DNA of 64,000 nt, from positions 9,079 through 73,078 of the forward strand of contig JAZRZY010000158.1 in the NCBI GenBank assembly GCA_045601605.1, given 5' to 3'. The DNA comes from Eubacteriales bacterium. GTDB taxonomy: Bacteria; Bacillota; Clostridia; Oscillospirales; SIG627. Both the position numbers and the translations under genes were made by a program. The notes under the pieces are model-generated. The model saw only the letters and a list, made by a program, of their open reading frames with translations. It was not told where the DNA came from and ran no database searches. Positions 1 through 64,000 of this stretch are shown in pieces. How positions within the stretch are numbered: position 1 is the stretch's first letter; the number at the start of each line of letters is the position of its first letter.

Positions 1-496
1 GATCCAGATCGGTGACGGTGGGAGAGAAGCAGGAGAGTACGTGCAAAAACGCTTCTTCTGTCAAGGATTGCGCCGCGCGGATTTTGGCGAGTTCTTCCGG
101 CGTTTTGGACACGCGGAGAAGTTCCACGCGATCGCCGAGGGCGTCGAACTCCAATTCGGGAAGTGCGTCTTCCAAATCGGAGAGATCCGCACAGGTCATA
201 CGCCGATCTTCAAAGTACAGCTTTTTTACGGCGTGAGCGGTGAGCACTTTCTTCAGGTTTTCGTGAGATGCGGCATCTTCCAGTCGGAAAACGGCGGGAA
301 TTGTGCCTTTTCGGAGAGCTACTTCGCCCATTTCACGATAGCGGAAGTCGAGGAAGAGATGGGCGCTTTCGCAAGTGACGAGAACGGCGCCCGCAGAAGA
401 AGCGAAGCGCGTCAGATAGTAACGGTTGACGTCGCTTGTGATCAGAACGGCTTCCCCCTGTTGGGTTTGTTCGATGAGTTTTTCGATGGCTTTCAT
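1..496 (-). CDS. Xaa-Pro aminopeptidase/dipeptidase (M24B family), N-terminal part; C-terminal part lies beyond the window edge
   Basis: Absent from the ORF track because it is open at the edge. Hand translation of the minus strand from ATG 496-494 gives MKAIEKLIEQTQQGEAVLITSDVNRYYLTRF...SKTPEELAKIRAAQSLTEEAF. This is a creatinase/prolidase N-domain followed by the start of the pita-bread domain. Confidence 0.75.
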   Translation of the reverse strand, partial: MKAIEKLIEQTQQGEAVLITSDVNRYYLTRFASSAGAVLVTCESAHLFLDFRYREMGEVALRKGTIPAVFRLEDAASHENLKKVLTAHAVKKLYFEDRRMTCADLSDLEDALPELEFDALGDRVELLRVSKTPEELAKIRAAQSLTEEAFLHVLSCFSPTVTDLD

Positions 497-497
497 G

Positions 498-1025
498 TCA
501 GTTGTCCTTCTGTGAATTGATTTGCTCGACGCTGTGAAAATAGGATCTTAAAATCGGCTTTTCGATGGCGCGTTTGGCGTAAAAGAAAGGATTTTCAAAA
601 GGGGAGATCGGTTGAACCAACACGGAGAAAACGCCCCATTTTTTGCAGAGGGCAACGTCCGTCAACAATTGATCTCCGACAAATGCCACGTGCGCCGGGC
701 ACACGTTGAAGTTTTCAAAAAAAGAAGAAAGGGCGCGCCGAGAGGGTTTTTTGGCATTCCAAATTGCATAGAGGGGTGCAGGCAGGGATTCGTTGAAGGT
801 AGTTACGCGGTCTTCTCCGGCGTTGGAGATCAACGAAAGGACGATTCCGGCATCGCTGAGGGTCTTGAACAGCTCGCAGACCTCCTTGGTTGCGTGCGGC
901 ACCTTGTGCGCCACCAGAGTGTCATCTATGTCAAAAATGACGTGCGTAATTTCTCTCGAATGAAAAAATTCTGCCGAGAGTTCATTGATACTGTGAAAAT
1001 AGATGTCCGGATAAAGGTGTTTCAT
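498..1025 (-). CDS. yqeG: YqeG-family HAD-IIIA phosphatase
   Basis: 175 aa. HAD motif I is FDIDDTL and motif IV is GDQLLTD. Colinear with B. subtilis YqeG as recalled. Confidence 0.75.
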   Translation of the reverse strand: MKHLYPDIYFHSINELSAEFFHSREITHVIFDIDDTLVAHKVPHATKEVCELFKTLSDAGIVLSLISNAGEDRVTTFNESLPAPLYAIWNAKKPSRRALSSFFENFNVCPAHVAFVGDQLLTDVALCKKWGVFSVLVQPISPFENPFFYAKRAIEKPILRSYFHSVEQINSQKDN

Positions 1026-1072
1026 AATACCTCCGCTCCTACTATAACACAGTTTTTGTGAAAAAGAAAGAG

Positions 1073-1798
1073 TTAAGAGCTCAAGAGTTTTTGACGCAGT
1101 TTTTGCAGAATTCTTTTTTCCAGCCTTGAGATATACGATTGCGAAATCCCAAGTGTATCTGCTACCTCCTTTTGGGTGTATTCGCGTGTGGTTCCGAGAC
1201 CGAAACGCATCATGACGATGGTGCGGTCTCGCTCATCCAAGGAACGTACGGCCTTGAGAATGAAGGAGCGCTCTTCCTGCGCTTCGAGCTGTTCTTCGAT
1301 TTCCTGACCATCTGTGCCGAGAATGTCGGCGAGAGACAATTCATTTCCGTCCCAATCGACGTTCATCGGTTCTTCGATGGATACCTCGCGACGCATGGAG
1401 GCGGTTTTGCGCAGAAACATCAAGATCTCATTTTCGATGCATTTGGAAGCGTAGGTTGCAAGCTTGATGTTCTTGGACGCGTCGAAGCTGCTGACGGCCT
1501 TCATAAGCCCGATCGTGCCGATAGAGACCAAATCCTCGGTGCCGACTCCCGTGTTATCGAATTTTTTGGCAATGAAGACCACGAGGCGCAGATTGTGCTC
1601 GATCAATTTGTTCCTCGCGGCTTGAATGTCGCCGTTTTCTGAGGAAAGCGCAGAGGTGAGCGCTTTTTCTTCCTCGGGGGTCAAGGGCGCGGGCAGTTCA
1701 TCTGCACCGTTGATGTACAGGAGATTTGCAGCTTCTTCCTTTCCGAAAAACAGCGTGCGAAGAAAGATGAGAAATTGATTTATGGATTGCATAAGCAC
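1073..1798 (-). CDS. sigE: Sporulation sigma factor E (pro-sigma-E)
   Basis: 241 aa. N-terminal pro-sequence, region 2 (NLRLVVFIAKKF, IGTIGLMKAV) and region 4.2 HTH (GISQSYISRLEKRIL). Near-colinear with B. subtilis pro-sigma-E and directly downstream of spoIIGA. Start is GTG 1798 or ATG 1792. Confidence 0.9.
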   Translation of the reverse strand: MLMQSINQFLIFLRTLFFGKEEAANLLYINGADELPAPLTPEEEKALTSALSSENGDIQAARNKLIEHNLRLVVFIAKKFDNTGVGTEDLVSIGTIGLMKAVSSFDASKNIKLATYASKCIENEILMFLRKTASMRREVSIEEPMNVDWDGNELSLADILGTDGQEIEEQLEAQEERSFILKAVRSLDERDRTIVMMRFGLGTTREYTQKEVADTLGISQSYISRLEKRILQKLRQKLLSS

Positions 1799-1799
1799 C

Positions 1800-2618
1800 T
1801 CACGTAAGCGGGAGAACGGATGGGGAAATGATCAGATCGCATCCGCCGTAATTGTGACAAGAGCGGTCCAGCGCAAGAAAAAAAGGCTGAATTCGTTTTC
1901 GTTTTCCGCCGCGGTAAACGTAAGCTTCCTCAGCTATGAAACCGTAGAGATTCTTTTGCCCCGCGGGCGTAATGAGGGTAATTTTGTTATTTTCATCCTG
2001 TGCTTCATCGAGCGCCTTTGCCCGTTCCGGCGTGAAAAAGAAGCGGGCGGCTTCCTCTGTGATGAGTGCTACACTGAGCCCGCTTTCGGGATGGATCAGC
2101 AAGTTTCCGCTGTCAACCAATGCGCTCGCATAGCAGAACTTTCCGTCGATGACCAGACAAACGTCTTGAATGTTTCGGCGAAATCTGCGCTGTGCAAGGA
2201 CGAACAGCAAGACGATGCCGCCGAGTAAAACAGCTACGACGAGTGTGTACCAGAGCTCGAATTTTTGGCTCGAAACGGAAATGCCGAGTAGTGTGCCGAT
2301 CGCGCAAAGCGCACCGCCGAGCAAGAAAAGCGAGAGCAGAAACAGTGCGTAGCAACGCATGAAATGGGGGAGACTGTGCGGCACAAAAACGAGTGCGGTG
2401 GAAAAAAGAGACATTGCAAAGAAAAGCAAGGCGATCGTGATGTTGTCAATGGGGTATAGAGCGGTGATGGCGGCGCAAAGCCCTCCGAGCGCTGAGGCGG
2501 TCAAAAGCCGAAGGAGGCGGATGTGTTGCGGAAGAATACGACTGACGGCAAAAAAGCAGACCGCATCAAGCGCGGCGTTTAAGAAAAAGTATATATCTAT
2601 GTAAAAAATTTCGTTCAT
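1800..2618 (-). CDS. spoIIGA: Sigma-E processing peptidase SpoIIGA
   Basis: 272 aa. Multi-pass N-terminal membrane domain followed by the aspartic-protease motif LVDSGNLL. Its stop lies 1 nt before the sigE start. Confidence 0.85.
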   Translation of the reverse strand: MNEIFYIDIYFFLNAALDAVCFFAVSRILPQHIRLLRLLTASALGGLCAAITALYPIDNITIALLFFAMSLFSTALVFVPHSLPHFMRCYALFLLSLFLLGGALCAIGTLLGISVSSQKFELWYTLVVAVLLGGIVLLFVLAQRRFRRNIQDVCLVIDGKFCYASALVDSGNLLIHPESGLSVALITEEAARFFFTPERAKALDEAQDENNKITLITPAGQKNLYGFIAEEAYVYRGGKRKRIQPFFLALDRSCHNYGGCDLIISPSVLPLT

Positions 2619-2635
2619 ACCGGCCTCCTGCGTCC

Positions 2636-2668
2636 ATCATATCAAGCAGGAAGGCAGAGAATTGTCAA
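2636..2668 (-). promoter_or_regulatory. Candidate spoIIG promoter with an over-long spacer
   Basis: Minus strand reads TTGACA (2668-2663), 21 nt, TATGAT (2641-2636). The implied leader to the GGAGG RBS and ATG 2618 is very short. The -35 overlaps TTTGACA, one mismatch from a reversed Spo0A box. Confidence 0.3.
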
Positions 2669-2726
2669 AGAAAGGCGAGCGTATAAACGCGAGGGGGCAA
2701 AACGCGGTAAATTCTACTCCTTTTCG

Positions 2727-2755
2727 TTGACTTTTATTCCCATAATTGTTATAAT
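2727..2755 (+). promoter_or_regulatory. Sigma-A type promoter of the glycan operon
   Basis: TTGACT (2727-2732), 17 nt, TATAAT (2750-2755), about 45 nt upstream of the TTG start at 2803. Confidence 0.55.
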
Positions 2756-2766
2756 ATAACGTCTGA

Positions 2767-2773
2767 TTCGACA
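2767..2773 (-). promoter_or_regulatory. Perfect Spo0A-box heptamer (TGTCGAA on the minus strand)
   Basis: Plus strand reads TTCGACA. It lies in the divergent spoIIGA / glycan-operon control region, inside the predicted 5' UTR of the plus-strand operon. Confidence 0.3.
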
Positions 2774-2802
2774 AAATATTCTTTCGATTTCGGAGATGTG
2801 CC

Positions 2803-4269
2803 TTGAAACGACTGCTCAGCCTCTTTTGTGTGATTGCAATGCTTTTTTTGAGCGTTGCGGTCGTTTGCGCGCAATCGGAGGAGGAAGCAACGGAACTTTC
2901 TCGGCAGGTAACCGTGACCGATCTTTCGTCCGACGAGTGGAACAAGTTTACGGATCATAGTTACCAAACCTACATTTCGTTTTCCGAACAGCGCAGCTTT
3001 ACCATTACCTCGGAAGAGCCGATCGCCGCCCTTTATCTTGTGTTTGACCGCAATCCCGCCGAGTGGATTCTCAAAAACGGTGAAACGAGCGTAAAGTGCG
3101 GAGACAACCATTTTCTCCACGAGTTTGTGGATGTGAAAGAGGCTTTTGGAAGCGCGCAAAAAACGCTTGCGATCGCTTTCCCCGCAGGGATCTCTCTTGC
3201 CGACGTCTATGTTTATACCGACGGGCAATTGCCGCAGACCGTTCAGCAATGGCGTCCTGCGGAGGGCTCCTGCGATCTTCTTTTGTTTGCCACCCATTCC
3301 GATGATGACCAGTTGTTTTTCGCCGGTCTGCTGCCGACCTACAACTCCAGAGGGATGGAGGTGCAGGTTGCCTATTTCGTGCATCATCTGTCTACCCACG
3401 ATCGCCCGCACGAGTTGCTCAACGGTCTTTGGCACACGGGTCTCACGCGGTATCCCGTTATTTCGGATTTTCCGGACGCATATTCGGAAAGCTCTTGGGA
3501 GGCGGAACAAAATCTTGCGGCATCGGGCTTTGATCGAGAAGCTGTTTTGATCTGGCAAACGGACCTGCTTCGCCGTTTTCGCCCGCTGGTTGCGGTCGGT
3601 CACGACCTGGAGGGGGAGTACGGACATGGTCAACATCGGTACAACGCCGAGACTTTGACTGATGCGATCGCACTTGCAAACGATCCGAATTTTGATACGC
3701 CTTCTCTTTCGGAAAAGGGCGTTTGGGATACGCCTCGCCTTTATTTGCATTTGTATCAGGACAATGCGGTGGTATGTGACTACGATACGCCGCTGGATGC
3801 CTTTGACGGGAAGACTGCGTTCGAAGTGTCCAAAGAAGCGTTCGAGTATCATAAATCTCAGCATTGGACCTGGTTTTATGACTGGATCAACGTTTCGAGC
3901 GCAAAAGACATTCGTCAGTATTCGCCTTGCCGATTCGGCCTTTATTACGCGGCTGACGGAAGTTATCCGACCGGTGGAGATTTTTTCGAGGGTCTTGAGA
4001 CCTATGCGGAGCGTGCCGCGCGCCTGGAGGCAGAAATGAAGGCGGAACTTGAGGCGCAAAAGGCCGAGACGGAAACGCAGTTGGAAAAATCGGAGGCGGA
4101 ACTGGAAGGCTTAAATCAGGAGATTTCAGAGATCCGTTCAAACTATGAAAACGTCACGCTTTGGCTGATCGTTTTGTCGTCAGTTTTTCTTTTCCTTGTG
4201 TTTCTTTTGGTTGTAATGACCGTTTTTCGTAAACATAAGCGAAATGCATCCATCAAAAAGGAAGGTTAA
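2803..4269 (+). CDS. Secreted PIG-L/LmbE-family deacetylase with coiled-coil and C-terminal membrane anchor
   Basis: 488 aa with a TTG start 9 nt after GGAGA. Sec signal is MKRLLSLFCVIAMLFLSVAVVCA/QS. PIG-L-like block is LLLFATHSDDDQLFFAG plus His-rich HHLSTHDRPHE. Heptad-rich EAEMKAELEAQKAETETQLEKSEAELE is followed by a terminal TM helix and KHKRN tail. Confidence 0.6.
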   Translation: MKRLLSLFCVIAMLFLSVAVVCAQSEEEATELSRQVTVTDLSSDEWNKFTDHSYQTYISFSEQRSFTITSEEPIAALYLVFDRNPAEWILKNGETSVKCGDNHFLHEFVDVKEAFGSAQKTLAIAFPAGISLADVYVYTDGQLPQTVQQWRPAEGSCDLLLFATHSDDDQLFFAGLLPTYNSRGMEVQVAYFVHHLSTHDRPHELLNGLWHTGLTRYPVISDFPDAYSESSWEAEQNLAASGFDREAVLIWQTDLLRRFRPLVAVGHDLEGEYGHGQHRYNAETLTDAIALANDPNFDTPSLSEKGVWDTPRLYLHLYQDNAVVCDYDTPLDAFDGKTAFEVSKEAFEYHKSQHWTWFYDWINVSSAKDIRQYSPCRFGLYYAADGSYPTGGDFFEGLETYAERAARLEAEMKAELEAQKAETETQLEKSEAELEGLNQEISEIRSNYENVTLWLIVLSSVFLFLVFLLVVMTVFRKHKRNASIKKEG

Positions 4270-4270
4270 A

Positions 4271-5401
4271 ATGAAGAATTTTGTCATTTTGATCCCCAGT
4301 TATAAGCCGGACGAACATTTGCTCGGCGTCGTTCGCGAGATAAAAAGTGCAGGGTTTGAGCGCTTTGTGATTGTGGATGACGGCGGCGGAGAACCGTATG
4401 CCCCGATCTTTGATGAGCTTTCTCACCAAGACGGCGTTGAGGTTTTGACGCATTCAAAAAATTGCGGCAAAGGTGCTGCGTTGAAAACGGGACTTTCCCA
4501 CGTCTACTCGACCTATCCCGATGCGACGCACGTGTTGACTGTGGACGCCGACGGACAGCATCGCGCAGAGGACGTGACCAAGTTGGCGCTTGCTGCCGGA
4601 GAGCATCCGCAAAAAGTCGTGCTCGGGTCGCGCAATTTCAAACTACCGAACATTCCGTTCCGCAGTCGAATGGGAAATCGCTTGACCTGTTTGATCTTCC
4701 GAATGATCGCCGGAACAAAACTGAGTGATACACAGACGGGGTTGCGCTCCATTCCCGTCGCGGAAATCCCGTGGATGTTAAAAATTGCGGGCGATCGTTA
4801 CGAGTATGAGATGAACGTTCTTTTGTATCTCAAGGAGTTCGGGGTGCGCGCTCATGAAGTGGAGATCGAGACGATCTATATTGAAGAAAACGCCTCCTCC
4901 CATTTCAACCCTTTGATTGATTCCGCGCGTATTTATGCGCTGATCTTCCGTTTTTGGCTGCATTCACTCTGGAAGGTTTTAAAGTTTTCCGCAAGCAGCC
5001 TCATCTGCACGGCGGTGGATATTTTGCTGTTTTACGTCTTGCATCTTTTGTTTGCCGAGCAGTTCGGAGTGCTTGCGGAGGCCATTTGTCAGGCCTTGGC
5101 GCGCGTGGTTTCGTCCGTTTTGAATTTCACGTTGAACCGTACGGTCGTGTTTGCGAAACGAAAGGGAAACTCCTTGAAGCTGCTTCTCCGTTACTATGCA
5201 GTCTCCATCCCGCAGTTGATCGTTTCGGCGACGGTCTTGAACGGCTTGACCGTGTCTCTGTCGATGCAATCCAGCCACTGGATTACGTTGTTGAAACTCG
5301 GGGTCGATTTGATTTTGTTTTTGATCAGTTATCGCCTGCAACGCGATTGGGTATTTCGAAAGGAGCATTCCGATGTCGAAGGATTCGAGTATGAAAAATA
5401 A
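4271..5401 (+). CDS. Family-2 glycosyltransferase fused to a GtrA-like membrane domain
   Basis: ATG 4271 lies 1 nt after the preceding stop, with an AAGGAAGG RBS. The GT2 core includes ILIPSYKPDEHL, VDDGGG, TVDADGQH and LSDTQTGLRS. The C-terminal four-helix GtrA-like region includes VLNFTLNRTVVF and YRLQRDWVF. Confidence 0.75.
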   Translation: MKNFVILIPSYKPDEHLLGVVREIKSAGFERFVIVDDGGGEPYAPIFDELSHQDGVEVLTHSKNCGKGAALKTGLSHVYSTYPDATHVLTVDADGQHRAEDVTKLALAAGEHPQKVVLGSRNFKLPNIPFRSRMGNRLTCLIFRMIAGTKLSDTQTGLRSIPVAEIPWMLKIAGDRYEYEMNVLLYLKEFGVRAHEVEIETIYIEENASSHFNPLIDSARIYALIFRFWLHSLWKVLKFSASSLICTAVDILLFYVLHLLFAEQFGVLAEAICQALARVVSSVLNFTLNRTVVFAKRKGNSLKLLLRYYAVSIPQLIVSATVLNGLTVSLSMQSSHWITLLKLGVDLILFLISYRLQRDWVFRKEHSDVEGFEYEK

Positions 5402-6503
5402 GGCTTGTGTCAAATGGAAAACGTACCTCAAGCGTACCGGGATTTGTGTTTTATCCGCTCTGTTGTTTACCGTTGGTGCGGTTTATGTGTTTTTGTTTTC
5501 GGTCGTCAACGGCCCGAGTCCCTCCTTCCGCGATCGACTGGTGCTTTCCGCCTTGGAGGGGAGCGCGACCAAGTGGCTTCCGAACTTGTTTTTGAGTCAA
5601 GAGACCATTGATGCAATTTCTGCGGAAAGTCGATCCATCGCAACGGACACGTTGTCTATGGATGATTATGTTTCCGGTGATGCCGGCGCGGAGGAAACGG
5701 TCGACGAGTGGGCGGATTTTCCGGACGGCATCCGCATTGATACCGTCACCAAATCCACCTTTACGGCGTATGTTATGTTGGTTCAAGATCCTTCGCGCGT
5801 GTATCTTGGCCCCACCTATCATTATGCGAGTGCCTCCAGCGGCAAGCAGATCTTCCAGGCCGTGGAGATGGAAGGCGCGGTTGCCGCGATCAATGGCGGC
5901 GAGTTTTCCGATCTCGGCGGCGGCGGAAGCGGAGCACAGCCGATGGGGTTGACTTATTCAAAGGGCGCCTGTGTTTGGAACGACGGATATTACAGCACCT
6001 TTATGGGCTTTGATAAAGGCAACCGTTTCATCGTGAAAAACGGCATGACGAAAGAAGAAGCCGATCGTCTCGGTGTGCGCGACGGTTGCTCGTTTTGGGG
6101 ACAGGAAGGCGATAATATTCTCATCAGCAATGAAAACGGTGAGATCAGCTTCCATTATGCTACGGGAGATACTGCGGTTGCACAGCGTACCGCCATCGGT
6201 CAGCGTGCCGACGGTACGGTGATTATGGTGGTGACGGACGGACGCAGCGCTTCTTCCCTCGGCGCGACCCGAAACGACCTTGTCGATCTGTTCCGCGAAT
6301 ACGGAGCGGTAGTGGCGGGACGTCTTGACGGGGGCTCTTCCTCTATGATGTATCTGAAGGATTACGCCGAAAAGTATCATTTAGACGAGGAGTCTTTGAA
6401 CAATACGCAAAAGGAGGGTATGGTCAATAATTACAAAGCCTTTACCGGATACCGTTATATCCCCACTTACTTTATGGTTCGACCCGAGGAGGCCGCCAAA
6501 TGA
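5373..6503 (+). CDS. Phosphodiester glycosidase (NAGPA/DUF2233) family protein with N-terminal membrane anchor
   Basis: 376 aa. AAGGAG RBS sits 7 nt before the ATG, and the gene overlaps the upstream gene by 29 nt. One TM helix, then blocks AINGGEF and RLDGGSSSMMY typical of this family. Confidence 0.65.
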   Translation: MSKDSSMKNKACVKWKTYLKRTGICVLSALLFTVGAVYVFLFSVVNGPSPSFRDRLVLSALEGSATKWLPNLFLSQETIDAISAESRSIATDTLSMDDYVSGDAGAEETVDEWADFPDGIRIDTVTKSTFTAYVMLVQDPSRVYLGPTYHYASASSGKQIFQAVEMEGAVAAINGGEFSDLGGGGSGAQPMGLTYSKGACVWNDGYYSTFMGFDKGNRFIVKNGMTKEEADRLGVRDGCSFWGQEGDNILISNENGEISFHYATGDTAVAQRTAIGQRADGTVIMVVTDGRSASSLGATRNDLVDLFREYGAVVAGRLDGGSSSMMYLKDYAEKYHLDEESLNNTQKEGMVNNYKAFTGYRYIPTYFMVRPEEAAK

Positions 6504-7702
6504 GACGTGCAAAGAGAACAATGGATGAATTAAAAGCTTCTCGCACTTGCGAAGCGGAGCTGCAGACGGCAAATGCAGAGCAGGATGCGCCGATCGATGC
6601 ATGTGCTGGGACGGGGAGACTTTCCGGGCGAAATGTGTTTTGGCGTGTGTATGCAATCGTGCTTGCCGCTTTTTGCGTTTTGCTTCTGGCAGCCATCTTG
6701 GTGACTCAATCGGCACTTGCCGATTATGAATCCGCAAGACCCAATTATGTGGCCGAACGCGTTTTTGAAGAGTATTTCGAGGAAGAGGATAGTGCCGCGC
6801 TTCTGGAAAAAGCTGATTTTTCCCTGAGTGAAGTGGAAGACGCGGAGGATTTTGCGCGTTTTTGGAAAGAGCAAACGCAGGGAGACGTTACTTTTGTGCG
6901 CGTTTCTGCGGATAACGGAGGCGAGAGCGTTCGTTACAACGTTCGCTCCGGTGATAAGACGTTTGCGGCATTTGAACTTGCTCTTTCGCAAGAAAAGACG
7001 ACGTGGGGAAATCCGCTTTACGAGCTCTCCAAGATCGAACTCGGCATCGGAGCAAAGCATAAAGCGCGTGTTTCCGCTCCTTCCGGCTCCACGGTTTTTG
7101 TCAACGGCGTCAAACTTTCGGAGAAGTACGTTGTGTCTGCGGATGAAACGACGGAGAGTTGTGCACATATGCCCGAGGGCGTTTCGGGAATTACTTACGA
7201 TACGTATGAAGTGAAGGGCTTGCTGTTTGAAGCGGAGATTAGCGTTCAAAACGCCAACGGACAAGAACATAAGCTTGTGTTTGACAAGGCTATCCAAGCA
7301 CACCGTGCCGTCATTGTTTACGATGAAGAGCTGCGCGAGGAAATGAGTGATTTCGTCATTCAGGCCGCGCAAACGTATGCGGCCAGTATGCAGAACGATC
7401 GACCGAAGTCGCAGGCTTTGTCTTATATTGAGCCCAATACGATGCTCTACGATCAAACGATCAACGTTTCCACCGCTTGGGTTTCCGCACACAGCGGATA
7501 CCGCTTTGAGAACGTCAAGGCAAGCGAATTCTACGCCTATGACGAAAACACGTTCTCTTGTCGCGTTTCCTTCGTCCACGTTCTGACGGGCGGCACCACC
7601 CGCTTTGATGAAAACGGCGAAAATCGCGAAAAGGTTGATATCACTTGGTATTATCGAAAAGTGGGCGACAAGTATCTTATCTACGATCGCGAAAACAACT
7701 GA
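6500..7702 (+). CDS. Hypothetical single-pass membrane protein (large extracytoplasmic domain)
   Basis: 400 aa. ATGA start/stop overlap with the upstream gene and a GAGGAGG RBS. One TM helix (VYAIVLAAFCVLLLAAILV). No motif I recognise. Confidence 0.5.
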   Translation: MRRAKRTMDELKASRTCEAELQTANAEQDAPIDACAGTGRLSGRNVFWRVYAIVLAAFCVLLLAAILVTQSALADYESARPNYVAERVFEEYFEEEDSAALLEKADFSLSEVEDAEDFARFWKEQTQGDVTFVRVSADNGGESVRYNVRSGDKTFAAFELALSQEKTTWGNPLYELSKIELGIGAKHKARVSAPSGSTVFVNGVKLSEKYVVSADETTESCAHMPEGVSGITYDTYEVKGLLFEAEISVQNANGQEHKLVFDKAIQAHRAVIVYDEELREEMSDFVIQAAQTYAASMQNDRPKSQALSYIEPNTMLYDQTINVSTAWVSAHSGYRFENVKASEFYAYDENTFSCRVSFVHVLTGGTTRFDENGENREKVDITWYYRKVGDKYLIYDRENN

Positions 7703-7713
7703 TCTTGCAAATT

Positions 7714-7753
7714 AAAAAAGCACCCCATCGCGTTTGCGATGGGGTGCTTTCTT
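7714..7753. terminator. Bidirectional intrinsic terminator
   Basis: 12-bp stem GCACCCCATCGC/GCGATGGGGTGC (7720-7731/7736-7747) with loop GTTT. Flanked by an A-run upstream and TTTCTT downstream. Confidence 0.75.
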
Positions 7754-7759
7754 GTTTGA

Positions 7760-8731
7760 TTATCGTTTCATTGCGATTGCTTCGTGTGCCTTTTTGACGA
7801 TGGTTTCGGCATCCAGTCCGTAAATGGGAAGCAGATCTTTTGCAGGGCCGGAGGCTCCGAAGGTATCGCAGACGCCGACGCGGCAGAGGGGAACTGCGCA
7901 TTTCTCGCAGACAGCCTCGGCGACGGCGCTTCCGAGCCCGCCGATGATGCTGTGCTCCTCAGCCGTCACCAACGCACCGGTCTCCCGTGCGGCTTTTTCG
8001 ATCAATTCAACGTCGAGTGGCTTGATCGTGTGGATGTTGATGACGCGGGCGTTGATGCCTTCGGATGCGAGCATTTCCTTGGCCTTCAGGGCGGCTTCGA
8101 CCATCATGCCGGTGGCGATTAGGGTGACGATGTCATTGTCGCTTTCCTTGAGGACTTCGCCCTTTCCGAGTACGAATTCATATTCGTCTTCGTCGTGGAT
8201 GACAGGAACGGCCAAGCGTCCGAAACGCAGATAGACGGGGCCGTCGTGCACGATGGCCGCGCGCACGGCGGCGCGGGCTTCAGCGGCATCGGAGGGGTTG
8301 ATGACGCACATTCCGGGGATGACGCGCATCAGGGCGAGGTCTTCATTGCATTGGTGCGTAGCACCGTCTTCGCCGACCGTGATGCCGGCGTGGGTTGCGC
8401 CGATCTTTACGTTTAGATGCGGGTAACCGACGCTGTTGCGCACTTGTTCAAAGGCGCGGCCTGCGGCAAACATCGCAAACGAGGATGCAAATGGAATTTT
8501 TCCCGTGGAGGCAAGACCCGCCGCAATACCGATCATATTGGCTTCTGCAATGCCGCAGTTGATATGGCGATCGGGAAATGCTTTCTGGAAGGTTGCGGTT
8601 TTTGTTGATTTGGAGAGGTCGGCATCAAGAACAACGAGGGGGAATTCGGCGCCGAATTCTGCCAAAGCATCGCCGTACGCTTCGCGGGTTGCGATTTTTG
8701 CACCAAGTTCATATTTCTTGTTGAGTTTCAT
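7760..8731 (-). CDS. Transketolase, C-terminal (pyrimidine-binding) subunit
   Basis: ATG 8731 follows GGAGGTG by 7 nt; the track ORF starts 9 nt earlier at a GTG. Sequence includes FPDRHINCGIAEANMIGIAAGLA and a typical split-Tkt C-subunit. Confidence 0.85.
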   Translation of the reverse strand: MKLNKKYELGAKIATREAYGDALAEFGAEFPLVVLDADLSKSTKTATFQKAFPDRHINCGIAEANMIGIAAGLASTGKIPFASSFAMFAAGRAFEQVRNSVGYPHLNVKIGATHAGITVGEDGATHQCNEDLALMRVIPGMCVINPSDAAEARAAVRAAIVHDGPVYLRFGRLAVPVIHDEDEYEFVLGKGEVLKESDNDIVTLIATGMMVEAALKAKEMLASEGINARVINIHTIKPLDVELIEKAARETGALVTAEEHSIIGGLGSAVAEAVCEKCAVPLCRVGVCDTFGASGPAKDLLPIYGLDAETIVKKAHEAIAMKR

Positions 8732-8746
8732 CGCTGTCACCTCCGT

Positions 8747-9571
8747 TTAGAGCGTCGCGGAGAGTTCCGCGATTGCCTGTTCGTACTGTTCGTCACTCGG
8801 GGCGTTTCCGTGCCACTCGTAGCGGTTTTCCATGAAGGAAACGCCGCGGCCTTTGATGCATTTTGCAAGAATGACGGTGGGCTTATCGCTTTTTTTCGCT
8901 TTGGCAAAAGCAGCTTCGATCTCGTCAAAGTCGTGACCGTTGATCTCGAGAACTTCAAATCCAAAGGCGCGGTATTTTTCATCTAAAGGAGTGGGGTTGA
9001 GTACATCGGTGATGTTTCCGTCAATCTGCAAACCGTTGTAATCGACGATTACGCACAAGTTGTCGAGTTTGTGATGTGCTGCGAACATTGCCGCTTCCCA
9101 AACCTCGCCTTCTTCCTGTTCGCCGTCGCCCATAATGGTGTAAACGCGGTAATTTTCGCCGGAAAGCTTGGCGGAAAGAGCAATGCCGCAGGCGGCGGAA
9201 ACCCCTTGCCCCAGAGAACCGGTGGACATATCCACGCCGGGGATGTATTTCATATCGGGGTGTCCTTGCAGAATGCTTCCGATGTGACGGAAGGTCTTAA
9301 GCAGTTCCGCATCAAAGAAACCTCGTTCGGCAAGCGCAGCATAGAGCGCGGGGCAGGTGTGACCCTTGGAAAGCACGAAACGATCTCGTTTGGGATCCTT
9401 CGGATTTTGGGGATCTACGTTCATTTCTTTAAAATACAGATACGCAAGAAGCTCTGCAATGGACAGAGAACCGCCGGGGTGACCGGATCTGGCAGAGTGA
9501 ACTGCGGTTAGAGCACCCATGCGAATTTTGGTTGCAAGTGTTTGCAGGGATTTCTTTTCTTCGGGTTTCAT
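8747..9571 (-). CDS. Transketolase, N-terminal (TPP-binding) subunit
   Basis: 274 aa containing SGHPGGSLS and GDGEQEEG TPP-binding blocks. Confidence 0.85.
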   Translation of the reverse strand: MKPEEKKSLQTLATKIRMGALTAVHSARSGHPGGSLSIAELLAYLYFKEMNVDPQNPKDPKRDRFVLSKGHTCPALYAALAERGFFDAELLKTFRHIGSILQGHPDMKYIPGVDMSTGSLGQGVSAACGIALSAKLSGENYRVYTIMGDGEQEEGEVWEAAMFAAHHKLDNLCVIVDYNGLQIDGNITDVLNPTPLDEKYRAFGFEVLEINGHDFDEIEAAFAKAKKSDKPTVILAKCIKGRGVSFMENRYEWHGNAPSDEQYEQAIAELSATL

Positions 9572-10401
9572 AAGATCATTCCTCCTTCGGAGTGTTCGAT
9601 TTTCTCAATCAAATCGGCGATGGCGCCGAGATCGCAGTCGCAGAGATGGACGTCAGCTTTTTTTAAAACCTTGTCAATGGCATTGGCGGGACAACAGGCG
9701 CAATCGGCGTTTTCCAAGAGCTGCAGATCGTTTTCGTGGTCACCGACGCCGTATGCGTAGGAGAGACGCGGATCGTGCCGCTTGAGCATTTGCATACGGT
9801 TTCCCTTAGTGCCCTCGCGATCCAGTACTTCAAACAGGACTGAGCAGGAGAAATAGCAGGTAAATTCGCTTAGATCATACTGCAAAATATCGTCGCGCAA
9901 AGCGTCTAAATGGGGCTTTTGACCGTAGAATACCGCCTTGTAGAGCGTAACGTCGTTCGGGATCTTGTGGAGAGGAATCTCTTCCGTCACATCCAGAAAA
10001 TTCCTCAAGTCGTGCCTGAGTCCGTCCGTTAGGTGCGGCGTCAGAAAACGATCGGCGGTGGAAAAGCGGAGTGCAATTTCGGGGTGGCGTGCCAAAAGAT
10101 CGTCGAAAACGGGGAAGATCAGCTCGCGCTTGAGCGGGTGCTCGTCCAGAGGCTTCTTTTTTGCAAAGTCATAGACGTAGGCACCGTTTGTGACGATGCA
10201 AGGGAAGTTTGCGATCTCATCCGCGCGATCCACCACGCGAAGGAGTGCGTGCGGGTCGCGGCCGGTTGCAAATGCAAATTTGCCTCCGTTTGCTTTGAAG
10301 CGTTGGATGGCGTCCAGGTTTTCGGGTACCACACGAGAGCGTGCACCGAGAAACGTGTTGTCGAGATCGGATAAGATGAGGATGTGTTCAAAGGAGTTCA
10401 T
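9568..10401 (-). CDS. Cof-type HAD-IIB hydrolase
   Basis: 277 aa. Motif I is LSDLDNTF and motif IV is GVGDHENDL. There is a 4-nt overlap with the downstream tkt gene. Confidence 0.7.
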   Translation of the reverse strand: MNSFEHILILSDLDNTFLGARSRVVPENLDAIQRFKANGGKFAFATGRDPHALLRVVDRADEIANFPCIVTNGAYVYDFAKKKPLDEHPLKRELIFPVFDDLLARHPEIALRFSTADRFLTPHLTDGLRHDLRNFLDVTEEIPLHKIPNDVTLYKAVFYGQKPHLDALRDDILQYDLSEFTCYFSCSVLFEVLDREGTKGNRMQMLKRHDPRLSYAYGVGDHENDLQLLENADCACCPANAIDKVLKKADVHLCDCDLGAIADLIEKIEHSEGGMIL

Positions 10402-11344
10402 GAGGGTTCTTTCTCAACTTTTCATAGAACTTTTGCATGTGTTCCGGCATAGGAGCATCGAAACAAAGGGATTGTCCTGTGAGGGGGTGGATGAAGCCGA
10501 TGTGAGCGGCATGCAAAAGCTGTCCGTTTTGCCCCAGCGCGTCGCGCCCTGCGGCATAAAGCGCATCCCCTACCACGGGATGCCCGAGGGAGGCGGCGTG
10601 CACGCGGATTTGATGCGTGCGGCCGGTATGGAGCGTAAACTCCACCAGGGAAAATCGGCGAAATTGCTCGATGACACGGTATTCGGTGACGGCATTTTTT
10701 GCGCCGTCCGTATCCAAGGGGTAAGAGCACATCTTTTTGCGATCGGTCTTGGAACGCCCGATCGCAGACTCAATGCGTCCGGTGTCATCTTTCGGTGTGC
10801 CCCACAAAAACGCGAGGTACCGTCTGGAAAATGAGTGTTCTTTGATCTGGGCGGAAAGGGCTGCGTGCGCTTCGTCTGTTTTGGCAACTATGAGAAGCCC
10901 GGAGGTGTCTTTGTCAATGCGGTGCACAATGCCGGGGCGAAGAACTCCACCGATGCCGGAAAGCGAGTCGCGGCAATGGAACAAAAGGGCGTTGACGAGT
11001 GTGTGCTCGTAATTGCCCGCGGCGGGATGCACAACCATCCCTTGTGCTTTGTTGACCACAAGCAGACATTCGTCTTCGTAGAGAATGTCGAGGGGAATGT
11101 TCTCCGGCTCGCAGGAGAGATCCACAGGCGGAGGAACAAAAAGCGTCAGCGGTCTTCCGTCTGCGCGATCGCTTTTCTTCAATTGTGTTTCGTCGCAAAA
11201 AGCACAGCCCTTTTCGATGAGAGCAGAGATGCGTGATCGAGAAAGGGTGGAATGCTCGCGAAAAACTGCATCAACGCGCGCACCGATTTCGGGTTTTTCA
11301 ACGCAAATGACGTCGTAAGATTCGTCGAAATCGGAAACGTTCAT
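10388..11344 (-). CDS. rluD: RluA/RluD-family 23S rRNA pseudouridine synthase
   Basis: 318 aa with an S4-like N-terminus and catalytic block HRIDKDTSGLLIVAK. Confidence 0.8.
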   Translation of the reverse strand: MNVSDFDESYDVICVEKPEIGARVDAVFREHSTLSRSRISALIEKGCAFCDETQLKKSDRADGRPLTLFVPPPVDLSCEPENIPLDILYEDECLLVVNKAQGMVVHPAAGNYEHTLVNALLFHCRDSLSGIGGVLRPGIVHRIDKDTSGLLIVAKTDEAHAALSAQIKEHSFSRRYLAFLWGTPKDDTGRIESAIGRSKTDRKKMCSYPLDTDGAKNAVTEYRVIEQFRRFSLVEFTLHTGRTHQIRVHAASLGHPVVGDALYAAGRDALGQNGQLLHAAHIGFIHPLTGQSLCFDAPMPEHMQKFYEKLRKNPHELL

Positions 11345-11808
11345 GCCAATCCTGCTTTTTTCTTTTCATTTTTCCAATCGTCAATGAGATAAAAGATGAC
11401 GAAGAGGAAGGTGCCGACACAGACGCAGGAATCGGCAAGGTTGAACAAGGGGAAGTTGATGAGTCGAAAGTCCACGAAATCAACTACATAGCCCACAAAG
11501 ATCCGATCGATCATATTGCCGATCCCGCCGCCGCAAATGAGGGCGAGTGCCCATTGAGAACCGCGCGGCTTGTTCTTGGCAAAAATCAAATAGGCCAAAA
11601 TACCGAGAACAGCAAGCGTGGAGACGATCATAAAGACCCAGCGGGCATCCTTGAGCATCCCCCAGGCGGCTCCGGTGTTTTCGGTGTAGGAGAAGTGCAG
11701 AACATCCTGAATGATCGGGAAGGTCTTATCCGGCTTCAGCCATTCGGTCATAAGGTACTTGGTGAGTTGATCGAGACCGACGACCACTGCAATCAGAAGA
11801 TAAACCAC
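11341..11808 (-). CDS. lspA: Lipoprotein signal peptidase II
   Basis: 155 aa containing YTENTGAAWGML and FPLFNLAD blocks. Confidence 0.85.
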   Translation of the reverse strand: MVYLLIAVVVGLDQLTKYLMTEWLKPDKTFPIIQDVLHFSYTENTGAAWGMLKDARWVFMIVSTLAVLGILAYLIFAKNKPRGSQWALALICGGGIGNMIDRIFVGYVVDFVDFRLINFPLFNLADSCVCVGTFLFVIFYLIDDWKNEKKKAGLA

Positions 11809-11811
11809 AGA

Positions 11812-14625
11812 TTACAGTCCCAAAACTTCGCGGCAACGCTTGCAAAGCACGTCGCCGTCATCGGTAGTTTCGGTATCGGCGGTAAACATCCAACAACGGC
11901 AGCATTTTTCGCCGTCTGCGCTCACAACGCTGACGGAAATGTTGCTTTCGGTCTCGTTGAATGCATCGGCGGGAGCGTCATCGTAGCAGAGTTCTGCGCC
12001 GGAAACGATGAAGAGGTCTGCCAGTTCTTTCGCGGAAAAGCCGGAGAAGATCTGCATGGCGTGATTGTCCTTCGCGCCATAAATAAGGACCTTGGCTTCG
12101 AGCGATTTGCCGATCTTCTTGTCAGCACGGGCAAGCTCCAACGCCTTCATTACGTCATCGCGGTATGCAAAGAGATGATTGTAGGTTTCAAGTGCTTCGT
12201 TATCGATGAGCGCGGGGTCTGCATCGGGCAACGGATTTAAGAAGACGCTTTCACAGCGGTCTTCGGGAAGGTGTGCAAAGAATTCCCAGGCTTCCTCTGC
12301 GGTGAACGAGAGCAGGGGTGCGATCAAGCGCGTCAAACCGTGCAAAATGCGATACATCGTGCTTTGGACAGCGCGACGGGTTTTGGCATCCTTCTGTTCC
12401 ACGTAGAGGCGATCCTTGGTGATGTCAACGTACTGCTTGGAGAGGTCAATGGTGCAGAAGTTGTGTACGTCGTGATAGATCAGGTGGAACGCATAAGAAT
12501 CATAGGCCTTGCGTACGCGTGCGACCAACTCCTCAAAGCGAGAGATGGCCCAACGGTCCAAAGGCTCGGTTTCGCTGACGGGCAAAAGATCGCGACAGGG
12601 GTCGAAGTCGGCGGTGTCGCGGAGGTTTGCCATCAAGATGCGCAGTGTGTTTCGGATCTTGCGGTAGATCTCGGAGAGTTGCTTCAAGATCTCGGGGGAG
12701 ATGCGTACGTCGCCCGTGTAATCGGAACTGGAGACCCACAGGCGCAGGATATCGGCGCCGTACTGCTTGGCAACGTCCATGGGATCCACACCGTTGCCGA
12801 GGGACTTGGACATTTTCTTGCCTTCGCCGTCCACGACCATGCCGTGGGTGATGACGGTCTTGTAGGGGGCGGTGCCGCGCGTGGCTACGCTGGTGAGCAG
12901 CGAGGATTGGAACCAACCGCGATACTGGTCGTTTCCTTCGAGATAAAGATCGGCGGGGAAGGTTTGACCGGCGCGTTCCAGAACGGAAGCGTAAGAGGAA
13001 CCGGAATCGAACCAGACGTCCATAATATCGGTACCTTTTTCCCAGTCGCTGCAACCGCATTCACAGGTGTGCGCTCCGATGAGTTCTTCGACGCTGTGGG
13101 AATACCAAGCATCGGAACCCTCTTTTGCAAACCAATCGACGATCTTGGCAATGGTATCTTCGTTCAGCAGGGCTTTTCCGCATTTTTTGCAGTAAAAAAT
13201 CGGGATCGGAACGCCCCAGATGCGCTGACGAGAAATACACCAGTCGGCGCGGTCGGCAACCATTGACTCGATTCGTGCTTCGCCCCACTCGGGAATCCAA
13301 TTGACGTTGTGAACGGCATCGACGGCTTCTTTCTTGAAGTCCTCGACAGAGCAGAACCACTGCTTGGTTGCACGGAACAGCACGGGGTGCTTGCAACGCC
13401 AGCAGTGCGGATATTGGTGCACGATTTCTTCTTTGGCGATCAACGCGCCGGAAGCTTCCATATCGGCGAGAATGGCGGTGTTCGCATCCTCTGTTTTCAA
13501 ACCGCAGTATTTGCCCGCTTCTTCGGTCATACGGCCATGCTCGTCCACGGGGACGGGATAGCCATCTTTGAGTTCTTTGTAATTCATACAGACGATGTAG
13601 TCATCGTGGCCGTGGCCGGGTGCGGTATGGACGCAGCCGGTACCGGATTCCAAGGTGACGTGGTCGCCGTTGATGACGAGGGATTCACGATCCAAGAAGG
13701 GGTGGGCCGCTTTCATGTATTCGAGTTCGTGTCCGGCAAATTCGGCGAGAACGACGCCGTCGGAAAGCCCTGCGGCACGTTCAAAGGTTTCTTTGAGATC
13801 CGCTGCAATGAAGTAGGCGGCGTTCGCGTAGCGAACCAGTTGATATTGAAAGTCGGGGCCGAGGCAGATGGCCGTGTTGGCGGGAAGCGTCCAGGGCGTA
13901 GTGGTCCAAATGACGAAGGCGACGGTTTCGGGGAGATTGTCGATTTCGGAGAGAATGCCGCGATCGTCCGTTACGACGAAACGCACGTAGATGGAGGTGC
14001 AAGGATCATCTGCATATTCGATTTCGGCTTCGGCGAGGGCGGTCTCATCGTGCGGGCACCAGTAAACCGGTTTTTTGCCTTGATAGATATAACCCTTTTG
14101 AGCCATTTTGCCGAAAATTTCAATTTGCTTGGCTTCGAAGTCGTGCTGAAGCGTGAGATAGGGATTGTCAAAGTCGCAGATCACACCGAGACGGCGGATT
14201 TGCTCTTTCTGACGATCCACGTTTTCGCGCGCAAAGGCTTCGCAAAGAGCGCGAAATGCGATCGGATTCATTTCTTTGCGGTTGACCTTGTGCTTTTTGA
14301 GCATTTGCAGTTCGATGGGGAGGCCGTGAGTATCCCATCCGGGGATGTACGCGACCTGATAACCGCTCATCGTTTTATACTTCAAAATAAAATCCTTGAG
14401 CAGTTTGTTGAGTGCGTGCCCGATGTGCATATCTCTGTTTGCGTAGGGAGGACCGTCGTGGAAAATAAATTTTTCACGACCCTCAGCCGAAGCAACAAGC
14501 GTTTCGTAGAGTTTCTCCTCGCGCCATTTTTCGATGCGTGCGGGCTCCTTCGTGGGAAGAGAGGCCTTCATGGAAAATTCGGTTTGGGGCAGGTTGAGAG
14601 TTTTGGAATAATCGACTGCAGACAT
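11812..14625 (-). CDS. ileS: Isoleucine--tRNA ligase
   Basis: True start is ATG 14625 (MSAVDYSKTLNLPQTEF), preceded by GAGGT. HIGH motif is MHIGHALN and KMSKS motif is KKMSKSLGN. C-terminal zinc-ribbon cysteines are present. The track ORF carries a spurious 50-codon N-extension. Confidence 0.95.
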   Translation of the reverse strand: MSAVDYSKTLNLPQTEFSMKASLPTKEPARIEKWREEKLYETLVASAEGREKFIFHDGPPYANRDMHIGHALNKLLKDFILKYKTMSGYQVAYIPGWDTHGLPIELQMLKKHKVNRKEMNPIAFRALCEAFARENVDRQKEQIRRLGVICDFDNPYLTLQHDFEAKQIEIFGKMAQKGYIYQGKKPVYWCPHDETALAEAEIEYADDPCTSIYVRFVVTDDRGILSEIDNLPETVAFVIWTTTPWTLPANTAICLGPDFQYQLVRYANAAYFIAADLKETFERAAGLSDGVVLAEFAGHELEYMKAAHPFLDRESLVINGDHVTLESGTGCVHTAPGHGHDDYIVCMNYKELKDGYPVPVDEHGRMTEEAGKYCGLKTEDANTAILADMEASGALIAKEEIVHQYPHCWRCKHPVLFRATKQWFCSVEDFKKEAVDAVHNVNWIPEWGEARIESMVADRADWCISRQRIWGVPIPIFYCKKCGKALLNEDTIAKIVDWFAKEGSDAWYSHSVEELIGAHTCECGCSDWEKGTDIMDVWFDSGSSYASVLERAGQTFPADLYLEGNDQYRGWFQSSLLTSVATRGTAPYKTVITHGMVVDGEGKKMSKSLGNGVDPMDVAKQYGADILRLWVSSSDYTGDVRISPEILKQLSEIYRKIRNTLRILMANLRDTADFDPCRDLLPVSETEPLDRWAISRFEELVARVRKAYDSYAFHLIYHDVHNFCTIDLSKQYVDITKDRLYVEQKDAKTRRAVQSTMYRILHGLTRLIAPLLSFTAEEAWEFFAHLPEDRCESVFLNPLPDADPALIDNEALETYNHLFAYRDDVMKALELARADKKIGKSLEAKVLIYGAKDNHAMQIFSGFSAKELADLFIVSGAELCYDDAPADAFNETESNISVSVVSADGEKCCRCWMFTADTETTDDGDVLCKRCREVLGL

Positions 14626-14652
14626 GTTTTTACCTCGGTAATTTTGGTGTTG

Positions 14653-14693
14653 GAAAACGGGCAATGCAGTGGTGTGTCCACTGCGTTGCCCGT
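14653..14693 (-). terminator. Intrinsic terminator after divIVA, 28 nt before the ileS ATG
   Basis: 16-bp stem with one C-A mismatch (ACGGGCAACGCAGTGG/CCACTGCATTGCCCGT on the minus strand, 14693-14678/14672-14657), followed by TTTT. Confidence 0.6.
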
Positions 14694-14698
14694 GCCGT

Positions 14699-15544
14699 TT
14701 ATTCTTTGTTGTCTTTTTTGTTGGAATCGGACGCGAAGTCAGTGTCGTTTTCGCCGCTGACGGCGTCTTCGACACTCATTTCATATGCTTCTGCAAGCAG
14801 GTCGTCTTCCGAATCGTCTTCCGTGGACTCTTCATCGTCCACGCTGCTTTGCAAAATTTCATCCGTGAGTTGACCGAGCGTGCGTTTGCCCTCGCGGCGT
14901 GCGCGCTTGACGGCTTCTTTTTCCTCGCGGGTCATATGCTTTTTCGACGGGCGAACAAAACGCTTGAAATCTTCCAGCTCGGGGTTGTCGGTAGTGGCAA
15001 TGACGGCTTCTTCGATGCTTTCGTCGGGAATCAGCGCATCCATTGCTTGGGTGAGGATTTGATCGCGGGAGGGGAATTCGGCCTGCGCCTCCTCGGGCGA
15101 GGGAATATCGGTCTCGCGAAGAGATTTCAAGTATCCCGTATATTCGTTTAAGAGCATTTGCTTGAATTGTGCGGCGGAAAGGCGCAGTTCGGAAAGCTTG
15201 ATTTGTTCGGCTTCCACTTTGATCTGAGCATCTTCGATGATGTTCTCGCAACGCACCTTGACTTTTTCGGTGATCTCATCCGCTTTTCGCTCGGCAGCAA
15301 GAATCATCGATTCGGAAAGCTTTTGTGCCTGACTGACAGCCTTTCGGATGCTTTCTTCATCGTTTGCGAGCTCTTCGTATTTGCCGCTGACGATGTGCAA
15401 CCTTTTTTCAAGCTCAGCATTTTCGCGGTGAAGCTGCTCGTATTTTGCCATGAGGAACTGGATGTAATCATCCACTTCAATGGGGTTGTATCCACGCACG
15501 GTGCGTGAAAAATTTTTGTTTTTCAGATCTTCGGGCGGGATCAT
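14699..15544 (-). CDS. divIVA: DivIVA-domain cell-division protein with a long acidic C-terminal extension
   Basis: 281 aa. N-terminal FSRTVRGYNPIEVDDYI and coiled coil, then an Asp/Glu-rich tail. Confidence 0.8.
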   Translation of the reverse strand: MIPPEDLKNKNFSRTVRGYNPIEVDDYIQFLMAKYEQLHRENAELEKRLHIVSGKYEELANDEESIRKAVSQAQKLSESMILAAERKADEITEKVKVRCENIIEDAQIKVEAEQIKLSELRLSAAQFKQMLLNEYTGYLKSLRETDIPSPEEAQAEFPSRDQILTQAMDALIPDESIEEAVIATTDNPELEDFKRFVRPSKKHMTREEKEAVKRARREGKRTLGQLTDEILQSSVDDEESTEDDSEDDLLAEAYEMSVEDAVSGENDTDFASDSNKKDNKE

Positions 15545-15571
15545 GGCAGCTCCTTTCTGTGAATGATGGGA

Positions 15572-15853
15572 TCAAAAATGGATTTCCGGTAAGAATGCCC
15601 CGATCAGCATCAATAAGATCATGGCAACAAGGGATGAGGCATCAATGGGAAGATCTCGCAAAAGCGGGATCCGCTCCAAAATTGCGCGAAGCGGTGCAAG
15701 AAGCGGTTCGGTCATAAAATAGAGAAAGTTCATAAAGGCACTTTCTTCATCAATCGGGAACCAAGAGGTGATTGCGCGAATCATAATCAGCAGTTGCAAC
15801 GCGGTGATTGCTACGGTGACAACGCCGGTTATGATTTGTATGATCGCCTGCAC
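15572..15853 (-). CDS. yggT: YggT family membrane protein
   Basis: 93 aa containing IRAITSWFP and EPLLAPLR blocks, in the conserved position between sepF and divIVA. Confidence 0.75.
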   Translation of the reverse strand: MQAIIQIITGVVTVAITALQLLIMIRAITSWFPIDEESAFMNFLYFMTEPLLAPLRAILERIPLLRDLPIDASSLVAMILLMLIGAFLPEIHF

Positions 15854-15941
15854 GCCGAAACCTCCCTTATCAACGGAATAGAGTACGCTCCGGGAAAACC
15901 CGAAGCGTACCCCAAATAATTCGTTCAGTTAGTGGGAATAC

Positions 15942-16376
15942 TTAAATGTTTTCAGCAGGCTTTTCCTGTGCATCGTGAAGCTGCTCGCCGCTCACTTCCA
16001 CGTTGGAGGGGGTGATGACGTAGGTGTTGTTGGCAACCTTCTTCAGGGTGCCGCTGATCGCGTAAGCAACGCCGTTGAGGAAGTCGATGAGACGGCGGGA
16101 AGTCTCTTTGTTGGTCTCTTCGAGGTTGAGAAGAATCGTTTTGCGGGCGAGAAGATGATCGGCGATCTGAGAGACGCTTTCCAGTTTCTCGGGCTTGACG
16201 ACCTTCATTTCGATGGAAGAGCCGGAAGAGATGCCAAACTGGTTGCCGGGGCGAGCGGGAGCTTGCTCGGCTTCAACCTGTTCGTAGCCTTCTTCGGTGC
16301 CGTCGACGTATTCGTCGGTTTCCACATCGTTGTCCTTGCCATACATCAGATCGGAAAGTTTCTTGGTCCAACTCAT
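15942..16376 (-). CDS. sepF: Cell division protein SepF
   Basis: 144 aa. C-terminal domain reads VVKPEKLESVSQIADHLLARKTILLNLE...ISGTLKKV. Confidence 0.8.
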   Translation of the reverse strand: MSWTKKLSDLMYGKDNDVETDEYVDGTEEGYEQVEAEQAPARPGNQFGISSGSSIEMKVVKPEKLESVSQIADHLLARKTILLNLEETNKETSRRLIDFLNGVAYAISGTLKKVANNTYVITPSNVEVSGEQLHDAQEKPAENI

Positions 16377-16405
16377 TTTTTTGTCCTCCGTTTTATGTAA
16401 AGATT

Positions 16406-17125
16406 TTAAAGTGACATTGAATAATTCCGTGCGCCGAAAAGAGCGCTGCCGATGCGAACCATGTTTGCGCCGGCGGCGATGGCGGCGGGGAAATCTTCGC
16501 TCATGCCGAATGATGCGATTTGCATACTACTATTATCTATATTTTGGGTACAATTGTCAATAAAAATTTTCATAAATTTTTCGGAATTTGCAAATTGTTC
16601 ATCCCAATTGTGTGAAATTGGGGCGACAGCCATCAAACCGCATAGGCGCAAATGGGGCAATTTGCGAATTTCTTCCAAAAGCGCAGGCAACGCTTGGGGC
16701 GAAACACCGCTTTTTTGTGCTTCTCCGAGGTTGACCTCGCAGAGGATATCCATGATTTTGTTGTGCTTTTTTGCCTGCCGTTCAATTTCAAACGCCAACT
16801 CCGGTCGATCGACGGAGTGGATTAGAGAAACTTTGTCGATGATATATTTGACCTTGTTAGTTTGCAGGGCGCCGATGAAATGGATTTCAAGGGAAGGGTC
16901 AAGCTCATCGTATTTTTCACGCAGTTCCTGTACGCGGTTTTCTCCGATGATCTTTAAGCCGAGTGACGCCATGTAGTTGATCTCTTCGGGCGTTCTGGTC
17001 TTGGAAGCGGCTACCAAGGTGACGTCTTGTTTTGTCGGGCTCATTTCTCGGGCTTTTGCAATGGCAGCCGTGACGGTTTCATAGCCGAGACGGAGTTCTT
17101 CTTTACGCTTTTCACTGAGTGCCAT
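16406..17125 (-). CDS. yggS: YggS-family pyridoxal-phosphate homeostasis protein
   Basis: 239 aa containing LVAASKTR (PLP lysine), HFIGALQTNK and MSEDF blocks. Confidence 0.8.
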   Translation of the reverse strand: MALSEKRKEELRLGYETVTAAIAKAREMSPTKQDVTLVAASKTRTPEEINYMASLGLKIIGENRVQELREKYDELDPSLEIHFIGALQTNKVKYIIDKVSLIHSVDRPELAFEIERQAKKHNKIMDILCEVNLGEAQKSGVSPQALPALLEEIRKLPHLRLCGLMAVAPISHNWDEQFANSEKFMKIFIDNCTQNIDNSSMQIASFGMSEDFPAAIAAGANMVRIGSALFGARNYSMSL

Positions 17126-18360
17126 CAGTCCACCACCTTGCCGACGTATAGGTTCTTGCCGCGCACGATCACGGAATCATAAAGCTTGAGATAACTGTAA
17201 TAGTCGGGATCGGTTGCCTCAACGATCTCCACGAGGTAATAGCCTTCATTTTCGTGGATGCGGCGCACCTTTTTGTACCCGACGGTGCCGCCCTGAAGAA
17301 TGTACACGCCTTCCTCGCCGTCGATGCGGCGCAGAGCGCTTTTGACGATCTGAAGCCCCGTATAACTCTTCAAGATGATTTGTATGGTCTGTGAGCGGGT
17401 AAAATTAAATTCTTGCGGGATCTCGTTGGTAGAAAAGACCAAGATTACGGTATCTCGGTCGGTTTGCATGACTTTCTTGGAAAGCTTCGCCGTGATTCGC
17501 GTGTCGGAGGAATAGGGGAAGGCTAAGTTGTACTGTTTTCCTTCGGTGAAGCTTGCGGCTTGACTGCGATCGATCGGACAGAGCAGATTCCAAGTGAAAT
17601 CCTTGACGATTTTGCCAACCGTCTTGTCGGTGACCTTGCTCGGTTCTTTTGACAGAAGCTCGTCAAAGCTGTTGACGGTCAACGTATCGAGGGCGTTTTT
17701 TGTGAAGATGGTTTCATAGCCGTCAACGTCTGAGGAAAAATAGCCGGAGCTGGGGGTCTTGATGTTTTCCAAGGCGTTTGTCAATGAAGCGGTCAGCGAT
17801 TTTTTGCGTGCATTGAGTTCTTTGATCCGATCGGAAAAGTCTTCTACCTTGCCGACGATCAGTTGACGTTTATTGAGTGAGACCAAAAGATCGGATTTGC
17901 TTTGAATGGCGAGGTTGTACTTGGATTTTTCTGCCATATCGCGGTTTTTTTGCAACGTAGAGTAGATCAAACTGTCCTGCTTCGAGACGGTGGCGGTCGC
18001 ATAATTGGTATCGATGACGCTTGCCTCAAGTACGGACAACTGCTCATTGATTCGTTGGATCTCCGCCTGCACCTGACTTGCCGTGTCGCTCGCATAGACT
18101 GTGGCAATGGTCTGTGATTTGGCAACGCGGGCACCTTCTGTAAGCGTGCTGTGTACAACTCCGTCCTTCTTCGCCTTGAGAACTGTCTCGTCGCGCAGAA
18201 TGTAACCGGTTACTTCGATTTTGTCTTCGATCGTGTTTTTTCCGGCATATTCGGTCACGATCTCCGTGGAAAGCGCGGTGGAGATTTGGATGACGATATA
18301 AACGAGAACCAAGGCGCACAGAAGCGCCGCGGCGGTTCTGCGAAGAATCTTATTTAACAT
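17125..18360 (-). CDS. HlyD/membrane-fusion-like protein (N-terminal TM, lipoyl-like hairpin, long coiled coil)
   Basis: 411 aa with one TM helix. Sequence GYILRDETVLKAKKDGVVH...GARVAKSQTIATV resembles the barrel-sandwich hybrid of adaptor proteins. Start/stop overlaps with miaA and yggS. Confidence 0.45.
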   Translation of the reverse strand: MLNKILRRTAAALLCALVLVYIVIQISTALSTEIVTEYAGKNTIEDKIEVTGYILRDETVLKAKKDGVVHSTLTEGARVAKSQTIATVYASDTASQVQAEIQRINEQLSVLEASVIDTNYATATVSKQDSLIYSTLQKNRDMAEKSKYNLAIQSKSDLLVSLNKRQLIVGKVEDFSDRIKELNARKKSLTASLTNALENIKTPSSGYFSSDVDGYETIFTKNALDTLTVNSFDELLSKEPSKVTDKTVGKIVKDFTWNLLCPIDRSQAASFTEGKQYNLAFPYSSDTRITAKLSKKVMQTDRDTVILVFSTNEIPQEFNFTRSQTIQIILKSYTGLQIVKSALRRIDGEEGVYILQGGTVGYKKVRRIHENEGYYLVEIVEATDPDYYSYLKLYDSVIVRGKNLYVGKVVD

Positions 18361-19283
18361 GGCGCTCCTTTCAGGAACCGTTTTGTGTGACGTTTTGCGA
18401 TTTCAATTGAATCGCTTTCGCCTGCGGCAAGCGGGATGGCTTCCATTTTGGAAAACCATGTGATCTGTCGCTTGGCGTAATTGCGAGTGCGACGTTTTAC
18501 GATTTCGACGGCTTCCTCAAGCGTACTCTCCTGCTTCAGGTAACCGAGGAATTCTTTGTAACCGATCGCCTGAGAAGCAGTCGGGGAAAGTGCAAGCCCG
18601 TTTTCCATCAGGGAACGCACCTCATCCGTCAGCCCTGCCTCGATCATTTGGTCAACGCGTTCGTTGCAGGCTCGGTACAGATCTTCGCGGTTTGCAAAGT
18701 TAAGGTAGAAAGCAAGGAAGTCAAATTCCTTGTTGGGCTCTTTTTTTTGTACTTTGGACGGTGCCTCCCCCGTGGAATAGTAGATCTCTAAGGCACGAAC
18801 GATGCGTTTTTCATCGTTTGCGTGAATCTTTGCGGCGCGTGTAGCATCGATTTTTGCAAGCAGCCGATGCAGCGCTTCCGCCCCCTCTGCCTTGAGACGC
18901 TCGTGGAGTTTTGCGCGGATTTCTTCGCTCGTGGGAGTGTTTCCGTAGCTCGGGGTATTGATGAGAGCGTCGAAGTAAAGCCCGGTGCCGCCCGCAACGA
19001 TCGGCAATTTATTCTTTCGGTGGATGGAGCGAATTGCTTCGATGGCATCCTGCCTGTATTTTGCGGCCGAGTAGCTGTCACAGATGTCGCAGACGTCAAT
19101 GAGGTGATGGGGGATTTCGGCGCGTTCCTGTGCCGTCGCTTTTGCGGTGCCGATGTCCATTGCGCGATAGATCTGCATGGAATCCGCGCTGATGATTTCG
19201 CCGTCGAAGGCTCGGGCGAGCTCTAAGGACAGCGACGTTTTTCCGCTTGCCGTCGGGCCGAATACGAGAATGACGGGCTTCAT
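18354..19283 (-). CDS. miaA: tRNA dimethylallyltransferase
   Basis: 309 aa with P-loop GPTASGKT and DSMQIYRAMDIGTAK. Confidence 0.9.
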   Translation of the reverse strand: MKPVILVFGPTASGKTSLSLELARAFDGEIISADSMQIYRAMDIGTAKATAQERAEIPHHLIDVCDICDSYSAAKYRQDAIEAIRSIHRKNKLPIVAGGTGLYFDALINTPSYGNTPTSEEIRAKLHERLKAEGAEALHRLLAKIDATRAAKIHANDEKRIVRALEIYYSTGEAPSKVQKKEPNKEFDFLAFYLNFANREDLYRACNERVDQMIEAGLTDEVRSLMENGLALSPTASQAIGYKEFLGYLKQESTLEEAVEIVKRRTRNYAKRQITWFSKMEAIPLAAGESDSIEIAKRHTKRFLKGAPC

Positions 19284-20347
19284 GGCAAAAAGAGAGCGGC
19301 ATCGCCGAAGGAGAAGAAGCGATAGCGTTCCTCTACGGCGTGGCGATAGGCGCGCATGGTGTCTTCATAACCCCAAAAGGCGCAGACCAACATCAAAAGC
19401 GTGCTCTCGGGGAGGTGGAAGTTTGTGATGAGCCCGTCAATGACGTGAAATGTTTTGCCTGGGTACAAAAACAGATCCGTGCTGTTTCGCCCCGCTTTTA
19501 TCATTTGGCTTTCTGCATCATAGGCGGCTTCCAACGTGCGGCAAGAGGTTGTGCCGACGCTGATGATGCGGCGTCCTTGTGCTTTTGCGCGGTTGATGCA
19601 GGCGGCGCTCTCTTCGGAAATTTCATAAATTTCCGTGTGCATCGGGTGATCGAGGATGTTGTCCTCCTTGACCGGACGGAAGGTGCCGAGCCCGATGTTA
19701 AGGGTGACGGGACAAAATTCGACTCCCATCTGCTTGATTTTTTCGATGAGTTCTTCGGTGAAATGAAAACCGGCGGTCGGGGCGGCGGCACTGCCGGGGG
19801 TTTTGGCATATACGGTTTGATACCGAGACGGATCTTCGCACTTTTCGCGAATGTAAGGGGGAAGCGGCATTTCACCGACCTCATTCAGCAAGGCGAGAAA
19901 CTCGGCGCTTTTTGGGTACGTAAAGCGGATCTTGCGGTTGCCGTTTCTCAGAACAGCGAGCACGGTTGACTCAAGATTTTCTCCGAAGGAAAAGCGTGCA
20001 TTTTCGCGCGCTTTCTTGCCGGGACGCGTCAGGCATTCCCAGGTGTCTTCTTCGCCTTCTACGCGGTTTAAGAGGAGAAATTCCACCGTTCGGTCTGCCA
20101 CGTCGATTGAATGACCGTAAAGGCGAACCGGCAGAACCTTGGTTTGGTTGATGACGAGCACGTCGCCCGCCTTCAGATATTCGCAGATGTCAGAAAAACG
20201 GCGATCGGAAAACCTGCGGTTTTCCTCACACACCAAAAGGCGACTTTCGTCGCGAACCTTGGCCGGATGTTGGGCGATCAGTTCTTCGGGAAGGTCGTAG
20301 AAATAACTGGATTTCAAATGATAGAAATTAGGGGTGTTTTCGCACAT
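19280..20347 (-). CDS. queA: S-adenosylmethionine:tRNA ribosyltransferase-isomerase
   Basis: Start taken at ATG 20347 (MCENTPNFYHLKSSYFYDLPEELIAQHP). The track ORF extends 44 codons further, through the lysine riboswitch, and that extension is rejected. The exact start is uncertain. Confidence 0.85.
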   Translation of the reverse strand: MCENTPNFYHLKSSYFYDLPEELIAQHPAKVRDESRLLVCEENRRFSDRRFSDICEYLKAGDVLVINQTKVLPVRLYGHSIDVADRTVEFLLLNRVEGEEDTWECLTRPGKKARENARFSFGENLESTVLAVLRNGNRKIRFTYPKSAEFLALLNEVGEMPLPPYIREKCEDPSRYQTVYAKTPGSAAAPTAGFHFTEELIEKIKQMGVEFCPVTLNIGLGTFRPVKEDNILDHPMHTEIYEISEESAACINRAKAQGRRIISVGTTSCRTLEAAYDAESQMIKAGRNSTDLFLYPGKTFHVIDGLITNFHLPESTLLMLVCAFWGYEDTMRAYRHAVEERYRFFSFGDAALFLP

Positions 20348-20356
20348 AAAAAACAA

Positions 20357-20385
20357 TTGACATCCTTTGAAATGAGTGTTAAAAT
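20357..20385 (+). promoter_or_regulatory. Promoter of the lysine-riboswitch/dapAB transcript
   Basis: TTGACA (20357-20362), 17 nt, TAAAAT (20380-20385). The predicted TSS falls at the first nucleotides of the L-box P1. Confidence 0.5.
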
Positions 20386-20392
20386 AAACGCA

Positions 20393-20554
20393 AGATAGAG
20401 GCGCTTTTGCGAAGAGTACTCCTGTTTCGGCAGTCCGTGCCTCGGACCGGAGAAAAGGCGTAAGAGCCGAAGAGCACAAGGCGGACGCTTGTGACTCTGG
20501 GCGTCAACCGAACAGGTTGCCGACTGTCACCGAAGGATCGGTGAAGGGCTATCT
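20393..20554 (+). promoter_or_regulatory. Lysine riboswitch (L-box) aptamer
   Basis: The conserved blocks occur in order: AGATAGAGGCGC, GAAGAGTA, GGAGAAAAGG, GCCGAAG, CTCTGGGCG, ACTGTCA. P1 pairs AGATAG 20393-20398 with CTATCT 20549-20554. It lies upstream of dapA-dapB. Confidence 0.8.
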
Positions 20555-20591
20555 ATGCGTAGCGGAAAGGCGAGGCTTTTGTCTTTCTCTT

Positions 20592-20620
20592 ATTATAGCG
20601 CATAGGGGGCCGGTTTTCAA
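20592..20620 (-). promoter_or_regulatory. Candidate queA promoter, antisense to the riboswitch expression platform
   Basis: Minus strand reads TTGAAA (20620-20615), 17 nt, TATAAT (20597-20592). Confidence 0.4.
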
Positions 20621-20637
20621 CCGGTTTTTTGTTTTTT
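20610..20637 (+). terminator. Putative riboswitch terminator
   Basis: Short stem CCGGTT/AACCGG (20610-20615/20619-20624) followed by TTTTTTGTTTTTTT. The stem is weak, so the call is tentative. Confidence 0.45.
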
Positions 20638-20746
20638 TGAAATTCTTTGCATTTTCCTTGTGTATGCTTTTTGCATAGACTGTTTGAGTAGCCCCTCGCG
20701 GGGCATTTCGTAGGTTAAATTTATTTTTCATACAAAGGAGACAAGC

Positions 20747-21634
20747 ATGAAAAAGACCCCGATTTTCCGTGGAGCAGGCACCGCGATCATCACCCCCTTT
20801 CAGAACGGTGAGATCGATTATGCAGCCTTTGCTCAAATCGTTGAGGATCAGATCGCAGCCGGGATCGACGCCATTGTCGTGTGCGGAACCACGGGTGAGG
20901 GAAGCACCCTCTCGGATGAGGAACACCGCGCCCTCATTGAGTTTTGCGTGGAGAAGGTCGGCGGCCGTACTTGCGTGATTGCAGGTACCGGTTCCAATGA
21001 TACCCGCTACGCCGTGGATCTTACGAAGTTTGCCTGCAGTGCGGGAGTGGACGGCGTGCTCGTCGTGACTCCGTACTACAACAAAACCTCTCAGCTGGGT
21101 CTTATCAAGCATTACAATATGGTTGCAGACGCTTCCAGTAAACCGCTTTTGGTGTACAGTGTGCCTTCCCGAACCGGTTTGACAATCACGCCTGAAACGT
21201 ATCGCGAACTTTCCAAACACCCGAACATTTGCGGTGTGAAGGAAGCCAATCCTGACGTTTGCCAAATCACGCGCACTGCCGCGCTCTGCGGAGAGGATCT
21301 CTTGCTTTATGCAGGCAACGACGATATGATCCTGCCCATTCTTTCCTTGGGCGGTCAGGGCGTCATCTCCGTGCTTTCCAACATCATCCCGAAGGAAACA
21401 CACGATATTTGCTATAAGTTTTTTGAGGGTGATATCGAGGGGAGCCGCCGTCTGCAGTTGAAGTATTTGGATTTCATCAGTTCGCTGTTCTGCGAGGTGA
21501 ATCCGATCCCTGCCAAAAACGCGATGCATTTGCTCGGCAAGTGTACGGCAGATGTTCGTATGCCGCTTTGCGAAATGGAGCCGCACAATCTTGAACGGTT
21601 GAAGAAAGCGATGCGTTCGGTCGGTCTGCTCTGA
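20747..21634 (+). CDS. dapA: 4-hydroxy-tetrahydrodipicolinate synthase
   Basis: 295 aa with an AAAGGAG RBS, containing VVCGTTGEGSTLS and YNKTSQ blocks. Confidence 0.9.
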   Translation: MKKTPIFRGAGTAIITPFQNGEIDYAAFAQIVEDQIAAGIDAIVVCGTTGEGSTLSDEEHRALIEFCVEKVGGRTCVIAGTGSNDTRYAVDLTKFACSAGVDGVLVVTPYYNKTSQLGLIKHYNMVADASSKPLLVYSVPSRTGLTITPETYRELSKHPNICGVKEANPDVCQITRTAALCGEDLLLYAGNDDMILPILSLGGQGVISVLSNIIPKETHDICYKFFEGDIEGSRRLQLKYLDFISSLFCEVNPIPAKNAMHLLGKCTADVRMPLCEMEPHNLERLKKAMRSVGLL

Positions 21635-21648
21635 AAGGAAGAATAAGG

Positions 21649-22410
21649 ATGTTGAAAGTCTTGATGCACGGTGCTTGCGGTAAAATGGGCCGTATGATTG
21701 CACAGTGTGCACACTCATTTGAAGATCTCGCGATCGTTTGCGGCGTGGACAGCAGAAGCGAGGCTTTGGAATTCCCTCTGTATCAGAGCTTTTCCGAAGT
21801 TCGTGAAAATGTTGATGTTATCATTGATTTTTCTCACGCTTCCGCCTTGGAAAAGCTTCTTTCCTATGCCGTGGAAAAGTGCATCCCTTGCGTGATAGCA
21901 TCCACGGGGCATTCCTCCGAACAAAAGAAAATGATCGAAGAAGCCGCCTCGAAGATCCCTGTTTTTTACAGCGCCAATTTTTCGCTCGGGGTAAACGTGT
22001 TGCTCTCCGTTTGCCGCAGAGCGGCGGCGGCTTTGGGCGAGAGCTTTGACATTGAAATTGTGGAAAAGCATCACAACCAGAAGGTGGATGCACCGAGCGG
22101 AACTGCGCTGATGCTTGCGGACGGCATTTCTTCCGTGCTGGAAGAGGCGCCCGAGTATGTCTATGAGCGCCGTAGCCGGCATGAAGCTCGTCAAAAACGG
22201 GAGATCGGCATTTCCGCCGTGCGCGGCGGAACGATCGTCGGTGAACACGACGTGATTTTTGCAGGGGCACAAGAGGTCGTCACGTTGAGTCACACCGCCT
22301 ATTCACGCGAGATTTTTGCAAACGGTGCTTTGCGCGCGGCGGCCTTTTTGGCAGAACGTCCGAACGGACTCTATGATATGGAAAGCATGATCGAGGAGCG
22401 TTTGAAATGA
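21649..22410 (+). CDS. dapB: 4-hydroxy-tetrahydrodipicolinate reductase
   Basis: 253 aa containing GACGKMG and EKHHNQKVDAPSGTA. Confidence 0.9.
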   Translation: MLKVLMHGACGKMGRMIAQCAHSFEDLAIVCGVDSRSEALEFPLYQSFSEVRENVDVIIDFSHASALEKLLSYAVEKCIPCVIASTGHSSEQKKMIEEAASKIPVFYSANFSLGVNVLLSVCRRAAAALGESFDIEIVEKHHNQKVDAPSGTALMLADGISSVLEEAPEYVYERRSRHEARQKREIGISAVRGGTIVGEHDVIFAGAQEVVTLSHTAYSREIFANGALRAAAFLAERPNGLYDMESMIEERLK

Positions 22411-22994
22411 CGGATGATCTCTGCCGAAGACTTGAGTTTTTCCTTGAGACGGATCGGATGAAATACGTCATCCGTCGCACGCCTGTGGGCAACATCAGTC
22501 GCAAGGAGAATGATGCGGAGCACTCTTTTTCCCTTGCGTTGCTTGCGATGGTGCTTTCGGATTATGCGGATGAGTCTGTCAATGTGGATCGCGTGATCCG
22601 TATGGCTTTGGTGCACGATTTGATCGAGATTTACGCAGGGGATACCTACGTGTACGATGAGGCCGCAATGCAGACGAAGGCTGCGCGTGAAGATGCGGCG
22701 GCCGAAAAGCTCTTTGGGATGCTGCCGAAAGAGCAGGGCGGGGAATATGAGGCGCTTTGGCGTGAATTCGATGCGGAGGAAACACCCGATGCGCGCTTTG
22801 CCGCTTGCCTTGATCATTTTCAGCCTCTTTTGATGAATTATTATACCGGCGGTGTCTCTTGGATGGAGCACGACGTATGTGTAGAACAAGTGAGAAAGAG
22901 AATGCAAATCATCTCCGAGGTTTCCGAACAGTTGGATGAACTTGTGCAGGCGATGCTTGCGGATGCCGTGCAAAAGGGATGGCTGAAAGAATGA
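22407..22994 (+). CDS. HD-domain phosphohydrolase (YfbR-like)
   Basis: 195 aa containing ENDAEHSFSLA and LVHDLIEIYAGD. ATGA overlap with dapB. Confidence 0.65.
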   Translation: MTDDLCRRLEFFLETDRMKYVIRRTPVGNISRKENDAEHSFSLALLAMVLSDYADESVNVDRVIRMALVHDLIEIYAGDTYVYDEAAMQTKAAREDAAAEKLFGMLPKEQGGEYEALWREFDAEETPDARFAACLDHFQPLLMNYYTGGVSWMEHDVCVEQVRKRMQIISEVSEQLDELVQAMLADAVQKGWLKE

Positions 22995-23085
22995 ATTTCG
23001 GACTGTGCTTGCACAGTCCTTTTTCGTTGATTTTCGCACGGAGATGTGCTATAATTTACACAATGAACAGAAATTTGGAGGACAT

Positions 23086-23922
23086 ATGTTTTTAGCCGAT
23101 TATCATCTGCACTGCGTATATTCATTCGATTATGATAAATCGGCGGATTGCAGTCCGATGTCTGTCTGCCGCCATGCACTTGCAAGCGGGCTCAGCGAGA
23201 TCGCCTTTACGGATCATTACTGCGTGAATGCCATTACGGACGGCTCTTTGCCCGACGTGGATCTTGTTGCACGCAGAAAGGATATTTTGGAGGCAAAAGA
23301 GGCGTTTTCCGGAAAACTTAATGTTCTTTGCGGGATCGAACTCGGTCAACCGACCCAACGTATGGAAGTGGCGGAAAAGATCCTGCGTGAAAACGAGTTT
23401 GATTTTGTCATCGGTTCTCTGCACAACAATGACGGTTTTCCTGATTTTTATTATTTGGATTACAAGAGTTTTTCGCCATATGAAATCAATTCTCTTTGGG
23501 ACACGTATCTTTCGGAGACGATGGCGCATATCCGCTACGGCAACGGAAAGTTTCATTCGCTTGGACATTTGAACTATTTGGAACGGTACATCCATCGTGA
23601 TGGTATGAAGTGCTGTATCGATATCGATTCCAGACTTGAGGTTTATCGTGAGATCTTTCGACTTTTGATCGATTACGGCATTGCATTGGAACTGAACACC
23701 TCCGGCCTTTCAAAGGGGCTGGGCGATACGGTTCCTTGCGGAAAGCTTGCCAAGCTTTATCACGATGTCGGCGGTCGCTTATTTACCGTCGGCAGCGATG
23801 CACATACACCGACGATGGTCGGTAGCTTTGTTCGGGAGACCTATCGTTTTCTGGAATCCATCGGCGTTTGCGAGATCGCAACGTATGAAAAGGGTGAGCT
23901 TTGTCTAAAGCGATTTCTTTGA
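23086..23922 (+). CDS. PHP-domain phosphatase, HisJ (histidinol-phosphatase) family
   Basis: Start is ATG 23086, 5 nt after GGAGGA. Sequence includes MFLADYHLHCVYSFD, AFTDHY and GSDAHTP. The track ORF is 27 codons longer. Confidence 0.65.
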   Translation: MFLADYHLHCVYSFDYDKSADCSPMSVCRHALASGLSEIAFTDHYCVNAITDGSLPDVDLVARRKDILEAKEAFSGKLNVLCGIELGQPTQRMEVAEKILRENEFDFVIGSLHNNDGFPDFYYLDYKSFSPYEINSLWDTYLSETMAHIRYGNGKFHSLGHLNYLERYIHRDGMKCCIDIDSRLEVYREIFRLLIDYGIALELNTSGLSKGLGDTVPCGKLAKLYHDVGGRLFTVGSDAHTPTMVGSFVRETYRFLESIGVCEIATYEKGELCLKRFL

Positions 23923-23939
23923 ATTTGAAACGAGTCGAG

Positions 23940-24011
23940 GGATACACACAGACGACGGCAGGCGTGTATTCTATTTTGTGTACGGTCAAGATCGGTGTGT
24001 ATCCTTTTTTT
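23940..24011 (+). terminator. Long-loop terminator hairpin after the PHP gene
   Basis: Stem GGATACACAC (23940-23949) pairs with GTGTGTATCC (23995-24004), followed by TTTTTT. Confidence 0.45.
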
Positions 24012-24038
24012 AGAATTCGTTAGAAGGAAGCACCGATT

Positions 24039-24066
24039 GCCGCAGCAAACGCTGCGGCACGTTTTT
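24039..24066 (+). terminator. Second terminator-like hairpin immediately 5' of the mgtE RBS
   Basis: Stem GCCGCAGC, loop AAAC, stem GCTGCGGC (24039-24058), then ACGTTTTT. The RBS GGAGGTGAGG begins at 24067. Confidence 0.35.
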
Positions 24067-24081
24067 GGAGGTGAGGAATGA

Positions 24082-25434
24082 ATGTATCGCGCCAAATTTG
24101 AAATATGGCTTTCGCTCTTGAATGCGGGAAAATTGCAAACGCTTTCACGAGAGCTTTTGCAGATCAACGCTGCAGATATCGCGGAATTTTTGGAGGAGAC
24201 AACTCCCGCGCAGACGGCTTTGCTTTTTCGCTTGTTCTCAAAAGATCAGGCGGCGGAGGTGTTTTCGTTTTTGGAGCCCGATCGCCGTGAGGCTCTTGTA
24301 GCGTCTTTTGCAGACTCTGATTTGAAGGTGATGATCGAAGAACTCGCCCTCGACGATGCGGTCGATTTGGTGGAAGAATTGCCTGCGGGTCTTGTCAAGC
24401 GTATCCTTCGTGTCGCATCCCCAAAAACGCGAGAAAACATCAATCGTTATCTCAATTATCCGGACGACTCGGCAGGGAGTATTATGACGGCCGAGTTCAT
24501 TGATCTGCGTGAGAATATGACGGTTTCTGAAGCGTTGGAGCGCGTTCGAAAACGAGCCCTTGAGAGTGAGACTGCGTTTGTCTGTTATTGCACGGATGAG
24601 ACGCGCCACTTGATCGGTGTCGTCGGCCTGTTGGATTTGCTGTATGCGTCTGCATCGGCAACGGTCGGTGAGATCATGGACCGAAACGTCATTTTTGCAC
24701 ACACTCTTGACGACCGCGAAACAGTCGCGGAAATGATATCCAAGTATGACTTTTTGGCTTTGCCGATCGCGGATGCGGAAAACAGATTGGTCGGAATTGT
24801 CACCTTCGACGATGCCCTCGACGTTGTAAAAGAAGAGGCTACGGAAGACATTGAACGTATGGCGGCATTGTTGCCATCGGATACGCCGTATTTGAAAACG
24901 GGCGTTTTCTCGATGTATAAAAACCGTATTTTCTGGCTTCTGTTTCTGATGTTTTCGGGGATGATTTCAGGATTCATTCTCGGGAGTTTTGAGGCCGTAC
25001 TTGCAGCCGTTCCGCTTCTCGTCACGTTTACGCCGATGCTTACGGGAACGGGCGGAAATGCGGGTGCGCAGAGTGCAACGTTGGTGATACGCGGTATGTC
25101 GCTTGGGGAGATTTCGGCAAAGGATTGGTTGAGAGTGCTTTTCAAGGAGCTTTGCGTCGGTTTGCTCATCGGTGCAACGCTCGGAGCGTTCAATTATCTG
25201 CGCGTTCTGATCTTTTATCCCGGAGAAGAGTATGTGCACGCTGTGGCGCTGACGCTTGGGATCAGTATGCTTATTACCGTCATTCTTTCCAAATCGGTGG
25301 GGTGTCTGTTGCCCATCGCGGCCAAAAGACTGGGCGCAGATCCTGCCGTGATGGCTTCTCCGCTTGTTACGACCATCGTGGACAGCGTGTCGCTGGCGAT
25401 CTTTTTGACGGTGGCAAAGTTTTGGATTTTATAG
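24082..25434 (+). CDS. mgtE: Magnesium transporter MgtE
   Basis: 450 aa. N-domain, tandem CBS region and five-helix C-terminal domain, with TGGNAGAQS and PLVTTIVD blocks. Confidence 0.9.
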   Translation: MYRAKFEIWLSLLNAGKLQTLSRELLQINAADIAEFLEETTPAQTALLFRLFSKDQAAEVFSFLEPDRREALVASFADSDLKVMIEELALDDAVDLVEELPAGLVKRILRVASPKTRENINRYLNYPDDSAGSIMTAEFIDLRENMTVSEALERVRKRALESETAFVCYCTDETRHLIGVVGLLDLLYASASATVGEIMDRNVIFAHTLDDRETVAEMISKYDFLALPIADAENRLVGIVTFDDALDVVKEEATEDIERMAALLPSDTPYLKTGVFSMYKNRIFWLLFLMFSGMISGFILGSFEAVLAAVPLLVTFTPMLTGTGGNAGAQSATLVIRGMSLGEISAKDWLRVLFKELCVGLLIGATLGAFNYLRVLIFYPGEEYVHAVALTLGISMLITVILSKSVGCLLPIAAKRLGADPAVMASPLVTTIVDSVSLAIFLTVAKFWIL

Positions 25435-25435
25435 G

Positions 25436-25464
25436 AAAAGACCCGCGTTTGCGGGTCTTTTTTT
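25436..25464. terminator. Bidirectional terminator between mgtE and the M23 gene
   Basis: Stem GACCCGC, loop GTTT, stem GCGGGTC (25440-25457). AAAAG lies upstream and TTTTTTT downstream. Confidence 0.7.
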
Positions 25465-26203
25465 ATTTGAGATATTCGGTGGGATCTACGCAGACGTCGT
25501 CTTCGCGGATCTCGAAATGAAGATGGCTTTCCTCAGCGCATTCGATCAGTGCCGTGTCGCCGACCGCGCCGATCAGATCACCGGCGTGTACTTCGGTGCC
25601 CGCCAAGATCCCTTCGGGAATTTCCAAGGATAAATTTTGATAAACGGATTTCAGACCGCCGCCGTGGTTGAGTACGATCGTTTGACCCATCAAGGGGTCT
25701 GCGTGGATGCTTTCTACAACGCCGTCCGTCAGAGCGCATACGGCATCGCCCACATTACAGGCATAGTCGATTCCCGTGTGTGTGCGGTAGTCGTTCATCG
25801 TGGTTGAATAAACCAACTCTTCCACAGTGAATCCCTTGAGGATCTCCTCGCTGTTCACGGGCGCCATATAGATGCGAGGCGTGTCTTGCGGGGCGGCAGA
25901 AGTATCTTTATCCGCTGTGTCTTTCTCCGGGGTTTCGCTTTCGGCAGGATCGTCTTCCGGTTCGTCTTCTTCGCTCGGAGGTGTTTGAACGGGAATTTCG
26001 TCTTCCGACTCATTGTTTTCGAGATCGACGGATTCGTTCAGATCCGTCAGGGGTGTATCGAGGATTTCGGGAGCCTTCGTCTGTTCGTAGAACAGTTCGT
26101 TGACTGCGGAATATGCACCGATCGCCACTACTGCAAGAACACACAGAGAAAGTGCGATATAAAGCCAAGAGGCATATAAAGGTTTTTTCGTTTGATTGGC
26201 CAT
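25463..26203 (-). CDS. M23/LytM family metallopeptidase, membrane-anchored (SpoIIQ-like architecture)
   Basis: 246 aa. N-terminal TM helix, acidic linker, then LytM blocks HTGIDY, GDAVCA and HLHFEI. Assignment as SpoIIQ is speculative. Confidence 0.7.
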   Translation of the reverse strand: MANQTKKPLYASWLYIALSLCVLAVVAIGAYSAVNELFYEQTKAPEILDTPLTDLNESVDLENNESEDEIPVQTPPSEEDEPEDDPAESETPEKDTADKDTSAAPQDTPRIYMAPVNSEEILKGFTVEELVYSTTMNDYRTHTGIDYACNVGDAVCALTDGVVESIHADPLMGQTIVLNHGGGLKSVYQNLSLEIPEGILAGTEVHAGDLIGAVGDTALIECAEESHLHFEIREDDVCVDPTEYLK

Positions 26204-26295
26204 GGTTTTTCCTTTCCTTGCGATGGTTTCGCAGTTAGTATTTGTGAAAAATTCGCGGTTATGCGAAGAGAAGAAAATATGCCTTTATTTTTTTC

Positions 26296-26324
26296 TTGTG
26301 TGACTTCTAAAATTGTGATATAAT
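26296..26324 (+). promoter_or_regulatory. hpf promoter
   Basis: TTGTGT (26296-26301), 17 nt, TATAAT (26319-26324), with an upstream TG extended -10. Confidence 0.45.
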
Positions 26325-26372
26325 AAAGTCGGAAAGAGACTTCTTTCCAAAACACGCGAAAGGAGCAAGAAA

Positions 26373-26894
26373 ATGAAAACCACTTATGTTGTGAAAAAAG
26401 GAAACCTTTCGGACACTCAGCGCAGAAAGATCGAAAAGAAATTGGTACGCCTCGATCGCTTCTTTGCAGCGGATACGGAGATTGCACTCAAAGTTGCCGC
26501 TGAAAAGAATGAAACTCGCCTTGAGATGACTGTGTTTGACGGTGGTATGATTTACCGCGCGGAGATCAAAGACGCACCGGACGTGCTTTCTGCCGCGGAT
26601 GACGCGGTGGATGTGATCGAAGGACAGCTTCGTAAGTATAAAACCAAACTGGAAAAGCGGCTGCGCGCGGGTGCCTACGAGCCTGCGTGGGAGGAGCGTG
26701 AAGAACCTACGCTCAAAATCACAAATACCAAGAGCTTTTTGTATGATTCGATGAGCCCCGAAGAAGCGGTGCTGCAGATGAATCTCCTCGGACATCAATT
26801 TTATATTTTTAAGAACGAAGAAGCTCAAGACCGCGTCTGCGTCGTTTATCGCAGAAAAGACGGAAGCTACGGAATGATCGAGCCGATTGCATAA
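26373..26894 (+). CDS. hpf: Ribosome hibernation-promoting factor, long form
   Basis: 173 aa with an AAAGGAG RBS. N-terminal S30AE domain and a C-terminal dimerisation domain (EEAVLQMNLLGHQFYIFKN...VVYRRKDGSYGMIEP). Confidence 0.85.
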   Translation: MKTTYVVKKGNLSDTQRRKIEKKLVRLDRFFAADTEIALKVAAEKNETRLEMTVFDGGMIYRAEIKDAPDVLSAADDAVDVIEGQLRKYKTKLEKRLRAGAYEPAWEEREEPTLKITNTKSFLYDSMSPEEAVLQMNLLGHQFYIFKNEEAQDRVCVVYRRKDGSYGMIEPIA

Positions 26895-26899
26895 AGAAC

Positions 26900-26929
26900 G
26901 GCCCCGCTTACCGGCGGGGCCTGGTTTTT
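26900..26929 (+). terminator. hpf terminator
   Basis: Stem GGCCCCGC/GCGGGGCC (26900-26907/26914-26921) followed by TGGTTTTT. Confidence 0.6.
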
Positions 26930-26951
26930 GCAAAAGTTATCCACATTATAA

Positions 26952-26990
26952 AACCAAAAAACGCGCCGATTTGGCGCGTTTTTTGGTTTG
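26952..26990. terminator. Bidirectional terminator (long palindrome)
   Basis: AAACCAAAAAACGCGCC, GATTT, GGCGCGTTTTTTGGTTT. Serves the convergent hpf and aminotransferase operons. Confidence 0.6.
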
Positions 26991-26998
26991 AATCGTCG

Positions 26999-28405
26999 TT
27001 ATTCGCCTTTGACTGCGGCTTCGATGGCTTCCTCGAAGACGTCGAGGCCTTCAATGAGAGCTTCTTCATCGATGGTGAGCGGAGGAGTCACCTTAATGGT
27101 GGCACCGCTGCCGACGGGGGCGAAGAAGAGCAGACCGCGTTCCACGGAGTTGCGGCACACGTCGTGCGCAAAGTCGTTGTCGGTCTCCTTGGTGCCGGGC
27201 TTGGTGAAGACGATGGCCCAAGCCAGACCGGTGCCGGAGACAAAGCCCATCTGCGGATATTTGGCTTGCATCGCAGTCAGCTTCTCGCGGCAGATTTCGC
27301 CGAGTTTGAGGGCGCGATCGGTCAGGTTGTTGTCCACGATATAGTTGAGGTTTGCGAGAGCGGCGGCGCAGGAAACGGGGTTGCCGGTATGGGTGCTGGT
27401 CATTTCGTTGGGGCCGTACTGATCCATCACTTCCTTGGAGCCGAGCACGCAGGAGAGAGGCAGGGAGGAGGAGATGCCCTTGCCGCAACAGACGAGGTCA
27501 GCCTTCACGTCGTAGTGCTGATAGGCAAAGAATTTACCGCTGCGGCCGTAGCCTGCCTGAACTTCGTCAAAGCAGAGGAGAATGCCGTTTTCGTCGCAGA
27601 ACTTGCGCAGAAGCTTCACAAAGCCCTTCGGCATAAGCTGGACCCAACCACCCTGGAAGGTTTCGGGCATAAAGCCGGCGATTTCCTCGGGTTTGGCAAC
27701 GGCATCCAGATACTTCTTCCACTCTGCGAAGCATTTTTCGTCGGAGTAGTCCTCACGGGTCTCGTCAGCCCACTCGTAGTAGAAGCGGTTCGGGAAGGGA
27801 ACGTTGTGCATATCGGGATCGTGGTTGACGATCCAAGCTTTGCCGCCCTTGGCACCGCCGGCCATCTGGGCACCCATGGTGCGGCCGTGGAAGTCGTTTT
27901 CGCAGGTGATGATCTTGATTTTCTTTACGCCGGGTTTTGCGTGGTTGGCCCCCCAGGTACGCATCAGCTTGATGGCGCACTCGGTGGACTCGCCGCCGGT
28001 GGTGAGCAGGAAGCATTTTTCGAGATAGTCGGGAGTGTTCTTGATGATGGCTTCCACGAGCTTGGAACGGATCTCGGAGGGGAAGCAGTAGTTGTGCATC
28101 AAGCCATGATCGACGATGTCAAGGACGGCTTTCTTCACTTCGGGGTTGGAGTGACCTGCGTTGGTGACCAGAACGCCGGAGGAGAAGTCGATCCACTTGT
28201 TGCCGAATTTGTCATACACGTTGAAGTTCTCTGCGCGATCCCAGATCACGAGGGGCTGACCGCTCATAGAGCGGGGCTCATACTTGCGAAGGCGCTCGAC
28301 GATCTCGGCGGATTCCGGCACGGGAAGGTCGGTGACGATCTTGCGATACTTGGTTTCGATGCGCTGGGTTTTGCGGGGGATCATGTCAAAACTTTTCTTT
28401 TCCAT
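26999..28405 (-). CDS. Class-III (aspartate aminotransferase fold type I) PLP aminotransferase, substrate unknown
   Basis: 468 aa containing LTTGGESTECAIK and DEVQAGYGRSGKFFAY blocks, typical of omega-aminotransferases. Confidence 0.8.
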   Translation of the reverse strand: MEKKSFDMIPRKTQRIETKYRKIVTDLPVPESAEIVERLRKYEPRSMSGQPLVIWDRAENFNVYDKFGNKWIDFSSGVLVTNAGHSNPEVKKAVLDIVDHGLMHNYCFPSEIRSKLVEAIIKNTPDYLEKCFLLTTGGESTECAIKLMRTWGANHAKPGVKKIKIITCENDFHGRTMGAQMAGGAKGGKAWIVNHDPDMHNVPFPNRFYYEWADETREDYSDEKCFAEWKKYLDAVAKPEEIAGFMPETFQGGWVQLMPKGFVKLLRKFCDENGILLCFDEVQAGYGRSGKFFAYQHYDVKADLVCCGKGISSSLPLSCVLGSKEVMDQYGPNEMTSTHTGNPVSCAAALANLNYIVDNNLTDRALKLGEICREKLTAMQAKYPQMGFVSGTGLAWAIVFTKPGTKETDNDFAHDVCRNSVERGLLFFAPVGSGATIKVTPPLTIDEEALIEGLDVFEEAIEAAVKGE

Positions 28406-28439
28406 GATGGTGTCTCCTTGTATGTTTTTTGTTTTGGGT

Positions 28440-28769
28440 TTACTTGTTCATATCGGGGTAGTTTGCGAAGTAGAGGTATTCCAGGGGTTCATCGGAAATG
28501 CAGGTCATACGGTGCGGCGTGTTGCGAGGAACATAGACCACGTGACCTTTTTCCAATTCGTGAAGGGTGTCACCGAGCATAAGTCTGGCGCGACCGGTCA
28601 AAACGACGTAGCCTTCTTCTTCATCGTCGTGCAGTCCGATGTCGGTGGATTCGCCCGGCTGCAGAGCAACGTAGCCGATGGCGATAGTTTCCGCTTCGGG
28701 CAGGTCGAGCAGCATGCGCTCGCGCTGGAAGGGGGGGATGGAATCATCCCAAATCTTGCGAATGATCAT
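28440..28769 (-). CDS. Cupin-domain protein
   Basis: Start is ATG 28769, after AAAGGAG; the track ORF adds 6 codons. Metal-site-like residues appear in GLHDDEEEGYVVLTG...VPRNTPHRM. Confidence 0.6.
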   Translation of the reverse strand: MIIRKIWDDSIPPFQRERMLLDLPEAETIAIGYVALQPGESTDIGLHDDEEEGYVVLTGRARLMLGDTLHELEKGHVVYVPRNTPHRMTCISDEPLEYLYFANYPDMNK

Positions 28770-28779
28770 ACTTTCTCCT

Positions 28780-29733
28780 TTATGCAATGGAAGTGAGTAT
28801 CAGTTGCAGAACGGTGAGTGTGATGAGGGATAATAAAGTGGAAATGCCGATTGCGCTTGCAGAGAATTCGTGGTCGGCATCCATTTCAACTGCCAAGACG
28901 TAACTGGATACGGAAACGGGAGTTCCGCAGAGCAGGGAGGTAAAGGCGAGTTCCGTTCCCTCAAACCCGAACACAAAACGGCCGAGCAAATAGCCGATGA
29001 TCGGCGCGAGCACCAAGCGGATGGCACAGACAGCCCCCAAGGCCCCGAGACTGTGTTTGATCGCGGGCAAGGAGATGGAGGTGCCGATGGAGATCAGCGC
29101 GAGCGGCAACGCGAGCGAGGCGCACATTTCGATGAGATCCGAAACGATCGGTGCTTGCATCACGGGGACTTTGAAATAGGATGCCAAAAGCCCCAAAACG
29201 GTTGCGATCAAGAAGGGGTTATACAAAAAGTTTAAAAGCTTTTTGAGAAGCAACTTTCCCGAGTTTTGGTTTTTTGCGCCTCCCTGTAGGATGCGGAAGA
29301 TCGAAAGGGAGAAGATCGACAGAAAAACACAGTACGGAGAGTCAAACCCGTTAATGATTGCAGCTCGGCTCATTGCCTCTTCTCCGTAGAATCCTTCCAC
29401 AACCGGAAGACCGATGTATCCGATGTTGGAGCGGAAGACGGAGAGGTGAAAGGCACCGCGCGTTTGTTTTCGTTTGACGGCAAAGGCGAGGCCGAACACG
29501 ACCGTGAAGAGAATGCCGGTTACCGTCAGGTTGTGGGCGACCATATCAAGTCGGAACGTGTCCGTGAAGTCGAAGGAGGAAATCCCCCGAAAGATCATCG
29601 CAGGCATTCCGACGTAATAGGCAAGCTTATTGAATCCGTTGCTGACAGACGTCGGCAAATTCAAGAAACGCTTTACCAAAAAGCCGCCGATTAAAAAACA
29701 AAAGAGCGGAACGGTCGTAGAAATCAGCTGCAT
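28780..29733 (-). CDS. AEC (auxin efflux carrier) family permease
   Basis: 317 aa with about 10 TM helices and the two-repeat topology typical of AEC transporters. Confidence 0.7.
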   Translation of the reverse strand: MQLISTTVPLFCFLIGGFLVKRFLNLPTSVSNGFNKLAYYVGMPAMIFRGISSFDFTDTFRLDMVAHNLTVTGILFTVVFGLAFAVKRKQTRGAFHLSVFRSNIGYIGLPVVEGFYGEEAMSRAAIINGFDSPYCVFLSIFSLSIFRILQGGAKNQNSGKLLLKKLLNFLYNPFLIATVLGLLASYFKVPVMQAPIVSDLIEMCASLALPLALISIGTSISLPAIKHSLGALGAVCAIRLVLAPIIGYLLGRFVFGFEGTELAFTSLLCGTPVSVSSYVLAVEMDADHEFSASAIGISTLLSLITLTVLQLILTSIA

Positions 29734-29736
29734 CGC

Positions 29737-30948
29737 TTATTTTTCAAGAGAGATGTTGAGATCCTCATCAAAGGCGACAAAGCCGTTGTTGTTTGCAATG
29801 GAGAGACGCACGGCATTGTTGACGGCAACGCCGACGAGTGCCTGACGGGGCAAGCCGCGCGATTTGCCCATTTCTTCGAGCAGGGCTCTGCGGTGTGCAA
29901 GAGCGTCAGCTTCGTTCATGCCGTCGGTCTCGTTGCAAATGCGTTTGATGTCGTTGATGCCCTGAACGATGGATTCATAGCCGTAGCCGACGTGATCCAC
30001 TTCTTCGTCGGAATCCCAAGAGTCGAAGGTCTTGAAGAAGTTGGGGTTTACCGCTTCATAGCCGTACTGTTCGGTGGCAAAACGGGTGTTGCGGTCTTTG
30101 TGATCGGCCCAATATTCGCCCATGGTACCGAGCATCATCATACCTTGGTTGTTGCCTGCACCGATCTTCGGCGTGTTGACCCAAGAAGTCTGGATGAACT
30201 GAACGCTGCCGTCTTCCCATTCGATGGTGGCTTGCACGGCGTCAAATGCATCCTTGCCCTGCGTGGGAAGGAATTTCTTTTGTCCGAATGCAACGAGACG
30301 CTTCGGCTTGAGGCCGGTGATGAAATAGTATGCGTCTGCGTAGTGCACGCCGATGTATTCAAAGGGAGAAGACTTTTCGCACCATGCTTTGAAGACGTCG
30401 AGCGCCATATACTTCGGTTCTTCAAGCCAAGCGTGGCCGTGGAGCATTTCGCCGAGCTCGCCGCGGCGATACTTGTAACGGCACATGCGGATGGAACGGT
30501 CGTGACGCTTGTGATAGTCGGTCAGAACGTACACGCCCTTTTCTTCGGCCATTGCAATGATTTCTTTGGCCTCTTCCACCTTCAGGCAAAGCGGCTTTTC
30601 TACGATACAATGACGGCCGGCTTCGATGGCTGCCTTAATGACGGGGGTGTGGAGATGGTCGGGCGTTGCAACGATGACGACGCCGTCCGGCGGAAGATCG
30701 TTGATTGCCTGTTTGAACATGTCCGGATAGGGAGTCGTCTCGCCGTACACATCGGGATCGGGATATCCCTTGAAAGCGGGGAACATGCCCTGCAGCTTGC
30801 GGATGATGTCACCGGTCAGTGCGCTGATCGAGATGTTACCGATGCGGCCGTATTTCTGTTCCTGAAACACGGTCGGAAGAATCACATCCTGGCTGATCAT
30901 GCCACCGCCGACGACAAGGACGTCTACTTTTCTGTCATACATACCCAT
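29737..30948 (-). CDS. Gfo/Idh/MocA family NAD(P)-dependent oxidoreductase
   Basis: 403 aa. Rossmann N-terminus VDVLVVGGGMISQ and the EKPL block (HCIVEKPLCL). Confidence 0.75.
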   Translation of the reverse strand: MGMYDRKVDVLVVGGGMISQDVILPTVFQEQKYGRIGNISISALTGDIIRKLQGMFPAFKGYPDPDVYGETTPYPDMFKQAINDLPPDGVVIVATPDHLHTPVIKAAIEAGRHCIVEKPLCLKVEEAKEIIAMAEEKGVYVLTDYHKRHDRSIRMCRYKYRRGELGEMLHGHAWLEEPKYMALDVFKAWCEKSSPFEYIGVHYADAYYFITGLKPKRLVAFGQKKFLPTQGKDAFDAVQATIEWEDGSVQFIQTSWVNTPKIGAGNNQGMMMLGTMGEYWADHKDRNTRFATEQYGYEAVNPNFFKTFDSWDSDEEVDHVGYGYESIVQGINDIKRICNETDGMNEADALAHRRALLEEMGKSRGLPRQALVGVAVNNAVRLSIANNNGFVAFDEDLNISLEK

Positions 30949-30980
30949 TTTTTCATACCTCCAATGAATTTGAATTGAAA

Positions 30981-32048
30981 TTAAATGAGTTTTTGCACAC
31001 TGTTTCGCACCACGATTCGGGGCTCAATGGAAATGGTCTCGCGCGGGGGTGCATCCGCTGAGATTGCGTCGATTAGGGAAACGGCTACCTGCATTCCCGC
31101 TTCAAAGGGGGATTGATCGACCGTGGTCAGTGCAGGGGAGACCATTCGGGAAACGGAACTGTTGTCAAGGCCCATAACGGAGATATCGCCCGGCACGGAG
31201 ATGTTAAGCTCATTGAGTCTTTGTACGACGCCTGCCGCCGTGATGTCATTGATGCAAAGGACGGCGGTGGGAGGCGGGGAAAGCTCCGGCAACTTTTCGG
31301 CAAACAGTCGGCCGTTTTCAAACTCGTAGATTTCGCCGCTCTGAAGCTCGGTTTCCGTGGTAGCGATCAGTTCGTAGGTTGGATCGAATTTTATGTCTGC
31401 CTGGGTAAGCCCGTCGCGATAACCGCGCAGGACTTCCTTTCGTGAATAGGTGTGGGCGGGACTCGAAACCAAGGCGATGCGTCTGTGTCCGTATTCGGCA
31501 AGAAACAAAACGGCATCCTTTGCGGCGCGTCTCACTTGGAAGTCAACGTGACCGAGTGTCAGTTCGGGAATGGATTGGTCTAAGGCCATCACTCGCAGAC
31601 GATAGGCGTCAGCCAAACGCTTAAGAGGGGAAAGGTTCGTGGTAACGGTTGAGAGGATCACGCCTCCCACTTGCTTTTGGCAGAGGGATTCGAAATATTC
31701 CATCTCACGAATCTCGCTGCGGAGCGTATTGCACAAGAGCAGACCGAAGCCTCGCTGTTTTGCGGCGGTTTCCGCGCCCAGAACGAGCTCGGTATAAAAG
31801 GGGTTTGAAATGTTCGGCAGGATGATGCCAATGTCGCGGGAAACGCTCTTTTTGAGCATTTGCCCAATGAGATTTGGCTTGTAGTTTAAGGAGGTGGCGG
31901 CCGCTAAAATACGCTCGCGCGCGGCGGCACTGACGGGATAGTCGGAGCCCGAGAGCACGCGGGACGCAGTGGCAGTGGAAACGCCTGCTTTTTTTGCGAC
32001 ATCGTGAATGGTGGCGCGCATCAAGTGATCAGCCAAAGAGACCTCCAT
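30981..32048 (-). CDS. LacI-family transcriptional regulator
   Basis: HTH is TIHDVAKKAGVSTATASRVLSG, followed by a periplasmic-binding-protein-like sugar domain. Start may be Met10 (32021) rather than 32048. Confidence 0.85.
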   Translation of the reverse strand: MEVSLADHLMRATIHDVAKKAGVSTATASRVLSGSDYPVSAAARERILAAATSLNYKPNLIGQMLKKSVSRDIGIILPNISNPFYTELVLGAETAAKQRGFGLLLCNTLRSEIREMEYFESLCQKQVGGVILSTVTTNLSPLKRLADAYRLRVMALDQSIPELTLGHVDFQVRRAAKDAVLFLAEYGHRRIALVSSPAHTYSRKEVLRGYRDGLTQADIKFDPTYELIATTETELQSGEIYEFENGRLFAEKLPELSPPPTAVLCINDITAAGVVQRLNELNISVPGDISVMGLDNSSVSRMVSPALTTVDQSPFEAGMQVAVSLIDAISADAPPRETISIEPRIVVRNSVQKLI

Positions 32049-32063
32049 AGAAATCGTTTACTA
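32048..32063. promoter_or_regulatory. Candidate LacI-family operator
   Basis: TAGAAATCGTTTACTA is a 16-mer centred on CG, palindromic at 12 of 16 positions. It lies just downstream of the predicted TSS and abuts the lacI-like start codon. Confidence 0.35.
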
Positions 32064-32073
32064 TACAAAATGT

Positions 32074-32102
32074 AGTATATCATTGAATGAAAGGAAAATC
32101 AA
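32074..32102 (-). promoter_or_regulatory. Promoter of the LacI-headed operon
   Basis: Minus strand reads TTGATT (32102-32097), 17 nt, TATACT (32079-32074). Confidence 0.45.
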
Positions 32103-32139
32103 GAGAAAATCGAAAAAAAGAAAATCCGTCAATGGGTCA

Positions 32140-32174
32140 AAAACAAAAGAACCGACTGCGATTGCAGTCGGTTC
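32140..32174 (-). terminator. Terminator of the zinc-ribbon protein gene
   Basis: 11-bp stem GAACCGACTGC/GCAGTCGGTTC (32149-32159/32164-32174), followed on the minus strand by TTTTGTTTT. Confidence 0.7.
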
Positions 32175-32180
32175 CGAGCG

Positions 32181-34118
32181 TTATTCTGCGGTTGTAGAAT
32201 CGTTTCCGTTCTCAAGGGAGGCGGAAGGGGACGAGTCCGGGTCTTCTTCGTCGGGAGTGTCATCGTCTTCGGAGGCTCCGTCTCCTTTTGCGTCTTCTTC
32301 GCTCGAAGCTTGTTCACCGGCTTCTTGAAGGCGCTTTTCTTCTTCCGCCAGGAAGGTCTCAAGAGAGCCTTCGCCGAAATAATGTTCGAAAACGGGGGTA
32401 TCTTGCAAAGCGCGCTTCATCGAAAGAGTCAAGTCAAAGAATGCGGGTTTTCCGAAGTCGGAGCTGGAGTTTGCTTGAATGTCTGCGGTGTCGCAGGAAG
32501 CGGAGTAGTTCAACTGCCCAATGAGCTTGATTTTTGAGGTCACATCACCTTCCGAAAGGGTGCGACGTTCCAAGCAAAGGCGCGTTTCTTTGGAGTTTAA
32601 CCGCTCGTTGGAAAGCAGGATGAGTTCGTCATTGTATTGGAGGCGCACTTTGCCGACGAAGGCGGATACGCCGCCGATGGAGGAACCTTTTTCCAGATCT
32701 GCGGAAATGGCAAGAAGGGTTTCTTCGCCGGCATCTGCGGAACGCTCGGCATCTGCCGCAAGGCGGGTTAAGGTGATATCGTGTTCACCCTCGGTTGCGG
32801 TGGAGGAGTCAATGTGGGTGAGGTGGTAAATCTCGTTGTTTGCTTCCAGGCGAACTTCAAGAATGTTCTCGTTGTCCCTGTGATAACGGAAACACTCAAA
32901 AACGGTCAGCGTTCCTTGTTTTAAGGAGCGTCCGATGAGATCGGTCCCTTGGTAATAGGCGGTGAGGCTGATTCCGTCAGACAGGATCAGGTCGTCGGCT
33001 TTTTCCGCGATGCGATCTGCCAAAAGATCTACGTAAGCTTGAACGTCCTGCTTTTCGGGGGAGGTGTTGAGTACGTAGAGGAGCGAACCTTCTTCGGGAA
33101 GGGTGTATTCGGGAACAAGGGCCAAAAGTTCGGTAAAGAGCGGGATTTGCTCCAGATCTTCATCGCTTAGGTTGAATTCGGCTGCAAAGTCGCGTCGGAA
33201 CTCGGCAGAGGCGGTAATGTAATTTGCGGTGTTTTGGATGATCTGAGCGAGCTTTGTGTCGCGCCGGATCATGGAGGAGAGTTGACGGATGACGTCTTTT
33301 GCCTGTTCCTCATTCAGCGTAAAGGTAACGGTGGAAACTTCGATTCCGTCAACGACTGCAAAGTCAAGTGTTTGCTCACTTTCATTTAATGCTTCAAGCA
33401 GCAGGGGTTGAAGGTAAGTGCCCACCCATTCGCTCAATTCTCGCGGGGTATATCCTGTGATGGTTTTCCAGGATGTGTTTCCGCCCTTGAAGGAATTTTG
33501 CAATGCGGCGGAAAATTTGGCGGCAACCACGCCATCCGTCATTTCGGGAAAACTGACGGAAATTTTTTCAGCAACCAGATTGGAGATCACCGTGCAGAAG
33601 ACTTCTTCTTCGTAAGCGGCGGAAAGTTTCAGTGAGGTGCTTTTTTGACCGTCTGTGGTGAGCGTGCCTTGAAGGTTGAGATCGGCAAGAAGAAGGCTGT
33701 AATCCTCGTACTCCTTGCCCTCTGTCTCAATTTTAAAGTTCCCGTTTATCGTTTTTCTCTGTGCTTCGACAATCGGTTTGCTCAGCGTTTCGACTGTGTC
33801 GGAAAATTTGCGTATTTCCTGAGCTTCACTTTCCAGATAATAGGCGGCAGGGGACATAAAAGACTGCTTAAAATGGGGCAGGAAGATCAAGGCGAGCGCT
33901 GCAACGAGAAGCAAGGCACCAAAGCAGACGAAGAGAATCCACTTTTTCTTGGTTGACAAGGGCACGGCGGGTACTTGCTCCGCATCGTTAAAATCTGCAG
34001 GCTGTGTGAAGGCCGTGGTGTGTGCCTCGGAAAGAAGTTTGGTTTTTTGGCGTTTTCCGCAGGCTCGGCAAAAGCGGTCGTCTGCGTGGATTTCAGCGCC
34101 GCAACGTTTGCAGGTCAT
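32181..34118 (-). CDS. Zinc-ribbon, single-pass membrane protein with large extracytoplasmic domain and acidic tail
   Basis: Start is ATG 34118, after AAAGGAG (MTCKRCGAEIHADDRFCRACG). One TM helix (WILFVCFGALLLVAALALIFL). About 520 aa with no motif I recognise. The C-terminus is Asp/Glu/Ser-rich. Confidence 0.55.
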   Translation of the reverse strand: MTCKRCGAEIHADDRFCRACGKRQKTKLLSEAHTTAFTQPADFNDAEQVPAVPLSTKKKWILFVCFGALLLVAALALIFLPHFKQSFMSPAAYYLESEAQEIRKFSDTVETLSKPIVEAQRKTINGNFKIETEGKEYEDYSLLLADLNLQGTLTTDGQKSTSLKLSAAYEEEVFCTVISNLVAEKISVSFPEMTDGVVAAKFSAALQNSFKGGNTSWKTITGYTPRELSEWVGTYLQPLLLEALNESEQTLDFAVVDGIEVSTVTFTLNEEQAKDVIRQLSSMIRRDTKLAQIIQNTANYITASAEFRRDFAAEFNLSDEDLEQIPLFTELLALVPEYTLPEEGSLLYVLNTSPEKQDVQAYVDLLADRIAEKADDLILSDGISLTAYYQGTDLIGRSLKQGTLTVFECFRYHRDNENILEVRLEANNEIYHLTHIDSSTATEGEHDITLTRLAADAERSADAGEETLLAISADLEKGSSIGGVSAFVGKVRLQYNDELILLSNERLNSKETRLCLERRTLSEGDVTSKIKLIGQLNYSASCDTADIQANSSSDFGKPAFFDLTLSMKRALQDTPVFEHYFGEGSLETFLAEEEKRLQEAGEQASSEEDAKGDGASEDDDTPDEEDPDSSPSASLENGNDSTTAE

Positions 34119-34149
34119 ACTGATCTCTCCTTTCTGCTTTTTTGATGTA

Positions 34150-34178
34150 ATTATATCATATTGTTCCTCGCGAGGCAA
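34150..34178 (-). promoter_or_regulatory. Promoter of the zinc-ribbon protein gene
   Basis: Minus strand reads TTGCCT (34178-34173), 17 nt, TATAAT (34155-34150). Confidence 0.45.
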
Positions 34179-34200
34179 GGGATTTGTGTTTTCTTTCGTG

Positions 34201-34229
34201 AAAAAACCGCCCTGAAAGGGCGGTTTTTT
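34201..34229. terminator. Bidirectional terminator
   Basis: AAAAAA, CCGCCC, TGAAA, GGGCGG, TTTTTT (stem 34207-34212/34218-34223). Confidence 0.65.
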
Positions 34230-34759
34230 CAATTCAGAATGGTGCGCTCCGGCAAGTTGATACGGGTAAATCCGATGTCAGAGGGTTCGGTAACGAAAAA
34301 GTGCGGGGGATCCATGGACGGGAGATCAACGGTGCCCTCTGCGTGGGCACAACCCTTCAGCACGGTAAAGAAGCTCAAATACGGGTCGTTGTAAACGCAT
34401 CTCATACAGAGAAAATCCTCTTCGCTGACCGTGTTCTCGGCAATTTTTTCTTCCAAAAGGGAAGGTTCGATGAGCGAAAAGAGCAAAAAGAGCGGTTTTT
34501 TTCCCTCTTTTTCGATAAGGAGAAATTCCTCGTTGTCTTCATGATAGCCAAAACAAGGGAAGTTGATTCCGGCGGCGGTAACGTAAATCATCATATGAGC
34601 GCCGCGCTCCGGCGAAGACTGATAAACGGTTGCCTGCCGATCAAGGTTGAGCTCGGGGTGCTTCTCCTTGATGTCCGGCGTCATACGCAGAATCAGACCG
34701 CGCTTTTCCAGAAGCTCCAAAACCTCCTCGGATGCATCGACGGGCTTAAATCTCAGCAT
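34229..34759 (-). CDS. Hypothetical cytoplasmic protein
   Basis: Start is probably ATG 34759 (MLRFKPVDASEEVLELLEK), overlapping the upstream gene end. No motif recognised and no TM helix. Confidence 0.5.
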   Translation of the reverse strand: MLRFKPVDASEEVLELLEKRGLILRMTPDIKEKHPELNLDRQATVYQSSPERGAHMMIYVTAAGINFPCFGYHEDNEEFLLIEKEGKKPLFLLFSLIEPSLLEEKIAENTVSEEDFLCMRCVYNDPYLSFFTVLKGCAHAEGTVDLPSMDPPHFFVTEPSDIGFTRINLPERTILN

Positions 34760-35213
34760 GTTTTTTCTCCGTTCTTTCAATCATTTCATCCAAGATCTCG
34801 GCGGCATCCATTACAAATTTTAAGCAGGGGCGCGAATGATAATATTCTTTGGTGCGTTCGTCGGGGATCGGGGAGCGATCGGTGTTGAGATTTTCCAAAA
34901 GCTCACGGCAGAGGATGGTGTTGTTTTTTTCTTTGAATCGTTCTGCAATTTCCTGTATGCGTGCGTAATGCTCTTTCTTTTCGTTTTGATCATCGGGAGA
35001 GGTGTATCCAAAGAGGAGCCCTGCGACCATAAATGCTCCGCTTACTGCACCGCACACTTCACGCATACGTCCCATGCCGCCACCGAACGAGGAGGAAAGG
35101 CGCAGTGCCGTATCTTCGGGAAGCCCGGTTACGTCGCCAAAGGCGGCAACAACGGATTGGGAACAATTGTATCCTTTCAAAAAATAATCGCGTGCAAGTT
35201 GGGCGTGGGTCAT
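34746..35213 (-). CDS. C_GCAxxG_C_C family protein
   Basis: 155 aa containing GYNCSQSV, the signature EVCGAVSGAFMV and a later LCRELL cysteine. Confidence 0.75.
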   Translation of the reverse strand: MTHAQLARDYFLKGYNCSQSVVAAFGDVTGLPEDTALRLSSSFGGGMGRMREVCGAVSGAFMVAGLLFGYTSPDDQNEKKEHYARIQEIAERFKEKNNTILCRELLENLNTDRSPIPDERTKEYYHSRPCLKFVMDAAEILDEMIERTEKKHAEI

Positions 35214-35287
35214 AAAAGCCTCCGAGGTTGTTTTTTTAATATCATATCACTCTTTAAAATCGGAATCAAGTCGATTTAAAAAAAGAC

Positions 35288-35315
35288 TTTGAAAAAAACG
35301 AGAATTGCGATATAA
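35288..35315 (+). promoter_or_regulatory. Promoter of the U32 gene
   Basis: TTGAAA (35288-35293), 16 nt, TATAAT (35310-35315). Confidence 0.45.
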
Positions 35316-35338
35316 TAGTGTAACTAAGTGAGGTATTT

Positions 35339-37393
35339 ATGAAACGTCCCGAGATACTCAGTCCGGTTGGAAACCGCGAAATGTTGGAGGCGGCGGTGCG
35401 CGCAGGCGCAGATGCCGTCTATTTCGGCATGAGCGATTTTAATGCCAGACGAAATGCACAAAATTTCACGAATGAGGAGTTTTGTGAGGCGGTCGCTTAT
35501 TGTCACGTGCGCGGAGTTCGCGCCTATCTCACGTTGAATACGCTTGTTTCGGATGCAGATATGCAACGCGCGCTTCGCCAAGCCGCCTTTGCTTATGAAA
35601 GCGGAATCGACGCCGTCATCGTGCAGGATCTCGGTTTGGCGCGAATGCTTCGACGCTGCTTGCCCGATTTGCCGTTACACGCTTCCACACAAATGACGGT
35701 TCATTCTCCGAGCGCACTTCCGATTTTGAAAAAACTCGGATTTGTACAAGTTGTTCTCTCCCGTGAAATGAGCCGTGAGGAGATCCGTGCGTTTTGCGTT
35801 GAGGCGAACAAATATGGGATCGCAGTCGAGGTTTTCGTACACGGCGCGCTTTGTATGTGTATGTCGGGGCAATGTTATCTCTCGGCCGTGCTTGGCGGTC
35901 GAAGCGGGAACCGAGGCCTTTGCGCCGGTCCTTGCCGTTTACCATTCTCTGCGTCGAAAAAAGTAGGATACGACCTCAGTCTCAAGGATTTGAGTCTTGT
36001 GGATCATCTCGGTGATCTGGCGGCGCTCGGTGTTTCCAGTTTTAAAATTGAAGGTCGTATGAAACGGCCTGAGTATGTGGCGGCGGCGACCTATGTCTGT
36101 TGTGCATCTCTTGAGGGGAGACCGTGTGAAGAGTGGAAAGAGGCGCTTGCCAAGGTGTTTTCCAGAAACGGTTTTACCGATGGATATTACAGCGGCCATA
36201 CGGGCCGCGAGATGTTCGGCGTGCGCGGGATCGATGCGCTACAGGCTTCCGCTTCCGTTTTTTCAAAGCTGCATGAGCTATACCGCGCCGAACGACAAAG
36301 CGTCGCACTTTCTGCCGTTCTTTCACTTGCGGTCGGGCGCGAGGCGGAGTTGAAGGTCTCTGACGGAAAGAACACCGTTTTAGTAAAGGGACCCCTTTGC
36401 CGCAGGGCAGAGGGCAGAGCCTTGGAACGCGAAAGCGTGGAATCAAAGCTTGCGCGCACCGGCAACACGCCTTTCTGCTTTGAAACGATTGAAACAGAGT
36501 TGGAAGCAGACGCCTATCTCAGTGTTTCCGAACTGAACGCAATGCGTAGGGAGGCGCTGGAACGGATTTCTGCGGCGCGCAGTGTGAGCTGTCGGCCTCG
36601 CGTGGACCTCGCGTCGGCTTGCGTGAAGACCGAGGGTATGATGCGTAGGGAGCGGAAAACGGCGAAGCCGATCGCTCGGTTTTCGAGTCTTATCCAGATC
36701 CCGCGAAATTTAGAAGGTCTTGCCGCCGTTGTCGTGCCGCTGGAAAGCTCGTTTGAAAAGCTGAAGCTTGCGGTTCCGTTGATCGTGGACGTTCCGCGGG
36801 GTATCACTTCGGAACGAGCGATTTTCGAACGATTACAGGAAGCGCATAAATTCGGAGTTCGTGCGGCCTTTTGCGGAAATTTAGCGGCCTGCCGATTGAT
36901 CTGTGAAGCGGGTCTGGAGCCGATCTTTGATTTTTCGATGAACCTGTTTTCCTCGTATGCGCTTGCATGTGCCGAAGCGCTGGGGGCGCGTGCTTCCGTA
37001 TTGTCCTTCGAATTAAAGCAACAGCAGATCAATGCATCTTGTGCAGAGTCTTACGTGGGCATTTATGCGTATGGTCGTCTTCCTCTGATGCTGATGCGAA
37101 ATTGCCCCGTGCAAAACGCCAAAAAATGCAAGGAGTGCGACCGTTCCCCTTCGCTGACCGATCGCAAAGGGAAGGAGTTCCCGGTGCGCTGTCGGGCGGG
37201 ATACAGTGAACTTTTCAATTCCGCACCGCTTTGGATTTTGGATAAAACAGATGATTTTTGCGTGGATTTTCACGTTTTGTATTTTACGACGGAAAATGCC
37301 CGTGAGTGTGAAAAAGTTTTGGAGGCCTATCGGACTTCAAGAGCTCCGAAGGGGAATTTCACACGTGGACTGTATTATCGCGGAGTGGAATAA
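35339..37393 (+). CDS. Peptidase U32 family protein (long form with C-terminal extension)
   Basis: 684 aa. The N-terminus PEILSPVGNREMLEAAVRAGADAVYFG and the blocks RAYLTLNT and EVFVHGALCM are typical of the U32 family. Confidence 0.8.
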   Translation: MKRPEILSPVGNREMLEAAVRAGADAVYFGMSDFNARRNAQNFTNEEFCEAVAYCHVRGVRAYLTLNTLVSDADMQRALRQAAFAYESGIDAVIVQDLGLARMLRRCLPDLPLHASTQMTVHSPSALPILKKLGFVQVVLSREMSREEIRAFCVEANKYGIAVEVFVHGALCMCMSGQCYLSAVLGGRSGNRGLCAGPCRLPFSASKKVGYDLSLKDLSLVDHLGDLAALGVSSFKIEGRMKRPEYVAAATYVCCASLEGRPCEEWKEALAKVFSRNGFTDGYYSGHTGREMFGVRGIDALQASASVFSKLHELYRAERQSVALSAVLSLAVGREAELKVSDGKNTVLVKGPLCRRAEGRALERESVESKLARTGNTPFCFETIETELEADAYLSVSELNAMRREALERISAARSVSCRPRVDLASACVKTEGMMRRERKTAKPIARFSSLIQIPRNLEGLAAVVVPLESSFEKLKLAVPLIVDVPRGITSERAIFERLQEAHKFGVRAAFCGNLAACRLICEAGLEPIFDFSMNLFSSYALACAEALGARASVLSFELKQQQINASCAESYVGIYAYGRLPLMLMRNCPVQNAKKCKECDRSPSLTDRKGKEFPVRCRAGYSELFNSAPLWILDKTDDFCVDFHVLYFTTENARECEKVLEAYRTSRAPKGNFTRGLYYRGVE

Positions 37394-37427
37394 AAAAGAG
37401 CCGAATGAAAGCATTCGGCTCTTTTTT
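37392..37427. terminator. Bidirectional terminator
   Basis: Stem GAGCCGAATG, loop AAAG, stem CATTCGGCTC (37398-37421), flanked by AAAAAA and TTTTTT. Confidence 0.75.
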
Positions 37428-37435
37428 CTTTGGGC

Positions 37436-38632
37436 TTAGGCAAAACAAATAACCAGGATCTGTGCGGCAAATACAATGGTGATAAGTGCCATTGGATAGA
37501 TGGTGGCATAGGCGGTTGCGACTTCTTCCAACTTTGATACGTGAATGAGTGCGCCGAGGGCGGGGGTGCTGGTCATACCGCCGGAGATTGCACCGAGGTT
37601 TGCCAAAAGGGGCAATTTAAGCACATACTTTGCAAAGAGAAAACCGACGGTCAAGGGCAAAAGCGTCATTGCAAGGCCGTAAAGGAAGTAGATCGGTTTG
37701 AAGTACTGCAGAAATGCGGCGCCGCCGGGGATGCCCGCGCCGATCAAGAAAAGCAACAGGCCGAGTTCACGAAAGACCTTCAAGGTTTGTTCGGTGGGTA
37801 CCAGTGCAAATTTACCGATTCTTCCGATGTGCCCCAGCAAGATGGAAACAAACAGACAACCGCCCGTTGTCGTGAGAGAAAACTTTCCGATCATGATTTG
37901 GCCAAGCAAGATCCCGAGCGCGCCCGTCAAAACGAAGGACGTGATGCCGAGCGGGTCTATGTGCTTTAACTTTTTGTCGTTTTCGGCATTTTTGCGAGTC
38001 GGAAGTGTTGACAAAAAGAGTTCGCGTTCCTGTTTCATATCTGCGTGCAAGACGGTGGGGATCAGTTGAATGAACAACACTTTGCCTACCACGCCGCCTA
38101 AATAAGCAATGGCATTTCCGACTGTGACCAAATTGACGAGATCTTCGCCAAAGGATTCAACGGTGCTTTTGGCGGCAGAAAACGCAGGAGTTGAAGTGAC
38201 GGCACCGGAGTAAAGCCCCGCAACGATAGCGGTGGTTTCGGTGGGCTGTTTTGAGTATTCGGGGGAGGTGAGAAGAAACAGGGCGGCTGTGAGCGCGCCG
38301 GTGAGTACAATGATCAGACACAACGGGGCGTATTTTTTCAGATTGATTTTCAAACTACGGAAAAAGGTGGGGCCTGCCAGAAATCCGACGGAGGAAACAA
38401 AGAGGATCAGCCCCAAGTTTTCCACGATTTTCAGCCCGTCCTTTGCGTAACCGCCGGTGGCGGAATCGAGCTGGTCGAAAAAGAAAATGCCGTAGAGAAC
38501 GGCGATAATCAAGACGCCTGCGGTCCCCAAAGATACGCCGCGCACTTTGATGTGGCCGAACAGATAGCCGAGCGTGGCGACGATCAGCAGGGAAAAGAGA
38601 AGAAAGCTGACACCGGTGATGGAAAAGGACAT
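37436..38632 (-). CDS. Aspartate:alanine-exchanger (AAE; YidE/YbjL-like) family transporter without TrkA-C domains
   Basis: True start is ATG 38632, after AAGGAG (MSFSITGVSFLLF). There are two homologous halves, each with a GxxxGxxGxxF-type loop. The track ORF carries a spurious 76-codon extension. Confidence 0.7.
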   Translation of the reverse strand: MSFSITGVSFLLFSLLIVATLGYLFGHIKVRGVSLGTAGVLIIAVLYGIFFFDQLDSATGGYAKDGLKIVENLGLILFVSSVGFLAGPTFFRSLKINLKKYAPLCLIIVLTGALTAALFLLTSPEYSKQPTETTAIVAGLYSGAVTSTPAFSAAKSTVESFGEDLVNLVTVGNAIAYLGGVVGKVLFIQLIPTVLHADMKQERELFLSTLPTRKNAENDKKLKHIDPLGITSFVLTGALGILLGQIMIGKFSLTTTGGCLFVSILLGHIGRIGKFALVPTEQTLKVFRELGLLLFLIGAGIPGGAAFLQYFKPIYFLYGLAMTLLPLTVGFLFAKYVLKLPLLANLGAISGGMTSTPALGALIHVSKLEEVATAYATIYPMALITIVFAAQILVICFA

Positions 38633-38660
38633 ATTTGCTCCTTGGAATTGATTTCGACCT

Positions 38661-38689
38661 ATTATAACAAAGAAGTAAAAGAAATGCAA
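38661..38689 (-). promoter_or_regulatory. Promoter of the AAE transporter gene
   Basis: Minus strand reads TTGCAT (38689-38684), 17 nt, TATAAT (38666-38661). Confidence 0.5.
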
Positions 38690-38690
38690 T

Positions 38691-38720
38691 AAAAAGCCCG
38701 ACCCGATTTTCTCGGGTCGG
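38691..38720 (-). terminator. Terminator of the Cys-rich protein gene
   Basis: Stem CCGACCCGA/TCGGGTCGG (38698-38706/38712-38720), followed on the minus strand by GCTTTTT. Confidence 0.65.
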
Positions 38721-38726
38721 TAAAAG

Positions 38727-39605
38727 TTATTGATAATCGCCGGGGTCAAGCGCGGGGTCAAGTCCGATGCGGTCGTTGGAAAGATCCAGCTCGTTGCACT
38801 GGGGTGTGGGAGCAAACTCCTCGTACGGAAATTGCATGGAGCTGAAGAGTGTGCAAGCATCCGTAAACACGCCGGAAGAGTTGCAGGTCTTGTCGGGGAA
38901 GCAGTTCTCGCTGTTGTCCATCATCAGCTGAGCGGGGCGTTCCACGCGGATGATGGTAAAAATGCCGACGGTTACATATGCGGATTGGGTGATCTCCACT
39001 TCGGCGTCGAAACTGCCTTCGAACTGTGCCGCGATCTCTTCCGGGAGATTTTGACAGCAGAGAGGAGTGTCGTCTTCGCCGCTTTCGCGTAGATTTACCT
39101 CAAGCCCGACGGGGGTGGCAATTTCTGTCACGACACGCGGAGCGCTGCTGCGTCCGATGCTTTGATTGAAGTCGGGGATCGCAGAGCAGAAATTCTGCTG
39201 GTTGTCCGAATAATAGACGGAGACAGTTCCTTCGCCGCCGTAGAGAATGACGTTTTTGTCATAGCAGGCAAGACCTGCGATGATTTGCGGTGTGGTTCCA
39301 AGACCCTGGCACACCTCCAACGTAATGCGGAAGTAGTAGCGAACGGTGATGCTGTAATAACCGGTTCGGAAGGGAACCTCCTCCGATAAAATGCGTACCC
39401 AAAGCACGCTGATGTCGCGAATTCGCACTGCGCTTGCGGTATTTAAAATGGTTTGATATACATCGGTGGTGCAGAAGCGCAGATTCCTCAGGCATTCCTG
39501 TCCGATGCAGGAATCATAAATTCGGTAAGTGTCCACGCAACAGGTGCATTCGCGTCTGCAACGGTCGTTTGCGGGGCAGTTGTGAGTGGCGAAATGATCG
39601 TTCAT
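38727..39605 (-). CDS. Cysteine-rich hypothetical protein (no signal peptide, no TM)
   Basis: 292 aa with about 17 Cys, clustered at the N-terminus (HNCPANDRCRRECTCCVDTYRIYDSCIGQEC) and C-terminus (CFPDKTCNSS...C...C). It has its own terminator. No family recognised. Confidence 0.55.
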   Translation of the reverse strand: MNDHFATHNCPANDRCRRECTCCVDTYRIYDSCIGQECLRNLRFCTTDVYQTILNTASAVRIRDISVLWVRILSEEVPFRTGYYSITVRYYFRITLEVCQGLGTTPQIIAGLACYDKNVILYGGEGTVSVYYSDNQQNFCSAIPDFNQSIGRSSAPRVVTEIATPVGLEVNLRESGEDDTPLCCQNLPEEIAAQFEGSFDAEVEITQSAYVTVGIFTIIRVERPAQLMMDNSENCFPDKTCNSSGVFTDACTLFSSMQFPYEEFAPTPQCNELDLSNDRIGLDPALDPGDYQ

Positions 39606-39692
39606 GCCGTTTTATCCTTTCTATCCATGTAAGGCGTTGCATTAGCAGAATATGCATCGCGGAAAAAAGTGCCAAAGATTTTAAAAAAGTCC

Positions 39693-39721
39693 TTGACAAT
39701 TTTCGAAATGGATAGTATAAT
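39693..39721 (+). promoter_or_regulatory. tRNA-Ala promoter
   Basis: TTGACA (39693-39698), 17 nt, TATAAT (39716-39721), 12 nt before the tRNA 5' end. Confidence 0.65.
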
Positions 39722-39733
39722 CTCAATGTTTTC

Positions 39734-39809
39734 GGGGCATTAGCGCAGCTGGGAGCGCACAACACTGGCAGTGTTGGGGTCAGGGGTTCGAATCCCCTAT
39801 GCTCCACCA
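39734..39809 (+). tRNA. tRNA-Ala (anticodon GGC)
   Basis: 76-nt cloverleaf folded by hand. Acceptor GGGGCAT/ATGCTCC carries the G3:U70 Ala identity pair. Anticodon loop is CTGGCAG, T-loop is TTCGAAT, and CCA is encoded. Confidence 0.92.
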
Positions 39810-39815
39810 GAAAAG

Positions 39816-39857
39816 AAACCTCTTTTGTCTACCAAGACAAGAGAGGTTTTTGTTTTC
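39816..39857 (+). terminator. tRNA-Ala terminator
   Basis: 15-bp stem AAACCTCTTTTGTCT/AGACAAGAGAGGTTT (one G-U pair), loop ACCA, then TTGTTTT. Confidence 0.75.
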
Positions 39858-39859
39858 TG

Positions 39860-39887
39860 TTGAGAAATGCATGGTTTGTGGTATAAT
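39860..39887 (+). promoter_or_regulatory. Orphan near-consensus promoter
   Basis: TTGAGA (39860-39865), 16 nt, TATAAT (39882-39887), with an extended -10 TGg. Confidence 0.55.
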
Positions 39888-39893
39888 GAATTC

Positions 39894-40120
39894 TATAAAT
39901 AAGAATTTGCTGGTCAAATTTCACTCTACCAGTGGTTTACATCTCCTCACTAAACCGATTGGTGGAGTTTCAGGTTCTGATCCCGCTTGCACAGCCCAAA
40001 GCAAGCACGGAAAACAAGTAAGCGTTCCGGCATACGGTATCAATTGACCACACCTTCTGGGTTGAATGCTCCTTCAGGCAACCGCCTCTCGCCGTGAGGC
40101 GGTTGCCTTTTTATTTTTTT
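39894..40120 (+). ncRNA. Candidate small RNA of about 220 nt (family unknown)
   Basis: Bounded by its own promoter and a very strong terminator, with no ORF that has an RBS. A hairpin at 39933-39957 has loop CAUCUCCUCAC. A second hairpin lies at 39985-40006. Unpaired CUCCUU lies at 40069-40074. Confidence 0.4.
40077..40120 (+). terminator. Strong intrinsic terminator
   Basis: 12-bp stem GGCAACCGCCTC/GAGGCGGTTGCC (40077-40088/40096-40107), followed by TTTTTATTTTTTT. Confidence 0.85.
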
Positions 40121-40130
40121 CGAATTTCGG

Positions 40131-40159
40131 TTGCCATTTCACCGCCTTTGTGATATACT
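40131..40159 (+). promoter_or_regulatory. Promoter of the FMN riboswitch-ribU transcript
   Basis: TTGCCA (40131-40136), 17 nt, TATACT (40154-40159). Confidence 0.55.
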
Positions 40160-40164
40160 GAATA

Positions 40165-40290
40165 CAGTTTCAGGGCGAGGTGAAATTCCTCACCGGCGGA
40201 GAAGACCTGTCAGGTATAAGTCCGCGAGCGCGATGGCGCAGATCGGGTTTGAATCCCGAACCGACGGTATAGTCCGGATGTGAGAAACTG
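40165..40290 (+). promoter_or_regulatory. FMN riboswitch (RFN element)
   Basis: P1 pairs CAGTTTC 40165-40171 with GAAACTG 40284-40290. Conserved blocks are AGGGCGAGGTGAAATTCCTCACCGGCGG, AGTCCGCGAGC, GGGTTTGAATCCCGAACCGACGGTATAGTCCGGATG and GAGAA. Confidence 0.9.
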
Positions 40291-40344
40291 TCTTTTTTCG
40301 CCCGGAGACTCTCCGAGGCTATTTTTATTTGTGAGGAAATTCTT

Positions 40345-40914
40345 ATGCGTATGAAGGAATCGGTTCGTAAACTTTGCGTTTTGGGTATCTTGGCTGCGTT
40401 GTCCGTCGTTTTGGTGCTCGCGGTTCGTTTCTCCGTGATTCCGATCGCTCCGTGGCTCGAATACGATGCCGGAGATGTGGCAATCATTACGGGTTCTCTT
40501 TTGTTCGGCCCTTTTTCCGGCGTTCTCTTGACGCTTGTCGCATCCGCGATCCAGGCGCTGACCGTTAGTTCCGAGAGCGGTTTTTGGGGTTTTGTAATGC
40601 ATTTTGTTTCCACGTCTGCTTTTTGTTTGACCGTCGGTGCGTTCTATCGGAAACGTCCGACGATGAAAAGCGCCGTGCTTGGAATGATCGTTGGTGTTTT
40701 GGGTACGACACTTTTGATGATCCCGTTAAATATTTTCATTACGCCTCTGTTTTCTGCCGGTACCACCCCCGCTGATGTGGCCGCGCAGATCCTCAGCGTG
40801 ATCATTCCGTTTAATCTTATTAAATTTTCTTTGAATGCCGTGATCTCATTTTTACTTTGGCGTTCCTTGAAAATGCTTTTGGAAAAACTTTGGGGGAAGA
40901 ATGAGTTGCGCTGA
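40345..40914 (+). CDS. ribU: ECF-transporter S component for riboflavin
   Basis: 189 aa with five or six TM helices. It lies directly behind the FMN riboswitch and has a GAGGA RBS. Confidence 0.8.
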   Translation: MRMKESVRKLCVLGILAALSVVLVLAVRFSVIPIAPWLEYDAGDVAIITGSLLFGPFSGVLLTLVASAIQALTVSSESGFWGFVMHFVSTSAFCLTVGAFYRKRPTMKSAVLGMIVGVLGTTLLMIPLNIFITPLFSAGTTPADVAAQILSVIIPFNLIKFSLNAVISFLLWRSLKMLLEKLWGKNELR

Positions 40915-41308
40915 ACTGTCTTTTCAATTGAGCGGAGTCGTTGTTCACGGCAACGAGAAGGGCAGAGAACTGGGGTTTCCGACTGCCAATGTTCCGTTGT
41001 CGGACGATCTTGCGATCCCTTCGGGCGTTTACGTATCGCGCTTATCTGATGCGGAGGGCTTCGCCGCTTGGGGTGTGACAAATGTAGGAGTCCATCCGAC
41101 GCTCGGTTCCAATTCAAGCATCTTGAGCGAAACATATTTGTTTTGTGATGCGGTTGACCTTTACGGGAAAAACGTGACTGTGGAACTTTTTGATTTTTTG
41201 CGCGACGAAAGGAAGTTTGAGAGCGCAGATCATTTAATGCTGCAGATCCAAAAGGACATCCAAACTGCAAAGGAACTCTTGGGGATTGAAAAAGCGCCTG
41301 TCAAATGA
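40901..41308 (+). CDS. Monofunctional riboflavin kinase domain protein
   Basis: 135 aa. Contains GVVVHGNEKGRELGFPTANV and ETYLF...LYGKNVTVELFDFLRDERKF blocks of the RibF C-terminal kinase domain, with no FAD-synthetase domain. Overlaps ribU by 14 nt. Confidence 0.75.
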   Translation: MSCAELSFQLSGVVVHGNEKGRELGFPTANVPLSDDLAIPSGVYVSRLSDAEGFAAWGVTNVGVHPTLGSNSSILSETYLFCDAVDLYGKNVTVELFDFLRDERKFESADHLMLQIQKDIQTAKELLGIEKAPVK

Positions 41309-41322
41309 CAGGCGCTGTCGCT

Positions 41323-41571
41323 TTATTCGGAGAGTGCTTGTGATAAGGCTTCCGCCAACTGATCGGGACAGGAGGTTGGTTTAAACCCGCATCGGATGCC
41401 GCGTAGTCGTTTGATGACTTCGTTTGCATCGGAACCCTCAACAAGCTTTGAAATACCCTGGAGGTTTCCGTGGCACCCGCCGCGGAAGGTGACGTTGGTG
41501 ACGATGTTGTCATTCAAATCAAATTCAATCAGGGCAGAGCAAGTGCCGTGTGTTTTATAAGAAAAATGCAT
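41323..41571 (-). CDS. TSCPD-domain small protein (four-Cys family)
   Basis: Start is ATG 41571 (MHFSYKTHGTCSALIEF...RGGCHGN...CGFKPTSCPDQLA), 82 aa. The track ORF extends 30 codons into tRNA-Val and that extension is rejected. Confidence 0.65.
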   Translation of the reverse strand: MHFSYKTHGTCSALIEFDLNDNIVTNVTFRGGCHGNLQGISKLVEGSDANEVIKRLRGIRCGFKPTSCPDQLAEALSQALSE

Positions 41572-41590
41572 AAAATCTTTCCCTTCTGTC

Positions 41591-41619
41591 TTGACAAGAG
41601 CAGATTTGTTTGTTATACT
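41591..41619 (+). promoter_or_regulatory. tRNA-Val promoter
   Basis: TTGACA (41591-41596), 17 nt, TATACT (41614-41619). Confidence 0.6.
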
Positions 41620-41631
41620 ACCTAGGCGCTC

Positions 41632-41708
<77 letters not shown>

Positions 41709-41711
41709 ATT

Positions 41712-41739
41712 TCGACAGGCAAATGCCTGTCGATTTTTT
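41712..41739. terminator. Bidirectional terminator
   Basis: Stem TCGACAGGC, loop AAAT, stem GCCTGTCGA (41712-41733), then TTTTTT. It overlaps the stop codon of the convergent gene. Confidence 0.7.
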
Positions 41740-42745
41740 ATTTCGCCAGAATGTTCAGTTCCCGGAGACGGGAAAGGAAGTGAGTCACGTCTTCTTCGGC
41801 TGTGTTGATTTGGATCTCATATTCTGCGGATAAGGCGCGAATAAGTTCTTCTTTGGTGGCGCCGCATTCCAACATTTTGAACAGGAAAACGCCGGTTTCA
41901 TTCAGGGTCGTAAGGCCGATAAAATTGCTGTCATCTTGGCAGGCGATGATGTTGCTGCCTGCTTTGATACAGAGAGAATAGCCTTCGCGGATATTGAATG
42001 CAGTTCGATTTGGATCACTGCAGACGTTGGCGATCGGACGGTTCATAGTCGATTCCGCTAAGACGGCGGCATCGGTGCTGATGTTGCACTTGAGGCGATA
42101 GATCGGCACCAAACCGAGCAGCTCGGACAATTCGTCGGAAAGCATATCCAGATCATCGTCGGGAAGCCGACGAAGCGTTTGCGAGAACAGATTGGGAAGT
42201 GCTTCGCGCGAGGAGATCTTTTCGATGGAGTTTTCCTCCGCGCGCTCCAAAAAACAAATGCCCGCGAGCGGAACGCCGATTGGAATGCTGATGTCGTGCT
42301 TGCCGCTCCAGGGAGTTCCGAAGGCATAGATGGTATCGCCAATGCGACGGATTGCGGGCTTGTCGTCGTTTAGGATGCGCACGCGATCGTGACCGAAGTG
42401 ATTTTGCCAAAGTGCGGTGTGGGTGGATTTGCCTGTGCCGGAAGGTGCAGAAAACAGAAATGCACGCGCCTGATAGAGTACCGCAGATGCGTGTAACATA
42501 TAGCCGTTGAAACGGATCAAGGCGCGATAAAATGCGGTTGCGGAAAGAATGTACTCCCACTCATCGTCGGGGAGAGTGGGGTTGTGAACGCGGGCGGCGG
42601 CAATTTCTTCCTTTGAGACCGAAATGCTGAAATCGGGTGTCAAAGGCTCATCCGTTAAATAAGGCTCTGCTTGTTTGGCAGTGCGTCCTCCGCAATTCAT
42701 TTCAACCACGAGGTCTGCGATAAGATACTTTGGCATTTTGGACAT
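41738..42745 (-). CDS. HPr-kinase-like P-loop domain fused to a C-terminal PqqD-like (RiPP recognition element) domain
   Basis: 335 aa with Walker A FSAPSGTGKSTHTALW in an HprK-related context. The last ~85 aa read LNETGVFLFKMLECGATKEELIRALSAEYEIQINTAEEDVTHFLSRLRELNIL, a PqqD-family signature. The call rests on motifs only. Confidence 0.55.
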   Translation of the reverse strand: MSKMPKYLIADLVVEMNCGGRTAKQAEPYLTDEPLTPDFSISVSKEEIAAARVHNPTLPDDEWEYILSATAFYRALIRFNGYMLHASAVLYQARAFLFSAPSGTGKSTHTALWQNHFGHDRVRILNDDKPAIRRIGDTIYAFGTPWSGKHDISIPIGVPLAGICFLERAEENSIEKISSREALPNLFSQTLRRLPDDDLDMLSDELSELLGLVPIYRLKCNISTDAAVLAESTMNRPIANVCSDPNRTAFNIREGYSLCIKAGSNIIACQDDSNFIGLTTLNETGVFLFKMLECGATKEELIRALSAEYEIQINTAEEDVTHFLSRLRELNILAK

Positions 42746-42871
42746 CCTTTCGAATCATTAAAAAAATTATATCACGAAAGTCTCAAAAAAGCAACCGAGC
42801 AAGATTTTGTACTTTACTTTTATTTCGATTTTTGTTATAATTAGTCAAACAAAAGGGAAGAAGGTATCGTT

Positions 42872-43501
42872 ATGAAAAATGTTACTGTTTTTGACCATCC
42901 GTTGATTCAGCATAAGATCTCAATTTTGCGCGACAAGAACACGGGTACCAATCAGTTCCGCGAGTTGATCGAGGAGATCACCGTTTTGATGGGGTATGAG
43001 GTTCTGCGCGATCTTCCGCTGAGCGACGTTCCCGTCAGCACCCCTATGGGAGAGACCATTGGCAAGGAAATTGCCGGAAAGAAATTGGCAATCGTTCCGA
43101 TTTTGCGTGCCGGCCTCGGTATGGTCGGCGGTATGACGACTCTCGTGCCCTCTGCTCGCGTCGGTCATATCGGCCTTTATCGTGACCATGAAACCTTAGA
43201 ACCTCACGAATATTACTGCAAGCTCCCTCCGATGCTTGAGGAGCGCTTGATCATTCTTTTGGATCCGATGCTTGCAACCGGCGGAAGCGCTGCGGCTGCT
43301 GTCAGTTTTATCAAGCAGCACGGCGGAAAGAATATTAAGTTTATGTCGATCATTGCCGCGCCCGAAGGGATCGAACGCCTTGCGAGCGAGCATCCAGACG
43401 TTGAGATCTACTGTGGTTGCAAGGATGAAAAACTCAATGAGATCGGTTACATTGTTCCGGGCCTCGGCGATGCCGGTGACCGCATTTTCGGCACCAAGTA
43501 A
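42872..43501 (+). CDS. upp: Uracil phosphoribosyltransferase
   Basis: 209 aa containing [19 protein letters not shown] and [12 protein letters not shown]. Confidence 0.92.
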
Positions 43502-43511
43502 GAAAACTTCA

Positions 43512-43540
43512 GCCCCCGAAATTCGGGGGCTTTCTTTTTT
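43512..43540 (+). terminator. upp terminator
   Basis: Stem GCCCCCGAA/TTCGGGGGC followed by TTTCTTTTTT. Confidence 0.75.
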
Positions 43541-43585
43541 GTGAAGCAAAGCCCGCCCGCAACATTTGCGGGAGGGCTTGGTTTA

Positions 43586-44749
43586 TCAAACGGCGTTTCC
43601 GTCGATCCAAACGCTTTTTACGGTTGTAAAGAAGTCAAAGGGATCTCCGGAATATAGCGCAAAGTCGGCATCCATACCGACTTGTAAGGAGCCGATTTGT
43701 TTTTCCAGACCGAGTAGTTTGGCAGGCGTTGAAGTGACGGCGGCAAGAGCTTCGCCGCGGCTCATCCCTGCCTTGTGTGCAAGCGCGGCAGAGAGCAGGA
43801 GATATTGTTGGGGCAGCTCCGGATGGTCGGTAATGATGGCAACGGAGATGCCCTTTTCGCGGAGGATTGCCGCATTTCGATCGGTTTCGTTTGCGAGCTC
43901 CGGCTTGGATCGAGAGAGGAAAAAAGGACCGAGAAAAGCGGGAACCTGTGCTTTTGCAATCACTTCGGATACCAGATGCCCCTCCGTGCAATGAACCAAG
44001 CGGCAATCGAGATTAAATTCCTTTGCAATGCGGAGTGCGGTGCAGATGTCGTCAGCGCGATGGGCGTGGAAATGTGCTTGTGTCTGGCGCTTTAACACAG
44101 GCAACAGCGCCTCGCATTTTGCGTCATACTCCGGCGGGGAATTCTCTTCCGGATCGGCTTCATATTCAGACAGGTCGTCCAAATAGCGTTTTGCTTTGTA
44201 AAGCGCCTCGCGGATCAAAGCGGCAGAGGCCATACGCGTTTCGGGACCTCCGTTTTTTTGGTGATAACAGCTTTTGGGATTCTCACCAAGTGCAAATTTC
44301 ATGGCAAGGGATTCTTTTACCAGCATCTCGTCGGCGCAGATTCCGCTTGTCTTGACAGCGGAAAGCGTGCCGCCGATGGTGTTGGCACTGCCCGGGCCGG
44401 TGAGCACGGTAGTTACACCGGCTTGCCGAGCTTCCTTGAAACCGCGGTCGAAGGGGTGGATTGCATCCAGAGCGCGCATTTGGGGTGTGACGGGGTCTGA
44501 ATCCTCGTTGACGTCGTCGCCTTCGAATCCGAGCGAATCCCCGATCATACCGAGGTGGCTGTGTGCATCGATGAGACCGGGTAACAAAACGGCGCCTTCA
44601 GCGTCGATTGCTCCGTCTTCCATTGCATCGGGGCTTCCTTTTCCGAGGGCGGTGATCGTTTTGCCGTTCCAGGAAATCCAACCGTTAAAATGATAGTCGG
44701 GTTCGTCGGCGCGATCCATGGGATAAATGTTAGCGTTGTAGATCTGCAT
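43586..44749 (-). CDS. Amidohydrolase-superfamily metal-dependent hydrolase
   Basis: 387 aa containing PGLIDAHSHLG, HFHAHR and a late DADF block. Confidence 0.7.
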   Translation of the reverse strand: MQIYNANIYPMDRADEPDYHFNGWISWNGKTITALGKGSPDAMEDGAIDAEGAVLLPGLIDAHSHLGMIGDSLGFEGDDVNEDSDPVTPQMRALDAIHPFDRGFKEARQAGVTTVLTGPGSANTIGGTLSAVKTSGICADEMLVKESLAMKFALGENPKSCYHQKNGGPETRMASAALIREALYKAKRYLDDLSEYEADPEENSPPEYDAKCEALLPVLKRQTQAHFHAHRADDICTALRIAKEFNLDCRLVHCTEGHLVSEVIAKAQVPAFLGPFFLSRSKPELANETDRNAAILREKGISVAIITDHPELPQQYLLLSAALAHKAGMSRGEALAAVTSTPAKLLGLEKQIGSLQVGMDADFALYSGDPFDFFTTVKSVWIDGNAV

Positions 44750-44772
44750 AGAAGTTCCTTGATAAAATTTGT

Positions 44773-45051
44773 TTAGTTCGGTGAATCACTTTCAAAGATG
44801 ATGTCGCCGGGATTGCACAGGCCGAGTTCCTCGCGTGCAATGCGGCGGATGGTTTCTTCCGAGTAAGGTGCATCCAGCTCTTCTTTGACCTTGGCAACGG
44901 CATCTTGCTGTTTCACAAGCTCTGCGGCCACTTCGTCATACTCTTCCCGCAGGTCATTGATTTGCATATTCACCTGAATCATCACGACGAATAAAAAGAA
45001 TAAGATGGCCAAAACGGCAAGACGAGCAAAAAAACCGAGTTTACCAGCCAT
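44773..45051 (-). CDS. divIC: Septum formation initiator (FtsB/DivIC family)
   Basis: 92 aa with an N-terminal TM helix, coiled coil and IARE-ELGL block, downstream of yabQ as in Bacillus. Confidence 0.7.
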   Translation of the reverse strand: MAGKLGFFARLAVLAILFFLFVVMIQVNMQINDLREEYDEVAAELVKQQDAVAKVKEELDAPYSEETIRRIAREELGLCNPGDIIFESDSPN

Positions 45052-45064
45052 TTTGAAGTTCCTT

Positions 45065-45562
45065 TCATTTCAGCGTTTTTGTGAGTTTCAGGATGCGGCG
45101 CTTTGTTTTTCGATGATAGCGAAGCAGTTTTGCGCGCCGTTGTTGATCCAATTCCTTTTCAAAATGTTGCAACACGCGCGATAAGCATATGCTAAACGAT
45201 CGTGCAATCGGTGCAACGAGGGTGTGATATATTTTGGAAAACAAGCGTTTACAAGCACCGACAACGTGCTCTGTGAGCTTGTGCAACCATTTTCCGAGAG
45301 AGAAAAAATATGCCAGTGTGCCGAGGAGACACCCGACGAGCGTAAACCAGCGAATCACGCCCTCTGCATACACATAGCATAACAGAATTATGAAAAACGT
45401 GCAAGTCATACAGAAGAAAAAATCTTCAATTGCAATCAGCCAAGCGCGGTGAAAAAAGCAAAGTCGCAAAAAACGCAGGATCTCATATAAAAGCCCCAAA
45501 CAAAAGCCGAGGATGATTGCATATAAAAAAGTGAGACATTGCTCAGAAATCTGGATCCCCAT
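45065..45562 (-). CDS. yabQ: Spore cortex biosynthesis protein YabQ
   Basis: 165 aa membrane protein (FLYAIILGFCLGLLYE...EDFFFC), directly after yabP. Confidence 0.7.
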   Translation of the reverse strand: MGIQISEQCLTFLYAIILGFCLGLLYEILRFLRLCFFHRAWLIAIEDFFFCMTCTFFIILLCYVYAEGVIRWFTLVGCLLGTLAYFFSLGKWLHKLTEHVVGACKRLFSKIYHTLVAPIARSFSICLSRVLQHFEKELDQQRRAKLLRYHRKTKRRILKLTKTLK

Positions 45563-45565
45563 GCG

Positions 45566-45835
45566 TCAAGAGAAGAAACGAGAGAAAAAACCTTTTGCGC
45601 GCTTTTGCGGGCGGGGCGTATCCTTCATAACGGAATCGATCATTCCTGTGATTGTGATTTCGCGCTTTTCTCGCGAAAAGGACTCGATCTTTAGATTTTG
45701 CCCTCCGATGAGCAACGTTTCGTCACCCAGAGAGAGTTCGATCAATTGTTCGTCAAATCCGGTGACTTCTTCGGCGCCGCTTAACAGCAAATGAGAAAAA
45801 TTATCCAGTTTGAGTGACTTTGACGTGTGTTCCAT
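45566..45835 (-). CDS. yabP: Sporulation protein YabP
   Basis: Start is ATG 45835, 6 nt after GGAGG. Sequence reads KLDNFSHLLLSGAEEVTGFDEQLIEL...GQNLKIESF. Confidence 0.75.
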   Translation of the reverse strand: MEHTSKSLKLDNFSHLLLSGAEEVTGFDEQLIELSLGDETLLIGGQNLKIESFSREKREITITGMIDSVMKDTPRPQKRAKGFFSRFFS

Positions 45836-45886
45836 AACAGACCTCCGCATAACTCTTATGGAAAAGATATGTGGAGAATCTGTGAA

Positions 45887-46132
45887 TTATGAGGGGAGTA
45901 CCTCGTAGAGAGACTGTGCATCTTCTTTTCGTACAGTTTCCCGAATGTCGAGCACACGGATGATGAGGGGATTTGCTCCGAAGCGTAGTTCAATGGTATC
46001 ACCGACTTTTACTCGGGCGCCGGGTTTTGCCTCGCGTCCGTTTAAAAGAACGCGCGCTGTGTCACATGCTTCTGCCGCGACTCCGCGTCTTTTAATGAGG
46101 CGGGATACTTTTAAAAATTTATCGATTCTCAT
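45887..46132 (-). CDS. yabO: S4-domain RNA-binding protein (YabO-like)
   Basis: 81 aa; MRIDKFLKVSRLIKRRGVAAEA...VLLNGREAKPG. Confidence 0.7.
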   Translation of the reverse strand: MRIDKFLKVSRLIKRRGVAAEACDTARVLLNGREAKPGARVKVGDTIELRFGANPLIIRVLDIRETVRKEDAQSLYEVLPS

Positions 46133-46199
46133 AACTTTAAGATCTTATAACAGTAAAAACGATGCCGGCAGTTTGCCGGCATCGTTTCGACATTCCTTT

Positions 46200-46475
46200 T
46201 TACTTGTTGAGCTCTCTCTTGAGGGCCTTGCTGGGAACGAAGCCAGCGCAACGATAGGCAGGAATCTGCATCTGGGAACCATCGCGGGGGTTGCGGCCCA
46301 TACGGGCGGCGCGAGCGCGAACTTCAAAGCTGCCAAAACCGGAAACCTGAACCTTGTCGCCTGCGGCGAGGGCGGCGGTGATGGCTTCAAAAACGGCGGC
46401 GACAGCCGCGTCTGCATCTTTCTTCTTGAGGTCGGCCTTTGCGGCGACTGCTTCGACGAGTTGAGACTTGTTCAT
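46200..46475 (-). CDS. hup: HU-family DNA-binding protein
   Basis: Start is ATG 46475 (MNKSQLVEAVA...). Contains GFGSFEVRARAARMGRNPRDG. The track ORF is 16 codons longer. Confidence 0.85.
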   Translation of the reverse strand: MNKSQLVEAVAAKADLKKKDADAAVAAVFEAITAALAAGDKVQVSGFGSFEVRARAARMGRNPRDGSQMQIPAYRCAGFVPSKALKRELNK

Positions 46476-46632
46476 AATAATTCTCCTTGTCTTTTCGTTG
46501 ATGTTAACGGGTCTTTTGACCATAAAAATTATATCATTAGTTTAGTAAAAATGCAAGATATTATGCAGAGTTTTGGCGTTTTACCAAAAAACGGGAGTAA
46601 AAATTCTGCAAAAGTGCCCTATATTTTGTGCA

Positions 46633-47283
46633 TTATGCACGATTGAGATACAAGTTATTGTAATGAGTCAGCGCTTCTTCGGCATCGATGCCCATTTCCT
46701 TTGCTTCGAGGGCAATTTCAAAAATTGCCTTACCTATGCGCTCTTTTTCGTCTTTGGGCTCCGGCATGAATGCGGCGGGATCAGCGGATGCCTTTTTGGT
46801 GCGACTCACAAGCTTTTGTGCCCTCATCAGAGCGGGGAGCGCAAGCGCTATGCCGTCGAGTGTGTCGCGCAGGCTCTCCATACCTTTGGTTTGGTTTTTG
46901 ATCGTTTCCCAGTTTTTCAAAACCTCATCCGCGTTTTCTACTTCAACGTTTCCGAAAACGTGGGGGTGTCGCACAATGAGTTTTCGGCATACGCCGTCAA
47001 GTACCTCCTGAAGTGTATAGGCATTGCGATCTTCCGCAATTTGCGCGTGGAAGATGACCTGCATCAAAAGATCGCCGAGTTCTTCGCAGAGCCCTTCGTC
47101 ATCTTGGTGGTCAATGGCATCGCAAGCCTCGTATGCTTCTTCGATCATATTTTGTCGAATGCTTGTGTGCGTCTGCTCGCGATCCCAAGGACACCCCTCG
47201 GGAGAGCGCAAGATGAGCATCAAGTCGTATAGATCCGAAAAAGAATAGTGTTCTTTGGATTTGATTTGATCTTTGGTTTGCAT
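46633..47283 (-). CDS. mazG: MazG-family nucleoside triphosphate pyrophosphohydrolase
   Basis: 216 aa containing CPWDREQTH and EEAYE...ELGDLL blocks. Confidence 0.8.
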   Translation of the reverse strand: MQTKDQIKSKEHYSFSDLYDLMLILRSPEGCPWDREQTHTSIRQNMIEEAYEACDAIDHQDDEGLCEELGDLLMQVIFHAQIAEDRNAYTLQEVLDGVCRKLIVRHPHVFGNVEVENADEVLKNWETIKNQTKGMESLRDTLDGIALALPALMRAQKLVSRTKKASADPAAFMPEPKDEKERIGKAIFEIALEAKEMGIDAEEALTHYNNLYLNRA

Positions 47284-47285
47284 GT

Positions 47286-48662
47286 TTATTTTGTTCCTTT
47301 GATGATGGTTGTGACTTCGTAAACGGAGCGAACGCCGATGAGTTCAACGTTGTTCGGCTTGTGCTTGAGAGCGGTGAGATTTCGGTAAGGAAGCACGATG
47401 CGCTCAAAGCCGAGACGGACGGCTTCGCGTACGCGCGGCTCTACGGCCCCGATGGTGCGGCACTCACCCGAGAGACCTACTTCGCCCAAGAACAGTGTAT
47501 CGCCGCTGAGGGGGATGGATTGAACACTCGAGTAGAGTGCGGCAATGATGCCAAGAACGGTCGAGGTTTCGTCAAAACGCAGACCGCCGATGACGTTGAG
47601 ATATACGTCTTTGTCGTGGAATGCGATCCCGAGCCTTTGCTCCAATACGGCAAGCAGTAGAAACATACGGTTGTAATCAACGCCGTTTGCCAACCGTTTC
47701 GGCGCAGCAAAGGGGCTCTTGGCGGTTAAAGCTTGGATTTCCGCAAGGATGGGGCGGGTGCCCTCCATCAGACAAACGCGGGAACTTCCGGCAACGTCGC
47801 TCGGGCTGTCTGCCATCAGGCGTTTGCTCGGGTCGGGAACTTCCGTGAGCCCTTCGTCCGTCATATCAAAGAGCCCGATTTCGCTGGTTGCACCATAGCG
47901 GTTTTTGATCGTTCGGATGATGCGGCAGGACTGCGAACGATCGCCTTCGAAATATAAGACGACGTCCACCATATGTTCGAGCAGCTTGGGGCCCGCAATG
48001 ACGCCGTCTTTGTTGACGTGTCCCACCATGATCGTAGCAAATCCGGACTGCTTTGTCAGTTTGATGATCTCGCCGGCACATTGCTTTACCTGCGCGGCGC
48101 TTCCGGGAGAGGAGGAGAGAGCGCTGTCGCAAAGCGTTTGTACGGAATCGATGAGCACAAGCTGATAATCGCCGTTTGCCGCTTCATATAAAACCTTTTC
48201 GAGATCCGTTTCACAGAACAAGAAGAGATTCTCGCCGCTTACTTTGAGACGTTCTGCACGCTGTGAAATCTGCTTCGCGCTTTCTTCGCCGGATACGTAT
48301 AAGATCTTCCAGTCGCTCAGTGCTTCGCAAAGCTGTAAAAGAAGCGTAGATTTCCCGATGCCGGGCTCTCCCGAAAGGAGTGAAACGCTTCCTTGGACAA
48401 TGCCGCCGCCGAGTGCGCGGTCAAACTCGGAAATGTTGGTTTTGCGGCGGAAAAAGTCGTCGCGCGAGGAAGAGGCCTCCTTCAATGCGATCGCTTTTGC
48501 GCTTTGCGTGTTTGCGCGAACGGGGGATTTGCTCGGGGCGATCCCGCGCACTTCTTCCGTCAGCGTATTCCAGTTTCCGCATTCGCGGCACTTGCCGCTC
48601 CAGTTGTCGAAAACGGTGCCGCACTCACTGCAGACAAAGACAATTTGAGAAGTTTTGGCCAT
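47286..48662 (-). CDS. radA: DNA repair protein RadA
   Basis: True start is ATG 48662 (MAKTSQIVFVCSECG...CRECG zinc finger). Walker A is GEPGIGKST, followed by KNRYGATSE and a Lon-like C-domain. The track ORF is 44 codons longer. Confidence 0.9.
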   Translation of the reverse strand: MAKTSQIVFVCSECGTVFDNWSGKCRECGNWNTLTEEVRGIAPSKSPVRANTQSAKAIALKEASSSRDDFFRRKTNISEFDRALGGGIVQGSVSLLSGEPGIGKSTLLLQLCEALSDWKILYVSGEESAKQISQRAERLKVSGENLFLFCETDLEKVLYEAANGDYQLVLIDSVQTLCDSALSSSPGSAAQVKQCAGEIIKLTKQSGFATIMVGHVNKDGVIAGPKLLEHMVDVVLYFEGDRSQSCRIIRTIKNRYGATSEIGLFDMTDEGLTEVPDPSKRLMADSPSDVAGSSRVCLMEGTRPILAEIQALTAKSPFAAPKRLANGVDYNRMFLLLAVLEQRLGIAFHDKDVYLNVIGGLRFDETSTVLGIIAALYSSVQSIPLSGDTLFLGEVGLSGECRTIGAVEPRVREAVRLGFERIVLPYRNLTALKHKPNNVELIGVRSVYEVTTIIKGTK

Positions 48663-48679
48663 AGACGTCCTTTCTGAAA

Positions 48680-49435
48680 TTAAGAGGAAAAAAGATGGTC
48701 GATGATCGCTTGTGCGATGCAAAAGGCGAGTTTGTTTTGATAGTCCACTTCGCAGAGGAGCTTGGTATCTTCGGCATTGGATAGAAAACCGCATTCCAAA
48801 AGTGCGGCAGGCATTTTTAGGTTCGTAAGAAGGAAAAGGAGCTCGGTGTTTTTTGCACTTCGCCGGTTATCCGTCTGTACCAAGGTGCAAATCGCAGATT
48901 GGAGCGTTTTTGCAAACCATTCGTTTTCGCTGTTCTGATTGCTGTAAAACACCTGTGCGCCGCGACAGGAGGCGGAAGGAAATGCATTCATATGAATGGA
49001 CAGAAACAGATCGGCATTCGCATCCTCGGCAATTTTTGCGCGGGACAGGATTTCCCCGCGCTTTTTCGAGGTGTTGTCAATCAGGTTCGGGAGCGTGTCG
49101 TCGTATCTGGTGTATATGACGTCAACGTTGTAAAAGGAGAGAAAGACACCGATTTTTTGAGCAATGGCTAAATTGAGATCTTTTTCTAAAATGCCGTCTG
49201 CACTTTGTGCCCCTGAATCGTGTGCGCCGTGGCCTGCGTCCAGAACCACGACCTTTTGCACTTGATAATCAAATTCGCTCAGCACAACGGCGGCACGGTA
49301 GGGGAGTTCGTTTGACGAATGAAATATGTTCGTACAAACGTAGAGAAAAAGAATGGAAAAAATCAAAAACAGGAGCAAAGCCAGCGTGATGCCGACGCGA
49401 AAAGGGATTTCTTGGTATCGTTTCATTGTTTTCAC
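48680..49435 (-). CDS. cwlD: N-acetylmuramoyl-L-alanine amidase, CwlD-like (germination-specific)
   Basis: 251 aa with an N-terminal TM helix. Amidase_3 blocks are VVLDAGHGAHDSG, DLFLSIHMNA and GFLSN. Confidence 0.7.
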   Translation of the reverse strand: MKTMKRYQEIPFRVGITLALLLFLIFSILFLYVCTNIFHSSNELPYRAAVVLSEFDYQVQKVVVLDAGHGAHDSGAQSADGILEKDLNLAIAQKIGVFLSFYNVDVIYTRYDDTLPNLIDNTSKKRGEILSRAKIAEDANADLFLSIHMNAFPSASCRGAQVFYSNQNSENEWFAKTLQSAICTLVQTDNRRSAKNTELLFLLTNLKMPAALLECGFLSNAEDTKLLCEVDYQNKLAFCIAQAIIDHLFSS

Positions 49436-49473
49436 CTCAGACCACTGTATGAGCCGGAGATGAAATCAATGAA

Positions 49474-50136
49474 TCACTTTTTCATTGCGGGGCGATCTTC
49501 TTTTTTCTTTGGATTTGCTTGGAAGAGGTGATCGAGTTTCAACCAACCGAGAATGGTCTTATCTTTGAGCCCGAGCCAATAGGAGAACCAGCAAATGAAT
49601 GCTACGGGCAGAATCGTCAGCAAATAATAGGGGACGGAGGCGAGGATGTTGGCGCCGTTTTGCGCGACAACTTCGCCTCCCTTGGTCTCAACTTCAACCA
49701 ACGGGAAAAAGGAGTGAATGATTGCAATGTATTGTCCGTTGAACAGGAATTTTCCGATCGTATAGCAAAGGTAAGAAAAACCGGTTGAAATATCACCCGC
49801 ATTGGTGCCGGTGGAAATGATCGTCATCGGCCAAATAACAGGAACCAAATTTAAGAGAAACGCGGGGATGCCGGAGGCAAGTCCCACTAAAAGTCCGGTG
49901 ACGGGACCGATGTGCATTTGCAGGTCGGGGTGCTTCATGCTTTCTTTGCACGCGTGTTCCCAAACGGTGCGGTGCTGCAAGTAATAATAAATGCAAAGCG
50001 CAAGCGTCATTCCGATGATCAGCAGCACGGGGATGTCCGACAGGGTACCGTACAGCATCATGGACAGAAGGGAAATGATCATTTGGGTGCCGATCAATTT
50101 GAAGATCAAAGGCAGATAATACTTAAAAAAACGCAT
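49474..50136 (-). CDS. Hypothetical multi-pass membrane protein
   Basis: Start is probably ATG 50136 (MRFFKYYLPLIF). About 6 TM helices and no recognised motif. Confidence 0.45.
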   Translation of the reverse strand: MRFFKYYLPLIFKLIGTQMIISLLSMMLYGTLSDIPVLLIIGMTLALCIYYYLQHRTVWEHACKESMKHPDLQMHIGPVTGLLVGLASGIPAFLLNLVPVIWPMTIISTGTNAGDISTGFSYLCYTIGKFLFNGQYIAIIHSFFPLVEVETKGGEVVAQNGANILASVPYYLLTILPVAFICWFSYWLGLKDKTILGWLKLDHLFQANPKKKEDRPAMKK

Positions 50137-50213
50137 TTTACAGTTCCTTTTGGGTGGGGTGACTTGTTCTTTTACCATTGTACCTTTCTTTGCTGAAAAA
50201 GACAAGACTTTTC

Positions 50214-50242
50214 TTGCCTTTATAAGCGATTTATGGTATAAT
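50214..50242 (+). promoter_or_regulatory. Promoter of the recombinase gene
   Basis: TTGCCT (50214-50219), 17 nt, TATAAT (50237-50242), with an extended -10 TG. Confidence 0.5.
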
Positions 50243-50263
50243 TTTATATAGTTGGAGGATACT

Positions 50264-51247
50264 ATGATCGACTATTCATCGCTTTGTGAACCGTTTGCCG
50301 CATTTGCATCTTACAAAATGAATATCCAGAACGCCTCTGCTCTGACGGTTTATAACTACATCATTGACTTAAAGGGCTTTTTCCGTTGGTACCTTTCGAA
50401 AAAAGGGGACGAGCGCTCAACGGAGGAGTTGGGGTATCAGGACGTTGCGGCGGTGCGCCAAATTGATATTTATGAGTATCTGCTCTACGTGGCGTCTCAA
50501 AAGCAAAACGGCGCAAAGGCGCGCGCCAGAAAGCTTTGTGCTTTGCGCGTGTTTTATAAATATATGGTCAAGCATCACCCCGAGGTGACGGATAATCCCG
50601 CCAAAGAAATCGATTCACCCGCGGTCAAAGCGGCACTCCCGCGGTATTTGTCGTTGGAAGAGTCGAAACGCTTGCTTCGGACTGCTGCGGAAAACGGCGG
50701 GGAGAATCGTTTGCGTGACTACACGATTTTAACGCTTTTTTTAAATTGCGGAATGCGTCTTGCGGAACTCTGCGGCCTCTCTTTTTCCTCCCTTGCGGAT
50801 GATCTTTCTTGGATCCGCGTGCTTGGTAAGGGTTCCAAAGAACGAGTGCTTTACCTCAACGATGCCTGTCGCGCCGCGCTCTCGGAGTATCTTGTTCTTC
50901 GGCGCTCAATGAAAAGCCGCGATCAGGATGCTTTGTTTCTCAATCGGAGCGGGAATCGTTTGGGGCATCAAGGGGTGCAGCTCTTGGTACAAAAGTATCT
51001 CAACCTTGCCGGCTTGTCCGCGGGGCACTATTCAGTGCATAAATTGCGCCATACTGCAGCAACCTTGATGTACTCCACGGGAAACGTCGATGTGCGCGTG
51101 TTGAAGGATATTCTGGGACACGAGCAATTGAATACCACTCAGATCTATACGCATGTAAGCGATTCTCAGATGAGAGATGCCATGCAGTTCAATCCGCTTT
51201 CAGACCAAGGCGTTCGAAAGCCCAAGAAGAAGGACGAGGAAGAATAA
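50264..51247 (+). CDS. Tyrosine site-specific recombinase, XerC/XerD family
   Basis: Start is ATG 50264, 4 nt after GGAGGA. SAM-like N-domain is followed by catalytic residues in RLAEL, HKLRHTAAT and LGHEQLNTTQIYTH. Confidence 0.8.
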   Translation: MIDYSSLCEPFAAFASYKMNIQNASALTVYNYIIDLKGFFRWYLSKKGDERSTEELGYQDVAAVRQIDIYEYLLYVASQKQNGAKARARKLCALRVFYKYMVKHHPEVTDNPAKEIDSPAVKAALPRYLSLEESKRLLRTAAENGGENRLRDYTILTLFLNCGMRLAELCGLSFSSLADDLSWIRVLGKGSKERVLYLNDACRAALSEYLVLRRSMKSRDQDALFLNRSGNRLGHQGVQLLVQKYLNLAGLSAGHYSVHKLRHTAATLMYSTGNVDVRVLKDILGHEQLNTTQIYTHVSDSQMRDAMQFNPLSDQGVRKPKKKDEEE

Positions 51248-51248
51248 A

Positions 51249-51300
51249 AATAGCGCATACATAACTCTTTTGGAGGTTGTATGCGCTATTTTTTGGTTTT
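51249..51300 (+). terminator. Recombinase terminator hairpin that also contains the next ORF's RBS and ATG
   Basis: 13-bp stem AATAGCGCATACA/TGTATGCGCTATT (51249-51261/51278-51290), followed by TTTTGGTTTTT. The loop carries GGAGG (51272-51276) and the 3' arm carries ATG 51281. Confidence 0.6.
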
Positions 51301-51886
51301 TGAAACGGATGCGAAGCGCGAAGCGCGCCTGTTTTTTGCCTCTTCTGTTTCAGCGTTTGTCTTGAAACAGGTCTTTGATCTGTTCGTTCCGTTTTTGTCG
51401 CACCTAACGTTTCTATTGGATCTTTTGGGCTGCGCGCTTCTGTTTTGCGGGGCTCTTTTGTGGGATCGTACTCGATTGCGTCGCGTGGCAATCTTCAGCG
51501 TCGTAGCGTTTGTGCTTCGCTTGGCACTTGTTCTGTGGAACCCGCGCGGGCTGTTCTCTTTTTTCACCCTGCTTCCGTTTTCTTTTTTGGTGTTGCTTTG
51601 TGAGATTTGGGTGGCAGAGACATACGGCGCTTTTCTCGCCTTTTGTGCGCGGCAGGGGCAAGCAGATACTCTTATGCGTGCCAAAAACGCTCTGCTTCGT
51701 TCGGAATTGACGTTTTGGGTGGCAACGCTCATTTCCTATTTATCCGGAGTCTTGGCATTTTCCGCGTTGCTTTTGTATTTCTGGGCGCTTGGCGTGCGCG
51801 CGTGGCTGTCATATTTGCTGTTTCGCAACCCTCAGTTTATCTCTTCGCGGAGCTTTTTTGAGCGCAGAAGAGTACATGCCCATTGA
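51281..51886 (+). CDS. Hypothetical membrane protein
   Basis: 201 aa with about 6 hydrophobic helices. It is the only long ORF in an otherwise empty 600-bp gap. Its 3' end overlaps the convergent spoVB by 55 nt. Confidence 0.45.
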   Translation: MRYFLVFETDAKREARLFFASSVSAFVLKQVFDLFVPFLSHLTFLLDLLGCALLFCGALLWDRTRLRRVAIFSVVAFVLRLALVLWNPRGLFSFFTLLPFSFLVLLCEIWVAETYGAFLAFCARQGQADTLMRAKNALLRSELTFWVATLISYLSGVLAFSALLLYFWALGVRAWLSYLLFRNPQFISSRSFFERRRVHAH

Positions 51887-53403
51887 ATTTCCTCTCCGTT
51901 CAAAGCTCCGGTTGCAATGAAGATCAAGGCGCAAAGAATTAAGGCGCCGAAGATACAGCAAACAACGGAAAGTGTCGTATCAAGTGTCGATAGATGAAGA
52001 AACAGGCCTTTGGAAAGCTCTGCCGCCGCAAACACGCATCCCGTCGGAAGAAGAATGTCACGCAGCAGGGAAAACCTAACGTTTAGATGCCGTCGCAATT
52101 CGATCTGCCCGAGCAAGGTGTTGATGCATTCGCCCGCATAGATCGTCACCAAATATCCGACCACGCCAAAGGGCGGCAAGAGAAAGTAAATGAGCGTCAG
52201 CGAAAGAAGTGAATCCGCAATTCCGATTCCCAACACTCTCATCTGCAAATCCAATCCTTTCAAAATTCCGTCGCTGACCGTATCCAAGTACATGACGGGA
52301 ACCAAGAAAGCAAGCGCGCGTATATAGAGCGAGGCCTCAGAGGTGCCGAAGACAAGCGAGGACAGTTCATCGGAGAAGACGAACATCATTCCTCCGCAGA
52401 CAATGGAAAAGAGCATCGTCATCCGCAAAACGCGGGTGGCAACGTACTCAAGCTGTTTTTTGGATTTTGCTTGCTTTAGAGCGGCGATTTCCGGAACCAG
52501 TTGGAGCGAGACAGCCCCCATAACAGCCGAGGGGTACAGGATGATCGGCAGAGCCATTCCTTGCACGGTACCGTAGGCGGCAAGTGCATTTTCGGCGGTG
52601 GAGCCGCTTTTCTTCAAGCCGTGAGGCACAAGAATGTTATATACGGTATTGAGTGAGGCGCGAAACAGCGCACCGCCCCCAACGGGGAAGGCGAGGCGTG
52701 AAAAAGCACGCAGAAATTTGCGGGGCGACTGCTTTGCATCGCTATGTTTTTGCCCTTTTGTGACAAAAACGTAGAACACGGATGAAAACAGAAAAGCAAC
52801 GACCTCCGAGATGGTGATTGCAAGTGCAATGGAGCAAATGGAAAAACTGAGTTGATCTTTTGAAAACCGCTCGAGCAGATAGACCGTCAATCCTACACGA
52901 ATGAGCTGTTCGCAGATCTGCACGGGGGCGTACATACGCATTTTTCGTTTCGCAATGAAAAATCCGCCGAATCCGGATGCCATCGAGAGGAACGGGAGGG
53001 AGACGGCAAGGATTTTCAGTGACAAAATTCCGCCCGGCGGATCGCCGAGAAGCTTTTGGCAAATCGGCTTAGCCAGGACACAAAGGAGAAATGCACAAAA
53101 AAGGCCAAGCACCGAGCAGCAAACGAGGATTCTTCGCATCGTGGATTTGAGGGACTTGTTTTCTTCGGCGCTCATCCGAGTGGCGGCAAGAGAAACTCCG
53201 GCAGTCGATGCGGTTTTGGCAAAGGCGTAAACACTCATAATGAGTTCAAATACGCCGATACCGACCGCTCCGATTTTGCCGGAGAGATACACGTTGTAAT
53301 AGACGATGATGGTGCGTGCAAAGAGCGTGGTGACGGTCAGCACCACGGTTGTGGAGAAGAGCGCGGCTGCGCGGCTTTTTGTTTTGAAATTTGGCGTGTT
53401 CAT
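51832..53403 (-). CDS. spoVB: Stage V sporulation protein B-like MOP-superfamily flippase
   Basis: 523 aa with about 14 TM helices. The N-terminus (GAVGIGVFELIMSVYAFAKTASTAGVSLAATRMSAEE) is colinear with SpoVB/MurJ-type flippases. Confidence 0.7.
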   Translation of the reverse strand: MNTPNFKTKSRAAALFSTTVVLTVTTLFARTIIVYYNVYLSGKIGAVGIGVFELIMSVYAFAKTASTAGVSLAATRMSAEENKSLKSTMRRILVCCSVLGLFCAFLLCVLAKPICQKLLGDPPGGILSLKILAVSLPFLSMASGFGGFFIAKRKMRMYAPVQICEQLIRVGLTVYLLERFSKDQLSFSICSIALAITISEVVAFLFSSVFYVFVTKGQKHSDAKQSPRKFLRAFSRLAFPVGGGALFRASLNTVYNILVPHGLKKSGSTAENALAAYGTVQGMALPIILYPSAVMGAVSLQLVPEIAALKQAKSKKQLEYVATRVLRMTMLFSIVCGGMMFVFSDELSSLVFGTSEASLYIRALAFLVPVMYLDTVSDGILKGLDLQMRVLGIGIADSLLSLTLIYFLLPPFGVVGYLVTIYAGECINTLLGQIELRRHLNVRFSLLRDILLPTGCVFAAAELSKGLFLHLSTLDTTLSVVCCIFGALILCALIFIATGALNGEEIQWACTLLRSKKLREEIN

Positions 53404-53430
53404 ACAAAATTATATGAGAGCACGCGCAAA

Positions 53431-53949
53431 CTATTCGCCGGATTTTTCTATGGGCTTCAGCCGTACATATAAAATGTTTTGCAGGAGTCCGAGAACTGCG
53501 CCGGTGAGCGTTCCGCAAAAAAGGAGTATGGGAGAGTAGTATAGAATCGGCGTGCCGTACAGAATGAGCGCGGCACAGATTTGCCCTGTTTGAAAGGCAA
53601 GCGACCCTGTGATACTGATGCTGAAAAAGGAAAATTTGTGCTTTAGAAGCGGGAGTGTGCCTTGCATGGCCAAAACCGAAAGCACTCCGCCCGAAAGTGA
53701 AAAGAAGAGGGTGGTGGGATTGCCGAACAGCAGGGCGGTAAAAACGCTTCTTGCGCCCATTAAGATCCACGGCGTGCTCCGTTCCTTTTTGGAGAGTGCA
53801 AACAGGATGACAAGGTTGGACAGGCCGAGTTTGATGCCGGCAATGGGGAAGACGACAAAGCCCTGCAGGATGTTTTCAAGCGCGCTGATCGCAAGGCAGA
53901 GGCAAAGTAAGGCGGAAAAACGCGCTACACGAAGTGAGCCGCGCATCAT
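53431..53949 (-). CDS. Gx transporter family protein (heptaprenyl-diphosphate-synthase component I-like)
   Basis: Start is ATG 53949, in an ATGA overlap with the upstream stop. About 172 aa with five TM helices, including ALENILQGFVVFPIAGIKLGLSN. Confidence 0.6.
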   Translation of the reverse strand: MMRGSLRVARFSALLCLCLAISALENILQGFVVFPIAGIKLGLSNLVILFALSKKERSTPWILMGARSVFTALLFGNPTTLFFSLSGGVLSVLAMQGTLPLLKHKFSFFSISITGSLAFQTGQICAALILYGTPILYYSPILLFCGTLTGAVLGLLQNILYVRLKPIEKSGE

Positions 53950-54317
53950 TTCACCACGGCATCGGGAGCATCGGCTGAGGTGATCCGGATTAAGATCTCC
54001 TGCGGCGCGCACAAAATGACTTGTCCCTCTCGATGGATCGCGGGTGCATTGACGCAGTCTTGTCCTTCGCAGTCGGAGGCGATCACTTTGGCGTATCCGT
54101 TTTGGATTTGAAGTGTAAGCTGATGCCCGCCCTCCGAAACGGTTGTTGTGCTATCGGTGTTCAGCGGTAATTGATGGAGAACTTCTCCGCTGTGTGTCAC
54201 GATTACGGTGCTTCCTGTATCTTGAAATATTCCAAGATACAGAAACAGGCAAAAGCACCCTGTCAAGAACAGGGCGCAAATGCAAAACAAAATATCTCGA
54301 AGCGTGACTTTTAACAT
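53946..54317 (-). CDS. NusG domain II-containing membrane-anchored protein
   Basis: Start is ATG 54317 (MLKVTLRDILF). One TM helix, then a beta-rich domain ending ...CEGQDCVNAPAIHREGQVILCAPQEILI. Confidence 0.6.
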   Translation of the reverse strand: MLKVTLRDILFCICALFLTGCFCLFLYLGIFQDTGSTVIVTHSGEVLHQLPLNTDSTTTVSEGGHQLTLQIQNGYAKVIASDCEGQDCVNAPAIHREGQVILCAPQEILIRITSADAPDAVVK

Positions 54318-54327
54318 GGGGGATTCC

Positions 54328-55935
54328 TTATTCTTCGCTTGAGTCTTTTTTGGAAGAGTTCTTCGTCTTTCTGCAAATGAAGAAAATGGGAAGGCTTGTG
54401 ACGAAGAGCACGGCAAGACCGATCAGGCAAACAAGGGGAATGTTGAGAAAACGAGGAAACGCATTGGGGATAGAGGAATCGTCAAGAGGCTCGGTAGGCT
54501 CTGTCGGGGGATCCGACTCGGTTTGCGGCTCTTCTGTTTCTTGGACGATCTCTTCAAAGATCGCATATACCTTCAGACTCTTGTCTTGGATCTTAACGGA
54601 GTCGGCTTTCAAGAGATCGCCGTCTTTGCTTAAGGCCCAACCGAGAAATGAGTAGGCGTTGCGGTCGTACAGCAGATCTTCTTCTGCAGGGAGCGCAACG
54701 GAACGACCGGTTTTTATGTTTTGAATCGTCTCGGGAGTCTCCTCAAACACTTCATTCGGGAAGGAGACGAACTCGATCTTGTAAACAGGCGTCCAGATCG
54801 CGTAAAGAGTGATGTCATTGTTTTCGATGGTGAGAGAACTTTGGCTCTTCAAAAGCTTGCCTTCGCCTTTAGGATCTGTACACCATCCGGAAAACACGTG
54901 TGATTTTTTCTTTAGATTCGTGGCTTTTTTTAGCTTTGCCGTCTCGCCCGTTTTATATTCATTCTTATCGGTTGGCGCAGTGCCTTTTGCGCCGTTGGCA
55001 TCATAGGTAATACGGTAGGTCGTGGCTTCGGGTGTGGTCGCGTTGCCGGTTTGCGGGGTGCTCGGTGTAGTCGTATTCGTGTTTTGCTCAGGGGGAGTGC
55101 TTGGCGTGGCAGGCGTCGTAGCATTTGTCTGCGTGTTGTTTTGGGTGCTGAGATCGGTGTTGAAACCAAGTGCCTTGGCGATCGTTTCCGCCATTAAGGC
55201 ATAGCCGTTCGCATTCGGGTGGACACAATCCATCAGAAGTCTGGAGAGCTTGACCTTGCCGACTTGATTGTTGGGTTGCGGGAATGCGCTTCTCAGATCG
55301 ATCGTGCGAACTCCGAGTTCTTCGGCGATGTTTTCTGTGATGGGAACGATGTATTTTTCAAGGTTTTCGTTGGAAATGCGATAGGAGCTTCTATTGAGGT
55401 ATCCTTCCTCCAGGGTAGGAGGCGGCAACATCACATAGACTTCGGGGTTGCTCGGCATATCGAGGAAGGATTGGATCAGTTTTTTGTATGCTTGATAGAA
55501 ATTTTCTTCTCCGCCGGTAGGGGCATCCCATACGCCGACATCGGATCCGACCGTTTTTTTGGAATCGTTGGTGCCAAGCATGATAAGGACAATGTCGGGA
55601 GAGGTCGTCAGCGCGGTTTTGATGCGTTGATTGGCCGCGGCACCATAGGCGAGCGCGGTATCGCCGCGTTTTAAATAGACGGGATCCGGCAGAACGCTGA
55701 GTCCGCTGACTCCGCAGTTGGAAATAGTATATTGCGTGCCTACGTATTTTTGGAGTTGCCCCTGATAGGTGCGCGACTGAACGACGCTCCCGATCTCAGA
55801 TCCGGAGCAGGAACCGTAGGTGATGGAATCTCCGACGGTCAAGATGTGTTTGGTGGCGGCATGCACGGGGGAGAAGGGTGCGGTCAAACTGAAGAAGAAC
55901 AGGGCGCAAAGGAGTGCAGACAATGTTTTTTTCAT
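54328..55935 (-). CDS. Secreted SGNH/GDSL hydrolase with Thr/Pro/Asn-rich linker, Listeria-Bacteroides-type repeats and C-terminal TM anchor
   Basis: Start is ATG 55935 (signal MKKTLSALLCALFFFSLTAPFSPVHA). Block I is LTVGDSITYG and block V is DCVHPN. Repeat sequence is YRITYDANGAKG...FSGW...LYAIW. The terminal TM helix is followed by an RKTKNSSKK tail. Confidence 0.7.
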   Translation of the reverse strand: MKKTLSALLCALFFFSLTAPFSPVHAATKHILTVGDSITYGSCSGSEIGSVVQSRTYQGQLQKYVGTQYTISNCGVSGLSVLPDPVYLKRGDTALAYGAAANQRIKTALTTSPDIVLIMLGTNDSKKTVGSDVGVWDAPTGGEENFYQAYKKLIQSFLDMPSNPEVYVMLPPPTLEEGYLNRSSYRISNENLEKYIVPITENIAEELGVRTIDLRSAFPQPNNQVGKVKLSRLLMDCVHPNANGYALMAETIAKALGFNTDLSTQNNTQTNATTPATPSTPPEQNTNTTTPSTPQTGNATTPEATTYRITYDANGAKGTAPTDKNEYKTGETAKLKKATNLKKKSHVFSGWCTDPKGEGKLLKSQSSLTIENNDITLYAIWTPVYKIEFVSFPNEVFEETPETIQNIKTGRSVALPAEEDLLYDRNAYSFLGWALSKDGDLLKADSVKIQDKSLKVYAIFEEIVQETEEPQTESDPPTEPTEPLDDSSIPNAFPRFLNIPLVCLIGLAVLFVTSLPIFFICRKTKNSSKKDSSEE

Positions 55936-55965
55936 AAGAAACCCTAACAATTAATGATTTTATTA

Positions 55966-55994
55966 ATTATATCATAAATTTATAAAACATACAA
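55966..55994 (-). promoter_or_regulatory. Promoter of the first SGNH gene
   Basis: Minus strand reads TTGTAT (55994-55989), 17 nt, TATAAT (55971-55966). Confidence 0.4.
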
Positions 55995-56041
55995 GATAAG
56001 AAACCCCGCTTCCCGATCGGGAATTGGTTTTTGGATAGATG

Positions 56042-57349
56042 TTATGCTTTCTTATTCTTCTTGAGAATCAGAATGCCGCCCACAAACAAGCCGGCGATCA
56101 AAATCAGACCAAAGACAACGATGAGGATGATGGGGAGGATGGAAGGAGATTCACCCCAAACGGGATAAAGCGTAATGCTTCCGGTTTCGGTGTTCAGTTC
56201 AATTTCCTGACCCTCTTCATAGACGGTACCGCCGCCGTTGGGCTCGGTGGACCAACCGATGTTGGCAACACCGTTCTTGGTGCAGAGACCGCGCGTGTTT
56301 TTGATGGTGATCGTACCGGAGCCAAAGACGGTTGCACCCTTCGGGATGACGGCATCGGCATCGGCATCGGCGCGATCGTAACTCAGCGCAAGCGTATCTT
56401 CCAGCAGTCTGGCATAGACGGTCTCAGCCATGATCTTGTAACCGTCGGAGTTGGGATGTACTTCATCCACGAGGAGCTTCTGGAGTTCTGCCGCACCTTC
56501 TTCGGTGGTGGGATCCGGGAACTGGGCACGCATATCAATCAGACCGACGGGCTTGCCCTCTGCCTGGAGATCTTCCACAATGCTGGTGATGAGGGGATTG
56601 ATCTCTTCGCGCATATTCTCATCGCTGATGCGGTAGTTCTTTTCAACATTGTTGTTCAGAGACGGAATCGGGAGCATGCAGTAAACGTAGGGCTGAGATT
56701 CCATGTTGAGGTACTTGTCGAGAATTGCGCGATAACGCAGTTCGAATTCCTGGGCGGGAGTGGGCTTCACAACGGTGTTGCCATCTGCATTCTTGATTTC
56801 GCCGAGGGTGTTGTCGTGATCGGTGAAACGGATATCCCAGTTGCCCTGCTCGTATTTACCGCTGGCACGGGTGGCAGAGATTTTGGAGTCGTTGGTACCG
56901 AGCATCAGGACGACAACGTCGAGATCGGTACGTGCAAAGCTGTTGACAAGCGTGGGAACGTAGAGAGCACCTTTTGCAAACTGCTCGCCTGCAATCGGGT
57001 CGTTCAGAACGGCGGTAGAAGCCTTGCCGTCGTTGTAGATGGTGCAAGTGTCGTTCTGGAAGATCACGTTGGTATTCTCTTCGCTGGCGCCGAGAATGCT
57101 CGGGGTGCCGCCGATGAGGGTAGCCAACTGACCGGGGTAGTTCTGGAGATCGTTCTTATCACCGGGTTTTACGGTGTTGTTGGCACTGCCGGAGCCGTAG
57201 GTGATGGAGTCACCGACGCAGGCGATGGTCAAGCCTTGGGGGAGAGTCTTCTGGGCTTCTTCCTCGGCAGCGGCAAATGCGGTCATCGGCAGAAGAGCAA
57301 CGACGCAGATAAGCGCGGCGAGGAGAGCGGCAAAAATGCGATTTTTCAT
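56042..57349 (-). CDS. Secreted SGNH/GDSL hydrolase with one repeat and C-terminal TM anchor (paralog-like)
   Basis: 435 aa with a signal peptide ending FAAAEEE. Block I is IACVGDSITYGSG and block V is DEVHPN. The repeat is IGWSTEPNGGGTVY...LYPVW. The terminal TM helix is followed by a KKNKKA tail. Confidence 0.7.
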   Translation of the reverse strand: MKNRIFAALLAALICVVALLPMTAFAAAEEEAQKTLPQGLTIACVGDSITYGSGSANNTVKPGDKNDLQNYPGQLATLIGGTPSILGASEENTNVIFQNDTCTIYNDGKASTAVLNDPIAGEQFAKGALYVPTLVNSFARTDLDVVVLMLGTNDSKISATRASGKYEQGNWDIRFTDHDNTLGEIKNADGNTVVKPTPAQEFELRYRAILDKYLNMESQPYVYCMLPIPSLNNNVEKNYRISDENMREEINPLITSIVEDLQAEGKPVGLIDMRAQFPDPTTEEGAAELQKLLVDEVHPNSDGYKIMAETVYARLLEDTLALSYDRADADADAVIPKGATVFGSGTITIKNTRGLCTKNGVANIGWSTEPNGGGTVYEEGQEIELNTETGSITLYPVWGESPSILPIILIVVFGLILIAGLFVGGILILKKNKKA

Positions 57350-57412
57350 TGATGTACCTCCAAATTATGGTGTGCGTTCATTATATCATTTGCGAGCGAT
57401 AAAAATCAAGAA

Positions 57413-59149
57413 TTATTTTTCGCGCTTGACATAGGTGGTGTGCAGAATGTGGTGTGCCTTGTGAGAACCCGGTTTTTCAAGATACTCGTCGTAGAGCTTG
57501 TTGATATCGGGGTTCTTGTGGGACTTGCGCATCGGCATATCACTGTCTGCATCATACAGAACCTTGGCGCGCAGAGCCTTGAGGTCCAAGGTGTTGCGAA
57601 CGTGGGCAGGCTGGAGGGGTTGACCGCCGCCGTTGACACAACCGCCGGGGCATCCCATGATCTCGATGAAGGTCCAACCGTCGGGATTGCCGGCCTGCAC
57701 GCGGTCCATCACGACCTTTGCCGCAGCGGCGCCGGAAGCGACCGCAACCTTGATCTTCATACCGTTGATATCGGCTTCTGCCTGCTTGAGGCCCTGAGTG
57801 CCGCGAACGGCCTCATAATCAAGGGCATCGGAATCTTTGCCTGTGAGCCAATCATTTGCGGTACGCAGAGCAGCTTCCATAACGCCGCCCGTGGCGCCGA
57901 AGATGACTGCCGCACCGGTGGATTCGCCGAGGGGGCTGTCAAATTTCTCGTCGGGCAGGGCAACAAAATCAATGCCTGCGCGCTGGATCATACGACCAAG
58001 CTCACGAGTGGTGATGGAGATGTCCGTATCGGGATAACCGGAAGCATCCATATCGTCTCGGGTGATCTCAAACTTTTTGGCGGTGCAAGGCATCACGGAG
58101 ACAACCACGATGTCCTTGGCGTCAATGCCCATCTTTTCGGCATAGTAGGTTTTGATGACAGCGCCCATCATCTGTTGGGGAGATTTGCAGGAAGAGAGAT
58201 GGTCGAGCAGTTCGGGATAGTAGAATTCCGCAAAACGAACCCAACCGGGAGAGCAGGAGGTGATCATCGGCAGGGTGCCGCCGTTCTGAACACGCTCGAC
58301 GAGCTCGTTGGCTTCTTCCACAATGGTCAGGTCGGCGGCAAAGTCGGTATCAAAGACCTTGTCGAAGCCGAGACGGCGCAGAGCGGCAACCATCTTTCCT
58401 TCCACGTTGGTGCCGATCGGCATACCGAAGCACTCACCGAGGGTGGCACGGATGGAGGGAGCGGTGTTGACCACGACGTGTTTGGTCGGATCGGCGATGG
58501 CATCCCAGACTTTCTGCGTGTCGTCCTTTTCGGTCAAAGCGCCGGTGGGGCAGACCACGGTACACTGGCCGCAAGCGATGCAGGAGGTGGTGTCAAGTTT
58601 GAGGTCAAACGGGGAACCGATGGAGGTATCGATACCGCGGTTGTTGGCACCGATCACGCCGACGTATTGCTGGTTGCAAGCGGCAACGCAACGGCGGCAG
58701 ACGATGCACTTGTTGTTGTCGCGCACGAGGTGGGGCATAGAGTCGTCGATCTCGAATTCCGGCTTGAAGCCTTCAAACGAAGATTCTTCCACGCCGTAGT
58801 CGCGGCAGAGCTTTTGCAGTTCGCAATCGGTGGAACGAACACAGGAAAGGCACTTCTTATTGTGCGTAGAGAGGATCAGCTCCAAGGTGGTTTTGCGAGC
58901 TTTCTGTACCTTTTCGGTGTTGGTCTGAATCTCCATGCCGTCGGTCACGGGGCACACGCAAGCAGTCACAAGACCGCGGGCACCGGTAGCTTCGACGAGG
59001 CAGATACGGCACGCACCGATCTCATTGATGTCCTTGAGGTAGCAGAGCGTGGGAATGTGCACACCGGCGGCACGGGCGGCTTCCAAAACGGTGGAGCCCT
59101 TCGGCACACTGACTTCAATGCCGTTTACTTTGCAATTTAACATATCCAT
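57413..59149 (-). CDS. hydA: [FeFe] hydrogenase catalytic subunit (HydA, multimeric NAD(P)H/ferredoxin-linked type)
   Basis: 578 aa with N-terminal 2Fe-2S and 4Fe-4S domains. H-cluster motifs are ITSCSPGWV, MPCTAKKFE and EIMGCPGGCVNGGGQP. Confidence 0.9.
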   Translation of the reverse strand: MDMLNCKVNGIEVSVPKGSTVLEAARAAGVHIPTLCYLKDINEIGACRICLVEATGARGLVTACVCPVTDGMEIQTNTEKVQKARKTTLELILSTHNKKCLSCVRSTDCELQKLCRDYGVEESSFEGFKPEFEIDDSMPHLVRDNNKCIVCRRCVAACNQQYVGVIGANNRGIDTSIGSPFDLKLDTTSCIACGQCTVVCPTGALTEKDDTQKVWDAIADPTKHVVVNTAPSIRATLGECFGMPIGTNVEGKMVAALRRLGFDKVFDTDFAADLTIVEEANELVERVQNGGTLPMITSCSPGWVRFAEFYYPELLDHLSSCKSPQQMMGAVIKTYYAEKMGIDAKDIVVVSVMPCTAKKFEITRDDMDASGYPDTDISITTRELGRMIQRAGIDFVALPDEKFDSPLGESTGAAVIFGATGGVMEAALRTANDWLTGKDSDALDYEAVRGTQGLKQAEADINGMKIKVAVASGAAAAKVVMDRVQAGNPDGWTFIEIMGCPGGCVNGGGQPLQPAHVRNTLDLKALRAKVLYDADSDMPMRKSHKNPDINKLYDEYLEKPGSHKAHHILHTTYVKREK

Positions 59150-59167
59150 TCTATTCTGGCTCCTTTC

Positions 59168-60988
59168 TTACTGTTTGGAGATTGCCTTGAAATTACAGCT
59201 GCCGATGCAAGCGCCGCATTTCACGCACTTCGAGGTGTCGATGGTGAGAGACGGAAGCTTGTGGCCGGGAGCAATGTAATCGGTCTTGGAGATGGCTTCT
59301 GCGGGGCAGTTCTTGGCGCATTTGCCGCAACCGATGCACTTTTCGGGATCGATGACGAAGTTCAAGAGATCCTTGCAAACGCCGGCGGGACACTTCTTGT
59401 CAACCACGTGGGAAATGTACTCGTCGCGGAAGAAGTGGAGGGTGGAGAGAACGGGGTTCGGTGCCGTCTGACCGAGACCGCAGAGGGAGTTTGCTTTGAT
59501 GTAGTGGCAGAGCTCTTCCATCTTATCAATGTCTTCAAGGGTGCCTTCGCCGCGAGTGATTTTGTCGAGCATTTCAAGCAGACGCTTGGTGCCGATGCGG
59601 CAGGGGGTGCACTTGCCGCAGGATTCATCGACGGTAAAGGCGAGGAAAAACTTCGCAATGTCAACCATACAGCTGTCTTCATCCATAACGATGAGACCGC
59701 CGGAACCCATCATAGAGCCAATTGCAAGCAGTTTGTCGTAGTCGATGGGAACATCGAGGTGCCCGGGCGGGATGCAACCGCCGGAGGGGCCGCCGGTCTG
59801 AGCTGCTTTGAACTTCTTGCCGTCGGGGATGCCGCCGCCGATTTCTTCAATGATCTCGCGCAGGGTAGTGCCCATGGGAACTTCAACAAGACCGGTATTG
59901 TGGATCTTACCGCCGAGTGCAAAGACCTTGGTGCCTTTGGATTTCTCGGTGCCGATGGAACGGAACCAATCCACGCCGTTTAAGATGATGCGCGGGATGT
60001 TGGCATAAGTCTCAACGTTGTTCAGAATGGTGGGCTTGCCGAAGAGGCCCTTGACCGCCGGGAACGGAGGACGGGGACGGGGCTCGCCGCGCTGAGATTC
60101 GATGGAGTTGAGAAGGGCGGTTTCCTCGCCGCAGACGAATGCGCCGGCGCCGAGACGCAGACCGATGTCAAAGCAGAAATCGGTGCCGAAAATGTTGTTG
60201 CCGAGCAGGCCGTATTCGTGTGCCTGTTCGATGGCGATGTTCAAACGCTCGACGGCGATGGGATATTCGGCGCGAACGTAGATATAACCCTGAGTAGCGC
60301 CGATGGCATAACCGGCGATCGCCATTGCTTCAAGCACGACGTGAGGATCGCCTTCCAAGATGGAACGGTCCATAAAGGCACCGGGGTCGCCCTCGTCGGC
60401 GTTGCAGCAGACGTACTTCTGATCGGCGTCGTTTGCCGCGGCAAAACTCCACTTGAGACCGGTGGGGAAGCCTGCGCCGCCTCGGCCGCGCAGCCCGCTG
60501 TCTTTCATCGTCTGGATGACTTCTTCGGGGGTCATTTCGGTGAGAACCTTACCCAAGGCGGCGTAGCCGTCCATGGCAATATACTCATCGATGTTTTCGG
60601 GGTTGATGACACCGCAGTTGCGAAGAACGATACGCTCCTGCTTTTTGTAGAAGGCGGTGTCACTCAGAGAAGTCTCGATTTTTTCGTTGACTTCATCGGG
60701 GATCACGTCGTTATAGACGAGTCTGTCAATGATACGGCCCTTGAGCAGATGCTCTTCCACGATTTCGGGGATATCTTCGGCCGTGACACGGCTGTAGAAG
60801 GTTCCTTCGGGATAAACGATCATGATCGGGCCGAGTGCGCAGAGACCGAAGCAACCGGTCTGGACGATCTTGATCTCGTTGGTCAATCCCTGCTTCTCCA
60901 ATTCGGAGGCAAGGACGGTTTGCAGCGTCTTACTGCCGGAAGAGGTACAACCGGTTCCGCCGCAGATCAAAACATGAGAACGATACAT
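59168..60988 (-). CDS. hydB: NuoF-like flavoprotein subunit (HydB/HndC)
   Basis: 606 aa. N-terminal thioredoxin-like 2Fe-2S domain, FMN/NADH site GRGGAGFPTGLKW, SLBB domain, NuoF 4Fe-4S domain and two C-terminal ferredoxin CxxCxxCxxxC motifs. Confidence 0.85.
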   Translation of the reverse strand: MYRSHVLICGGTGCTSSGSKTLQTVLASELEKQGLTNEIKIVQTGCFGLCALGPIMIVYPEGTFYSRVTAEDIPEIVEEHLLKGRIIDRLVYNDVIPDEVNEKIETSLSDTAFYKKQERIVLRNCGVINPENIDEYIAMDGYAALGKVLTEMTPEEVIQTMKDSGLRGRGGAGFPTGLKWSFAAANDADQKYVCCNADEGDPGAFMDRSILEGDPHVVLEAMAIAGYAIGATQGYIYVRAEYPIAVERLNIAIEQAHEYGLLGNNIFGTDFCFDIGLRLGAGAFVCGEETALLNSIESQRGEPRPRPPFPAVKGLFGKPTILNNVETYANIPRIILNGVDWFRSIGTEKSKGTKVFALGGKIHNTGLVEVPMGTTLREIIEEIGGGIPDGKKFKAAQTGGPSGGCIPPGHLDVPIDYDKLLAIGSMMGSGGLIVMDEDSCMVDIAKFFLAFTVDESCGKCTPCRIGTKRLLEMLDKITRGEGTLEDIDKMEELCHYIKANSLCGLGQTAPNPVLSTLHFFRDEYISHVVDKKCPAGVCKDLLNFVIDPEKCIGCGKCAKNCPAEAISKTDYIAPGHKLPSLTIDTSKCVKCGACIGSCNFKAISKQ

Positions 60989-61018
60989 TTTGCGATCCTA
61001 TCCTTTCTGCTTAAGCTC

Positions 61019-61387
61019 TTATTCTGCTTTTCCGATGGTGTATTCCTCCACGATCTTGCCGCCGAGGATGTGCTCCTTGACAATGCGTGCGGCCTTTTCG
61101 GGAGTCATCTTCACATAGGTGACCTTTTCTTTGCCTGCCTCGAAGACTTCAACCACGGGTTCCAGACGGCATACACCGATGCAACCGGTCTGAGTGACGG
61201 TTGCTTTTTCTGCGGCGCCCTGCTTTGCCACTTCTTCGACAAAAGCATTGAGAACGGGACGTGCGCCCGCTGCGATGCCGCAGGTAGCCATGCCAACCAC
61301 GATGCGAATGTCATTTTGTCCCTCGCGGAGGATGACACTGCCTTTCATACGGTCGCGGATGGCTGCCAATTCTTCCAAAGATTTCAT
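61019..61387 (-). CDS. Thioredoxin-like [2Fe-2S] ferredoxin (HndB-like)
   Basis: 122 aa containing VGMATCGIAAGA and TGCIGVCRLEPVV. Confidence 0.75.
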   Translation of the reverse strand: MKSLEELAAIRDRMKGSVILREGQNDIRIVVGMATCGIAAGARPVLNAFVEEVAKQGAAEKATVTQTGCIGVCRLEPVVEVFEAGKEKVTYVKMTPEKAARIVKEHILGGKIVEEYTIGKAE

Positions 61388-61410
61388 AGCTGTTTTCCTT
61401 TCTGTGTATC

Positions 61411-61962
61411 TTAATTTTTTTGAAAACGATTGTTATATTGATCCGTTAAATTTTCACGGATCCACAGCAATACGTCGGGAAGATTTAAGGGAACGTCGCC
61501 CAAAACCTCGCGAAGCTTGCGTGTGTCCAGTTCCACGTCACCGTCGGGTGATTTGTGTAAAAAGTGAAAATCGATTGCTTCCGAGCCTTGTATCAACGTT
61601 AAGAGGGTGGTGATCATATCGCCGATCGGGGCACAGTCGAGGTGATCGGTGTAAAATGTTGCACACACTTCTGTGCCGTGGCTCGTTTCATCCGTGGTGG
61701 ATTCGATGGTGAGAGTGCCGCCCGTTTGCTCGGCGGCCATTTTGAAAAGCGGGATCCCAAGTCCGATGGACCGCGTGGTGCGTGTGGTGAAGAAGGGGTC
61801 GCTCAAGCGCTGCACCGTCTCTTCGTTCATTCCGCAACCGTTGTCGCGAATGAGAATTTCCAGTTTGTTATCGGCTTCGGTCAAAAAGAGTTCGATGAGT
61901 GATGCGCCTGCGTGAACCGAGTTTTCGGCGATGTCTAAGATGTTGAGTGAAAGTTCCTTCAT
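61411..61962 (-). CDS. Stand-alone GHKL (HATPase_c) ATP-binding protein
   Basis: Start is ATG 61962 (MKELSLNILDIAENS). N-box, IRDNGCGM and GLGIPL blocks are present. There is no DHp or sensor domain. The track ORF is 32 codons longer. Confidence 0.65.
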   Translation of the reverse strand: MKELSLNILDIAENSVHAGASLIELFLTEADNKLEILIRDNGCGMNEETVQRLSDPFFTTRTTRSIGLGIPLFKMAAEQTGGTLTIESTTDETSHGTEVCATFYTDHLDCAPIGDMITTLLTLIQGSEAIDFHFLHKSPDGDVELDTRKLREVLGDVPLNLPDVLLWIRENLTDQYNNRFQKN

Positions 61963-61966
61963 AAAT

Positions 61967-62698
61967 TTATGCACCTGACTTGCCCTTGAGCGTGCGAATG
62001 AGGCTTTGGGCAATTTCGTTCTCCGTTTTGCCTTCCAATGCAATTCGCACGCTTGCATCCGGAATTCCGGTCAAAAAATGCGAGTCGGAGGAGGAAAGCA
62101 CGAGATGCGGGAAGGTGTGCTTGGAGCGATACTCGGGTACGTTTTTCAGATCTCTGAATTCAACCGCACAAAAAGCGGGCGTTTCCGGAAGTGTGCCGAG
62201 GATGGCGATGATCCCGCCGCTTTCACGATCAATGTGCGCGGGATAGCATACTCCTGCGTGTTCGTTTACGAGATCGAATGCCTCTTCGAGGGAAAGGGCG
62301 GTAGCGGCGGAAAGCAAGAATTCGTCTTCGCCTATGATTTCATCGTCTGCATTCATGATCCATTGGTGACCGAACAGATCGGGGCGATTTTTTACGTTGA
62401 TGCGTTTTTCTTTGAGTTGATCTTCAAAGAGAGAGGCAGCCTCCAACGAGGGGAAAAGGCAGACGACGTGGATCTCTTCGGCGGTGGTCAGTTCCATCCC
62501 TGCAATCGGGATGACTCCGTACGCACGGCAGGCCTCAAAGAAAGCGGGGCAGTTGCGTGTCGTATTGTGGTCGGTCAGCGCCGCGATCTCAATTCCTGCA
62601 AGCTTGAGCATTCCGGCAATGGTCGCGGGGGTCATATCGTCGTCTGCGCAAGGAGAGAGGCAAGAATGGAGATGGAGATCGTAATAATAGGATTTCAT
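61967..62698 (-). CDS. PHP-domain phosphoesterase
   Basis: 243 aa containing YYDLHLHSCLSPCA, ALTDHN and SSSDSH. Confidence 0.7.
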   Translation of the reverse strand: MKSYYYDLHLHSCLSPCADDDMTPATIAGMLKLAGIEIAALTDHNTTRNCPAFFEACRAYGVIPIAGMELTTAEEIHVVCLFPSLEAASLFEDQLKEKRINVKNRPDLFGHQWIMNADDEIIGEDEFLLSAATALSLEEAFDLVNEHAGVCYPAHIDRESGGIIAILGTLPETPAFCAVEFRDLKNVPEYRSKHTFPHLVLSSSDSHFLTGIPDASVRIALEGKTENEIAQSLIRTLKGKSGA

Positions 62699-63024
62699 GT
62701 GTTGAGAAAGGAGAGTGAAAGTGCCGTTTCAAACGTCGGAAGATCACTTGTCAACAAGTTGATCTGTTTTTCTTTTGCGGCGTCGAGTACCTCTTGGGGA
62801 ACGTTGACACCTTCGCAAAAAACAACGCAGGAAAGCTCTGCGAGCGAGGCAACGGCAATCACGTTAACGTTTGTCATAATGGTCAAGAAAGCGTTGTCGG
62901 CTTCCGCGCGTCCCATCACCCAACTCAGCAAGTCTCCGACGTAGGCTCCGTTCACGGTGCGGTTTTCATCGCAAACGTAAAGGGGGGAGAGGTTGCTCTT
63001 CTCAATTACTTCACGAAGGGTCAT
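62695..63024 (-). CDS. DRTGG-domain protein
   Basis: 109 aa. GAYVGDLLSWVM...FLTIMTNVNVIAVA is typical of small DRTGG proteins. ATGA overlap with the PHP gene. Confidence 0.7.
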   Translation of the reverse strand: MTLREVIEKSNLSPLYVCDENRTVNGAYVGDLLSWVMGRAEADNAFLTIMTNVNVIAVASLAELSCVVFCEGVNVPQEVLDAAKEKQINLLTSDLPTFETALSLSFLNT

Positions 63025-64000
63025 CGGGTGAACTCTCCTTCACAATTTGCGCGTTCTCCAACTTTTCCTTCATTAAAATGACACAGTCGTTCTCGTTTGC
63101 CTCGCCGCGAACGACGTCCATCGCAAAGGCGTGACAAGTCGGGGAGCCGCAAGAACCGCAATCAATGTCGGGCAAGCGTTTTTTGAAAGCTTCGATGCGA
63201 GCCATCATTTTGAACGATTCGCTGCGGTCATCGGAAAGCTGTGAACAGGGCTGATACGTTGTTTGCTCCTCGAAGAAATATTGATCGGGGATCCAATCGC
63301 TGCCTTCTTCCTCGTTGTTGAAAAGCCAGTTGCGGGAGACGGGCAGATATCGGCGCAGAGTTTGGAGACGCGCCTTGGAAACGTACGGGTTGGTGACGGT
63401 CATCGTTCCGCCGACACAGCCGCCGGGGCACGCATTGAGCTCGATGAAATCGAGATTCGGCATATTGCCGTTTTCGATTTGATCCAGTACGCGGATCACG
63501 TTGTCAATGCCGTCGGCAGCAAGGTAATGATCGTTGAAAATGGCGGATGATTCGCCGCCGCTGGATGCCCAACCGATCCCGATCATGCCGGAACGCGAGA
63601 CGGGCGGAGGCGTTTTTTGTTGATCCATTACGCTGAGGAGCGCGAAATATACGTCGCTGATGGAGAGGACCATATCCACGTTGCTTTTTTTGCCGGGGAA
63701 ACCGTTGTTTACATAACTCACTTTGGCGGGGCAAGGTGAGATAAAGCAAACACAGATGTCGCTGTTTTTCAGCTCGGGGTGCTCCTCGTGTGCCTTTTCG
63801 CGCGCCAAAATCGCAGCAATTTCCATCGGCGGGAGAATTGGCATAATGCGGTCGCACAGTTCAGGGTAGCGCAAGCTGATGAGTCGGACAACTACGGGAC
63901 AGGCAGAGCTGATGATGGGAGTTCGGACATCGGAACGCTTCAAATAGCGTCTCGTGTAAGCAGAAACAAGCTCTGCCGCCTGCGAGACCTCGAAAACGTC
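63011..64000 (-). CDS. [FeFe]-hydrogenase-like protein with degenerate H-cluster motifs and a C-terminal Fe-S domain (putative regulatory); N-terminus beyond the window
   Basis: The frame stays open to base 64000 (...DVFEVSQAAELVSAYTRRYLKRSDV...), so the track start at 63943 is an internal TTG. Motifs are ISSACPVVV, FISPCPAKV and ELNACPGGCVGG. The C-terminal domain reads CGSCGSPTCHAFAMDVVRGEANENDC. Confidence 0.7.
   Translation of the reverse strand, partial: DVFEVSQAAELVSAYTRRYLKRSDVRTPIISSACPVVVRLISLRYPELCDRIMPILPPMEIAAILAREKAHEEHPELKNSDICVCFISPCPAKVSYVNNGFPGKKSNVDMVLSISDVYFALLSVMDQQKTPPPVSRSGMIGIGWASSGGESSAIFNDHYLAADGIDNVIRVLDQIENGNMPNLDFIELNACPGGCVGGTMTVTNPYVSKARLQTLRRYLPVSRNWLFNNEEEGSDWIPDQYFFEEQTTYQPCSQLSDDRSESFKMMARIEAFKKRLPDIDCGSCGSPTCHAFAMDVVRGEANENDCVILMKEKLENAQIVKESSPDDPS

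Follow-up and report, generated by a model that had tools for sequence, protein, structure and literature searches.

What is the non-coding stretch that separates a tRNA-Ala gene from the FMN-ribU (riboflavin transporter) operon in an uncultured Clostridia bacterium: a regulatory RNA gene, and if so of what age and with what target, or something that merely resembles one? The stretch lies in the same orientation as ribU within the window, by which we mean the whole 64-kb piece of DNA that was analysed, and a preliminary description had seen in it a self-contained transcription unit that could produce a structured small RNA (sRNA) of about 220 nt with exposed anti-Shine-Dalgarno motifs. The explanation that we prefer, with a probability of about 0.45, is that the unit is a young, lineage-specific and independently transcribed non-coding RNA of ~220 nt, which would extend from ~39895 to ~40115; its transcription, its action in trans and its target are what we infer. 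In the following, we present the signals and the predicted fold of the unit, its origin as judged from syntenic relatives, the one homolog of its main hairpin and its candidate targets, and we weigh other explanations as the evidence that bears on them is introduced.

A Promoter-to-Terminator Unit Upstream of ribU

The features of the locus are collected in Table 1. As the preliminary description had it, a near-consensus promoter and an intrinsic terminator enclose a self-contained unit, the body of which, ~180 nt in length, is not assigned a coding gene by any gene caller, and a promoter and terminator of its own around a non-coding body are what is expected of the gene of a trans-acting base-pairing sRNA. 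The promoter that had been proposed is confirmed in position and sequence, including its TG extension. The terminator had been called the strongest in the window; it is indeed strong (-26.5 kcal/mol), and in a scan of the whole window it ranks second, after the hairpin at 7717-7750 (-28.3 kcal/mol). The latter hairpin is bidirectional. Promoter-like sites are more frequent than expected in the 1.4-kb neighbourhood (8 observed, compared with 1.4 expected from shuffled sequences), and the top three of this region on the + strand are the promoters of tRNA-Ala, of the unit and of ribU. The unit has a GC content of 44%, compared with 51% for the window.

Table 1. Features of the unit and of its flanks (positions are those of the window).
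Feature	Position	Strand	Remarks
tRNA-Ala(GGC)	39734-39809		Upstream flank of the unit
Sigma-A-type promoter TTGAGA-16-TGgTATAAT	39860-39887	+	11/12 consensus positions plus TG extension
Predicted 5' end with A/U-rich 5' tail	39895-39908	+	Transcription start site (TSS) ~39895, placed from the -10 position
Predicted closing long-range helix	39908-39917 / 40044-40052	+	In MFE and centroid folds
Predicted 17-bp hairpin with one bulged G and 11-nt loop CAUCUCCUCAC (39940-39950)	39923-39939/39951-39968	+	z = -3.3 alone
Predicted second hairpin, GCUUGC/GCAAGC core (39985-39990/40001-40006), loop ACAGCCCAAA	39981-40011	+	Loop P(unpaired) 0.93
Second anti-SD-like stretch GAAUGCUCCUU	40064-40074	+	P(unpaired) 0.64
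Intrinsic terminator: 13-bp stem (9 GC pairs), 7-nt loop, then TTTTTATTTTTTT	40076-40120 (stem-loop 40076-40108)	+	
ribU promoter TTGCCA-17-TGaTATACT	40131-40159	+	Between the unit terminator and the FMN aptamer
FMN riboswitch	40162-40293		111.9 bits (Rfam); downstream of the unit, before ribU
ribU translation-initiation region GUGAGGAAAUUCUUAUG	40331-40347	+	Candidate target

Predicted Fold

Folding of 39893-40120 gives a minimum free energy (MFE) of -78.2 kcal/mol (z = -5.5), and of -51.1 kcal/mol (z = -3.1) when the terminator is left out. The RNA would fold into a multi-branched structure dominated by the 17-bp hairpin in its 5' half, which would display the CAUCUCCUCAC loop with a P(unpaired) of 1.00, in agreement with the earlier claim of an exposed CUCC-type loop. 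Three elements that had been folded by hand, namely a 7-bp hairpin, the GCTTGC/GCAAGC hairpin and a long-range helix, all recur in the MFE fold, the first of them as the apex of the 17-bp hairpin. A second motif, CUCCUU at 40069-40074, had been taken to be unpaired just 5' of the terminator; its position stands, and it is partly rather than fully unpaired (P 0.63), sitting in a weakly structured 3' segment. The 10-mer of the 5' tail (39899-39908), which is considered below in connection with ribU, is predicted to be partly base-paired (P(unpaired) 0.39).

Syntenic Relatives and the Origin of the Insert

Among 185k reference genomes, the nearest relatives of RibU are 39-44% identical (Clostridiaceae, Butyricicoccaceae and Fastidiosipila MAGs) and all lack the unit, and the best match in 5.8 billion proteins, besides the window's own, reaches 59%. 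Four distinct syntenic relatives were compared (L007, L008-L010, L011 and L020-L025), and all four keep the gene order Peptidase_U32, 290-aa gene, tRNA-Ala, FMN-ribU, flavokinase, PqqD-domain gene and UPRTase. The unit is absent from all four, though the tRNA-Ala gene and the FMN riboswitch are kept. In L008-L010 (RibU 59%) and L020-L025 (RibU 48%) the spacer is empty, the ribU promoter directly abutting the tRNA terminator, while ~95 unrelated nt separate the two in L007 (RibU 57%). The spacer of L011 (RibU 59%) holds a different insert of ~310 nt with two inverted copies of Gut-1 RNA (RF01706), with scores of 54.3 and 49.4 bits (the gathering score is 50). A terminator-like hairpin that follows these copies was read by eye, and was not reported by the automated terminator scan. 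Since the spacers of the relatives are either empty or variously filled, the ancestral spacer was empty and the site is a hot spot where small non-coding sequences become inserted; since the relatives keep the flanks without the unit, the unit is a lineage-specific insertion. According to the reading that we prefer, ~250 bp of foreign or novel sequence would have entered the short gap that separated the tRNA-Ala terminator from the ribU promoter, and would lie behind a promoter of the ribU type.

The ribU promoter is conserved in L007, L008 and L011, where it was aligned, and in L020, where it was read directly. The position that it occupies in the relatives, directly 3' of the tRNA terminator, is taken in the window by the promoter of the unit (...ttttctgTTGAGA in the window, ...aaattctgTTGCAC in L008). 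The -10 region of the unit, TTTGTGGTATAATGAAT, is identical to that of the window's ribU promoter, TTTGTGATATACTGAAT, at 15 of 17 positions, a score reached by 1 of 500 shuffles and inflated by the promoter consensus that the two share. The spacers between -35 and -10 differ in the two promoters, and the unit promoter aligns with the ribU promoters of the relatives. These observations would fit an insertion with partial duplication of the ribU promoter, and the promoter that drives the unit would then be an apparent copy of the ribU promoter. At the borders of the insert, GAATTT...ATTTCAC occurs on both sides, and these direct repeats, only 6- and 7-mers, were judged not significant; neither terminal inverted repeats nor a target-site duplication are apparent on reading the boundaries of the unit, and no second copy of it was found in the 64-kb window. 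With regard to mobile elements of the MITE, REP or IS200-605-derived kinds, the count is a single copy in the window and one partial copy in another organism.

A Homologous Hairpin in a Distant Contig

The partial copy came from a metagenome scan with the 21-mer GTTTACATCTCCTCACTAAAC, a query for which a chance match is conceivable in so large a collection. The scan returned one contig, JAEIGA010661374.1 (L013), with a length of 1648 bp and a GC content of 38%, compared with the 51% of the window. At positions 1519-1568 of L013, the apex of the 17-bp hairpin is found unchanged over 23 nt, loop included; on its 5' side CTACC is kept, and on its 3' side 15 of 18 aligned positions are identical (GGTGGAnTTTCAG). 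Because the flanks also agree, the match represents real homology rather than a chance 21-mer. The homology spans ~39919-39976 (~58 nt) and ends there, the remainder of the unit having no counterpart, and no homolog of the second hairpin (39981-40011) was found. Full-length homologs of the unit were found neither in RibU-anchored loci of the 185k genomes nor in the syntenic contigs, phages, plasmids, viral contigs or the metagenome scan, and blastn against phage and plasmid collections, as well as a search of IMG/VR, gave no match to the unit. The single match from six viral-contig pattern scans (L012) was rejected as a chance coding match.

When the hairpin is compared pair by pair with that of L013, 12 of the 17 pairs counted are invariant, two carry double-sided changes (A-U to U-A and U-A to C-G), one a single-sided change (G-U to A-U), and two basal pairs are broken in L013; all three variable stem pairs keep their pairing. 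The covariation, from two sequences, is not significant (137 of 500 shuffles). The search for homologs and covariation thus yielded one hairpin of ~58 nt, no full-length relative and no significant covariation. A new family of conserved structured RNA is not indicated by these data, the unit as a whole being absent from the four syntenic relatives and its hairpin alone recurring, once.

The surroundings of the hairpin in L013 differ from those in the window. It lies ~105 nt downstream of an HNH-like gene of 302 aa, which has weak matches to HNH and DUF6508, and the contig also carries Gut-1 arrays. Six further contigs with HNH-like genes that are 83-87% identical (L014-L019) lack the hairpin, and hence the hairpin is not linked to this gene. 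On its other side, the end of the L013 hairpin overlaps the -35 position of a promoter-like site (TGaTATACT), which is followed by a Shine-Dalgarno sequence, GGAGAGGAGG, and, 25 nt downstream of the promoter-like site, by an ORF starting MDQIKIGKFIA and cut by the end of the contig; we take this start to be the N-terminus of an XRE-type HTH protein.

Nearly as likely as the young sRNA is the explanation that the unit is non-functional insertion debris, that is, a foreign or mobile fragment at a tRNA-adjacent hot spot that has no selected RNA function, any transcription of which would follow from the (duplicated) promoter upstream and the terminator that it carries. The absence of the unit from the four syntenic relatives and an ancestral spacer without content agree with this explanation, as do the other inserts that the same spacer has received (95 nt in L007, and the Gut-1 pair with the terminator-like hairpin in L011), the low GC content of the unit relative to the window, and the fact that its sole homologous piece resides in a 38%-GC contig in the company of Gut-1 arrays and of HNH-like and XRE-like genes, surroundings like those of a mobile element. 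In addition, the perfect 17-bp and 13-bp stems suggest youth and have the look of young, unselected inverted repeats, which speaks against the reading that we prefer. On the other hand, the boundaries reveal neither terminal inverted repeats nor a target-site duplication, the window contains no second copy, and phage and plasmid collections contain no match. The promoter and the terminator are both near-optimal, which would be unexpected in random debris, and in two organisms that differ in GC content 23 nt of apex and loop have stayed the same, with co-variation in the lower stem.

The position of the L013 hairpin over the -35 of a likely promoter also counts against the preferred reading, since a role at the level of DNA becomes possible. 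The hairpin could then be a protein-binding palindrome, e.g., the operator of an XRE-type repressor, in which case the sRNA would be incidental. We consider this improbable. The half-sites GGTTTA/TAAACC are symmetric, and the palindrome of L013 ends over the -35 of the TGaTATACT site upstream of the XRE-like ORF, as an operator might. The best conserved part, however, is an asymmetric 11-bp centre, whereas the outer arms vary and yet stay complementary, and a lower stem that co-varies beneath an unchanging, asymmetric apex and loop is what one would expect to see in an RNA hairpin and not in a protein operator. Moreover, Pfam scans of ten flanking ORFs (32181-44749) detected no XRE/HTH regulator adjoining the unit, and the hairpin in the window is located 28 nt inside the predicted transcript and not over the promoter.

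Candidate Targets

If the unit is functional, the most likely mode of action would be base-pairing that occludes ribosome-binding sites. The 5' tail at 39899-39908, AUAAGAAUUU, is a perfect 10-nt complement of ribU positions 40337-40346, AAAUUCUUAU, in which the AU of the AUG is included; there are 33 such 10-mers in the window, corresponding to a chance of ~0.7% per 36-nt start region. The bases UCCUCAC of the hairpin loop (39944-39950) are complementary over 7 nt to GUGAGGA of the ribU Shine-Dalgarno sequence (40331-40337), and the two complementarities (7 + 10 nt) jointly form a contiguous 16-nt site in ribU, from the SD into the AUG. Loop and tail together may therefore cover the ribU site and add an sRNA layer over the control by the FMN riboswitch.

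A whole-RNA duplex scan (RNAduplex) of the window did not single out ribU, long unrealistic duplexes being dominant, and a seed-level screen that covered the start regions of 72 ORFs took its place. In this screen, ribU ranks first for the tail with -9.5 kcal/mol, the runner-up reaching -5.9 kcal/mol. For the loop of the first hairpin, at least five start regions of the window give better scores than ribU does; anti-SD loops have matches in many start regions. A different pairing would join GAAUGCUCCUU (40064-40074) over 11 nt, without mismatch, to AAGGAGCAUUC (5360-5370), which closely precedes the ORF 5373-6503 for a NAGPA-domain protein; this duplex (-17.6 kcal/mol) ranks first of the 72, and may have arisen by chance, since strong SDs are matched by any anti-SD motif. 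As regards conservation of the seed, the loop is unpaired and identical in the single homolog, a comparison of two sequences with a generic anti-SD motif, and the syntenic relatives have neither the sRNA nor the window's ribU spacer sequence. Within the window, the ribU start region is the best candidate target, and ribU targeting as such is a lead that appears unlikely, if less so than the fuller scenario that follows.

In that scenario, which is decidedly doubtful, the ~58-nt hairpin would be a horizontally mobile RNA module common to distant Firmicutes that has come to lie behind a duplicated ribU promoter, giving rise to a new sRNA gene, the RNA of which would occlude the adjacent ribU mRNA from the SD to the AUG by its loop and 5' tail jointly. 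Were it true, the birth of an sRNA would have been caught in the act, layered on the control of riboflavin uptake by the FMN riboswitch. The preferred reading would itself offer a clear and datable birth of an sRNA gene, provided that the unit is transcribed and active, since the empty ancestral site is preserved in the relatives. The promoter would apparently have been borrowed from the neighbouring operon, and the candidate target would be the next gene, which is already controlled by a riboswitch. An active unit would help in the study of the emergence of new regulators, and no general concept would be changed by it.

Leader, Member of a Known Family or Small Protein

The proximity of the unit to ribU also invites a reading in cis, according to which it would be a leader, such as a tandem riboswitch or an attenuator, that governs read-through into FMN-ribU. 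The unit has the orientation of ribU, is situated immediately upstream of it and has a terminator at its end like the expression platforms of riboswitches. Against this, a separate and conserved ribU promoter stands between the terminator and the aptamer, and this predicted promoter (40131-40159) shows that FMN-ribU has its own transcription start downstream of the unit, while the relatives regulate ribU without any such element. Inspection found no antiterminator alternative to the 13-bp terminator, no riboswitch model matches, and the body is unlike the FMN aptamer, so that we regard a cis-acting leader as very improbable. The sharing of AGTTTCAGG and ACGGTAT had prompted a comparison with a degenerate copy of the FMN riboswitch, which was rejected with a local alignment score of 23, compared with a shuffle mean of 23.5.

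A similarly small likelihood attaches to the idea that the unit is a diverged member of a known family, i.e., 6S, raiA-motif or another Rfam RNA, that the models have missed. The preliminary description, unable to match the sequence to any family, had left 6S and raiA-motif RNAs open. With Rfam 15, only FMN, lysine and two tRNAs reach the gathering score in the whole window, the unit being unmatched, and a whole-window scan at E<0.01 adds nothing; in 39800-40170 (371 nt), the 6S, raiA, Gut-1 and all riboswitch models give no match even at E<=10. The best sub-threshold match is ctRNA_pT181 (RF00242) with 29.3 bits, its gathering score being 56, and it involves essentially the terminator hairpin alone. 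The unit shares with 6S RNA (RF00013) and raiA-motif RNA the ~200-nt size class, the free-standing gene and the occurrence in Firmicutes, here in a poorly sampled Clostridia lineage. However, 6S RNA is a rod with paired ends and a large central bubble, whereas the fold of the unit is multi-branched with a strong local hairpin, and a housekeeping RNA would occur in the syntenic relatives or be widely conserved, while the unit is absent from the former. A Ro/Y-RNA-like identity, considered because of the T-arm-like GGUUCUGAUCC, was rejected as well, there being no Ro60 gene nearby and no Rfam match.

Least probable of all is that the unit encodes a small protein, for although there is an 82-codon frame (39799-40047), with other frames of 29-53 codons, and a 3-nt indel relative to L013 preserves the frame across the hairpin, the long frame begins within tRNA-Ala and traverses a terminator and the unit promoter, the internal ATG at 39886 falls within the -10 box and precedes the predicted TSS, and the similarity to L013 stops at the borders of the hairpin and is not protein-like on either side. 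No start codon of the unit's ORFs is preceded by a Shine-Dalgarno sequence, and none of the nine candidate ORF products is present as a called gene in a collection of 15 billion proteins, in which a neighbouring 292-aa gene from the same contig is present; the earlier view that the unit has no credible coding frame is borne out as far as it is testable.

Comparison with Similar Systems

Like the unit, ctRNA_pT181 has two hairpins, the second of which is a GC-rich terminator with a U tail, but the unit has no plasmid context and no plasmid match by blastn. The description of Gut-1 RNA (RF01706) comes exclusively from metagenomes of the human gut (Weinberg et al. 2010, PMC2864571). Gut-1 RNA resembles the unit in being a small non-coding insert in the same tRNA-Ala/ribU spacer, namely that of L011, and differs in its architecture, in which 9-nt repeats separate the short hairpins of an array, and in that its model does not match the unit.

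Firmicutes contain several trans-acting sRNAs that occlude ribosome-binding sites, including RsaE/RoxS, the hairpins of RNAIII in S. aureus and the streptococcal csRNAs. The unit is like these in having its own sigma-A promoter and terminator, in being non-coding and in presenting a pyrimidine-rich anti-SD hairpin loop. Their motif, however, is CCCC or UCCC, whereas that of the unit is CUCCUC, in a multi-branched RNA of ~220 nt; there is no homology in sequence or structure, none of their Rfam models matching at E<10, and these sRNAs are kept across a genus or family, whereas the unit is found in a single genome. Set beside them, the unit is a modest candidate for an unclassified sRNA, that is, an object of a known kind from a single uncultured Clostridia genome, of interest at the level of annotation. 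What it may contribute to the comparison is an evolutionary snapshot, in which a site that is empty in relatives is seen together with a promoter that was apparently borrowed, a candidate target next to the unit and a hairpin common to a distant organism.

Strand features of the unit and its neighbours

The candidate sRNA of about 220 nt lying between the tRNA-Ala terminator and the ribU promoter carries, within its 5' end, a promoter-like sequence on the minus strand (TTGACC-16-TAGAAT, 10/12, window 39890-39917). Its predicted product would be a short antisense RNA running over the unit's own promoter and toward the terminator of tRNA-Ala, a hairpin flanked by T-rich sequence in both directions. 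Throughout the window, 10-mers complementary to the RNA of the unit number 26 on the plus strand versus 7 on the minus strand, an excess that is probably an effect of composition or strand bias.

The gene adjoining tRNA-Ala (38727-39605, minus strand) encodes a cysteine-rich protein of 292 aa that had no match in Pfam and has a 290-aa counterpart in L007 and L020, both syntenic relatives; the gene is lineage-specific and uncharacterised. Between the flavokinase gene and tRNA-Val, relatives possess a TSCPD-domain gene of 82-83 aa on the minus strand (see table), and its counterpart in the window (region 41309-41631) is the listed ORF 41323-41661, of 112 aa, which begins with GTG and overlaps tRNA-Val, and whose real start probably lies downstream of that codon. 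Elsewhere in the window, a lysine riboswitch (RF00168, 91.9 bits) occupies 20388-20559 on the plus strand and has no relation to the unit.

Gut-1 RNA in the tRNA-Ala/ribU spacer of L011

In the syntenic relative L011, the same tRNA-Ala/ribU spacer that holds the unit in the window is occupied by two copies of the Gut-1 RNA motif (RF01706; L011:43-214), inverted relative to each other and scoring 54.3 and 49.4 bits against a gathering score of 50. Each copy is made up of short hairpins with GATGAAATC repeats between them, which GATTTCATC repeats mirror. The paper by Weinberg et al. (2010; PMC2864571) presents Gut-1 as known solely from human-gut metagenomes, its host not being known; in L011 the motif is on a Clostridia contig, flanked by a tRNA gene on one side and by an FMN riboswitch on the other.

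Gut-1-type arrays beside HNH-like genes

Gut-1-type hairpin arrays also occur on L013, the metagenomic contig with the sole homolog found for the unit's hairpin of about 58 nt, and on two further contigs, L015 and L016.

Coordinates of Gut-1-type arrays and TSCPD-domain genes
Feature	Location	Strand
Gut-1-type hairpin array	L013:170-345	
Gut-1-type hairpin array	L015:1110-1300	
Gut-1-type hairpin array	L016:95-290	
TSCPD-domain gene	L007:4982-5233	minus
TSCPD-domain gene	L008:1298-1549	minus
TSCPD-domain gene	L020:3487-3735	minus

Directly downstream of the arrays on several contigs lie a promoter (CCGCCGTCCTATTTACTT...TATGATATAAT) and an HNH-like/DUF6508 gene of about 300 aa, and the 3' side of these loci bears short repeats of the CACGATAT type and the recurrent motif CTCGAAGAGATAA. 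The passages considered from the main text of the 2010 paper (PMC2864571) contain no mention of an association between Gut-1 and an HNH nuclease. The loci look like a small mobile HNH element bearing Gut-1.
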